A DNA stretch of 64,000 nt. It comes from Tubiluchus corallicola. Its lineage: Eukaryota > Animalia > Priapulida. Positions 1 to 64,000 of this stretch are shown here, piece by piece. The stretch spans positions 247,297 through 311,296 of the forward strand of contig JAQGDQ010000272.1 of assembly GCA_030141605.1 (NCBI GenBank). Direction: 5' to 3'. Under the pieces are notes generated by a model. The model saw only the letters and a program-made list of their open reading frames with translations. It was not told the origin of the DNA and searched no databases. Position numbers and translations under genes: made by a program. Every line of letters starts with the position of its first letter. Position 1 is the first letter of the stretch.

Positions 1-107
1 CAAGATCTAAATGCTGTCACTTTTCTGCAGCTTATGTTTGATGCTTGCAAGATCTAAATGCTGTGACTTTTCTGCAGCTTATGTTTGATGCTTGCAAGAC
101 CTAAATG
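1..107. repeat. ~47-bp tandem repeat, 2+ copies, truncated by window edge
   Basis: CAAGATCTAAATGCTGT(C/G)ACTTTTCTGCAGCTTATGTTTGATGCTTG repeated directly. Confidence 0.8.
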
Positions 108-2439
108 CCAGAGCTGGCCAATATAAGTAAGTTTAACATATTTATTAATCTTAAACTGCATAAAGGAAGTTCAATTTCTATTTGGTGTAACATTTCTGCT
201 TTGCAACATTTTCTTGCAATTAGAACACTTTTGTAATTCACACCAAATGATTAAATATTTTGATTCAGTCCTTTTTTTATAAAAATCTTGTAATCACACC
301 TTAATGCAAAACGCTTTATTTTATTTGCTCAGAATAAATAACCGTTAGCAAGCCAATGCGGAATTTGAAGTTTTGTTTGGGACATTTTCGTCAGCTACAT
401 CCTAGAATGAATCTACATCCAAACAGACCAGTTAGCGTTACGACCAAAGAAGCTAATTAGAGAATTACTGCTACACAAACTTTTTACATATATTTTTAGA
501 AACATTTATGAAATGCCACACTGGGATGATTAGTATTGCATACAAACAGTAACAGATAGCGATGACTACAATATAGTTAATTCCAAATTTTTCTCACAGC
601 AATATTCCAAGCTGTGTTAATTTTTTCAATGTTGTGACTGTTAAGTTTCCAAGTTTCAGATCCTTAAAATAATTCACAAACTTTCTAAAATATTTTAATT
701 TTCACTTTAGAACTAACAAAATACAAATTTGCAATAACACTATTGACCCTAAAAATAAAATCATTTTTTGACCGAGATATATCATCATTATCAAACAAGT
801 CAGAAGTTAATATATGACCTAAATAAAACAAAGTTTTACACCAAGTTAAAGGAATTCCAGAGTTACCTATACCAACTTAGAGAAAAACCCGGGGTTGCCT
901 ATTTTAAAATGTTATGAATCCTAGAAAAAGCACGCAATAAGCTGAAATTACACCAGCAGGTAACTCATGGTATTAGTGAAATTCCAACAGTTTAGCTAAG
1001 GACATACCATGTCACAAACTACTTTAACCAAAAAACTTTTAGCTGTCAAAAGTTATCAGTTTTAAATACTCTCATTCTGGCTTCAAATCAACTGCATGAA
1101 TACCCCATGGACAATATTGACAGTCATTTGACAATACTGGTACATAAGGGTATGCCATAATGCTGGTTTTTCTAGCTAACGTAAAAGGTATAAAATATTG
1201 ATCACACTTGGTTGTTATTGTATTGACATCATTAGATCTTAAATAATCAGCCATGAGCAAAGAATTCCACAATGGTAAGTAAAAAATAGAAATTATGATG
1301 TGCGCTGCATTATGACTATGTTATCGATTGTTGCATTACACTATATGTTGTGTAACTTATTTTATGTGATGCTACATAATTGTTACATTATGTTATGCTA
1401 TTATGTTATGTTACGTTTTTCTAAGTGTAAGAGTTAGATAATACTACATTATGTTACATGTTATTCTATGCCACGCTATAGAATGGTATGCTATGTAACA
1501 ACAATGAAGGTTAAAAACACACAGTATTGTAGTGACACTCGAGTCAGTGACACCACACATAAATTTAAAAGGGAAGAAAAGGAATTTTAAAGCATATCCC
1601 AGAGAACTTTCCATACAAAGTAATATTACATAGCATAACACTTGCCTGCTTGAAAGACTGAATGTAATTATGATTAAAAGAAAATTTTTGATAATTTAAA
1701 ATGGCTGCCGCACCTAGTAAAACAGCACAGCATCACCATCCCAATGTGCACCACTGATTCACCAAAAAACATTATTGATTATGCTCTGATTATTCTTTCA
1801 AACTCTGTGCAATGTTACCTAAACAAGTTTCAAATGACGTTCAGTTAAAGTAGCTGCACCTAACAACCATCGTGAGAATTTAAATTTTCAAGTTTTATAA
1901 ATCATTACTGCTAAGGGAAGCCCTGTACACAATAAGGCAGCATGAAATATCAAGACGATTTTTTAAGCTTTATCAAGACGAATTTTTAAGTTTTATTTAT
2001 GAATAGTGTTTTCTTATGCTTTAAAATGAGTCAACCATTAAACAAAAACACTCCTGCATTACAGGAAGACTGAGGAATCACAACACGAAACATTTACATC
2101 AAGGCAAGATATTGTGCAGTGTTGTCATTCGGAACACTCAGCATGCAAAAAACTACAAGGAAAATGTAGTATGCCATCGATTTAAGTACCACAATTATAT
2201 GTAACAAGTAGCGTGCAACTGCGAATAACCAAGAAGTGTCTGTCTATGTACAGCATCTTTAAAAAATGGAAATGTACAAGTAAAATATGTAAGCCTAAAC
2301 ATGTAGTTAGAATTTTTAACTCGTTAAAAACCGTTAAAAATATTTATTTTAGACATGTTTGTAATTTTGAGAAACAAAGAAATATTTAACTCATAAAATG
2401 ATCAAAACAACTTTGACATGACAAAAATGATCAAAAGGA

Positions 2440-3040
2440 CTCACACATCACGCAAGCGAACACGTTCGAATGAATACGGATCCACACATCATGCAAGCGA
2501 ACACTTTTTTTTGAATGAGTACGGATTACGCAAGTGAACACGTTTGAATGAATACTGATCTCACATCACGCAAGCGAACACTTTTGAATGAGTACGGATC
2601 ACGCAAGTGAACACGTTCGAATGAATACAGATCACGCATCACGAAAGAGAACACGTTCGAATCAATACGGATCACACATCACGCAAGTGAACACGTTCGA
2701 ATGAATAAGGATCACACATCACGCAAGTGAACACGTTCGAATGAATACAGATCACACATCACGCAAGTGAACACATTCAAATGAATACGGATCACACATC
2801 ACGCAAGCGAACACGTTCAAATGAATACGGATCACACATCACGCAAACGAACACGTTCGAATGAATACGGATCGCATCACGCAAACGAACACGCTCGAAT
2901 GAATACGGATCACACATCATGCAAGCGAACACATTCAAATGAATACGGATCACACATCACGCAAGAGAACACGTTCGAATGAATACGGTTCACATCACGC
3001 AAACGAACACACTCGAATGAATACGGTTCACATCACGCAT
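2440..3040. repeat. ~40-bp minisatellite, ~15 copies
   Basis: Unit GAATGAATACGGATCACACATCACGCAAGCGAACACGTTC with small indels; explains ORF 2939-3193. Confidence 0.95.
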
Positions 3041-4892
3041 TACAAATTGCGCATTACTTATAGACAGAAACACTTTCATGTCTTTAAATATGCATTACAG
3101 ATGAAGCATTACTCGTACATGGAGTCGTACCTGACTAGCTTCACTGAAAAGCTTACAATTACTGATTTTAATCATGGAACCTGGTTTCAGTGATACACAA
3201 TTACTTCAAATCCAGGGCTTTTGAATGAACAAAACAAAATTTGTCACGGTTTTCATTTCCAGGCGAAAATAAAAATATGCAAGACACTATGGCAAGTAGA
3301 TCACACTTACTGGAAACACATTACATGGAAACATGAACTGCTTTGCAATTCAGACTTTTAGTAACTCGCAAATGTGCTTTTGTCAACTTTTTAGCAGACG
3401 CCACATGCTGCCACTTTACACTGTTACAACAATATTATTAGGCGCTAAATGCAAAAAGGCAGTATGTGTGCGGTATAAAATTTCAAGACAAATTTTTTAA
3501 GCTTTATGTAAGTGGAGGGTTTTCTTACACTTTAAAGATGCAAGCAGTTTACACCATTGTTAGTGGTATGTTAGATTTGTATGTCTGTACGTTTGGGTGG
3601 CTACCTATCCATGCATCCGTTTATCCATTTTCTCTTTTACATAATATTTGGTCTGTGTCCTCTCTCTCTCTCTCGAGATAAAATATACTAAAATTCTGAG
3701 CTTCCTGAAATCATTTCTTGCAGGTCAAAAGTGAGTATTTACCTGTTCATCGATACGATTTGTAAATCATTGTACGGTATATATGCAGGGATATTACCGA
3801 AACAAAAATTTCGTTTTGATTTGCTGATAATTGCACTTTCAGTTCAGTTTTGTTTTCAGCAAAATTATTAAGTTTCGCAGCCGAAACCTTTGGAAATCTT
3901 TTTTTTTCCAAGGTTTTAGTAGTATTTATCCAGCTTACCTTTTTTCCTCCTAGATGTTAAAAATCGCTGAAGAATTTTGGCTAAAATAGTTCAAAAAAAC
4001 GTAAATATTGTGCCCCTTAGTGGTACTAGTGTCTATAGAGTAAAAGTACAGTAGCTGTCTTTGACTCACATAAAACAGCAGTTAAAAAGCTAAAGCAAAA
4101 TTAACAAGATATTGTTATAATTTGTGTTATTATATAATTATTAGAACCAGTGCAAGTTATAATTTTCACTAATTATGAAAAAATACCAAAAGCTATGACT
4201 TACCGAATGTCGTGATATATTATATTTATAAGTAAAGAGCTGCTCAGTATCACGCATTACCCAGCTAGTGTAAATAACGTCAAATTCGGCGAAACCAGCA
4301 TTAACACCAAATGCTTGGACAAACATACATAAAACGAACACCCAGTTTACTGTAACTTTCCCTGCCATTACAAGCTTAACGGCAGTGAATTTCCGTCATG
4401 GCTTTAAATTACTAATTGCTGATTTGGAATTAACAAATCCAAACTTTCAATATCACAGAAAAATTCATTACGCTACACACTGCAACTCCAACACCAGCAC
4501 GTGACTGCAGCTGTGGTGTTTCACTGCTGTATAGCTGCACAGAAATGAACTCTGCCAAGTGTGAGGATTCTTGCGACAATGCGGATTCACTTGCGTTTTA
4601 TTTACAATTTGCTATCACCGTTACAATAATCTGTAGGTATGTATTACGTTTGCTTTGGTAAGATTCGCTATTTTCATTCATTAACAGAAATAAAAAACTG
4701 ACATTGCGAAGAAACTATCCGTGCTGACAAACAAGGTAAATAGTATATTGACATTTCACTACTTTTCTAACAAGGTTATCTGCATTGTCTTTTTCTTTAC
4801 TATGAAACCAGAATAAAATTCAGAAATAATAACTACACCACCTTCCAGATTTGCTCGTTAGGATGAAATAGTTTTTTTCGACTAGTATATTA

Positions 4893-5323
4893 GTCAATTA
4901 TCATATAACATAACAATGTAAAAAGAAACTTGATGAGATAATAAGGATAATATTATTATTAACATATTTATCATATATAATAAAACACGTGAAAATAGTT
5001 TATTTTGTTATTATCACTGTGTCATATTCGTCTTGTAATTTGTTACCATCAGTTCATAACAAACAAAACCAGAAACTTTGGAAAACTAATCATCATATAA
5101 AATTATCATATAACACAGAGTATATTTATCAATTATCATATAACATAACTATGCAAAAAGAAATTTGATGAGATAATAAGGATATTATTATTATTAACAT
5201 ATTTATCATCAATAATAAAACGTGTAAAAATAGTTTATTTTGTTATTATCACTGTGTCATATTCGTTTTGTAATTTGTTACCATTAGTTCATAACAAACA
5301 AAACTAGAAGATTCGGAAAACTA
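4893..5323. repeat. Direct duplication of a ~190-bp AT-rich segment
   Basis: TCAATTATCATATAACATAAC...GGAAAACTAA at ~4894-5089 and again at ~5128-5324. Confidence 0.85.
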
Positions 5324-6197
5324 ACACGTTACAATCAATTATGCAAGCTGTTCGCACCTCAAAGTATCACACATGCTTTGATCGGAGAACCATACGACAT
5401 TTAGGAAAATTGAAGTATTGAAGAAACTGAAAGCTTTATTCTTTCAGGCTAGAAAAGAAGAAATTCCATAATTTGTAGAGCAACTGACTACAGTTAGAAC
5501 CTAATAATATTATTATAACAATGAGTAGCCGCAGCATTTGGCGTGCACTAAGGCGCTAAAACGGTTAAGAAACACACCCGTGAGTTACTAAAAATCTGAA
5601 TTCTAAAACTGTAACCTACGAATGCTTGTTCAAGAACTTTGCCGAGTTATAGCAAATTATAGCAAGCAAATACATACAGCTCAATTTCAACATTTACATA
5701 CGTAAGGAGAGAGGAGGGGAGAGATAGCATGCGTGCAATAAAAAGGAAATGAGAGAGGAGAGGAGAGGAGAGAGAGGATAGGCTCGAGAAACAGCTCCCT
5801 TGATACTACATTATGCTAAATTTTAGACCTGAAAGCTGTATAATCCTTCTGATGACAACTTTAATAAAAGTTCTGTTGAGTACTTGACCAAACTTGACCG
5901 AGCTTATTGATTCCAATGGCCAGCATTGTAGTCCTTAATTATAATCGATTATTGGTGGTTAGCCTTAAAACAGCTAATCATGATAAAAGTGATTACGGGC
6001 TGGAGAGAACGAAACACAATAATTAAATTTTTCTGATGCTTTCTGACTCACGGCAGTTCACTAACTGAAATGACTGTCGAGAGGCAGCAGCACCATACAA
6101 GCTTCTCAATGCCCTTTGCTTTCTGCTTAGAAACGTTACACAAGCATAGTTACTCTAAATCAGAGAGGTTCTCAGCCTGTTGGTCTCATCATGCCCT

Positions 6198-6229
<32 letters not shown>

Positions 6230-6625
6230 ATCGATCACATAGATGTATCAAGGCAACCGTTGCGTACCAGCAGTTATATAATATTGAACCAACCAGTAGA
6301 CACGAATAATTATGCAATATACATTATGCAATGTAACTGCAATGAAGACAGCATGTCATACGTAGACAGCAGTCTATATAATTAGGTGCTTGTTAACACA
6401 AAGCCGCTCAAGTACATAGTACCAAATTACCAAATTACCAATAAATTTAAATTACATTATTTTAATTATTGAAAACTTGTTAAGTGCTTTAGTTTTGGTA
6501 AATGGCTCATGATAGCATTCTTTTCATCGCTACATACAGATGCAGCTGTTCTTAAAACTAGGAACCGAGGAACTTTGTTGAGTCCTTTTTGAAGAAAACC
6601 CGTCAACGCCAATACGATTGCTGAA

Positions 6626-9600
6626 ATGAATAAACCACATACTGCCAAACGCACTCCAGAAACAGCAGCAGCAAAAGAATGGTCGAAAATCGGAAAAGTA
6701 AGTAAGAAACCAATTTATTTAACTGTCAGCCTGGCTTTAATAATAAGCAAATATTTTCTAATGCTCAGTGTAATGGAAAAAAATAAATAATTGACTGGAT
6801 GCTCGGAAAAAGGTCTCAGCCGTTTACACGCACGTAATTACTAAACTGATTATTCTGTAATTTCTTTGCAGTAGATAGCGAGGCGTACTCGGTGCTAGTT
6901 GAGCTGTAGCAGCAACATAGTTAACTAAGCGGTCTTTTTACAAAAACTTTTACTACCGTAAAATACTGATGTATATGCCAATAGTGCAATAGTGACACAG
7001 TAATAACGGACAATAATACTTCACAGTCTGCCAATCGTCAGAATGCATGTAGGGCCTATCTGCATTGTAATTTTATCTCTTGACGTAGGCCTATATTTTA
7101 ATTTTCTTTTTCTGCTTCTGCAGCAATTGAAAACTGTGGCGCAGTTCAACGAATCGTTGAAGATACGAAATAAACTCAAAGATGGGACGTATTCTACTGA
7201 ATACCTCTTGAACTTATTAACTCGCAGTGGTGTCGACTGTAGTACCTTGTCTTCATCCGATATTCAACAATACAAAGAGAGTAAGACAATTTCTTGTAAA
7301 CTTGAAATATTGTACTTTTTATTATAAATTAAGCGAACATATACAAACGATTACGTAAGTGCGGTACGCTTAATAAAAATTTCTACAAGTTTCAAGAAAT
7401 TCGTAGAATGTTTATGGTATTGTGGGGGCGGCCTTTTTACTTTTTAAAGGACAAAGAAAAGGGGTACCTGAAGTAGGTTTTACAAAAATCGCCTTAAAAA
7501 ATTATATTAAGTTATAACAATTTTATGCGTATATCGTACTCGGGCTGAAAAGATTTTTTGCTTGTTTTCATTTTAAATCTCCTGCAATACTGTTCCGACC
7601 GCGCCATTACATGACGTCATATACACACAACGTAAATCAGGGGAAGAAAGGGAAATGTTAAATTACGTGCCAAAAAACTCCATGCAAAGTTGTATTACTT
7701 AGCATTTCACTAACCTGCTTGAAAGACTTAGCAACTAGAAATGAAAATTATTAGTAATTTAAAAAGTTTTCAGCAATTGGTAAAATGTCGTTGAATCACC
7801 TACAGGGTGCATCACTCACTAACTAAAAACATATTTTTAATCTTATTGACCAGATACAGTAATTTTAAAATTTTGCTCAGTCAGTGAAGAGTGTGCGCTA
7901 CGAATGCTCTGATTATTTTTTCAAACTTTATTCAGTGTTATCTAGACTTGTTTCAAACGACTTGTCGTCAAAATGGCTGCGTCTAACCGTCATCGCGGGA
8001 GTTTGTATTTATAGGTTTTATACAGCGTTGCTGCCGACGCGAGCTCACATGCAAAAAGACAATATGTAAGTAGTATAAAATTTCAGGAGGAATTTTTAAG
8101 CTTTATGTAAGTGGGCGGTTTTCTTGTGGTAATATTCAGCAAATACAACGGAATAAATACGCACCACAGATTTAGATACGCCGCACCGCAGAGACATTCT
8201 GTGCGCACTGGTTTCATCTAAATCTGTGATTGGTACACACACACAACACACGCACGCACGCACTCACACACACGTGCTGAACATGATTAACACGAAATCC
8301 TCATTTTAGAAATGCACCGAATAATACTGTTTCCTCCAATTGCGGGTAGCCATTTTGTTCTAACGGTTTTAATTTATATGAAGAAATGTACAGCCCAAAT
8401 TAATACTGATGGCATATTGAAGAATGAATCACATGTAAAGTAGAATAGCAATTATAGCATTAACATATAGAATACAAATACCCTCTGCAACTTCTTATGC
8501 ATAATTTCTGTATACCTGTGTCGTATTACTGGAAGAACTGGACCCTGCATTGCCATTTTCTGAACTGCAACTAAACTAATACCACACAGCATCCTAGAAT
8601 ACTATCCTAGAACGTAATATTCGTGCATTGTTGAATGTTTCATTTCCTTTGTGTTGCAGGCTTGTTTCTGGGCGTACTGTTTGCTGAATTAGTTGAGATA
8701 ACACGCAAAGATGGTCAGAAATTTGAATGGCCTTTTGAGAAATTGCATCGTCTGTTGTTCTCTGAAGTTGTAAGTGACTCGGACGAGTGTTTGTCCTAAA
8801 CATATATGGTGACAATTTGTCATTTATTATTTTGCTTTTGCTGATCTTTCTGTCTGAGAATTTTTTTATCCACTCAGCTCCGCAAGCCGGTATCTAGCAC
8901 TCAACATTGCATGCTTGTAGCGGGACCGGAATCTATTCTGTTATGAAGGTTGTGCATCTGAACTGGCAAATGTGTCTTAGCCATGTTCAGATGGACTAAA
9001 TGCATCTTTTCCCAACGAGGTATTCAGCCAGAATCAGGATATTATACAAAATCAACCAGAAACGGTTTTCTAGGTCCATGTAACTGTAGTTTGATGAAAA
9101 ATGACCAGTGGCACTAATAATGTCACCAATAGCAATGGTGTGTTACAGGATGTCCAGAAAAACGTTCCCCCAGTTAACTGTTGAACCTTCATCGTGTAGC
9201 TTGCTTTCTCCTCTTTCCAAAGAGCTATAAATCTCAAAACGACACCAGAACCGTTTTTTCTACGCTGTTTTGAAGTTTTCACCAGCCGTTCTTAGAATCT
9301 GTGTAGAAAAAACGTTCTAACGGCACTTCGTGGGCGTCTTGGAGTGGCATTTACAGCACTTTGGGAAGAGGAAAAAGCAGACTATACCAGGATAGACAAT
9401 TTCAAGTTAATTTAGAGGAACATTTTTTGTGGACGATCATTTATTACTTCAGATTCAATACCAACTTGTACTCAGCTCACGTCTTTTTTGATTTCACGTT
9501 TATTTGTTAGGCATTCAAAGTGCTAATGGCTGAATTAAAAGAAAGCCTCAAGCAAGATATGAACGAGTACCAGGCGTACGAGATGGAAAATCTGCCTGGT

Positions 9601-9741
9601 AAGAAACTAAGACTAGAAACAAAAGGGCAAACAGAAAACGACGGAGATGTACTAGAGGATGGGACTGGCTTTGACAGCAATGATGATGATGATGATGATG
9701 ATGACGACGACGACGACGACGACGACGACATGAGATATTAA
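6626..9741 (+). CDS. Uncharacterised ~189-aa protein with acidic poly-Asp tail; 4 coding exons
   Basis: Exons 6626-6697, 7124-7280, 8660-8769, 9511-9741; GT-AG introns with compatible phases (0,1,0) give one open frame MNKPHTAKRTPE...QLKTVAQFNES...SLFLGVLFAEL...AFKVLMAELKES...DDDDMRY*. Start codon is the least certain part; no family recognised. Confidence 0.7.
7448..8130 (+). mobile_element. Non-autonomous DNA transposon, Kolobok-like family A
   Basis: Begins TTAA|AGGACAAAGAAAAGG, ends GGTTTTCTTGTGGT; similar along its length to 41537-42219; decayed pieces near 1640-2025 and 3440-3535. Confidence 0.7.
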
Positions 9742-12031
9742 CAAGTGCACCTGCAACGGAAATTCACAATGCTACTCACTTAGCATTGTTTATTATTGTT
9801 TACATTTTTTGCATCATTAAAACCTTCAACCTTTTTAAGAATCTTAATGCATTAGTCAAGACGTCAAAACAAAAATGATAATAAGCTTGTATGACACGTT
9901 TATACCAAGTTCTCAAGTTCTAAAATGTAATTGTACTTCAATTGCTTTTCTCATTTCTGCAAACCTATTCACCTTCAAAGTGTTCACTCAAAACTGTTTA
10001 TCTTGAGTAGCAGAAATAACGACCTAGTTGTGCACAAGAATTCAGTAGATCCACTGTAATTTAAAATGTTTGTTGGTTGTATTTAATGTTAGCAAAACCC
10101 AGTGAGCAAGTTGCAAGAGTACAGTTTTAAAAGTAGTGACAAATAACAAAACAAACACCACGAAATTGTTTTGTACAATGGTTGTATTTACGGCCTCATC
10201 ACAGCACCTAAATAGGCAATAAATCAAAATAAAAATGCACTTTTCCATAAAACACAACTGCTTAAAAGAAACAATTATTAATGTGACTATTTAGCAGGTG
10301 CAATGACTTTCAATTTTTTAAAGTCGCAACAAATTTGTTGTAAATTATAGCTGATAAACTAGAGTAAACGTTATTTGTAGTACAGCAACACTTAAATAGC
10401 TCCGCAGACATTAATATTTCACAGAATAAACATTATTATTATACACATTCTGATAATTAATATATTACTCAATAGCATTGCAATAAACGAATTTACATTA
10501 AAGTACACAATACATAAGAACTGTGACATTTACGGTGACATGTTTAAATATATAACAGTAAACAATCTATCATCCAAACAGGAAGCAATTTTCACTGCCT
10601 TGGAAAATTTGAAGCATACACGTGTAATACTGTGCTATTCGATGTCGATACGTGACAAAGTAACCTAATTACTAACTGCTAATGACATGTTATTACATCG
10701 GGTACCTTATCACCTTATGCCGTCCTAAACAGAGAAGCATGAATAAGGGAATACTGTTGAGTTGCAACCAATTGAACCTGAGGAACTAATTAAATTGTGT
10801 CAATGATAATTTCTACTGAATTACAGAAAAGGTTTGCATAAGTTTAAGATAAACAAAAACTTCGGCTACTGGGTATACTGCATAAATGAGCTGTGCAATA
10901 AAAATAGAAGTTACAGCGCAACATAATATTAATTCACTCGTATACGAGGTGTTCTCAGCTAGATCCAATTTCCCTACCTGTGAAATCATTGACAACTGGC
11001 AAACCTAAAACTGCCCGATAACAGGTTGTTTACTGCTCACTGAGTATGTCTAGTCTACAATACGATTCGATGTTATTTACAATTTTTGTGACGTGCACAT
11101 ATGTTAGCACAACATACTAGAAGCAAAACACTTGTAGATGACTAACACAATTTAACCTAATAATGCTTCTAATCCTGTAACAACTTGATCGTCTATAATC
11201 CATAATAATTATGTTCATTATTTTACACTAATTCGCTTCACCAGCGTCAACTAATTACAAAAATTACAAACAGTCAATACCAGAAATCTTCAGAGACAAA
11301 GAAGCCTATCCTATCATTTCAGATTTTAGAGTCTATGATTCCTTATTTGTTTAGAAACCCAGTGACAACTAGTACATGCACATTATTAAATAAAATTTTG
11401 GTGACTAGTACCATCTATGCACGACAAACACAAACAATTATATCTAAACAAAATTGTAACAAAGAAGGTACAGAATATTGATTAAATCATCATTATCTAC
11501 TTACGTTATCTCAGTATTTATATCTGTTTGCTGATTAACCAAGCCCATGATTTTTAACAAGATTATTTTTCTTTACAAAATGAGCATACAATACAGTGAA
11601 ACCATTAAACTGTCATATCCAATCGACAAATACAAGCTGCGATAAAACTCATATGGAGCTGCCAATTTAGCACAACCTTTTTAAATCGTGTAAGGAGTAA
11701 AAATACCACAAGAGACAAGAACAACCCTTTTTTAAACAACTTTTGATTTTATAACACGGAGTCAAACACAATGAAATCTTAGCCAGATCACAGAATTTAT
11801 AGGTAAAATATGATAATACACTAATGTAAGAAACAAACATATATAATTAATAGAACTTTGAATTTTGAAACTTTTGAATTTTTGTGTGTTTCCAAAAAAG
11901 AAGGGTGACCTGTAAGTGATGTGTGTACTAATTTCAGAAACTTCACAACACAGTATAAGTGAATAACTCCACATACATTTATACAAAAAAGTGTAAAAAA
12001 TATTCACTATTTGTCCTGTGGCTAATGGCTT

Positions 12032-15000
12032 TTATTTAGAATATGCCTCAAAGTATTTATATGTGGGGTTCTCATATCCGTTTACCTGCATATTAACCAC
12101 ATGCTTCTCCTCAGGTGAAACAGTCGATACCTGGTCGAATCCATCTGGGGTTGAGTGCCTTTTCTTTCCTATTAGGATAGCAGCAACAATGGCTACTAGC
12201 AGTGCAACAATGCCCACACAGATGGCTATGTACAAGCTATTGCTGTGCACAAAACGCCTCTTGTGACTTCTTTCAATAAAATTCTGAAACACAAATACAG
12301 CATTTAACATCCTGTGCTGTAAATATACATGATATGAAGTCATAAAGTGTTTATTCTTAATACTGACATGTCATTTCAACTTCGAAAATTTTTGCCCATT
12401 GGGAATATAAATTGCTAACCTTTTTTCTCTGTGTAAATATTTATTTTATTTGTCTTGTAGTAGATCTTTAAATGATTTTTAATGAACTGTTCTATTATAC
12501 TTATTATGTACTGAAATAAACACAAAATAAAATAAAAATAATAAAATAATAATAATATTTACAAAAATTTGAAACTCTCACAGCATGGCATTATGTTAAA
12601 ATGGTATAATGTTAGTTTAAAACTGCAATCTGCTGTAAAATAACTGTACAAGTCTTAAGAACAATTTCCAAGAAACTTACAGATTCTACTCCTAGGCTGT
12701 TATGTTGATGATGATGCGGCGATCTTACTAATTCTTCATTCAAATCTTCCACAGCCTCTTCAATTGCTTTCTTTTCATTTTCAACTATTTCCATTTTGTC
12801 TGTGTCCACTGCAACATCAACTGCGTAAAAAACACAATTTTAATAAGTATACACTCAGACCCAGCTTTTATGGATATCGGAAGGATCGGACAAAATCTGG
12901 ACCAGTAAAGTCACACATACTACGGACAGCACATTGATTCACGAGCTGACTGCTAGTTGGGAGGCTGTCACTTGTTTTACATCTTTACGTCAGTGTAACC
13001 ACTTGTATATCTCTCTCATAATTACATAAAAATATAGTAGTGTTCCCTCGCTTATCGCGGGTCGCTATACTTATTTTAGTAGTTATACATTATTTTAAGT
13101 CTTTATAAACCCTCCCCACACTCTTATACGTAACCCTTTCTCATTCCCTTAATAACTTTTCCCATATTGTACATGTACCTTTTAAAAAACTTTACTTAAA
13201 TGTTCACAAAAATGTTTTAAACTCTTAAACCCAGATACGTTAGATACGTAATTTTGACGGAGTGCTACAAAAACCCGTGAAACAGCGAAAATACCGTGGT
13301 AAATATTTTACATTAATATTTTTGAAAACCCACGAAACAGCAAGTCCGCGATAAACGAACCGCGAAATAGCGAGGGAACACTGTACTTCTGCATAGGAGC
13401 GGCCCGTACTAGACGTTTTTGAGACAATCAGGCAATAGATTCTACATTACCATGAGTCTAATACACAGCACCTAGTGTATTAGCTTAGTAGTGGTAAATT
13501 CGGACAATCGGCAAATTTGGACCTACGTCTCCCTGCTTTTGTCTGGCAAACCAAGATATGAGTGTAATTTCAAGGAAAGGTCTCGTAATATAAAATGTGT
13601 TGAAGTAATAATAAGTCCAGTAATTTCAATTTTAATATCATTTCACTAACTTTAGAGAAACCGTTTATTATGAACTTGTTTGTTTATTCTCTATTGTTTC
13701 ACAACTCAGGAAACTCTTGGCTAGATATGTACCTGGAGTTACAGAATAACAAAGAGTGGTTAATAACACAATAATATTGAGACCTAGGATCAAGCCAGTG
13801 AATATCAAGCAGGATGCAGTTAACAATGGAAAAAACAATTATTAAAATCCAATTTTATCTTTAACTTGGAATTAAGATAATAAACAGTTAGTTTTCAATT
13901 ATCAAGTAACTCCTATGATAGCTTTGAGTTTGTTAAAATTTTTAGACACATGGAAACCAACCTTTGTAATCGCTGTACACTTCTTGATTCTCTTCCTCTT
14001 CCTCTTCGTCTTCGTCCTCGTCCTCTTCCCCTTCATCTTCATCAAAATCATCATCTTCTTCTTCATCTTCATCTGCATCTATGTTTGGATAATATGGCTG
14101 CACTTTGACTTCTTCTTCTTCTTCATGGTCTGAAAGCATGAAGTAAAAGAAAAATTAATATTAGAAACAGAACTCTTGTAGTTGAAAATTGACACAGATC
14201 ATGCCAAAAAAGGTAAAACAATTCATTATTAATAACTCAATTAACATTACTACTTAACTACCTACAATAATAAGCCTTCTCACAGTTTCGTTGTGCGCAC
14301 GCACATTTGCCGTAGGTCAATGTTATGCACCACAGCAATGTGTCTTAACTACAACCATCACATGATATGGGGGTAAAGCATAGCTATCTGTGGCATCAAT
14401 TAGTGGACTTGATTAATTATGCATTATTCTGTGCATAGAGTTTGGAGGTTGTGATGATAAAGTTAAGCTCACTAAGTGAAAGACCTGATTTTGAAAAATA
14501 AATCGAAACAAAAGAAATGACCTGATGCTGTCTAAGTAGAGCTCTATGTGATTTAACTGCCTCAGCAAACAAGTGGCAACTGTCAATTGTGACTGCTAAA
14601 TGTTCTGTCATTCATATCAGCCCATCAAATCCAAAAAATACATATAATCTTAATGGTAAAGCCAATTTGCTAAAGAACATAAAGTAGTAAACATGATTTT
14701 TAGAATCTTTCATACTAAGAACAAGAATTGTTTAATTACAAATTACTAATCATATATCAAGCCTTTACTAGAGTATTACACTCCCCTTTGGAATACACAT
14801 CACAAGACGCTTATTGATTTAATTGAAATGGTGCAGTATTATTTTACCAAACGTCTATATGCTAGATGCGGATTAAATTATATAAATTATACAACAAAAT
14901 TAACCTCTCTCAAACTGCAGTCCTTAGAAGACACGGGAATTATTTTTTATTTAAAAATGGTCTATGAAATATGCAATTCTACAGTGGCTTTAGACTTTAA

Positions 15001-18000
15001 CTTTTCACTTCAGCCCCATGTCCGGGTTTAAGAGGTCACTGTTGAAAATTACTCAGCAATTTTGCAGGATTAGATGCCGGTAAATTCTCCTTATTGTACG
15101 TATTGTTCTAGTCCTCTGCAAATGCCCTACACCTAGTGGACTTTTCCCTTTCTCTAGTCATGCACAAAATTTTTGAAGAGAATGTATAGTTTTATTTTTT
15201 GTGGTAATTTTTGCACTGTGCTGGATGTGGAAAATGAATAAAATAAATAAAATAAAAAAATAAAGTGATCTACCAGGTAACAAGAAAAAATGAACTAGGT
15301 AAAGTTCTAGTTAGCTGTTAATACTGTTACCATTACAACAGGATGGGCTGCGAGGTATTGTCAAATGTACCTGTTGTCTGGTACACTTAACCTTTGACCT
15401 TTTCACGATCATCATCAATCACTGGAACTGTGAAAAGGCTTTTTAACAAAATATAGTCCACTAAAACATTTTTTGTTTCTAAAAGAATCGGCACAAAACC
15501 ACAAAAGAGGGCAACAAATTGTTTTTTATGTACTAATGGCCTCACCTTCCTGTAATTTTGACAATTCGATCTTGCCCTGTTGCAGAATGCGATCTTTCTC
15601 AGCTTCGCTCAGCGGATGCAAGATTACCTCATTTTCCTCCATGTTTACCTCTTCTTCGAACTCCTTCCTGAACTCCACTAAAAATATCAGAGAAATTACA
15701 CTGCAATTCACAATCACAAACACAACATAAGTACAGTTAACAAATCACAAACTTAAATTTATAAACAATGCATACAGAAACACGTCCCTACAAATAGAGG
15801 GCTCTTTTTAAGCGTAGGTGATAAAAAGAAAATGCAATAATTTACAACAATCACAACTACATGTACATCACAGTGTTGATTGAATGACATACATTTATTT
15901 GTAGCAAAATTAATTCACATCTCTTAAGTTAGAATTGTGTACAGCTGACATTTTATGCACACATGAACAATTTCTAACTTCCACATCTCCACTTTTGTTT
16001 AAAAATATAAACTGTTCGATATCACACATAGATGGGAATTCTGAGAAAATATTTTATATTTGGCTTAAGAACACAGTCCTTCTTTGACAATAAACATTGT
16101 GTTGTATACTAAAACGAAATTCATCTTCTGTGCACCCCAATCTTATATAGAGTACATTTTTTCATATCAACAGAGTTGCAGATCTGGTATATCGACCAGT
16201 CTAAATTTGCAGTCTATGCATGCTTGCCCATCAGATATTAACAACAACAATGCAAAGTGACTGAAAAAAGAAAAAACTCTCCTAAAAGAACATACCAACT
16301 TCTGGCATAATCTTTCTTGCAATTTCCGGTAATCGTTCCAGCATGGCAATACTCTGATTGATCCGCTGATCTATTTCTTTCAAGTGTTCGCGGATGGAGT
16401 CCTTCAGGACTATGGCTACGTCGGGGTCTGTCCTCATCAAGTGCTTATAATGGCCGATGGAATGCAGCCGATCCTTTTCCTCGGCGCGGACAAACTTGAG
16501 AATCGTTTTTAAAACTTTATGTGCCTAAAATTGTCAAACGCGGTTTGTTATCCTAATAACTTGACAAATTTGCAAATACAGCACTGACAAGTTGATGGAC
16601 AATTGTACAAGAATGAACTAAAACAGACAACAAAGAATAGGTATTTTTGTGCCTCTAGAAAATCAAATCCATTTTTGCATACAAAACAAATATTTTTGTA
16701 CACCAAGGTCTCTACTAAAATAATTTACATTTCGACATTACGTAATTATGATGCCATAACGGACATTAAATTTTTTCTACACATTGCCACATTATTATTT
16801 ATACATACTTGCAAAGGTGTTTGCTTCAGGGCCTCCAGGTAATTATCCATAGCAACCCGTTTATTCTCGTTAAGTCTGGCTTCAACACGCTGTTGATGAA
16901 CGGCTCTGAGTTGTCGCTTCTCCGCTTGTCCTTCCTCTTCCAGTGCGCCGACCGTCTTCTCAAAACGAGACGTCATTTCCGTTTTGAACTTCTCCGCACC
17001 TTTGGGGTCTTTCTTTCTCATATCTTGGTAGCGTTCTTCTAACTCTGCCCACTCTTTCATCACCTGCTTGTAAAATAACCACTTATAGTTTGCAAACACA
17101 AAGAAAAATCATAGAGTATTGGCTGGTATAGTCACATTCTACACTAGGCGCTTTGATAATGCTTTCAGGTAGATTGATATCAACAAATGAATACAAATTA
17201 GATACACATTAAAGGAAAAGTCAAGCCTTCTGTGAAGTTAAGCTTATTTCAATGTTCACGAAAAATGTTAGAAGGATTTAGTAATAAAAGTGTGACAAGC
17301 GCCTCGTGTAATTAGTAAAATCACTTTAAAGTCGTGATCACTTCATGCTTGGACGCCCCCATTTTGAATGTCCATTTTCCAGCAATGATGTCGTTCATCC
17401 TTTGAAGAAAAGCAACATCCTGTCAATTTCTATCAAAAGTATAATAAGCTAATAGTAAGCTAGTATAGATAGCTAATTTTGTGATATTTCTGCATGAACG
17501 TTAGGTAAGCTGCAGAAATTTCGAATTACTTTAAGCAGAACGACATCAAGTTTTTACAGCAATACAAAACCGAGGACTATCTGCGTATATCTGACCTTCG
17601 TAACTTTAGCTCTATGCTTCTCTTCTATTCGTTGCAATGCAGAATGGAATTCCTGATGTTCGTGTTCTTTGCTTACGTGGTAGAAGTATCGATCTGTTTC
17701 TCTCACCCCAGTGCTGGGTACAGGTAGCTCACCTGCTGCAGAATAAGAATAATAAAAATGGGCTTATACACTATAACACAGAGCTAACTGTTAATTAAAA
17801 CTAACATATCTAATGATATCATTTTTATTGTAAATTACCCAAAATGAATTTTTGAACCCTTTGCATAAACAAGTAATATCAGCTAACTCAATAATTTGAA
17901 AATCTATTTCTGATACGCAAAAGTACAGATTGTCAAAAGCATATGAATTCTGTCCTGTTAAACACAATGCGAAACCCACCAGCAAAATGGTCTGAGGTTT

Positions 18001-18375
18001 AGCAATAACATTGTATAGAATGCCTTTACAAGACACAAGTTTTATAGTTATCCTCACAATTTCACTTTCTCAATTTTCGTATTAAACAAAGTTGCAATGC
18101 AATGCAAAATAAAATGCAATTGTAGACAAAATTTTGCTAGTCATGAATGGAGAAATGAACGAATTAAAAAAGCAGCCAGTTTAAACTAAGCATAATTTGA
18201 TAGTTGGTCATACTTTCATCGGACTTTGGACAGCAAACGAACTCGACTCCGCTGAAGACATCAATACCGCACGGCAGCAGCATTGCAAAGCTGCGGAGGT
18301 TCATTTGACGACCACTACACGAGTCGTTGGCCGTCCGATGCCACTGTTGGAACGTCCAGCACTTTGCAGAGTTTG
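12032..18375 (-). CDS. APP: Amyloid-beta precursor-like protein, 5'-truncated (part of CuBD, E2, acidic exon, TM, AICD)
   Basis: Exons ~18375-18214 (RSFAMLLPCGIDVFSGVEFVCCP), 17732-17596, 17063-16809 (VMKEWAELEERY...HQQRVEARLN), 16524-16296 (FVRAEEKDRLH), 15677-15546, 15427-15392, 14129-13962, 12820-12681, 12283-12032 (TM, KKR, MQVNGYENPTYKYFE); phases compatible. Confidence 0.95.
12852..13564. mobile_element. TA-flanked Tc1/mariner-like MITE in an APP intron, with a nested element; mirror copy ~24317-25027
   Basis: TA|CACTCA... and ...GGCAAACCAAGATATGAGTG|TA termini; same family as 47009-47412. Confidence 0.7.
13038..13383. mobile_element. Tigger/pogo-like MITE nested in the preceding element; mirror copy ~24498-24843
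   Basis: Inverted termini (T)AGTGTTCCCTCGCT / AGCGAGGGAACACTG|TA. Confidence 0.8.
14760..15262 (+). mobile_element. Decayed 3' fragment of a CR1-like LINE in an APP intron; copies at ~19355-19865 and ~22620-23120 on the - strand
   Basis: IEMVQYYFTKRL...LKLQSLE(ERR)IIFYLKMVYEI resembles LINE ORF2 C-termini; followed by an (AATAA)n tail. Confidence 0.7.
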
Positions 18376-20008
18376 TTGTTAATATCTGATGGGCAAGCAT
18401 AGACTGCAAATTTAGACTGGTCGATATACCAGATCTGCAACTCTGTTGATATGAAAATGTACTCTATATAAGATTGGGGTGCACAGAAGATGAATTTCGT
18501 TTTAGTATACAACACAATGTTTATTGTCAAAGAAGGACTGTGTTCTTAAGCCAAATATAAAATATTTTCTCAGAATTCCCATCTATGTGTGATATCGAAC
18601 AGTTTATATTTTTAAACAAAAGTGGAGATGTGGAAGTTAGAAATTGTTCATGTGTGCATAAAATTGTCAGCTGTACACAATTCTAACTTAAGAGATGTGA
18701 ATTAATTTTGCTACAAATAAATGTATGTCATTCAATCAACACTGTGATGTACATGTAGTTGTGATTGTTGTAAATTATTGCATTTTCTTTTTATCACCTA
18801 CGCTTAAAAAGAGCCCTCTATTTGTAGGGACGTGTTTCTGTATGCATTGTTTATAAATTTAAGTTTGTGATTTGTTAACTGTACTTATGTTGTGTTTGTG
18901 ATTGTGAATTGCAGTGTAATTTCTCTGATATTTTTAGTGGAGTTCAGGAAGGAGTTCGAAGAAGAGGTAAACATGGAGGAAAATGAGGTAATCTTGCATC
19001 CGCTGAGCGAAGCTGAGAAAGATCGCATTCTGCAACAGGGCAAGATCGAATTGTCAAAATTACAGGAAGGTGAGGCCATTAGTACATAAAAAACAATTTG
19101 TTGTCCTCTTTTGTGGCTTTGTGCCGATTCTTTTAGAAACAAAAAATGTTTTAGTGGACTATATTTTGTTGAAAAGCCTTTTCACAGTTCCAGTGATTGA
19201 TGATGATCGTGAAAAGGTCAAAGGTTAAGTGTACCAGACAACACGTGTACATTTGACAATACCTCGCAGCCCATCCTGTTGTAATGGTAACAGTATTAAC
19301 AGCTAGCTAGAACTTTACCTAGTTCATTTTTTCTTGTTACCTGGTAGATCACTTTATTTTTTTATTTTATTTATTTTATTCATTTTCCACATCCAGCACA
19401 GTACAAAAATTACCACAAAAAATAAAACTATGCATTCTCTTCAAAAATTTTGTGCATGACTAGAGAAAGGGAAAAGTCCACTAGGTGTAGGGCATTTGCA
19501 GAGGACTAGAACAATACGTACAATAAGGAGAATTTACCGGCTTCTAATCTTGCAAAATTGCTGAGTAATTTTCAACAGTGACCTCTTAAACCCGGACATG
19601 GGGCTGAAGTGAAAAAAATCGTTAAAGTCTAAAGCCACTGTAGAATTGCATATTTCATAGACCATTTTTAAATAAAAAATAATTCTCCTCTCTTCTAAGG
19701 ACTGCAGTTTTAGATATGTTAATTTTGTTGTATAATTTATATAATTTAATCCGCATCTAGCATATAGACGTTTGGTAAAATAATACTGCACCTTTTCAAT
19801 TAAATCAATAAGCGTCTTGTGATGTGGATTCCAAAGGGGAGTGTAATACTCTAGTAAAGGCTTGATATATGATTAGTAATTTGTAATTAAACAATTCTTG
19901 TTCTTAGTATGAAAGATTCTAAAAATCATGTTTACTACTTTATGTTCTTTAGCAAATTGGCTTTACCATTAAGATTATATGTATTTTTTGGATTTGATGG
20001 GCTGATAT
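18373..20008 (+). pseudogene. Third partial APP copy (two exons plus introns)
   Basis: Reverse complement of ~16247-14615; contains the EFRKEFEEEVNMEE exon and the 36-nt VPVIDDDREKVK exon. Confidence 0.9.
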
Positions 20009-20151
20009 TACTTGTTTATGCAAAGGGTTCAAAAATTCATTTTGGGTAATTTACAATAAAAATGATATCATTAGATATGTTAGTTTTAATTAACAGTTAG
20101 CTCTGTGTTATAGTGTATAAGCCCATTTTTATTATTCTTATTCTGCAGCAG

Positions 20152-23100
20152 GTGAGCTACCTGTACCCAGCACTGGGGTGAGAGAAACAGATCGATACTT
20201 CTACCACGTAAGCAAAGAACACGAACATCAGGAATTCCATTCTGCATTGCAACGAATAGAAGAGAAGCATAGAGCTAAAGTTACGAAGGTCAGATATACA
20301 CAGATAGTCCTCGGTTTTGTATTGCTGTAAAAACTTGATGTCGTTCTGCTTAAAGTAATTCGAAATTTCTGCAGCTTACCTAACGTTCATGCAGAAATAT
20401 CACAAAATTAGCTATCTATACTAGCTTACTATTAGCTTATTATACTTTTGATGGAAATTGACAGGATGTTGCTTTTCTTCAAAGGATGAACGACATCATT
20501 GCTGGAAAATGAACATTCAAAATGGGAGCGTCCAAGCATGAAGTGATCGCGACTTTAAAGTGATTTTACTAATTACACGAGGCGCTTCTCGCACTTTTAT
20601 TACTAAATCCTTCTAACATTTTTCGTGAACATTGAAATAAGCTTAACTTCACAGAAGGCTTGACTTTTCCTTTAATGTGTATCTAATTTGTATTCATTTG
20701 TTGATATCAATCTACCTGAAAGCATTATCAAAGCGCCTAGTGTAGAATGTGACTATACCAGCCAATATTCTATGATTTTTCTTTGTGTTTGCAAACTATA
20801 AGTGGTTATTTTACAAGCAGGTGATGAAAGAGTGGGCAGAGTTAGAAGAACGCTACCAAGATATGAGAAAGAAAGACCCCAAAGGTGCGGAGAAGTTCAA
20901 AACGGAAATGACGTCTCGTTTTGAGAAGACGGTCGGCGCACTGGAAGAGGAAGGACAAGCGGAGAAGCGACAACTCAGAGCCGTTCATCAACAGCGTGTT
21001 GAAGCCAGACTTAACGAGAATAAACGTGTTGCTATGGATAATTACCTGGAGACCCTGAAGCAAACACCTTTGCAAGTATGTATAAATAATAATGTGGCAA
21101 TGTGTAGAAAAAATTTAATGTCTGTTATGGCATCATAATTACGTAATGTCGAAATGTAAATTATTTTAGTAGAGACCTTGGTGTACAAAATTATTTGTTT
21201 TGTATGCAAAAATGGATTTGATTTTCTAGATGCACAAAAATACCTATTCTTTGTTGTCTGTTTTAGTTCATTCTTGTACAATTGTCCATCAACTATTCAG
21301 TGCTGTATTTGCAAATTTGTCAAGTTATTAGGATAACAAACCGCGTTTGGCAATTTTAGGCACATAAAGTTTTAAAAACGATTCTCAAGTTTGTCCGCGC
21401 CGAGGAAAAGGATCGGCTGCATTCCATCGGCCATTATAAGCACTTGATGAGGACAGACCCTGATGTAGCCAAAGTCCTGAAGGACTCCATCCGGGAACAC
21501 TTGAAAGAAATAGATCAGCGGATCAATCAGAGTATTGCCATGCTGAAACGATTACCGGAAATTGCAAGAAAGATTATGCCAGAAGTTGGTATGTTCTTTT
21601 AGGAGAGTTTTTTCTTTTTTCAGTCACTTTGCATTGTTGTTGTTAATATCTGATGGGCAAGCATGCATAGACTGCAAATTTAGCCTGGATATACCAGATC
21701 TGCAACTCTGTTGATATGAAAAAATGTACTCTATATAAGATTGGGGTGCACAGAAGATGAATTTCGTTTTAGTATACAACACAATGTTTATTGTCAAAGA
21801 AGGACTGTGTTCTTAAGCCAAATATAAAATATTTTCTCAGAATTCCCATCTATGTGTGATATCGAACAGTTTATATTTTTAAACAAAAGTGGAGATGTGG
21901 AAGTTAGAAATTGTTCATGTGTGCATAAAATGTCAGCTGTACACAATTCTAACTTAAGAGATGTGAATTAATTTTGCTACAAATAAATGTATGTCATTCA
22001 ATCAACACTGTGATGTACATGTAGTTGTGATTGTTGTAAATTATTGCATTTTCTTTTTATCACCTACGCTTAAAAAGAGCCCTCTATTTGTAGGGACGTG
22101 TTTCTGTATGCATTGTTTATAAATTTAAGTTTGTGATTTGTTAACTGTACTTATGTTGTGTTTGTGATTGTGAATTGCAGTGTAATTTCTCTGATATTTT
22201 TAGTGGAGTTCAGGAAGGAGTTCGAAGAAGAGGTAAACATGGAGGAAAATGAGGTAATCTTGCATCCGCTGAGCGAAGCTGAGAAAGATCGCATTCTGCA
22301 ACAGGGCAAGATCGAATTGTCAAAATTACAGGAAGGTGAGGCCATTAGTACATAAAAAACAATTTGTTGCCCTCTTTTGTGGTTTTGTGCCGATTCTTTT
22401 AGAAACAAAAAATGTTTTAGTGGACTATATTTTGTTAAAAAGCCTTTTCACAGTTCCAGTGATTGATGATGATCGTGAAAAGGTCAAAGGTTAAGTGTAC
22501 CAGACAACAGGTACATTTGACAATACCTCGCAGCCCATCCTGTTGTAATGGTAACAGTATTAACAGCTAACTAGAACTTTACCTAGTTCATTTTTTCTTG
22601 TTACCTGGTAGATCACTTTATTTTTTTATTTTATTTATTTTATTCATTTTCCACATCCAGCACAGTGCAAAAATTACCACAAAAAATAAAACTATACATT
22701 CTCTTCAAAAATTTTGTGCATGACTAGAGAAAGGGAAAAGTCCACTAGGTGTAGGGCATTTGCAGAGGACTAGAACAATACGTACAATAAGGAGAATTTA
22801 CCGGCATCTAATCCTGCAAAATTGCTGAGTAATTTTCAACAGTGACCTCTTAAACCCGGACATGGGGCTGAAGTGAAAAGTTAAAGTCTAAAGCCACTGT
22901 AGAATTGCATATTTCATAGACCATTTTTAAATAAAAAATAATTCCCGTGTCTTCTAAGGACTGCAGTTTGAGAGAGGTTAATTTTGTTGTATAATTTATA
23001 TAATTTAATCCGCATCTAGCATATAGACGTTTGGTAAAATAATACTGCACCATTTCAATTAAATCAATAAGCGTCTTGTGATGTGTATTCCAAAGGGGAG

Positions 23101-25848
23101 TGTAATACTCTAGTAAAGGCTTGATATATGATTAGTAATTTGTAATTAAACAATTCTTGTTCTTAGTATGAAAGATTCTAAAAATCATGTTTACTACTTT
23201 ATGTTCTTTAGCAAATTGGCTTTACCATTAAGATTATATGTATTTTTTGGATTTGATGGGCTGATATGAATGACAGAACATTTAGCAGTCACAATTGACA
23301 GTTGCCACTTGTTTGCTGAGGCAGTTAAATCACATAGAGCTCTACTTAGACAGCATCAGGTCATTTCTTTTGTTTCGATTTATTTTTCAAAATCAGGTCT
23401 TTCACTTAGTGAGCTTAACTTTATCATCACAACCTCCAAACTCTATGCACAGAATAATGCATAATTAATCAAGTCCACTAACTGATGCCACAGATAGCTA
23501 TGTTTTACCCCCATATCATGTGATGGTTGTAGTTAAGACACATTGCTGTGGTGCATAACATTGACCTACGGCAAATGTGCGTGCGCACAACGAAACTGTG
23601 AGAAGGCTTATTATTGTAGGTAGTTAAGTAGTAATGTTGATTGAGTTATTAATAATGAATTGTTTTACCTTTTTTGGCATGATCTGTGTCAATTTTCAAC
23701 TACAAGAGTTCTGTTTCTAATATTAATTTTTCTTTTACTTCATGCTTTCAGACCATGAAGAAGAAGAAGAAGTCAAAGTGCAGCCATATTATCCAAACAT
23801 AGATGCAGATGAAGATGAAGAAGAAGATGATGATTTTGATGAAGATGAAGGGGAAGAGGACGAGGACGAAGACGAAGAGGAAGAGGAAGAGAATCAAGAA
23901 GTGTACAGCGATTACAAAGGTTGGTTTCCATGTGTCTAAAAATTTTAACAAACTCAAAGCTATCATAGGAGTTACTTGATAATTGAAAACTAACTGTTTA
24001 TTATCTTAATTCCAAGTTAAAGATAAAATTGGATTTTAATAATTGTTTTTTCCATTGTTAACTGCATCCTGCTTGATATTCACTGGCTTGATCCTAGGTC
24101 TCAATATTATTGTGTTATTAACCACTCTTTGTTATTCTGTAACTCCAGGTACATATCTAGCCAAGAGTTTCCTGAGTTGTGAAACAATAGAGAATAAACA
24201 AACAAGTTCATAATAAACGGTTTCTCTAAAGTTAGTGAAATGATATTAAAATTGAAATTACTGGACTTATTATTACTTCAACACATTTTATATTACGAGA
24301 CCTTTCCTTGAAATTACACTCATATCTTGGTTTGCCAGACAAAAGCAGGGAGACGTAGGTCCAAATTTGCCGATTGTCCGAATTTACCACTACTAAGCTA
24401 ATACACTAGGTGCTGTGTATTAGACTCATGGTAATGTAGAATCTATTGCCTGATTGTCTCAAAAACGTCTAGTACGGGCCGCTCCTATGCAGAAGTACAG
24501 TGTTCCCTCGCTATTTCGCGGTTCGTTTATCGCGGACTTGCTGTTTCGTGGGTTTTCAAAAATATTAATGTAAAATATTTACCACGGTATTTTCGCTGTT
24601 TCACGGGTTTTTGTAGCACTCCGTCAAAATTACGTATCTAACGTATCTGGGTTTAAGAGTTTAAAACATTTTTGTGAACATTTAAGTAAAGTTTTTTAAA
24701 AGGTACATGTACAATATGGGAAAAGTTATTAAGGGAATGAGAAAGGGTTATGTATAAGAGTGTGGGGAGGGTTTATAAAGACTTAAAATAATGTATAACT
24801 ACTAAAATAAGTATAGCGAGCCGCGATAAGCGAGGGAACACTACTATATTTTTATGTAATTATGAGAGAGATACAAGTGGTTACACTGATGTAAAGATGT
24901 AAAACAAGTGACGGCCCGCCAACTAGCAGTCAGCTCGTGAATCAATGTGCTGTCCGTAGTATGTGTGACTTTACTGGTCCAGATTTTGTCCGATCCTTCC
25001 GATATCCATAAAAGCTGGGTCTGAGTGTATACTTATTAAAATTGTGTTTTTTACGCAGTTGATGTTGCAGTGGACACAGACAAAATGGAAATAGTTGAAA
25101 ATGAAAAGAAAGCAATTGAAGAGGCTGTGGAAGATTTGAATGAAGAATTAGTAAGATCGCCGCATCATCATCAACATAACAGCCTAGGAGTAGAATCTGT
25201 AAGTTTCTTGGAAATTGTTCTTAAGACTTGTACAGTTATTTTACAGCAGATTGCAGTTTTAAACTAACATTATACCATTTTAACATAATGCCATGCTGTG
25301 AGAGTTTCAAATTTTTGTAAATATTATTATTTTTTTTATTATTTTTATTTTATTTTGTGTTTATTTCAGTACATAATAAGTATAATAGAACAGTTCATTA
25401 AAAATCATTTAAAGATCTACTACAAGACAAATAAAATAAATATTTACACAGAGAAAAAAGGTTAGCAATTTATATTCCCAATGGGCAAAAATTTTCGAAG
25501 TTGAAATGACATGTCAGTATTAAGAATAAACACTTTATGACTTCATATCATGTATATTTACAGCACAGGATGTTAAATGCTGTATTTGTGTTTCAGAATT
25601 TTATTGAAAGAAGTCACAAGAGGCGTTTTGTGCACAGCAATAGCTTGTACATAGCCATCTGTGTGGGCATTGTTGCACTGCTAGTAGCCATTGTTGCTGC
25701 TATCCTAATAGGAAAGAAAAGGCACTCAACCCCGGATGGATTCGACCAGGTATCGACTGTTTCACCTGAGGAGAAGCATGTGGTTAATATGCAGGTAAAC
25801 GGATACGAGAACCCCACATATAAATACTTTGAGGCATATTCTAAATAA
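20152..25848 (+). pseudogene. APP: Inverted partial APP duplicate (E2 to stop); frame intact but no 5' exons
   Basis: Exons 20152-20288, 20821-21075, 21360-21588, 22204-22335, 22454-22489, 23752-23919, 25059-25198, 25597-25848; a few replacements versus the left copy (EALKQ/ETLKQ, VAIV/VAKV, MLER/MLKR). Confidence 0.8.
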
Positions 25849-27261
25849 AAGCCATTAGCCACAGGACAAATAGTGAATATTTTTTACACTTTTTTGTATA
25901 AATGTATGTGGAGTTATTCACTTATACTGTGTTGTGAAGTTTCTGAAATTAGTACACACATCACTTACAGGTCACCCTTCTTTTTTGGAAACACACAAAA
26001 ATTCAAAAGTTTCAAAATTCAAAGTTCTATTAATTATATATGTTTGTTTCTTACATTAGTGTATTATCATATTTTACCTATAAATTCTGTGATCTGGCTA
26101 AGATTTCATTGTGTTTGACTCCGTGTTATAAAATCAAAAGTTGTTTAAAAAAGGGTTGTTCTTGTCTCTTGTGGTATTTTTACTCCTTACACGATTTAAA
26201 AAGGTTGTGCTAAATTGGCAGCTCCATATGAGTTTTATCGCAGCTTGTATTTGTCGATTGGATATGACAGTTTAATGGTTTCACTGTATTGTATGCTCAT
26301 TTTGTAAAGAAAAATAATCTTGTTAAAAATCATGGGCTTGGTTAATCAGCAAACAGATATAAATACTGAGATAACGTAAGTAGATAATGATGATTTAATC
26401 AATATTCTGTACCTTCTTTGTTACAATTTTGTTTAGATATAATTGTTTGTGTTTGTCGTGCATAGATGGTACTAGTCACCAAAATTTTATTTAATAATGT
26501 GCATGTACTAGTTGTCACTGGGTTTCTAAACAAATAAGGAATCATAGACTCTAAAATCTGAAATGATAGGATAGGCTTCTTTGTCTCTGAAGATTTCTGG
26601 TATTGACTGTTTGTAATTTTTGTAATTAGTTGACGCTGGTGAAGCGAATTAGTGTAAAATAATGAACATAATTATTATGGATTATAGACGATCAAGTTGT
26701 TACAGGATTAGAAGCATTATTAGGTTAAATTGTGTTAGTCATCTACAAGTGTTTTGCTTCTAGTATGTTGTGCTAACATATGTGCACGTCACAAAAATTG
26801 TAAATAACATCGAATCGTATTGTAGACTAGACATACTCAGTGAGCAGTAAACAACCTGTTATCGGGCAGTTTTAGGTTTGCCAGTTGTCAATGATTTCAC
26901 AGGTAGGGAAATTGGATCTAGCTGAGAACACCTCGTATACGAGTGAATTAATATTATGTTGCGCTGTAACTTCTATTTTTATTGCACAGCTCATTTATGC
27001 AGTATACCCAGTAGCCGAAGTTTTTGTTTATCTTAAACTTATGCAAACCTTTTCTGTAATTCAGTAGAAATTATCATTGACACAATTAGCACACACAACT
27101 GAACGAAGTACAATTGATTTTATTACGTATTGCTGTTATTCGTTGTACATAGTGTGAAACTTGAAATATTTAAAAGATTTGTTATATGAAAATGTAAATT
27201 GCTGATTCTAGGTGTATAAAGAGGCGCCTTTTTTTGTATATATGTTCATTTTTAATAAAGA

Positions 27262-27478
<217 letters not shown>

Positions 27479-28320
27479 CCCGTGAATGTTGAACGTAGCA
27501 GCCATGATAAGTGCTAAAACTCGTTAGGACGCATCAATAAGTGATGAAAATTTCAGGGTCGTTTCTCCATTGTAGGTGTGAGATAAATGGAACTTCAGTT
27601 TTCTCCTTGTATCTATCCTCTCGATCTCATCAAGTCAACGCATACTGACTATTTCTCATAAATTTTTCTGTATTACACTTTTTTGATACTTATTTTATCT
27701 TTCCATACTCTCAGTTTTTTAACTTTACTCACTAACCTTGGTCAAATTCCCCTGTTAATAAGACCCCATTTGAAACTACTACATATAATAATCCTAATTA
27801 CTGAATAATTGTATTGTTTTGTTTAGATTTAGGTATCTAACTTTATTATTTTTTGTTTTCAGTTCTTTTTGGATAATTTGTATCATTTATACTGTTTTTA
27901 TTTGTATTTTTCTTATTTGTTTTTGTTTTTGTTATCTGCAGCATCACCGTTAATTTTTAATATGACTAATCTATTTATAAGAAAGGGCAGGAGACTAGAT
28001 GACCCTATGGTCCTTCCCTGCCCTGCTCCATGATTATAATTACTTAATATTTAAAAAACTTTTGATGTTAAACTAATTGGAGAAAATAAATGTTCTATGT
28101 CTATGTCTAATGGGGTCACTTCGATGGAGTTGCAATGGTGGTGTTCGCCAAGGGTGTGTTTTAGATCTGATGTTGTTCTCTATGATAATTAGATTCTTCC
28201 CATTTGCGTGATATTTTTAGACTTGGCGTCTCATTTATCATTTATGACACACAGACTCACCTGTTGATTAATCTCAAAATTGATATGGATGAAATCGAAG
28301 CTATGAATGTCATTTAGAAC

Positions 28321-28689
28321 TAGGGGTGAGCATTCTCTACCAGAAAGCGAATTCGAATCGAACCGAATTTGTGACTTTCGAATTCGAATCGAACCGAACT
28401 TTAGTGTCGAACCACCAGTAAAAATTGGTCTTACAAAGATCATGTGTATCACTAGATTTTGTTCTCCAATAAAACGACTAGTAATTTGTTTAAAATTGTG
28501 CACAGAAATCACTGCTAAATTACGCTAATTGCATGTTGTTTCAATCGTTTTAGTGATCAGGAACATATGTGATTGAAGTGCTGAATTATTCGAATCTATA
28601 AGTTTTGGATTCGAATCGAGTTCGAATTAAAAAAACTCATTCGAATCGAATTCGAACGTTCGAACTCGAACGTTCGATGCTCACCCCTA
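28321..28689. mobile_element. hAT-type MITE; partial inverted copy at ~33460-33562
   Basis: 13-bp TIR TAGGGGTGAGCAT / ATGCTCACCCCTA; 8-bp flanks TTTAGAAC / TTCAGAAC; subterminal TTCGAA repeats. Confidence 0.88.
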
Positions 28690-29394
28690 TTCAGAACTGG
28701 ATTAATTGCAGATGTACATCACTGAATGTTGCACAATTATTTGAAGCTCAATGATGACGAGATTTATTTTATAATTTTCAGGCGCACTTGTTTTTTGTTT
28801 AATTACAAGGTTTTTAGCTGATATTTCTATATATAACTCACACTGGCTTGTAGAAATAAAAATAAGTGTTTGATCCTATTGTTTTGTATGTGATTGTCAT
28901 ATAATCTTAAAAATGCACTAAATAAATTAATAAAACTTTTCAAATACTCCGATTACTATATCATAGCAGTAGTTACAAGTAAAACAACAGTTTACAAAAA
29001 TGAACGTGTGAAGTCATAACAAGGTTTTAACTGAAAATTTTGAAGAAAAGTAAGTTTTAAAATTTATGGGTATCCACCATGCCTATATTGTTGCAAAGGT
29101 AGCATGTTTTGTCGGAAAAGCAAAAAAAATCAGGACTTACGCTTAAAAATCTATAATAATATTTAGCTGCACAAATAAGGTGGTACAGTCGTCAAGCTTT
29201 CTTAAAACAAAACTTACATCACTTAGAACCCTGTTATTTTCAGGTTTAACTTTTAAGTTTAAGTTTATTTATTTCCACTCTTAATCTAACAGTTCGCGGA
29301 AATTCACTTATTGCGGGTGGGCCTGGAACGGAACAGTGAGGGAACACTGTATTAACATATGTACACTATATAAGCGTTTCAATATATAGTTTAA

Positions 29395-29615
29395 TAATCA
29401 ATTAATAACTAATTAGAGGATCCAAAGGATTGTGACTTGAATGTGTAAATTTTTGTAATTAACTAATTAAAACTAATTAATTAATAATAATTAATAACTA
29501 ATAATAACTAATTAGAAGATCCGAAGGGTTGTGAATAGAATGTGTAAATTTTTGTAATTAACTAACTAAAATTAATTAATTAATAATAATTAATAACTAA
29601 TAATAACTAATTAGA
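29395..29615. repeat. AT-rich tandem duplication (~110-bp unit)
   Basis: ATAACTAATTAGA.GATCC.AAGG.TTGTGA...TGTGTAAATTTTTGTAATTAAC repeated. Confidence 0.75.
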
Positions 29616-30735
29616 AATAAACGAGGGCTGTGCTACAATACATGCTCCACTCTCTCTCTTTTTTGCACTGTGATTTTTTTAACTTTTTTTATGTTTTTTT
29701 TGTTGGTTTTTCTGTGTTTAATGATTGTGTCACTTTTCGAAATTTGAGAGTTTATAAGTTTATTTATTTCCATTCTGCATCTAACAGTTATAATAAAAAT
29801 ACAGATAATTTCACTGAAGTAAATATAAATATAAATGCAATATTATCCAGAAATTACAAAATGCAGCATATACATGTGCAAATTACATTACATGGTTATT
29901 TTGATGCATACATTTTGAGCCTAAAAGCGTAGCTTGACAGGCCAAACTGTACGTGGGAAATCTTAAAGAAATGATTAATAATTGAAATAATGATAATATA
30001 TACATAAATGTGGGGTAGTGAATGTAAGATGAAATGGAGCGAGAACTAAGAAAAACTGTGTCATGATTATAAAGTGTTCAGTAACCTGTTGAGCATAGTC
30101 ACGTTTTTTTAAGATTACTGTGGAAAAAGACTGCAGGTGATTGCTATTATCAAACTGTGTTACTCTCAATACTTTTGAAATATTTCTTTTCTGACGGTTG
30201 TTTTAAAAGTTGAAAGGGAGTGACTACATTTTGAATTGCGGCATAGTCTATTGTGCCATGGTTGTGGTCACAGGGGGCAGGCTTGTAGCTACAAATGTGC
30301 AAGGCTGAAATCAAGTCACGCCCATTCATATCCAGCTACATACCACCTAATGGATCCACACCATTACATCTGAACTCTAGCTGAAAACTGGTTTGGAAGC
30401 AAAGTTATGTGTCTCTAGCAAGGGCATTGTAAGCCAGCATAAGGGAAAGTCTGATGACCCGAGGTTGAAAATAACTAGTTTACCGAGGCGAGCTTTTAAG
30501 CTTTCACTTGGACTTTCGTTTGGTGTTCTGAACATCATGGCACAAATTTCCAGTTCTTTTTGTTCATCAGAGATCAGCTATTGTTATGGGCGTTAGTTTT
30601 TCAATTCGCCAGTGGATGTGTTAACTGTGTAAAAACGCAAAACTGGGACATTTTAGAATGCAGACTGTCTTCTAACATTTTCTGTGTCACCATTTTAAAA
30701 AGTTTGTGTTTAACAAAATCAGCCCAACTACGACA

Positions 30736-32904
30736 ATGCAAACCAGAAAAGTTTACTTGTCGTTAGCAATAGTGCTGATCGGTTGTGTCATCTTATACAA
30801 AATAAGGTCATATAATCATTCACTGCTCGCATCAGGTAACTAATCGACTATTAGAAGCTAAATTAACATTATAGAAATTGAAAGATCTAATAATTCTGCA
30901 ATTAGCGCTGCTTAATTTACTCTGTTACTTCAATAGAAATTGCAGTAACGATTTTTTTCTACGATACATTGATACCAACTCACGTAGGCCTATAATTTTA
31001 TTCGTGTAAACAATAACGGTTATAACTGCATGAATCATTGTACCACAATTAAGAGATTAAAGAAGGTTTAGCAACAGACACTAACAAAAGTTCAACTGGC
31101 TGTTGATTAAATAATTAGTGCATATGAATTGCCTATCTCGACAATTATCAGGAGTAATAACTTTAAAAGATTTCAAGTATATTATTATTATTATTATTAA
31201 AAATCTTTATTGAACGTTATACAATAAGTCCTCTATTTGCAGGGCACAAAAGTACAAAAATGTCAAATAAGTCTTTACACTATGTACATTAAATAAATTT
31301 CTTGCTAAACAAGTTGAAAATTTTGCATTACGATTTACTTATTCTAAATATATATCCAATATTTATAAGCAATGTATAAACAATTTACTATAAGTTCATT
31401 TTGGATTAGTTCTTTTACAATATCTATACACATTTTAATTACATTAGTGTCTCTCTTTCTGTAAATGTTTCGAATGTCTTTATTTTCTAAGGTGCGTTCA
31501 AGATTTACTCGTATATCTTATCTTATATCTTTTCAAGTATAGCAGTAACTGAACTTATTTCTATACGTTTCATATAAGCAGACAATTGTGAATGTAAATC
31601 TACGTGTTTCAGAAAAACATGCTGATGAAAACTCCATTGAAATATCATCGAATGTAGATGATGTCGATGCGGGAAATGCTAACCAAGATGACACTCCCGA
31701 CGTTGCTGACGACAACCACAACGCTGATGATGATGATGAAGGAGAAGAAGAAGAAAAAGAAAAAGATGAAAATGACCAGAATAAATTGTACTATAAGTTA
31801 CCACCACAAAATGACCCTCAAGGTTACCATCTACACTTTGAACAAAAGGAAAAACCCAAGGTGATTCTACTTGTGGCGTATTATCGGTCAGGGTCATCAT
31901 TTGTTGGAGAATTGTTGAATAATCATCCGGATATCTTCTATTTCTTTGAACCACTCTTCAGCATGGATCACAACCGCGAGCTGGAAATGTCCAAAGGAGT
32001 TCAGTATGACGCAGAAAAATTTGTGTTAAAGAAACTGCAGTTATTGGAAGCGTTGTTCCAGTGTAATGTTACGGCTGAATGGGGACCTCAGCCAGAGTTT
32101 GTGCGTTCATCAGCTGCAATTCAGCGCACCACTGACTGTTCGACTCCAACAGCAATAGGAACACCAGACGAAAAATTTGAAGAACCTTGTTACAGTAAAG
32201 TCATGAAACTAATGAGTGATTTAGAACAAATTTCTAAAATGTGTACTTCTTATAAATATGTTGCCATTAAAACTATCCGATTGTCAGTTGCAGCTGCAGC
32301 TGCCTTTATGGAACATCCACGATTCGATGCAAAGGTCATACATATAATTAGGCACCCTCTAGCTGTAATAAGCTCTCAAAGTGCATTGCTGAAGAGGGGT
32401 GTGAAAGATACTAAACAACTCGAACAAGATTTTTTAGAAAAAATACCTGTTTGTAACAGTATTGATGAAGACATTGAATCAGGAGCTGAATTAAGAAGCA
32501 AATACCCAAATAATTACATGATGGTCCGTTACGAAGACATTGCAAATGACCCAGAAAAACTTGTTGAAGATATTTACAAGTATCTGAACATCTCCAACTA
32601 CAAACCCATTTTGGATTGGGCTTCTGTCCATACACGGTATGATAAAGGCACTCACGGGAAACCAATGCCTAGAACCTCCAAACAGGACTCTGCAGCAGCT
32701 TCGCAGCTGTGGAAATTTAGATTTGCCAAAATTGATCCTTCTTTACTGACTCTATTAGAGACTGAGTGCTCACCTGCTATTGAAGCAGGCGGCTACTCCA
32801 AGTTACAAAAGCCTTCAGTCTCAGGAAACTCTGCACCTCTGCCTCACCATAATAATGTTGTGGAAGAAGATCCCGGGGCTGATGATGGTAATAATGGAAG
32901 TTAA
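30736..32904 (+). CDS. Golgi carbohydrate (Gal/GlcNAc-6-O-type) sulfotransferase, CHST1-7-like, paralogue 1
   Basis: Exon 30736-30835 (MQTRKVYLSLAIVLIGCVILYK, type II anchor), phase-1 intron, exon 31613-32904; 5'-PSB YRSGSSFVGELL..HPDIFYFFEPL, 3'-PB VIHIIRHPLAVISS, VRYED. Confidence 0.93.
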
Positions 32905-33599
32905 GTAGATAATACATACCATGCTGTTGGACAGAAATTATTGATGATTTAGACATGTTCTCGAATGAGACTTAGCGACAATACAGCCTGTGCATTGATG
33001 ATCATCAATCATTATGCCAAATTTAATGTCATTGGCCAACGTAATGAAAACTCGGTCACCATTCTAAAGACATTCTTTATTGTATAAATTTCTGTATAAA
33101 TTGTTCATGTAAGCCATTTTGAGATTGTTTCTTTATCAAATAATTAGCTCGCATGAGCAAGTGCAAGGCCTACTTAAAATAGAATTTATACAGTACTAAA
33201 TCATGTGAATTCGGTTACTAGACACCAGAACTTTGTTAAGTTGCTAACCTAACTTGCGGTAGAGTAGAGCCATGATAAATACAGGTGTGTAAATTTGGGT
33301 GTTACATATAGGATTATTGTATAAAAGGTGTTAATTTGTATAGATATACATTGATAAGTTCTGTATCGGTATGTTAATAAAGGTGTTGCTGCACCAGGTA
33401 AAATATGCATGATATTTGCGAGACTGCCTTTTATTAGTGATTCAAAAATCTTTACAACTGAACTCGAATTCGTTTCGCAATTTTGAAATTCGGTTTGATT
33501 CTAATTCAAAAGTCACAAATTCGATTCGATTCGAAATCTCTTTCTGGTGGAGAATGCTCAGCCTTATAATAATTGGTACTATGTGGCATTGTGAGATTT

Positions 33600-34080
33600 G
33601 GTCATCATCATCGTCATCTTTGGAGTCACATGTCGTTTGACGTGATCCTCCTGATCACTTTACTCCATGCTGCCCTGTCACCCGCAACCTCCTATGTCTC
33701 TGTATTTTTGATATCTGTTGGTGTGTTGATAAGATCTTTTTGGATGAAATTGATATAAGTCAGCAGCTGTCCTCCTTGCAGATTCTTTTTTTCTGCAGTG
33801 CTTCTTTGAAAGCTAACTTTAATGGACTGTCATCTGGTAGTCGCATAACATATCCTATCCATCTTAATCTTTTCCTTTTGATTTAAAAGTGTCCATTCCT
33901 TTGCCTTGACTTTATTGTACAGATCCTGGTCTGATATTTTCTTTGGCATTTTATTCCTACAATTTTCTCTAGTTTCTTTTTCGAAATGCATCAATAATTT
34001 CTGATCTGTGTTAATTGTTCATATTTCTCAGTTATAAAGAAACACAGTTTCCACAAGTGCAACAAAGATTCTTAATTTTC
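33600..34080 (-). mobile_element. Decayed RTE-like LINE 3' fragment
   Basis: Minus-strand reading gives ...KRLRWIGYVMRLPDDSPLKLAFKEAL..., typical of RT C-termini; short (GAT)n tail. Confidence 0.65.
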
Positions 34081-35734
34081 TATCTAAACTGATCCTCTTG
34101 CTTTAAATGTTTTTTTTTGTAGATTTAGTGTAGTGGTCGTACTAGTGGAAACGTGTGATTTTCTTTGTTTGTAACAATGTTGATGATCTTTGGTTGCTAG
34201 ACAACATGAAGTGACGCACGCTTGCACATGAGTTTGTTTACGTTGGTGCGCATAGGCACTATGAAGTAATCTGGCAGAAATAGCTGTTATGTTTTTACGT
34301 ATGATTTTCTTGTGTGGTTGAAGAAGTTTATAACGTTTCTTTTGTGACGTTTTTCTGTTCAATGTTATAAAATTCTTTCGTATCTGATTAAGTTTGATGC
34401 GATATGATACGTTACGTAAGCAATAAAAACCTCAGTTTATGTATTTCCGCACTTTCAAGTGGTTTTCAAGTGTCATAGTTTAGTACGATTAATATCGGCC
34501 TATCTGTTGTGTGTATATTTATAATAATTATACCACTCGTTCCTATACTTCTGTTTTGCTGCTCCGTGATTGCGTTCCAGTTGGCAGTAATGCTAACATC
34601 TCCATCTATTTCTACAACTCAATGTCAATTATGACGAGATTCATTAAAATATTTTAGATTTCTGGAGGGGCTTGGTTCTCTCCCATGGCGAGTTATCACT
34701 TACTATTACTCATTTAATGGATCCATATCAAATACTCAAGTAATTGGAGTGTGTTGATTACATCAAGCGCTGTCTGTCATTGGTCTACTGTTTTTCTGTA
34801 CCTAACGCTCTACCTAATGACATATTCCCACATTTCCTGGTCCTTCGAGCTGAATATTAATCGATCATTAGAACAATGGCTGATCATAAAATTAAAACCG
34901 ATGGTAGACCTGATTCGTCACGTTAATGTGATTTAAAAAAATTAATTATTATATTTATTTCCTTAATGTTTTACTTTTGTATCGCTGACTCGTATCAATC
35001 ATACAATTGATCGAGTACTGTGAGCGGTACCACAGTTCAGCTACAACAGTACAAATTTCAATAGGTCGAAACTTCTAAAAGTGTTCTTTTTCTTAAAATT
35101 TGCATTGTTCTGAAAAAAATGATTTTTTGAAACCTTTTAGGACAGACCTCCTTAAACTAAATTTATTAAAGCTGTCATTTGAAATAACGGTTTTGAGTTT
35201 CTACAATAAACATGTTTGTAGGTCTGGTAGAATTTGTTCTGGGATATACGTAATAGCATAATGTCTATTCATTATCATCAACATCATCATCATCACCATC
35301 ATCATTATCATCATCATCATCATCATTATTGACTGATAAGGCACAAAAGGTTTCATCGTTGGTTAATATAAGCGTAGCAAAAGGCGAAAACAAAATGTGT
35401 TACTATCGAAATGAATATTCAGCTCATTAAGACACAATCTTAGTATCGTAGAAAATAAATCACGGTATTAAGTTTTATGAAGCCAAGCTGATTTGCATAG
35501 TAATGAATGCAATTCGTTATATTACAAATTAATACGGTTCTATGTTACAGAATGACTCGTAGTGAAAAAATCTACAATTCTGCAGTGTGGATAGTCTCGT
35601 TAATATTACAAATAACAGGACTAGTTCCTTACCACGCATGGAGCCATCCTTACATGTTGATTATTTCTAATCAAAAACTGGTTTGAATCGAAGCTACACT
35701 ATATGTCTTAGTGTAATATAGTCTATAGTCTATA

Positions 35735-35900
35735 GCCTTACCTTTCCTTAGACCTTAGTCCTTCCCGTGCACGGATGCACATTGGGCAGACAGCATTTTC
35801 CACTGGGTTCTATCGGCGGCTTCTCTTTCGATGTTCTCCCAGCGTCTGTTCATAGCCCAAAGGTCTTCTTTGAAAGATCTGCGCCACGTTGTTTTTGTAA
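35735..35900 (-). mobile_element. Short RTE-like LINE 3' end upstream of sulfotransferase paralogue 2
   Basis: KTTWRRSFKEDL...WENIEREAADRTQWKML matches the RTE ORF C-terminal pattern; not seen at the equivalent site upstream of paralogue 1. Confidence 0.7.
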
Positions 35901-36146
35901 GCCAGCACAAGCAAAATTCTGATAATCTCAGGTTGAAGACAACTAGTTCCATAGGATATTTTATTTGGTGTGGTGGTCAGTATCATGGCAAATACTTCAG
36001 TAATTATTGTTCATTTTCGTCTTGTTATTTTTATGATTATTAGTTTCCAAATTCGTTTGCGGATGAACTAATTGTGCCACAAGGTTTCTGTGTCACCGTT
36101 TTTAAAAGTGAATACTTGTGTTGACAAAATCAGGGCTATCACGAAC

Positions 36147-38558
<2,412 letters not shown>

Positions 38559-38624
38559 AATCGTGAAAGAAGATACTGGAGTTCATGGTCATAATAATGG
38601 AATTGAAGTAGGCAATATGAATGA

Positions 38625-38800
38625 GACTGCTGGACAGAAATTACTGGCATTTTAGAAATGTTCAAAAGTGAAACTTTGTGACAATGCAGAACAGGTATAG
38701 ATGACCTATAATGCCAGACCGCTGGACAGAAATTATTGGCATTTTAGAAATGTTCAAAAGTGAAACTTTGTGACAATGCAGAACTGGCATAGATGATCCA
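38625..38800. repeat. ~93-bp tandem duplication downstream of the paralogue 2 stop
   Basis: GCTGGACAGAAATTA.TGGCATTTTAGAAATGTTCAAAAGTGAAACTTTGTGACAATGCAGAAC twice. Confidence 0.85.
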
Positions 38801-39485
38801 TATTTAATGGCGCTGCATGGCTTGTGTAACAGAAACTCGATTGTACATAGTAATTATACCTTTTCGAGATTGCTTCTTCTGGCATTGTATAATTAGGCCG
38901 CATTAGTTAGAACTACTAGAACACATACAGTATACACAGAAATCATGTGAATTCGATGAGTAGACCCCAAAACTTTTAGTCAGTTGCTGACATGTACTGT
39001 ACAGCCATGATAGTTTTAAAGTACAGCAACTAAGAAATACAGTAAGTATATATGATTAGTGTATAAAATGAGTACATTGATAAGTCTTATACCAATGTGT
39101 TAATTGTTGTACCATTAAAGATTTTTGAAAATTAAGTGCTCAACCACAACCTAAATAATAATAATTAAGCCCTCATAGGAAATGTAACTACATATAATAT
39201 AAAACTATTACCGTTATTTATAACATGGCACTAGCTAGTACTACTCTGCAAAGTAAATCATTGCTGGCATGTCAAGTGAACAATATTGTAAATTATTAAA
39301 GAATCAGTTATGATCATAAAGCTAAAGTCTAGTTATTTATAAAACTATATACCCAAAACCAAGTAACGTAATGGAAACAAACAAGAAATTTAATTAAAAT
39401 ATCATAATAATTAGTAGTAGTAATAGTAGTGGCATGTCTTTTGACGATAGCACATACGAAGGAGTGTTAGCTCCTCGCACATTAA

Positions 39486-39555
39486 CGCAATAGCTCAATG
39501 ATAAACTGCTCACTTCCCACACGGGAAGTCACAGGTTCAACATCCTGCCGAGTTA
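39486..39555 (+). mobile_element. tRNA-derived SINE head or decayed tRNA pseudogene
   Basis: A-box-like TAGCTCAATGAT and B-box-like GGTTCAACATCC at tRNA spacing; middle CTTCCCACACGGG resembles tRNA-Gly(CCC); no clean acceptor stem. Confidence 0.5.
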
Positions 39556-40029
39556 TGCCAGAAACTTAAAATAGTATTGCATTTTCTTCAACCAAGCATG
39601 CCGACTTAACTGTAAAGTGACATGCGGATAATAATAATTGGGATCACTTGGAAGTAAACATTGAGTTATTCAGTGTGTTATCCGTGGACTTTGTCATAAC
39701 CGAAAGTGATAAGATTTATTTTTTACTTGCACGGTTTTATTGAAATTAGTAACTGGGTTACTAACATTGTACAGTCTGTCTATCTATTGTGCATTTTACG
39801 CGATTCCCATGTGTACAGTACGGAACTGGCAATATTCAGCGTTTTTATTTTGCATTGATAATTTACCTAATTATTTTTTGGTCAGTTAAATGTTCCCCTG
39901 TTGTAAAAAACGAATGTGGTCTTCTTTGTACGTGCAAGCGTGTGGTCGTGGCGCAGACGCAAACGGTATTTTGCAGTGCGTTCATCGGAACGTGACATTT
40001 CCAGAACCATTTCCTTCTAGTCGTGGGAT

Positions 40030-43000
40030 ATGGCCAATGCTAACGTACGTGACCAAGGTAATAAACAGTTTTTTTTCTCATTTACTAATAATGATGTTTT
40101 GTGTCATCGCGTAAGAATAGAAATTTGTTCTGGTTTAGTTGGGCAGCTAGCAAAGTTATTCACTAAAGTAAATATTATGTAGATTTTAGTTTGACATCGT
40201 TACTCCCGTCTTAGTTGCGTGACACTAATCTGGCGATTACATCATTACATGTAGGGTCATGGTCATGCGAGAGTATCTCTATATTAGTTAGAGTTTGGTG
40301 AATGTGCAGCTGTATTGCCGTTTACCGTAATCAATTCTAAAAAAAGTTCTGTGTAGAACAATAAATCTGGACAGTTGTTCAGCTTAGCTGCTAATTAGGT
40401 CACCGACTCCAATAGGCAATTCATCGAGTTGATGCTCGAAAATTGTAGTGAAAAGAGGACAATGGAGTACTTTTCACTTTTTGTGATAATAATTTTACTA
40501 CTTTATATAATGTTAGCCAAAGAATCCACCAGCTATAAAATACAAGGACTTATGACATAGAAAACTGGCACAGAATCTACAGAGACTGTAGTGTGTGTAG
40601 TAGTCAGTTTGAAGTTAAAGGGTCTTTGAAGGACAGTCTGAGAAAATCTTGTAGTCAGCAATTATATATATGTAATTATTTATGTGTGTTTGCATAGCAA
40701 AATTGTTTATAAGTCGGTGTCAATCTTTTCTAATTATTCACATATCCGTAATCTCCATTTCATGAGGATCATATTGATACCAAGTTCATTGCTCTATGTT
40801 ATTTCCAAGCTGAGATAATCCATGTTGAAGTTGAGGTGCGCGCTATGCATTGAAAAACATAATCTTGAGAAAATCACTGTTAAAGTCAGCCATTGTTTTT
40901 GTCGCGTTTCTACAAAACACTTAGCAACCACACCAATGTTGGTTGTCACGGACTTTGCAAGAACACATTGAAGTTATGTTTAAATCCAGTAGATGGCAAT
41001 TTCTAGCGAAGCTCTGGGCTTGAGAACAGAAAACCCGAAGCAAAATAACAGCTTCCATGAGCTACTATCAGTTTGAGTTTTTTGCAATTGCAGAACTAGT
41101 TTCTAACCAGAAAAGTGGATACGGGGTTATAAAATTAGATTTTTAGTATTTTTTAACATTTTCTTGATAATTTGATGCTAGAATATAAAAGTCCAATATA
41201 TTTAGCATTTGTTTTTATAAAGTACAAAGTATAAAGCAGATAAGCTGTGGTCCATCCAAAACATTATTGATAGAGATGTAATATATCCAGTTCCGGTTGC
41301 CAAGATCCATTACTTTTGATGTCGTTTACATTAATTTGTGGAGCCGGATCCGGCAAAACGGGATCTGGTGCATCTCTAATTCACTGCCATGTCTAGTTAC
41401 GCATTCTGGAAGAGGATGGCAGACATTCTTCTGTGTCGAAGTCCCGGATTACATTACAGTTTGGGTTAAGCGAGACTAGATCTGGATGCCCGTATTCGAC
41501 AGATTTTTCAGTTTAGATTTTTTCCCACTGGCTTAACGGACAAGAAAAGGGATACCTAAAGTAGGTCTCAGAAAAATCGCCTTAAAAAATTCTATTACTT
41601 TATAGCAATTTTATGCATATATCTTACTCGCACTGAAAGGAATTTTAGTTTGTCTTCATTTTAAATCTCCCGCAATACTGCTCCGAAGTCGCCATTATAT
41701 GACGTCATGTACCAAACATAAATCAGGGGAAGAAAAGGAAATGTTAAATTATGCCTCAAAAGACGTTCCGTGCAAATCTATATTACTCAGATTTTTGCTT
41801 ACCTGCTGGAAAGACTTATGTAACTAGAAAAGAAAATTATTAATTATTTAAAATGTTTTCGCCAATTGGTAAAATGTCGCTGACTCACCCACCAGGGGGC
41901 ACCACTCAGTAACCAAAAACGTATTTTTAATCTTATTGACAAGATACAATAATTTAAAATTTTATTTAATTAGTGACTTGAGCGCTACGAATGCTCTGAT
42001 TAATTTTTCAAACTTTACAAAATGTTATCTAAACTTGTTTCAAATGAGCTGTCGTAAAAATGGCTGCGTCTAACGGTCATCCCAGGAGTTTAAATTTCCA
42101 TGTTTTATACAGCGTGACTGCCGATTGAAGTCCTGTCCGTAAAAATGCAGTATGTAAGTGATATAAAATTTCAAAACGAATTTTTCAAGCTTTATGTTTA
42201 TGAAGGGTTTTCTTGTGCTTTAAGGAAGCCACACGTCGTAGAAGTATACTGTAGGTTACCAGACAATAATACTGCAATGTTGGCAGTGGTGCTGAAAACA
42301 TGGAAATTTGTAAAGATACAAGATGGCGTTCAAAATTGAACAAAATGGTGGCTTAAGCCGAAAAATTTGTCGCAATCACGATTGTCTTGCGTCCTCCATG
42401 CCAGCAAAACAGATGCTAATCGGCTGCGATGGTGTTAGCACACGTCTATAGAACCCCGTCTATTTACTGCTGCCAGTTTGCATTGCGGCTTCGTGCGGAT
42501 GAATACCGTCACTGTGTAAATGACGATCACTCGCATGTCAACAAATAACAGGGATGTTAATTTTCTTTATTCTTTTAAACTTTGTTCTTTCTATGGACTA
42601 ATAAACCATTGTCATTTGTGTTCACATAAACTTGAAGTTTCATTACATAGCATTAAATCCATATTGTAAAAAAGCGTTAAAGAAAAGCTGGACCCAATCT
42701 TAAGCTGTAGATCAAAACGATCGTCTCTTTAAAATATTGAAACGAAACTTACAAATTTTTTCAAGAAATGATTTGCATGAAAGAATTATTACCACAATTT
42801 TGTGTTCGCGCCGCTAGTTTTTTTGCTTTTACCTACATTTCGCCATTCGCTGGTTAGACGGGCACTAGCGCCTGCATTTCAGAAATGCATTGCATTCTAC
42901 CTTTCAGTTCACAGGTGTTCGTTTGTGATGTACTGCACTCGTTCGAGAGCTCAAGCATGAGTGCACCGGTAAATTTGAAAATTGAATTTTTAACTTAAAA

Positions 43001-46000
43001 CTTAGTACAACAGTCTGAATATCTTACAGTAGCACTGTACTTCAATTTTCACTTTTGCAAACACGTGCAACACGCTCATGGAATATTTTTGCTGTTGAAA
43101 ATTATGTTCATTTGTGATGCCATCAATAGTTGTCATTATTGTTACTATTATTTAATTATCAGAAATGTTTTTGCAGTATTATTGGTGTTAAAATCTATAC
43201 TTTTTATCGTACTTGAAAATGGGTTAGTTTATGAAAAATCATCCTGTCTTCCTTTAAGGTTTTTTTTTTATTTTTTTACTGTCTTGATGAATTATGAATG
43301 AGCATTTTATCATGCAGTTAAAGTTTGGAAAAATGTGATTGCTACATGTGCTACTTACGACTTTATTCAATTCAATTCAAAACGTGCATTTATTTCCATA
43401 TTCATGATATAACCGAGGCAGGTAAATGTATTTAATTATCACAATGGAAATAGGATGGCGAAAGACCAAGAAGGTCAACTAGTCAAGCCATCCTTCAATG
43501 GATGTATGTGATTATTGGGATGACACTGTAGCTATTTCACTCAGGAATAGTAGTGAAATGACATTATTACTATTTTACTTAGCAACTTCATCTGTTTAAA
43601 ATTCACTAATCAACTTTAAATAAGTGAAGGATGAAAATGCAATCAAGAATATCTAAACATAGAGGAAAATGATGAAGAAAAAGCAATGGTAAGTAAAGGG
43701 CAAATAATGTGGTACAAATGAATAGAAAAATGATCAAAATTCAAGCTGTCATATCGTCCATGTATAACTCAAAATGAGAAAAACATGCAAAATAATAACA
43801 ATAATATTAAATAAAAAATGATAAAAAACAAATTAAATGAAATGAAAAGTAAGCTATCCAAACAGAAATCTAAATAAACTTCCAAATAGAGTTTTACTTT
43901 GCAAAAACCCATTTTTTATTTTATCTAAATAATGGGGTGGAATTGTGGGATTGTTCCATCATGTATAACTCTGCACTTTTTGCATTTCAGGCATGAATCC
44001 ATTCAAGGAGTTTCTCCAAGTGCTTGATCTTGGGAGTAAAAAGTATCTGTTTTATTCTCTGCCCGCTCTTGGGGACACCAGATATGGTAAGAACTCACTG
44101 ACTGACTGACTGACTGTTTTTACAGCAAAAGAATTTTTAAAACTTGCAGGGACCAGCAGTGCCATTTTTGTAAATTGCGTAAATTCGTTGAGAAAATTTT
44201 TACGGACCCAGTACATTATTTCACAAGCTGACCGCTAGTTGGCAGGCCGTCACTTTGTTTACATCACGTACATCAGTGTAACCACGTGTGTATCTCTATG
44301 TATAAAAATATAGAATCAATTGTCCGGAGTTATTTGAGTCAATTGCAGACAGTTTTTATATACTTTTGCATAGGAGCGGCCAGTACTTAGGCATTTTCGA
44401 GACAATTAGGTATCATGTATCCTTGATAGTTGGGTATTTTAAATTATGCATGAAACAAGGTAATTGATATTTTAAGTCCACTTAGAGGTTCTCTACGGTC
44501 ACAAAATTGCATTTTCAACCCCATTGGGGGCCTAGGTGGCCCCAAAACCCCCGGCCTGTTTCAGAGTTTTTTGCAATTTCTCATTCTCATCCCTGGGCCT
44601 GGCAGGGGAGCTTTTATGATGTGTAAACTGTGAATTTTGTTCATGTAACATTCACAGCTTAGCAGCAGATGCTAGTACGTGGTTTCGTTTAAAGTTCAAA
44701 TAGACGAACAACAGATGTTCTAATCTTCAAAGCAGCGCAAAATGGTCTTAAGAAAATGGAGTTTCTTAAACAACTCACTACTGCGACCGAAAGCGATTTT
44801 TTTGCTCCACTTGTTTACTTAGAGTCTCCGAAAGCGAAATTAACTGGTCTTGTGCTCTTGAAGTGTGCTAATATAGAGGATTTTAGTTAAAGGAAAACTG
44901 GACCCAATTTTAAACTATAGGTCAAAACAATCTACTCTTTAAAATATTGAAAGGAAACTTACTGTTTTTTAAAAATGACATACGTGAAACAATTATTACC
45001 ACACAAACACAATTTCTTGTTCCCGCCATTAGTTTTTCGCTTTTACATGCATTTTTTCATTTGCTGGTTAGACGAACATTAGCGTTTATCTTGGAAAAGC
45101 ATTGCACAAAAAACAGTTGCTGTATCTGTCAGTTTAGATGCGTGAACACAGCAGTATATTTGGTGAAATTTGAATTTTCGTCATAAAACTTGCCTAGTTT
45201 TAGTACAATACTGAATATCTTACAGTAGCACTGTACTTCAATTTTCGCTTTAGCAAACACGTGCAACACGCTCATGGAAAATTACGTTATTTTGTGATAT
45301 CATCAATATTTGGGCTCGCCCGCCATTAACTAAGTTTTAAATCTATTATTTAATTGTCAGAAACGCTTGGCAGTGTTAAAATGTGTTAATTGTGTTAAAA
45401 TGTAAACCTTTTGTAGAACGCGAGAATGGGATAGTATATGAAAAATCATCCCGTCTTCGTTTAGATGTTAAGATTTAAACTCATTTTAATTATTATTTAA
45501 CGTAAACGTTAATGATAATTCGTATATATAGCATTTATTGGTTTAAGTGTTAGACAATTTTATCTGATAGAAATTAAATTACATCTAGTCTATAGGAACA
45601 CAAACTAAACTGGCAAAATGCAAAGGTATTCACAGGTAAACGTTTGCAGATCTAACACACCACAAGCAATACTGACAGGAAACGTTTGCTCACTTAAGAC
45701 GCCATAAATAGTTTTGAAAAGGAGCGAAAGAAATGTGCATTGCTTTGTACGACAACATCTCGTTTTTGAAAGTAGCGAAAAATTCCAATTTATAACATCA
45801 TTATTATGCTATAGACTTTATTTTCACATAAATGTTAATTAAATTTCAATGAATCAATCAATTTATTTCACTCCAGCAATACATATGCAATACATCAACA
45901 TACAATGTTATTGAAAAAAATAAACAGTATAGGTAAAAAAACATTGATGAAGTCAAATTAACCAAATAAAAGAGTTGCTGTATGACACCTTGAAAGCTTG

Positions 46001-49000
46001 GCTTGTTAAGGTAGCACAAATGAGTGAATGAAAAAATGGTTAGCGTCAGAAGAAATGATGGAATGGAAAAAAAATGTAAGATTAGGGATAGGAAGAAGGA
46101 AGGGAGGGAAGGAGGAGTGAATGAAACAATGGTTAGGGTTAGTAGACATGATGGAATGGGAAAAATAGTAAAATTAGAGACAGGAAGAAGGAAGGGAGGG
46201 AAGGAGGAGTGAATGAAACAATGGTTAGGGTTAGTAACCATGATGGAATGGAAAAATAGTAAGATTAGGGATAGGAAGAAGAAAGGGATGGAAAGATGAG
46301 TGAATGAAAGAAAGGTTAGGGTTAGTAAACATGATGGAATGGGAAAAATAGTAAGATTAGACATAGGAAGAAGGAAGGGAGAGGAGGATGAGTGAATGAA
46401 AGAACCCGCTATAGTTTCGGGCAAAAATTGCATAACGATCAGTCAAAATTACATAGTAAAATGCTATCACAGATACCAGACAAAATTTTCACTGTATGTG
46501 ATACACAGGGTCTTCTCTGTTTTCAGACAAACTTCCCTACTCAATCCGGGTTTTACTCGAATCGGCGGTTCGTCACTGCGACAACTTTCAGGTAAAAGAG
46601 AAGGACGTACAGAACCTCCTTAACTGGGAGAAGACGCAGCATGAGAATGTTGAGGTCGCTTTCAAACCCGCCAGAGTTATTTTGCAAGATTTCACGTAAG
46701 ATCAATTTACGGACAGGCAGAAATTGTTAAGAATATCAAATTATGAAATGTTGAATTTGTTCTTTTCAGGTTTAATTAAGTTTTCTTTTTTATTTAAAGT
46801 TGTAAGAATGCTTTTATTTCATCCAGATTTATTCTCACAAATTCCTTTTGCATAATCAAAAACTTTCATTTCTCTTTCAAGATTCTGTTATTAAACTCAA
46901 GTCATTTAGTGAAAAAGCTAATATCCAGGCCTAGTTTATTTATTATTGTATAATATTAATGTATTTACATTACTGTTAGTATTGTGAGTTAATATGATTG
47001 CTGTGCTACACTCATATCTTGGTTTGCCGGACAAAATGTGGACTGTTAAAAAGTCCCACGTACTACGGACCCAGTACAGTATTTCACAAGCTGACCGCTA
47101 GTTGGCAGGCCCTCACTTTGTTTACATCGCGTACATCAGTGTAACCACGTGTATATCTCTATGTATAAAAATATAGAATCAATTGTGCGGAGTTATTTGA
47201 GTCAATTGCAGACAGTTTTTATATACTTTTGCATAGGAGCGGCCACTACTTAGGTATTTTTGAGACAATTAGGTGATTAATTTTTCATTCTACATTACCG
47301 TGAGTCTAATACACGGCGCCTAATGTATCACCTTAGTATCCGTAAATACGCAAAATCAGCAAATTCGGACCGACGTTTCCCTGCTTTTGTCCGGCAAACT
47401 GAGACGTGAGTGGATTAAATCAAATTAAATTATAAAAAAATTCAACATCCTTCTACATTTCTGTAAATTAAATTTTTTCACCTGTTACTTTTATTTATTA
47501 TTTTATCACATTTATGAAAAGCAAAAATGTATAGGCAAATATAATGGGTAAAGAAATGATACATTTTTGTATATCAGAAGTTCTTCTGCAGGTCTATAAA
47601 TTAGAACTTTACCTGCAGTTTTTGTCGTTATTATTTATTACGTTGATGCAAATCGAAAGAGTAAAATAAATTACAGTAAGTCCTCGCTTAACGACACTAA
47701 TGCGTTCCAGAAAAATGCGACGTTAAGTGAAACTTCGTTAAACGAAGCCAAGACTTCCATAAAAAGTCAATAAAAGAACTGAGATACGTTCCAGAGACAA
47801 AAATCAATGCTGCTTAAATCTTATAAATTAAAGTTTTATGGGTTTTTCATATTTCTACTGATTAATTTCTTTCTGTTTACTGGAAACCATTTATCTTTCT
47901 ATAACATCTAGCCAACCTTGCTAGCTGTTCTCTTTCCTTAACGTTGAAGCCTATATATATATATATATAGACAGAGACATATTAGCAGTTATACAAACCT
48001 ACATGAAGTAACCCTGAAACAATTTTAAGTAGTACTAACCTGATTGTTATAGCAACTTTTAGATTTGAGACGAAGTTCATTGGCATAAAGTTTAAACTGG
48101 GGTGTCTTGGAAGCTTATAAATCGACAAACAGGTGTCGCTTGATATAAACAGTTAAGGCCACTAGGATTTAGTATTTAGTCAGTCGGGAAGCAAAGACAT
48201 TATAATAATTGTACTGCTTAGGTTACTAATGCGTTTTTAGAGCAAAATAACAGAATATATGCTGTTTTAATGCTTCAAATTAATTATAAAAGATTGTTGA
48301 TAAAATAAAAATGGCTGAGTTGAGCAAAAAAAATTGTCGTTAAAATGAAACGAGGCGTCGTTAAGTAAGAAAAAGGTGTCAAATGTTCAACGTTGTTAAA
48401 ACGAAACGTCGCTAAACGGGGAGTCATTAAGTGAGAAAAAGGTGTCAAATGTTCAGGGTCGTTAAGATGAAACATCGCTAAACGGGGAGTCATTAAGTGA
48501 GAAAAAGGTGTCAAATGTTCTGCGTCGTTAAGATGAAACGCCGCTAAACGGGGAGTCATTAAGTGAGAAAAAGGTGTCAAATGTTAAGCGTTGTTAATAT
48601 GAAACGGCGCTAAACGGGGAGGCATTAAGGGAGAAAACGGTGTCAAATGTTCAGCGTCGTTAATATGAAACATCGCTAAACGGGAGTCGTTAAGCGAGGA
48701 AAAGGTGTCAAATGTTCAGCGTCGTTAAGATGAAACGTCACTAAACGGGGCGTCGTTAAGCGAGGACTTGCTGTAACAGGTTAAGAAATGATACTTTTTT
48801 GGACATTAGTTTGTAGAAAAGTACTTTTCATTCCCCCAAAAGTACCAAATTGATTACCACTGCCAAGGTTTACAACACTTAGATAGTAGAAACATCTTGT
48901 TTAAAGATTTTCACATATTTTCTATGTTTTCTAGTGGGGTGCCAGCTGTGGTTGATTTCGCTGCAATGCGAGACGCGGTCACACGTCTGGGTGGAGACCC

Positions 49001-52000
49001 TCAGCGAATAAATCCCAAGTCCCCGGCTGACCTGGTCATCGACCATTCTGTCCAAGTCGACGTAGCCAGGAGGTAACAAAAAATCAATATTTATTGATGC
49101 TGGCAAACTAGGCAATCAATCTTTACTGTGATAAGCCAAAATTAACAAACTTTTCAGTTCTTACGAGATGCTAATCTGACGATGAACTTGTTTTAGAACG
49201 TGCGAGTTCTAATTGCAAGGACTTTAGTTCAAGTCCTGATTGGTCAAAATTTTTCGGCAAATTGGTCATTAAGTTAAATTTTTATTTAATTCGATGCCAC
49301 GATATAAGGGTGATATCCAACACACAACTGCAGGTCTTAAATGTGTTTGTAGCAGGACGGGTATCTAGTTGCTGCTAGGAATCCATACTAGGAGCAGTCT
49401 ATGTTTGAGAGGAGTCGATACTAAACCGTCAAGAGATGTATTCTTATGTATATGTGTGCCCTTCCTTAACAAAGTGAATTGCTGGAAGCTGTATGGCAGA
49501 TAAAATTGTCCGAAAACAATTTCGTGGTTGTCACCCATCCACTTACTAAACAGACCTGGCATTTCTTAACTTTATCACCAAGCACACACCATGACCACTC
49601 AGCTATTCAGCTTTCCAGTTCTAATTCTTCGTCTTCGATCTTTCACCTGTCAAGTTTAGTCTCTATTTCATATCAGCAAACAATAAGGTTAATTCTGGCT
49701 TAGCAGTTACTGCTGTACATCCACTAATTCTTAAGGCAATGTTGTAGACACCACTACAATTACTACAATTAGTCACCGTTTTATAATTAATTTTTTAATA
49801 ATTAATAAGTATGTAAAAAAATCAGTTGCCGTTATTTTGCCCGTTAAAATTTTAAACATTACTTTTTTCCGCTGTGCACTGATTGGCCCATGAAACTTTG
49901 TTGAACGGGTCTTTGTAATATATGCGCTGTCTTGAATAGCATATTCGCTGGCTTGAATAGCATATTCGCTGGCTTGAATAGCATATTCGCTGTCTTGAAT
50001 AGCATATTCGCTGGCTTGAATAGCACATACGCTGTCTTGAATGGCATATTCGCTGGCTTGAATAGCATATTCGCTGTCTTGAATAGCATATTCGCTGGCT
50101 TGAATAGCATATTTGCTGTCTTGAATAGCATATTTGCTGTCTTGAATAGCATATTCGCTGGCTTGAATAGCATACTTACTGGCTTGAATAGCATATTTGC
50201 TGTCTTGAATAGCATATTCGCTGGCTTGAATAGCATTTTCGCTGGCTTGAATAGCTTATTCGCTGTCTTGAATAGCATATTCGCTGGCTTGAATAGCATA
50301 TTCGCTGTCTTGAATAGCATATTTGCTGGCTTGAATGGCATATTTGCTGGCTTGAATAGCATATTTGCTGGCTTGAATAGCATATTTGCTGGCTTGAATA
50401 GCATATTCGCTGGCTTGAATAGCTTATTCGCTGGCTTGAATAGCATATTCGCTGGCTTGAATAGCATATTCGCTGTCTTGAATAGCATATTCGCTGGCTT
50501 GAATAGCATATTTGCTGGCTTGAATAGGTTAACACGACGTCTTAAAACTCTTGCTTTCTTCTTTCGTTTGCGTCTTTAGTTTTTCTTACTATCTACTGTG
50601 TCTGTAACTAATTTGCTAATGCTTTGATGTTAAAATTGTTGAACTAGCTGACATTAACATTATCTTACTTCACCTGTAGTGTCTGCGTTTCAGCATTTAG
50701 TACTGGCATATTTGTTTGCTGTTGTGTTTTATGGTGTGTGTATATTGTATTAGTGTCAATTCACGAAACTATGTGAACTCAGTAAAGTACAAAGGCTAGT
50801 TCACACAACAAATTCAAATTGTATAAAAGATCATACAGTCAAACCTCCTTATACCACCCATTTTGTGAGCAGAAAAAATTTGGAGTTATATGCGATTCAT
50901 GTATGACAAAATATAACATACAACAACATAATAAAACATACATAAATATACAAAAATGTTATATTTTGTCATAGACGAATCACAAAACATTTAGGCGAGC
51001 ATACACAGGTTAGAGTCCTCAACTGTCACTCTAAAGTTTAGTTAATTAAAAGAAAATTATTAAAGTAATCATCTGTAAATTAATCAGTTACTCAAGCAAG
51101 TTTTTGTTTGCGTAAACAATGCGCGATGTACGTTACAGTTTGCGCACAATCAAAACACGCCTTATTTTATGCATGAAGTCTGGTCAGTGTAAACGACTCA
51201 CAGGAGGCATTGTGGGATGGAATTATATGCAGATGGCGCTGGCGTTAGTTGAGACTGCTGACTGTGTCTCCTGTCGCACAATTATGAATTATGAATTTAT
51301 TCCACAGCAATACAAACATACAGACAAATTGTTATTACTTTGAAAAAAACTTATAAAATGAACGAGTTACTGTGAGGAGGAGGAAGGAGCATTGAGCTTT
51401 CGAGTCCTCCTCCAGATAAGTGAAACAATTGACAATTAACATTACATAGTTACTGTGAGGAGGAGGAAGGAGCATTGAGCTTTCGAGTCCTCCTCCAGAT
51501 AAGTGAAACAATTGACAATTAACATTACATAGTTACTGTGAGGAGGAGGAAGGAGCATTGAGATTTCGAGTCCTCCTCCAGATAAGTGAAACAATTGACA
51601 ATTAACATTACATTTTCATCAGTTATAACGTACATTAGAACAAAATAAGTTTTGTTAGTAACTTACGATCAGGATGAGTAAAATTGTGAGTTAATTATAC
51701 CGCTGTAGTAGGTAATTCTTTGATGCTTGGCAATTTGCCTGACAGATGGCGGGTAACGGAAACGGTGTTACAGGTTCTTTTTATATACAGCCGTTTTGTT
51801 CCTGGCCGTTTTTCATTGGTGGTATCACGAGGTTTGACTGGATTATAGTTCATTTGCTTGAATAGCTTCTGTAACTCATTGCTGGTAATCTGGTTTTATT
51901 CTTGCAGTAGTAGAGAGTTTACACTTGATCTTATGCGGGTCATCATTTCAGTTTTTTTAGTTTCAAATCGTCCAAAACATGTTAAAACTAATCAGAAATT

Positions 52001-54571
52001 AATTACATATATATGTGTCTGCTTGCATATCAAAATCGTCCGTTAGTCGGCAATTAAGCTTTTTTAGTCGTTCACGTATCCTGAATCTCCATTTCATGAG
52101 GATCATTTTAATACCAAGTTTATCGCTCTATGTTATTTCTAAGCTGAGATAATCTACATTGAAGTTGAGGTGCAGGCTGCACACTGAAAAACATAATCTT
52201 GAGAAAATCACTGTTAAAGTCGGCCATTGTTTTTTGTCGCGTTTCTATAAAATACTTGGCAACCTAAATGTTGGTTTCTACAGACTTTGCAAGAACACTT
52301 TGAAGTTATGTTTAAATCCAGTAGATGGCTCTTCCTGGATTGATTGTCCTTCCAAAATGGCTGCTTCCCTGAGCTACTACTGGAGTTTGCAAATACAAGT
52401 TTTTCACAATTGCAGTACTAGTTTCTAGACAGAAAAGTTAGTACGGGCTTATGAAATTTAATTTTTAGTATTTTTTAAACATTTTCTTGATAACTTCACC
52501 CTAGAATATTAAAGTCAAATATATTTAGCATTTGCTTTCATAAAAAAGCAAAAAACTGACATTTGACCAAATTTTTGGTGCTTTCTACTTTGAAGCATCA
52601 TAACATAGATTTAATTACGCCGACTTGTGGACAGTTTTGGTTTGCAAGCAGCACATTTAATCATGTTTGTTGCAAAGACACTTGAGATTAAAAAGTTTCG
52701 TATCTTTTTGATTAGTCAGCTTTTGCCGTGTCTATGTGTGAAGACCTGTTAGAGTTAAACCCGGCTTCGTGTGGCAAAGATTTTATGTTGCAACGTTTCT
52801 TGTTTCTTGTTTTATAGTTTGTTACGGAACATGCCCAACCCCGGTGGAGGCGGTAGAGGTGCAGCTCCCTCTGGCGGCGTTATGAGATTAGGCCCTGCCA
52901 CCGAGCTGGGTAGGTCGGTACCGACGTCGGGTAACGTACAGTCAAGATCATCGCTTGCGACTAATACGTGCCGGACTTCGTACAGTGCTCGTAGGCATCC
53001 TTACAAGGTGCTGCCGCCCCCTGGCGGAGTAAGTCAAAACACCCGCCCGTCTGTTCCGCAGGCTTCTGAACAGTCTCCGGTGCTTAAACCAGTGTGCCAA
53101 ATATGCATAAGTTCAGGCTTTCCACAGACGACGGAAATCTGTCCGTTTCACGGTCTCAGATCAGGATGGTCAGTATATACACGTAGCGTGTCATAGTGTA
53201 GTTGCATGTACTAGAGTAGAAAGCGTGTCGTTGTGCAGTTGCATGTACTAGAGTAGAAAGCATGTCATCGTGTAGTTGCATGTACTAGAGTAGAAAGCGT
53301 TGTGCAGTTGCATGTACTAGAGTAGAAAGCATGTCATCGTGTAGTTGCATGTACTAGAGTAGAAAGCGTGTCATCGTGTGTTTGCATGTAATAGAGATTC
53401 TATTGTGCTGTTTACAAGTTACAAGTTCATTATAAACATTACTCGTCTTGTTTTCGTGAAAAAATTGTCAAACTTTTTGTCATTACCTGAATCTAAAAGT
53501 GAATTCAAGTAACATTTTTTCTTCCATTTAACAATGGTATGCATTCTAATGCTCGTGGTGTGTACAACATTGTTCTGCTTGTGCATTTACCGCAGATGTC
53601 TAGATGTTGGTCTGTGGTTTTTATCATTGTCACTGCATGACATTTTTTAGATATTATTGGCCAAACGATGGCAGATTGCATGTGGTGAAAAATCGTAGAC
53701 ATCGTAGCACGAGAAGGTCAACAAATGTTTATAAAAATGTCGGCCATCTTTGAAATGCTCCGTTTGTCGGTGTTCAAAACAAAAGTCAGTACGAATACAT
53801 TGCCGTGTCTTCAAAGTGTAAACTGTAAAACTGTCGGCCATCTTTAAAATGCTTCGTTTGTCGGTGTTCTGAACAAAAGTCAGTACGAATACATTGCCGC
53901 GTCTTCAAAGTGTAAACTGTAAAACTGTCGGCCATCTTTAAAATGCTCCGTTTGTCGGTGTGCAAAACAAAAGTCAGTACGAATACATTGCCGCGTCTTC
54001 AAAGTGTAAACTGTAAAACTGTCGGCCATCTTTAAAATGCTCCGTTTGTCGGTGTGCAAAACAAAAGTCAGTACGAATACATTGCCGTGTCTTCAAAGTG
54101 TAAACTGTAAAACTGTTAAAACGCTTGCGTATCAAAACCATTGTTCTTTGCAGGAAAGCGCAACTTTTTTGCTTTGCTTGCCCATTGGTCATTTCTTAGA
54201 TTTCTAAACCTTCATCTGAATTTGCCAAACTTTAAGTCCTGTTGAATCTTTTTTTGCTCAAAACTGTCTGAACGTGCGAGTTTGTCTACATCATTACCAT
54301 CATCACTTCTTACGGCCGATATGTTTCGCAACGATTCAGATGGCATGTATTAAAATCCATTGTGCTTTCTATAGATTTCAAGTGGGTCTCGTTTGTATAA
54401 TTAGTATGTGGTGCTTTGTTTTCAGTGCCGATGCTTTGGAACGTAATCAGGAACTTGAATTTGAGCGAAACAAGGAACGCTTTCGTTTTCTTAAGGTATG
54501 CATTGCTCTCTCTATCTCTCTTTCATTTACTCTCTGTCTTTCTCACTCTCTGTATCTCTTTCTCTCTCTCC

Positions 54572-54625
<54 letters not shown>

Positions 54626-54630
54626 CTCTC

Positions 54631-54672
<42 letters not shown>

Positions 54673-54684
54673 CATTCTCTCTCT

Positions 54685-54754
<70 letters not shown>

Positions 54755-54779
54755 GTCTGTCTGTCTGTCTCTCTTTCTG

Positions 54780-54838
<59 letters not shown>

Positions 54839-57800
54839 CTCATTCACTTACATAAACTCTATTTTTCTTGACGTGTTTTCATTCTTGCTTTCACTTTTTT
54901 ACTTCAACTGTCCCCACTAAGAGTGCCCATTGGTTTGTTTCGGTTAATTTGCATAAAAATTATCTACTTTTATGTTTATTCCTCTCTGTACTCTTCTGAA
55001 TGTACGATTTCTTTGTCTAACTATCTATCCATCGCCGACACCTGATACCCCTCCTCATTTGCATTTTAGTGGGGCGCGTCGGCATTAGAGAACATGCTAA
55101 TCGTGCCGCCCGGTTCCGGGATCGTCCACCAGGTGAACTTGGAGCACCTCGCCCGTGTCGTGTTTTGTGATAATGGAATGTTGTACCCCGACAGCCTGGT
55201 GGGGACGGATTCTCATACCACCATGATTAACGGTTTGGGAGTGATAGGCTGGGGTAAGTGTGTAACTGATTACTTCAGATTTGATGAAATGACTGTGAAA
55301 AGGTTCAGGGATGAGAATTTTCCGCGGATACGCGGAATTCCGAGTTTTTGGAAGACCAGTAGTGCCATTTTTGTAAATCGCATAAATTCGTTGACAAAAT
55401 TTTTACAGATCCAGTACATTATTTCACAAGCTGACCGCCAGATGGCAGGCCGTCACTTTGTTTACATCACGTACATCAGTGTAACCACGTGTATATCTCT
55501 ATGTATAAAAATATAGAATCAATTGTGCGGAGTTATTTGAGTCAATTGCAGACAGTTTTTATATACTTTTGCCCAGCAGCGACCATTACTTAGACGTTTT
55601 TGAGACAATTAGGTATCATGTATCCTTGATAGTTGAGTATTTTAGATTATGCATGAAACAAGGTAATTGATATTTTAAGTCCACTTAGAGGCTCTCTATG
55701 GTCACAAAATTGCAATTTGTTGCTGGCTGCAACGGGAGCCTTGCCCCCCCTTGAACCCCCATGGGGGCCTAGGCAGCTCCCAAACCCCCCGGCCTGTTTC
55801 AGAGTTTTTTGCAATTTGTCATTCTCATCGCTGAAGGTTTTTAACTTCTTTGTAACATCAACAATGTCCGTTTTATAAGCAATCCACCATATACAGTAGT
55901 CGTCACTCGAAGCAAAGCTGGACCCAGTCTTAAACTATAGGTCAAAACAACCTATTCTTTAAAATATTAAAAGGAAGTTGGCTCACGTGAAAGAGTTATT
56001 ACCACACAAACACAATTTTAGCGCCATTAGTTCTTCGCTGTTACATGTATTTCGCCATTCGATAGTTAGACTGGTTCTAGCGCCTGCATTTCGGAAAGTG
56101 TCGCACAAAAACAGGTGCTTTACCTCTCTGTTCCGATGTGTTAGCTTGTGATGAACTGCACGCGTTCGACAGCTCATGCGTGAGCACAGCGGTAAATTTG
56201 AAATTTGGATTTTTATCTTAAAAGTTGTCTAGTTTTAGTACAACACACTGAATATCTTACAGTAGCACTCTACTTCAATTTTTGCTTTCACAAACTTTGC
56301 TGTTAGAAATTTTGTTAGTTTGTGATGTCATAGTCATCAATAGTTGGGCTCGCCTGCCGTTTAATTAAGTTTTTAATCTGTAATTTTCTTATCAGAAACA
56401 CTTTTGCAGTATTATTGTGTAGACGCATGTCAAATAGCGTGTTAAAGTGCGTGCAAAAGACAGCCGGCAGAAACCTGTTTGAAGCCAGGTATGTGTGCAA
56501 ATCCATACCGGTTTGAAGCCAGGTATGTGTGCAAATCCATACCGGTTTGAAGCCAGGTGTGTGTGCAAATCCATACCGGTTTGAAGCCAGGTATGTGTGC
56601 AAATCCATACCGGTTTGAAGCCAGGTATGTGTGCAAATCCATACCGGTTTGAAGCCAGTTATATGTGCAAATCCATACCAGTTTGAAGCCAGGTGTGTGT
56701 GCAAATCCATACCTGTTTGAAGCCAGGTATGTGTGCAAATCCATACCGGTTTGAAGCCAGGTATGTGTGCAAATCCATACCTGTATGAAGCCAGGTAGGT
56801 GTGCAAATCCATACCTGTTTGAAGCCAGGTGTGTGTGCAAATCCATACCTGTTTGAAGCCAGGTATGTGTGCAAATCCATACGCTGACTAGACCAAATAA
56901 TTGTCATCATTTTTATGTTCTAAAAGCTTCAACCATTGCACTGTCTTCACTTCTAGGAGTGGGAGGCATAGAAGCGGAGGCGGTGATGCTGGGACAGGCC
57001 ATCTCCATGGTGATACCAAAAGTTGTCGGTTATAAGCTGGTGGGTAAACTCGGTCGCTTGGCAACGTCAACTGATGCGGTGCTCACCATAACCAAGGTAG
57101 AAGCTTAAGAGAGGTGTTCCCACGAACACCTGAGTCTTGTATAGTTAATTGATCAGTGTGTTTGATACGTTCCAGTATGTTCCAGAAAGACAGAGAAAGA
57201 GAGTGAGAGAGAGAGGGGGAGAGGGAGAGGCAGAGGCAGAGGCAGAGAGGCAGAGGGAAACTATATTAACATATATACACTATATAAGCTGTTTCAATAT
57301 ACAGTTTAATAAAGAGTTACAGAGATGGGTTTTAGAGCTCAGCCATTGTTGGTCAATACAGATGAAACATTATTCAGTTTTTTCCTTCGGACTTCTTACC
57401 TTTGCAATTTCTTACCCTTGCAAAAACTCCAATAAGTGAGGGAACACTGTAAAACTACAGATCTCTATGTATGTAGGAGAAAGTTGGCCTCCTGCTTAGC
57501 TAATGTCTGTTGTACAACCAGATGTGATGCACTCGTGCAAATTAGCGCGACTCCACATGGTACTACGTGTTGTTCTGGCCAACAGACACATTTCACTTAA
57601 TGTCCAAGTTCATTATGTACAAAATAACACGTAAGTCAGGGGTGTGCAAATTGCGGCCTACCGACAGAATTTGTGTGGCCCGCAAAGAGATTTGTCAACC
57701 TAATGAAACTGCGGCCCGGGTGATTAATTGAGTGTATCCAGCTGAAGTCCGTGCCACGATCCCAAAGATAGTGCGGGTAGTTTTTTCTACTAGATCGGAT

Positions 57801-60361
57801 GCCATTAACCCTTACAAGACGGTTGTAGCTTAATGTCACTCTACTACACAGACTGTGTGATACACATTACTAATATGCATTGTAATGAAATTACCACTAT
57901 CTGTCCTGAAAGTAGAAATATATGGTTTGTAATATAAATTTTTGTAACTTCTAAAATAGTTTCTTGAGTGTAGTAGCGCAGTAGTAATGATGTACGCAGG
58001 TTGGATGCAAAATAATCGTTATTAGGCCTTTCTGTACTTGGCTCCTTGATCAAACTCCCTGTGGCCCACAGGAATTGCGGAAAAGTTTAATTTGGCTCGG
58101 CTAGTCGGATAATTTGCACACCCCTGATGTATGTGTTAGTCAAAGTGTGTAACCTGATGATCTTAAGCATGTTTCTTATATTGTACAGGGTCATACTCAT
58201 GCTTGCAAGTTAACTTGGCACATTTTCAGCAGTTAATGTGGTATATCTCTTACTGAGTGAGACATATAGATCCTAGTACATGTATATTTCGTACCTCAGG
58301 GTGATTTGATTGTTAAAGTTCAGTGTGTCGCAATATTTCCAGGGATGAGAATTTTCCGCGGATACGCGGAATTCCGAGTTTTTGGAAGACCAGTAGTGCC
58401 ATTTTTGTAAATCGCGTAAATTCGTCGAGAAAATTTTTACGGACCCAGTACATTATTTCACAAGCTGACTGCTAGTTGGCAGGCCGTCACTTTGTTTACA
58501 TCACGTACATCAGTGTAACCACGTGTATATCTCTATGTATAAAAATATAGAATCAATTGTGTGGAGTTATTTGAGTCAATTGCAGCCAGGTTTTATATAC
58601 TTTTGCATAGGAGCGGCCAGTTCTTAGGCATTTTTAAGACAATTAGGTATCATGCATCCTTGATAGTTGGGTCACTTTGTTTACATCACGTGCATCAGTG
58701 TAACCACGTGTAGATCTCTATGTATAAAAATATAGAATCTGTTGTGCGGAGTTATTTGAGTCAATTGCAGACAGTTTTTATATACTTTTGCATAGGAGCG
58801 GCCAGTACTTAGGCATTTTTGAGACAATTAGGTATCATGCATCCTTGATAGTTGGGTATTTTAAATTATACATGAAACAAGGTAATTGATATTTTAAGTC
58901 CACTTAGAGGCTCTCTATGCTCACAAAATTGTAATTTGTTGCTAGCTGCAAGGGGGCTTTGTCTCCCATGAATCCCCATCGGGACCTATGCGGCCCCAAA
59001 ACACCGGCCTGTTTTAGAGTTTTTTGCAATTTGTCATTCTCATCCTTGTATTCTACTGCCCTTTTACTTTTGGAACACCCGGTATTTTGGCACAAATGTT
59101 CTTATGTTTTCTGTGTAGCACAAAGTTGCACGTTAACGTCACACGCGGTGAACTAACCTCTCTGCCATTTAAATTCTAGCATCTACGTCAAGTGGGCGTG
59201 GTAGGCAAATTTGTGGAGTTTTTCGGCCCCGGAGTGGCCCAGTTGTCCATCGCCGACCGTGCTACAATTTCCAACATGTGCCCAGAGTACGGCGCCACCG
59301 TCGGTTTTTTCCCTGTTGATGATGAGAGCATTGTTTATCTTAAGCAAACTGGTGAGCATTGTTTATCTTAAGCAAACAGGTGAGCATTGTTTATCTTAAG
59401 CATACAGGTGAGCATTGTTTATCTTAGGCAAATAGGTGAGCATTGTTTACCTTAAGCAAACAGGTGAGCATTGTTTATCTTAAGCAAACAGGTGAGCATT
59501 GTTTATCTTAGGCAAATAGGTGAGCATTGTTTACCTTAAGCAAACAGGTGAGCATTGTTTATCTTAAGCAAACAGGTGAGCATTGTTTATCTTAGGCAAA
59601 TAGGTGAGCATTGTTTATCTTAGGCAAATAGGTGAGCATTGTTTACCTTAAGCAAACAGGTGAGCATTGTTTATCTTAGGCAAACAGGTGAGCATTGTTT
59701 ATCTTAAGCAAACAGGTTAGCATTGTTGATCTTAAGCAAACAGGTGAGCATTGTTTATCTTAATCAAACAGGTGAGCATTGTTTATCTTAAGCAAACAGG
59801 TGAGCATTGTTTATCTTAATCAAACAGGTGAGCATCATTGGTGACTGCTTTCCTCTGGTATTTCTAAACTAATTCCTGTTTTTCATTATTAAGCTATTAC
59901 TATTGATTTTTCTTTACTCTAGGCTTAGTTATATTTGTTATAAAGAAATCTTGCAATTACAAATATTTACACTGGAGATTTTTCCTTTTGCTTTTTGTCA
60001 TTTTTGTTAATTCTCTTGTGTCTGCTTTGCTGAAACTTGAAAATATGTTAATTTATGCACCTCAAATTCAACGTGGATCATCTCAGCTTAGAAATAACAT
60101 AGAATGATGAACTTGGTATCAAAACGATCCTCATGAAATGGAGATTCAGCATATGTGAATAACTAGAAAAGCCTAATTGCTGACTTGTGGTCGATTTTGC
60201 TATGCAAGCACACATTTAATGATTTTATTGTCAAATTTTTGAACACACCATGTTGTTTAGGTCGTGATGGTGACAAGGTTCAGTACATTGAAGCTTACTT
60301 AAGAGCAAATAGAATGTTTCGCAATTTTTCTAATCCCAACGAAGACCCCATTTTTTCCGAG
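40030..60361 (+). CDS. ACO1: Iron regulatory protein / cytosolic aconitase, IRP1-type core, 5' portion (continues beyond window)
   Basis: Exons 40030-40057 (tentative), 43991-44086 (MNPFKEF), 46527-46695 ([15 protein letters not shown]...[11 protein letters not shown]), 48935-49072 ([15 protein letters not shown]...[11 protein letters not shown]), [52818-53168], 54426-54495 ([13 protein letters not shown]), 55070-55253 ([13 protein letters not shown]...[13 protein letters not shown]), 56957-57096, 59180-59351 ([14 protein letters not shown]), 60261-60361; all GT-AG and phase-compatible. Confidence 0.95.
40700..41225 (+). mobile_element. Interspersed repeat; further copies ~52040-52545 (+) and ~60060-60200 (-)
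   Basis: Shared ATCTCCATTTCATGAGGATC...GCTGAGATAATC...TGAAAAACATAATCTTGAGAAAATCACTGTTAAAGTC. Confidence 0.8.
41537..42219 (+). mobile_element. Kolobok-like non-autonomous element, family A
   Basis: TTAA|CGGACAAGAAAA ... TTTTCTTGTGCT|TTAA; TTAA on both sides; homologous to 7448-8130. Confidence 0.75.
42681..43253 (+). mobile_element. Kolobok-like non-autonomous element, family B; copies 44891-45460 and partial ~55910-56460
   Basis: TTAA|AG(G)AAA.CTGGACCCAAT ... TCCTGTCTTCCT|TTAA; three similar copies. Confidence 0.75.
44147..44595 (+). mobile_element. CAGGG-ended MITE, internally deleted copy
   Basis: Ends ATTCTCATCCCTG; body shared with 55306-55833 and 58340-59048. Confidence 0.75.
46020..46400. 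repeat. Purine-rich ~92-bp tandem repeat, ~4 copies
   Basis: GAGTGAATGAAA...GGTTAGGGTTAGTA..CATGATGGAATGG...GGAAGAAG unit; explains ORFs at 45858-46433. Confidence 0.85.
47009..47412. mobile_element. Tc1/mariner-like MITE
   Basis: TA|CACTCATATCTTGGTTTGCCGGACAAAA ... TTTTGTCCGGCAAACTGAGACGTGAGTG imperfect TIRs. Confidence 0.8.
47674..48773. mobile_element. Tigger/pogo-like MITE with an internal ~65-bp tandem array (48335-48765)
   Basis: TA|CAGTAAGTCCTCGCTTAACGAC ... GTCGTTAAGCGAGGACTTGCTG|TA. Confidence 0.9.
49925..50527. repeat. 21-bp minisatellite, ~28 copies
   Basis: Unit CTTGAATAGCATATTCGCTG(G/T); explains the MLFKPAN and LNSIFAG ORFs. Confidence 0.97.
50836..51840. mobile_element. Tigger/pogo-like MITE containing an 83-bp x3 array (51365-51612)
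   Basis: TA|CAGTCAAACCTCCTTATACCACC ... GGTGGTATCACGAGGTTTGACTG; 23-bp TIR with 2 mismatches. Confidence 0.85.
52818..53168 (+). CDS. Probable cassette exon of the IRP gene encoding an IRP2-like insert (117 codons)
   Basis: TTTTATAG acceptor and TG|GTCAGT donor; 351 nt, phase 2/2; GC-rich open frame [11 protein letters not shown]...[11 protein letters not shown] lying between [10 protein letters not shown] and [12 protein letters not shown]. Confidence 0.8.
53185..53395 (+). repeat. ~37-bp minisatellite with six TGCATG motifs just downstream of the cassette exon
   Basis: Unit GTGTAGTTGCATGTACTAGAGTAGAAAGC(A/G)TGTCATC. Confidence 0.9.
53739..54116. repeat. 94-bp tandem repeat, 4 copies
   Basis: GTCGGCCATCTTT.AAATGCTCCGTTTGTCGGTG...CAAAGTGTAAACTGTAAAACT. 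Confidence 0.95.
54505..54841. repeat. Compound (CT)n-(AT)n-(CTGT)n-(CTAT)n microsatellite
   Basis: Direct reading; starts right after the 54495 donor. Confidence 0.97.
55306..55833 (+). mobile_element. CAGGG-ended (hAT-like) MITE
   Basis: TIR CAGGGATGAGAAT / ATTCTCATCGCTG, flanked by AAGGTT on both sides. Confidence 0.85.
56473..56882. repeat. 34-bp minisatellite, ~12 copies
   Basis: Unit GTTTGAAGCCAGGTATGTGTGCAAATCCATACC(G/T). Confidence 0.97.
57637..58126. mobile_element. hAT (Charlie-like) MITE
   Basis: 16-bp TIR CAGGGGTGTGCAAATT / AATTTGCACACCCCTG; flanks ACGTAAGT / ATGTATGT (degenerate 8-bp TSD); subterminal GGCCC motifs. Confidence 0.85.
58340..59048 (+). mobile_element. CAGGG-ended MITE with an internal ~185-bp tandem duplication
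   Basis: CAGGGATGAGAAT ... ATTCTCATCCTTG; block GTCACTTTGTTTACATCACG...GATAGTTGGGT occurs twice. Confidence 0.85.
59326..59835 (+). repeat. 28-bp minisatellite spanning an IRP exon/intron boundary, ~18 copies
   Basis: Unit GAGCATTGTTTATCTTAAGCAAAC(T/A)GGT = last 26 nt of exon 59180-59351 plus the GT donor. Confidence 0.97.
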
Positions 60362-60721
60362 GTAAGTACTTTATATTTTAATTTTATTTTATTTTAATCT
60401 TATTTGTGGATAATCGTTTTCTATTAGCTTGGGGCCTCCGGTTGTCCGTCTCAAAATTGACCAAATTCCGTTTCAAAGAATCGTCAATTCCGTTTCAATT
60501 CTGCTTCACAGAAATTAGATGCTGTAACTAATATTTACCATCAAATTATGTGATAGATTGTAATTAAAAAATAAATTTTTATACGAATTAAGTATGTAGT
60601 CTGTCAGGTATTTGTATTTGGTTAAAATAAAATGAAGATTTGAATATATAAGATTGTATTCTAGATTATTATATGTAATCATATAATATATCGTATATCT
60701 AGTCATTTTTGTGTCATTAAA

Positions 60722-63700
60722 TTGTGATTGGTTGAATTAGATGCAAGTGTTGTCATAAAATGTGTGATTGGTTGAATTTGATGCAAATGTTGTCATAAAA
60801 TGTGTGATTGGTTGAATTTGATGCAAGTGTTGTCATAAAATGTGTGATTGGTTGAATTAGATGCAAATGTTGTCATAAAATGTGTGATTGGTTGAATTAG
60901 ATGCAAATGTTGTCATAAAATGTGTGATTGGTTGAATTAGATGCAAATGTTGTCATAAAATGTGTGATTGGTTGAATTTGATGCAAATGTTGTCATAAAA
61001 TGTGTGATTGGTTGAATTAGATGCAAATGTTGTCATAAAATGTGTGATTGGTTGAATTAGATGCAAGTGTTGTCATAAAATGTGTGATTGGTTGAATTAG
61101 ATGCAAGTGTTGTCATAAAATGTGTGATTGGTTAAATTAGATGCAAATGTTGTCATAACATGTGTGATTGGTTGAATTAGATGCAAATGTTGTCATAACA
61201 TGTGTGATTGGTTGAATTAGATGCAAATGTTGTCATAAAATGTGTGATTGGTTGAATTAGATGCAAATGTTTATAAATTATGCAATGTTGTCATAAAATG
61301 TGTGATTGGTTGAATTAGATGCAAGTGTTGTCATAAAATGTGTGATTGGTTAAATTAGATGCAAATGTTGTCATAACATGTGTGATTGGTTGAATTAGAT
61401 GCAAGTGTTGTCATAACATGTGTGATTGGTTGAATTAGATGCAAGTGTTGTCATAACATGTGTGATTGGTTGAATTTGATGCAAATGTTGTCATAACATG
61501 TGTGATTGGTTGAATTAGATGCAAGTGTTGTCATAACATGTGTGATTGGTTGAATCAGATGCAAATGTTGTCATAACATGTGTGATTGGTTGAATTAGAT
61601 GCAAGTGTTGTCATAACATGTGTGATTGGTTGAATTAGATGCAAGTGTTGTCATAACATGTGTGATTGGTTGAATCAGATGCAAATGTTGTCATAACATG
61701 TGTGATTGGTTGAATTAGATGCAAGTGTTGTCATAACATGTGTGATTGGTTGAATTAGATGCAAGTGTTGTCATAACATGTGTGATTGGTTGAATTTGAC
61801 GCAAATGTTGTCATAAAATGTGTGATTGGTTGAATTAGATGCAAGTGTTGTCATAACATGTGTGATTGGTTGAATTTGATGCAAATGTTGTCATAACATG
61901 TGTGATTGGTTGAATTAGATGCAAGTGTTGTCATAACATGTGTGATTGGTTGAATTAGATGCAAGTGTTGTCATAACATGTGTGATTGGTTGAATTAGAT
62001 GCAAATGTTGTCATAACATGTGTGATTGGTTGAATTAGATGCAAATGTTGTCATAACATGTGTGATTGGTTGAATTAGATGCTAGTGTTGTCATAAAATG
62101 TGTGATTGGTTGAATTAGATGCAAGTGTTGTCATAAAATGTGTGATTGGTTGAATTAGATGCAAATGTTGTCATAACATGTGTGATTGGTTGAATTAGAT
62201 GCAAGTGTTGTCATAACATGTGTGATTGGTTGAATTAGATGCAAGTGTTGTCATAAAATGTGTGATTGGTTGAATTAGATGCAAATGTTGTCATAAAATG
62301 TGTGATTGGTTGAATTAGATGCAAATGTTGTCATAAAATGTGTGATTGGTTGAATTAGATGCAAATGTTTTCATAAAATGTGTGATTGGTTGAATTAGAT
62401 GCAAGTGTTGTCATAACATGTGTGATTGGTTGAATTAGATGCAAATGTTTTCATAAAATGTGTGATTGGTTGAATTAGATGCAAGTGTTGTCATAAAATG
62501 TGTGATTGGTTGAATTAGATGCAAATGTTGTCATAAAATGTGTGATTGGTTGAATTAGATGCAAGTGTTGTCATAAAATGTGTGATTGGTTAAATTAGAT
62601 GCAAATGTTGTCATAAAATGTGTGATTGGTTGAATTAGATGCAAATGTTGTCATAACATGTGTGATTGGTTGAATTAGATGCAAGTGTTGTCATAAAATG
62701 TGTGATTGGTTGAATTAAATGCAAATGTTTTCATAAAATGTGTGATTGGTTGAATTAGATGCAAGTGTTGTCATAACATGTGTGATTGGTTGAATTAGAT
62801 GCAAGTGTTGTCATAAAATGTGTGATTGGTTGAATTAGATGCAAGTGTTGTCATAAAATGTGTGATTGGTTAAATTAGATGCAAATGTTGTCATAAAATG
62901 TGTGATTGGTTGAATTAGATGCAAGTGTTGTCATAACATGTGTGATTGGTTGAATTAGATGCAAGTGTTGTCATAACATGTGTGATTGGTTGAATTAGAT
63001 GCAAATGTTTTCATAAAATGTGTGATTGGTTGAATTAGATGCAAGTGTTGTCATAAAATGTGTGATTGGTTGAATTAGATGCAAGTGTTGTCATAAAATG
63101 TGTGATTGGTTGAATTAGATGCAAATGTTGTCATAACATGTGTGATTGGTTGAATTAGATGCAAGTGTTGTCATAACATGTGTGATTGGTTGAATTAGAT
63201 GCAAGTGTTGTCATAAACTGTGTGATTGGTTGAATTAGATGCAAATGTTGTCATAACATGTGTGATTGGTTGAATCAGATGTAAGTGTTGTCATAACATG
63301 TGTGATTGGTTGAATTAGATGCAAGTGTTGTCATAAAATGTGTGATTGGTTGAATTAGATGCAAGTGTTGTCATAAAATGTGTGATTGGTTAAATTAGAT
63401 GCAAATGTTGTCATAAAATGTGTGATTGGTCGAATTAGATGCAAATGTTGTCATAAAATGTGTGATTGGTCGAATTAAGTGCAAGTGTTGTCATAACATG
63501 TGTGATTGGTTGAATTAGATGCAAGTGTTGTCATAAAATGTGTGATTGGTTGAATTAGATGCAAATGTTGTCATAAAATGTGTGATTGGTTGAATTAGAT
63601 GCAAGTGTTGTCATAACATGTGTGATTGGTTGAATTAGATGCAAGTGTTGTCATAACATGTGTGATTGGTCGAATTAGATGCAAGTGTTGTCATAACATG

Positions 63701-64000
63701 TGTGATTGGTTGAATTAGATGCAAGTGTTGTCATAAAATGTGTGATTGGTTGAATTAGATGCTAGTGTTGTCATAACATGTGTGATTGGTTGAATTAGAT
63801 GCAAGTGTTGTCATTAACTGTGTGATTGGTTGAATTAGATGCTAGTGTTGTCATAACGTGTGTGATTGGTTGAATTAGATGCAAGTGTTGTCATAACATG
63901 TGTGATTGGTTGAATTAGATGCAAGTGTTGTCATAAAATGTGTGATTGGTTGAATTAGATGCTAGTGTTGTCATAACATGTGTGATTGGTTGAATTAGAT
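60722..64000. repeat. 40-bp satellite, ~80 copies, runs off the window
   Basis: Unit TGTGTGATTGGTTGAATTAGATGCAA(A/G)TGTTGTCATAA(A/C)A. Confidence 0.99.

Follow-up and report, generated by a model that had tools for sequence, protein, structure and literature searches.

An IRP2-like insert on a probable cassette exon in the IRP1-type gene of the priapulid Tubiluchus corallicola

The IRP/cytosolic aconitase gene and its surroundings

The window, by which is meant the whole 64-kb stretch of Tubiluchus corallicola DNA that was analyzed, contains a gene of the IRP/cytosolic aconitase type. A nine-exon model extending from 43993 to 60361 (Table 1) was obtained by placing the exons through tblastn with the proteins of relatives and then setting their boundaries on AG and GT. 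The model is free of stops both with exon 52818-53168 (473 amino acid residues) and without it (356 residues). No exons were found by tblastn 3′ of 60361 up to the window end at 64000; the gene continues past this point, and its Fe-S cysteines and C-terminal active-site residues lie outside the 64 kb. A satellite array of approximately 40 bp units occupies the intron of the IRP gene from 60712 to 64000, that is, to the window end, and further satellite arrays are found at 49920-50527, 53732-54116, 56473-56886, and 59326-59835.

Table 1. Exons of the IRP-type gene and elements next to its cassette exon (window positions)
Feature	Position	Strand	Remarks
First coding exon of model	43993..44086	+	ATG at 43993; aligned with P. 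caudatus residues 7-39; a further short coding exon 5′ of it is possible
Core exon	46527..46695	+	tblastn and model
Core exon upstream of cassette	48935..49072	+	phase-2 donor
Cassette exon	52818..53168	+	351 nt, phase 2/2, adds 117 aa; by alignment, IRP2-insert homologue
Cassette donor GTCAGT	53169..53174	+	apparently of the weak type
37-bp tandem repeat	53185..53396	+	5.9 copies, TGCATG in each; just 3′ of cassette donor
Core exon downstream of cassette	54426..54495	+	model and contig junction
Core exon with IRP1-type IVHQVN and GTDSHTTM	55070..55253	+	solved-structure search
Core exon	56957..57096	+	tblastn and model
Core exon	59180..59351	+	tblastn and model
Last core exon within window	60261..60361	+	tblastn and model

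The candidate cassette is flanked by AG (52816-52817) and GT (53169-53170), and the codons split at its AG/GT-bounded neighbors place it in phase 2 at both ends. It therefore has the properties of a cassette: a length that is a multiple of three, matching phases, and a frame that stays open either way. Its GC content is 0.56, as against 0.36 and 0.38 for the flanking introns. An earlier reading of the letters of this DNA (the sequence-only reading) had described an open, GC-rich segment of 351 nt with an acceptor, a donor, and phase 2 at both ends; the present data agree with this, and the junction peptides that it gave with and without the exon are identical to those of the nine-exon model. 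The exon peptide was matched by the annotated insert of Priapulus caudatus in a tblastn search against the window (E 7e-19). Used alone as the query, the insert peptide gave one match among longer proteins, a genomic ORF, none among proteins of similar length, none among solved structures, and no Pfam family. Because of the P. caudatus match, the match to a genomic ORF, and a contig that splices the donor to 54426 (see below), 52818-53168 is regarded as more than chance, and its identity as a chance ORF or repeat was rejected.

Elsewhere in the window, 10793-17883 and 20001-27087 are inverted copies of a 7.1-kb segment (99.4% identical) that contains the 3′ exons of a gene resembling that for amyloid precursor protein (APP_E2 domain, YENPTY tail); the duplication either is recent or reflects an artefact of assembly. 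A 1.65-kb element is present in three copies of approximately 98% identity (14614-16263, 18357-20008, and 21621-23267) within and between the arms of this duplication. Two tandem long ORFs on the plus strand (31549-32901 and 37239-38555) possess sulfotransferase domains, are approximately 82% identical at the DNA level, and each have an acidic N-terminal stalk.

The IRP1-type core and its insert

The best solved-structure matches of exon 55070..55253 are to IRP1 (E 7e-28 and 1e-27), followed by IRP2 (1e-22), and the long form of P. caudatus scores 1455 bits against IRP1 versus 1239 bits against IRP2. The window core resembles IRP1 more than it does IRP2 or mitochondrial aconitase, and the N-terminal active-site motifs of IRP1/cytosolic aconitase are present in the model. 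It carries GTDSHTTM and IVHQVN and not the substituted active site of IRP2, the human counterparts being MAHQIN, GTDSHITM, NKNFEGR, and NSRDWAAK (GNSRDWAAK). The IRP1-type aconitase motifs, including NRNFEGR and SSRDWAAK, are intact in all 18 insert-bearing full-length proteins, P. caudatus included, and the three Fe-S cysteines are likewise present in 18 of 18. Relative to IRP1/cytosolic aconitase (ACO1; PDB 2b3x, 3sn2) the form that skips the exon is collinear, whereas human and rabbit IRP1 lack the insert and the alignment breaks exactly at its site. A tree of the core domain places the window gene as sister to P. caudatus (support 100/99; 84.6% identity over 356 residues) and leaves the IRP2 fragment unplaced; the gene groups with P. 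caudatus, in which one locus leads to both forms, and not as an orthologue of gnathostome IREB2 as a separate paralogue.

As far as its motifs tell, the long form is an IRP1/aconitase with an insert and not an IRP2; that it is a true IRP2 was rejected because the IRP1-type motifs are kept in 18 of 18 long forms. The sequence-only reading was right in calling the core IRP1-like, on structure matches, bit scores, and motifs alike, but its statement that the animal makes both protein types goes too far, the long forms all having IRP1-type motifs where human IRP2 is substituted. Gain of the insert and loss of enzyme activity appear to be separable events.

The insert of 117 residues consists of PNPGGG near the start, a Gly/Ser/Pro/Arg-rich spacer, and CQIC-x11-CPFH near the end. 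All 15 of the 15 inserts aligned have PNPGGG and C-P-x-H without variation. In a set of 37 inserts, found with a motif-containing profile and including close relatives, CxxC precedes CP[FY]H in 34, at a distance of 8-17 residues in 32 and of exactly 11 in 23; it is absent from fish IRP2, a divergent IRP-family protein (P0176), and one genomic ORF. Insert lengths range from 36 to 83 residues in pairs of long and short forms.

For comparison with vertebrate IRP2 a profile was built from 15 invertebrate stretches, each consisting of the insert and short flanks, with zero vertebrates among them. Against human IRP2 (6vcd_A, residues 127-221) all 75 positions matched (E=1.4e-8); the three other structure matches were at E 0.47 or weaker, and no IRP1 chains were returned up to E 10. 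The human counterpart of the exon's insert is IRP2 residues 137-209, where DFSK-C-AIQNAPNPGGG parallels the start of the invertebrate insert, and CPFH aligns with C201-H204, the invariant Cys-Pro, a candidate heme-regulatory motif, falling on human C201. With the flanks off, the insert-only profile gave 7.3 bits for the fish IRP2 insert (reached by 2 of 2000 composition-keeping shuffles), 7.4 bits for the lamprey insert (5 of 2000), and 23.7 bits for P0176 (0 of 2000), the first two scores being modest and dependent on two short motifs. The lamprey insert lacks PNPGGG and possesses CxxC.

The vertebrate protein (IREB2; PDB 6vcd_A) thus has its 73-residue insert at the same position of domain 1, with PNPGGG and CPFH, and this insert, according to PMC3048577, is likewise encoded by a separate exon; the priapulid gene also has a Cys/Pro-rich N-terminal insert on an exon of its own. 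It differs from IREB2 in its IRP1-type core with intact aconitase motifs, in that the insert is optional in the annotated isoforms of relatives and 36-117 residues long, and in the CxxC approximately 11 residues before CPFH, which the gnathostome inserts (human and fish) do not have. Judged from these alignments, exon 52818-53168 and the IRP2 insert are homologous, and the proposal of the sequence-only reading that it is IRP2-like is upheld by the match to human IRP2 and the shared PNPGGG and CPFH.

Long and short forms in priapulids and other animals

The reads of one public run (X1), assigned by its species label and assumed to be RNA, were compared with 43900-54520. A 701-nt contig from this run spans 52960-53167 and joins 54425 with GT..AG ends; with the cut shifted by +1, this is junction 53168>54426. 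The contig is approximately 90% identical to the window (19 other letters and one 3-nt gap over approximately 208 nt), from which we surmise that its source is a close relative or a divergent population. The 15 differences listed for it within the exon change 14 codons (nine synonymous, five replacements, no stops), and its sole indel relative to the exon is of 3 nt. Inclusion of the exon by splicing is real in this contig of a close relative, as the sequence-only reading had expected for junction 53168>54426. The 5′ junction 49072>52818 is not covered in run X1. At 54459 the whole depth (113.2/113.2) comes from the inclusion contig, the only one in the run that covers exon 54426-54495. The skip junction 49072>54426 is not among the joints listed in run X1, where upstream exon 48935-49072 is at zero depth; contigs lose rare variants, and zero-depth exons within 43900-54520 carry no evidential weight.

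The donor GTCAGT is alone among the gene's nine donors in the window in having a pyrimidine at +3. Such a donor was deduced for 14 of 18 cassette genomic ORFs versus 9 of 49 classifiable upstream-exon ORFs (one of the 50 being unclassifiable), with a Fisher p of 1e-5, or 0.002 without stop-ended ORFs; the deduction is made from the residue after the split codon (protein read-through), and the ORFs are related and non-independent. Weak donors that have been conserved are a usual mark of regulated exons. Quite probably the exon is also skipped in T. corallicola, aided by this weak +3-pyrimidine donor. Of the window's 25 plus-strand copies of TGCATG, which we take to be an RBFOX-type motif, eight lie in the 1257-nt intron after the cassette, six of them from the 37-bp repeat; the latter may be an RBFOX-type enhancer or the chance amplification of one unit.

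With the core exon on the 5′ side of the cassette as query, 4104 matches were obtained, of which the best 120 were examined and 30 clusters were looked up, most being chosen for having at least two members. The first ten, chosen as named with at least two members, all contain both long and short forms. Comparison of 22 pairs reveals that in 21 the short form is the long form minus one block at the cassette junction, give or take one residue, a tolerance allowed because a codon is split there; the remaining pair consists of two different species. Among the best 120 of 4104 matches, the 21 pairs represent 20 species and eight phyla: Priapulida, Brachiopoda (Lingula), Annelida (Owenia), Nemertea (Tubulanus), Mollusca (11 bivalves), Hemichordata (Ptychodera), Echinodermata (Patiria), and Chordata (three lampreys). 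These pairs are predicted gene models, the short forms being mostly from RefSeq/GenBank. Conservation in relatives is thus wider than the sequence-only reading had proposed. In P. caudatus the RefSeq models named cytoplasmic aconitate hydratase-like isoform X1/X2 (XP_014666450.1/XP_014666451.1) are the same two isoforms with the same exon, but they are automatic annotation and their insert has 83 residues as compared with 117 in the window. Independent of annotation, both forms are seen on two ENA contigs (4076 and 3166 nt), one of whose uninterrupted ORFs has a 36-residue insert that the other lacks; these ORFs are approximately 90% like Mytilus and differ from each other at only three other aligned residues.

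Among the matches listed, two insects, a ciliate, and Saccoglossus (a partial record) had the short form alone; named cnidarians, amphioxus, tunicates, and crustaceans do not occur among the best 120 of 4104 matches. When 1.84 billion representatives were searched with a profile, there were 20 matches, namely 18 lone-exon genomic ORFs, a fish IRP2-type fragment (P0174), and P0176, and a metagenome scan gave two contigs, both without the insert. In one UniRef entry the long form of Patiria bears the name "Iron-responsive element-binding protein 2." In an ACOC-like protein of Mya arenaria (P0038; 224 aa) the insert goes from PISDK to WGAKAL, with CPFH and the next exon absent; this is probably a faulty gene model.

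Evolutionary history and possible function

The exon is likely an alternatively spliced cassette that dates from the protostome-deuterostome ancestor, shares its origin with the IRP2 insert, and adds a flexible loop; this grading applies to its identity and history, the ligand step discussed below being less sure. An ecdysozoan, spiralians, ambulacrarians, and lampreys all have it, which by parsimony points to that ancestor, and since pairs of long and short forms are annotated in protostomes, ambulacrarians, and lampreys, the insert would predate the IRP1/IRP2 split as an alternative exon, which is what the sequence-only reading had suggested. After the vertebrate duplication, quite probably, IRP1 lost the exon and IRP2 fixed its inclusion, the loss of aconitase activity in IRP2 having arisen separately. 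A partition of two ancestral isoforms between the duplicates fits the presence of the insert in IRP2 and its absence from human and rabbit IRP1. In teleost mitf and synapsin, one gene with two isoforms likewise became two genes with one form each, although in the present case the ancestral cassette persists in at least eight phyla; we know of no such partition described for IRP1/IRP2.

The lamprey gene is likely an intermediate stage. Its core scores 1469 bits against IRP1 and 1360 bits against IRP2, and three pairs of lamprey proteins (P0154/P0151, P0146/P0148, and P0152/P0149) have an IRP1-type active site and annotated forms with and without the insert. It may be the pre-duplication gene or an IRP1 orthologue that retains the cassette, and the trees do not choose between the two: the corrected tree, from which four rows (a second frog fragment, P0176, Manduca, and Saccoglossus) were left out and in which gnathostome proteins are represented by fragments only, does not separate lamprey, IRP1, and IRP2, and an earlier tree placed lamprey with the gnathostome rows without strong support.

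It is very improbable that the inserts of invertebrates and IRP2 arose independently in a permissive surface loop and are alike through low-complexity composition. The middle of the insert is unalignable over its range of 36-117 residues, the insert-only scores are low, and a sponge protein has an unrelated 6-residue insertion at the cassette site, all of which speaks for such an origin; yet the human, fish, and invertebrate inserts share the order of PNPGGG and CPFH and place the two in almost the same register to both junctions, composition-keeping shuffles seldom reach the scores, and the lamprey insert, skippable in annotation, ends in CPFHLQPLP, similar to the human CPFHLQPVP. That the exon, although an ancient homologue of the IRP2 insert, is always or almost always included in T. 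corallicola, the short form being minor or the product of gene modelling, is unlikely, albeit less so. Both forms are annotated in P. caudatus, which is the closest relative, and a mussel-like animal has both on transcript-sized contigs. The cassette donor is of the weak type. In favor of constitutive use, the inclusion contig alone covers the downstream exon in run X1, but rare variants are lost from contigs and the upstream exon is at zero depth. Two further observations favor constitutive use: four named species (Liolophura, Glandiceps, Pinctada, and Mactra) have the long form only among the matches listed, and the insert of 117 residues is the longest seen, which suggests that this lineage has altered it.

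On the preferred reading, an alternatively spliced cassette, inclusion would add to domain 1 a flexible loop ending in Cys and His residues, with a mostly disordered spacer free to vary between two fixed ends. CxxC-x~11-CPFH would then constitute a heme-, metal-, or redox-sensitive site, and the loop would give the long form an additional input on stability or IRE binding, atop the Fe-S switch; for this predicted function we consider the chances to be about even. Human IRP2 C201 and H204 are, we presume, heme ligands. AlphaFold2 models are uninformative here: the full-length P. caudatus long form has a mean pLDDT of 54, with the insert mostly below 50, and the insert with flanks a pLDDT of 56 and pTM of 0.24. 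The same cassette history is compatible with conserved ends that form a docking or structural element (domain 1 packing, partner recruitment) or a zinc site instead of a heme/iron sensor, which is a serious possibility though the odds lean somewhat against it. PNPGGG is as invariant as CPFH and yet contains no ligand residue, and by established chemistry CxxC...CxxH suits a zinc site. Conversely, Cys-Pro is the core of heme-regulatory motifs, and gnathostome IRP2 lost CxxC and kept CPFH, which argues for Cys-Pro as the lasting element. Published work bears on both sides: deletion of the insert altered tumor growth with known IRP targets unchanged (PMC3048577, PMC10340119), whereas a review links the insert domain to heme, which oxidizes residues there that are recognized by HOIL-1 (PMC10340119). 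The insert is also described, in PMC3048577, as apparently unstructured, and as an iron degron it was rejected on a statement in that review.

More tentatively, the IRP1/IRP2 pair may be a frozen splicing switch with an age of over 500 million years: in lampreys and the majority of bilaterian phyla an active aconitase-IRP would carry a heme/metal-sensing Cys3His loop (CxxC-x~11-CPFH) whose inclusion is regulated, in jawed vertebrates the two states would have become hard-wired as two genes, and P0176 would possibly be a second, independent IRP2-like fixation.

In the IRP literature, among PMC7850002, PMC3048577, PMC4112806, PMC4184891, PMC7034838, PMC2854138, PMC2811384, PMC8466369, PMC4693282, PMC4056636, PMC5817353, and PMC10340119, the insert is called specific to IRP2, with a function described as unclear or largely unknown. 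A full-text search with narrow terms found, in the portions of text it returned, no report of the insert outside vertebrates, and no paper was found that interprets the long and short isoforms of RefSeq/UniRef. The words "insert" and "exon" are absent from the accessible part of an earthworm IRP paper, and a sponge paper states, in the portion available, that an IRP2 homologue is absent. The isoforms are public in RefSeq, and so the data are not new; their interpretation is probably unpublished. It would change the history of the insert, an optional exon coming first and duplication then dividing the forms. A second form may have escaped work on invertebrate iron control in which a single plain IRP1 was assumed. 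Across eight phyla only PNPGGG, CPFH, and, outside jawed vertebrates, the upstream CxxC are retained, which singles out the positions at which to mutate human IRP2. Natural pairs that differ by the insert only, on an aconitase-type core, are offered by oyster, mussel, and lamprey, in which the effect of the insert is separable from the other changes in IRP2.

An Atlas search with P0176 returned generic aconitase leads only, all <0.9. This protein fragment is strongly divergent and has at the cassette site an insert of 99 residues that ends in PGLPIQDEVCPFH and contains neither PNPGGG nor CxxC; by its sequence it may be an invertebrate paralogue that became IRP2-like independently.
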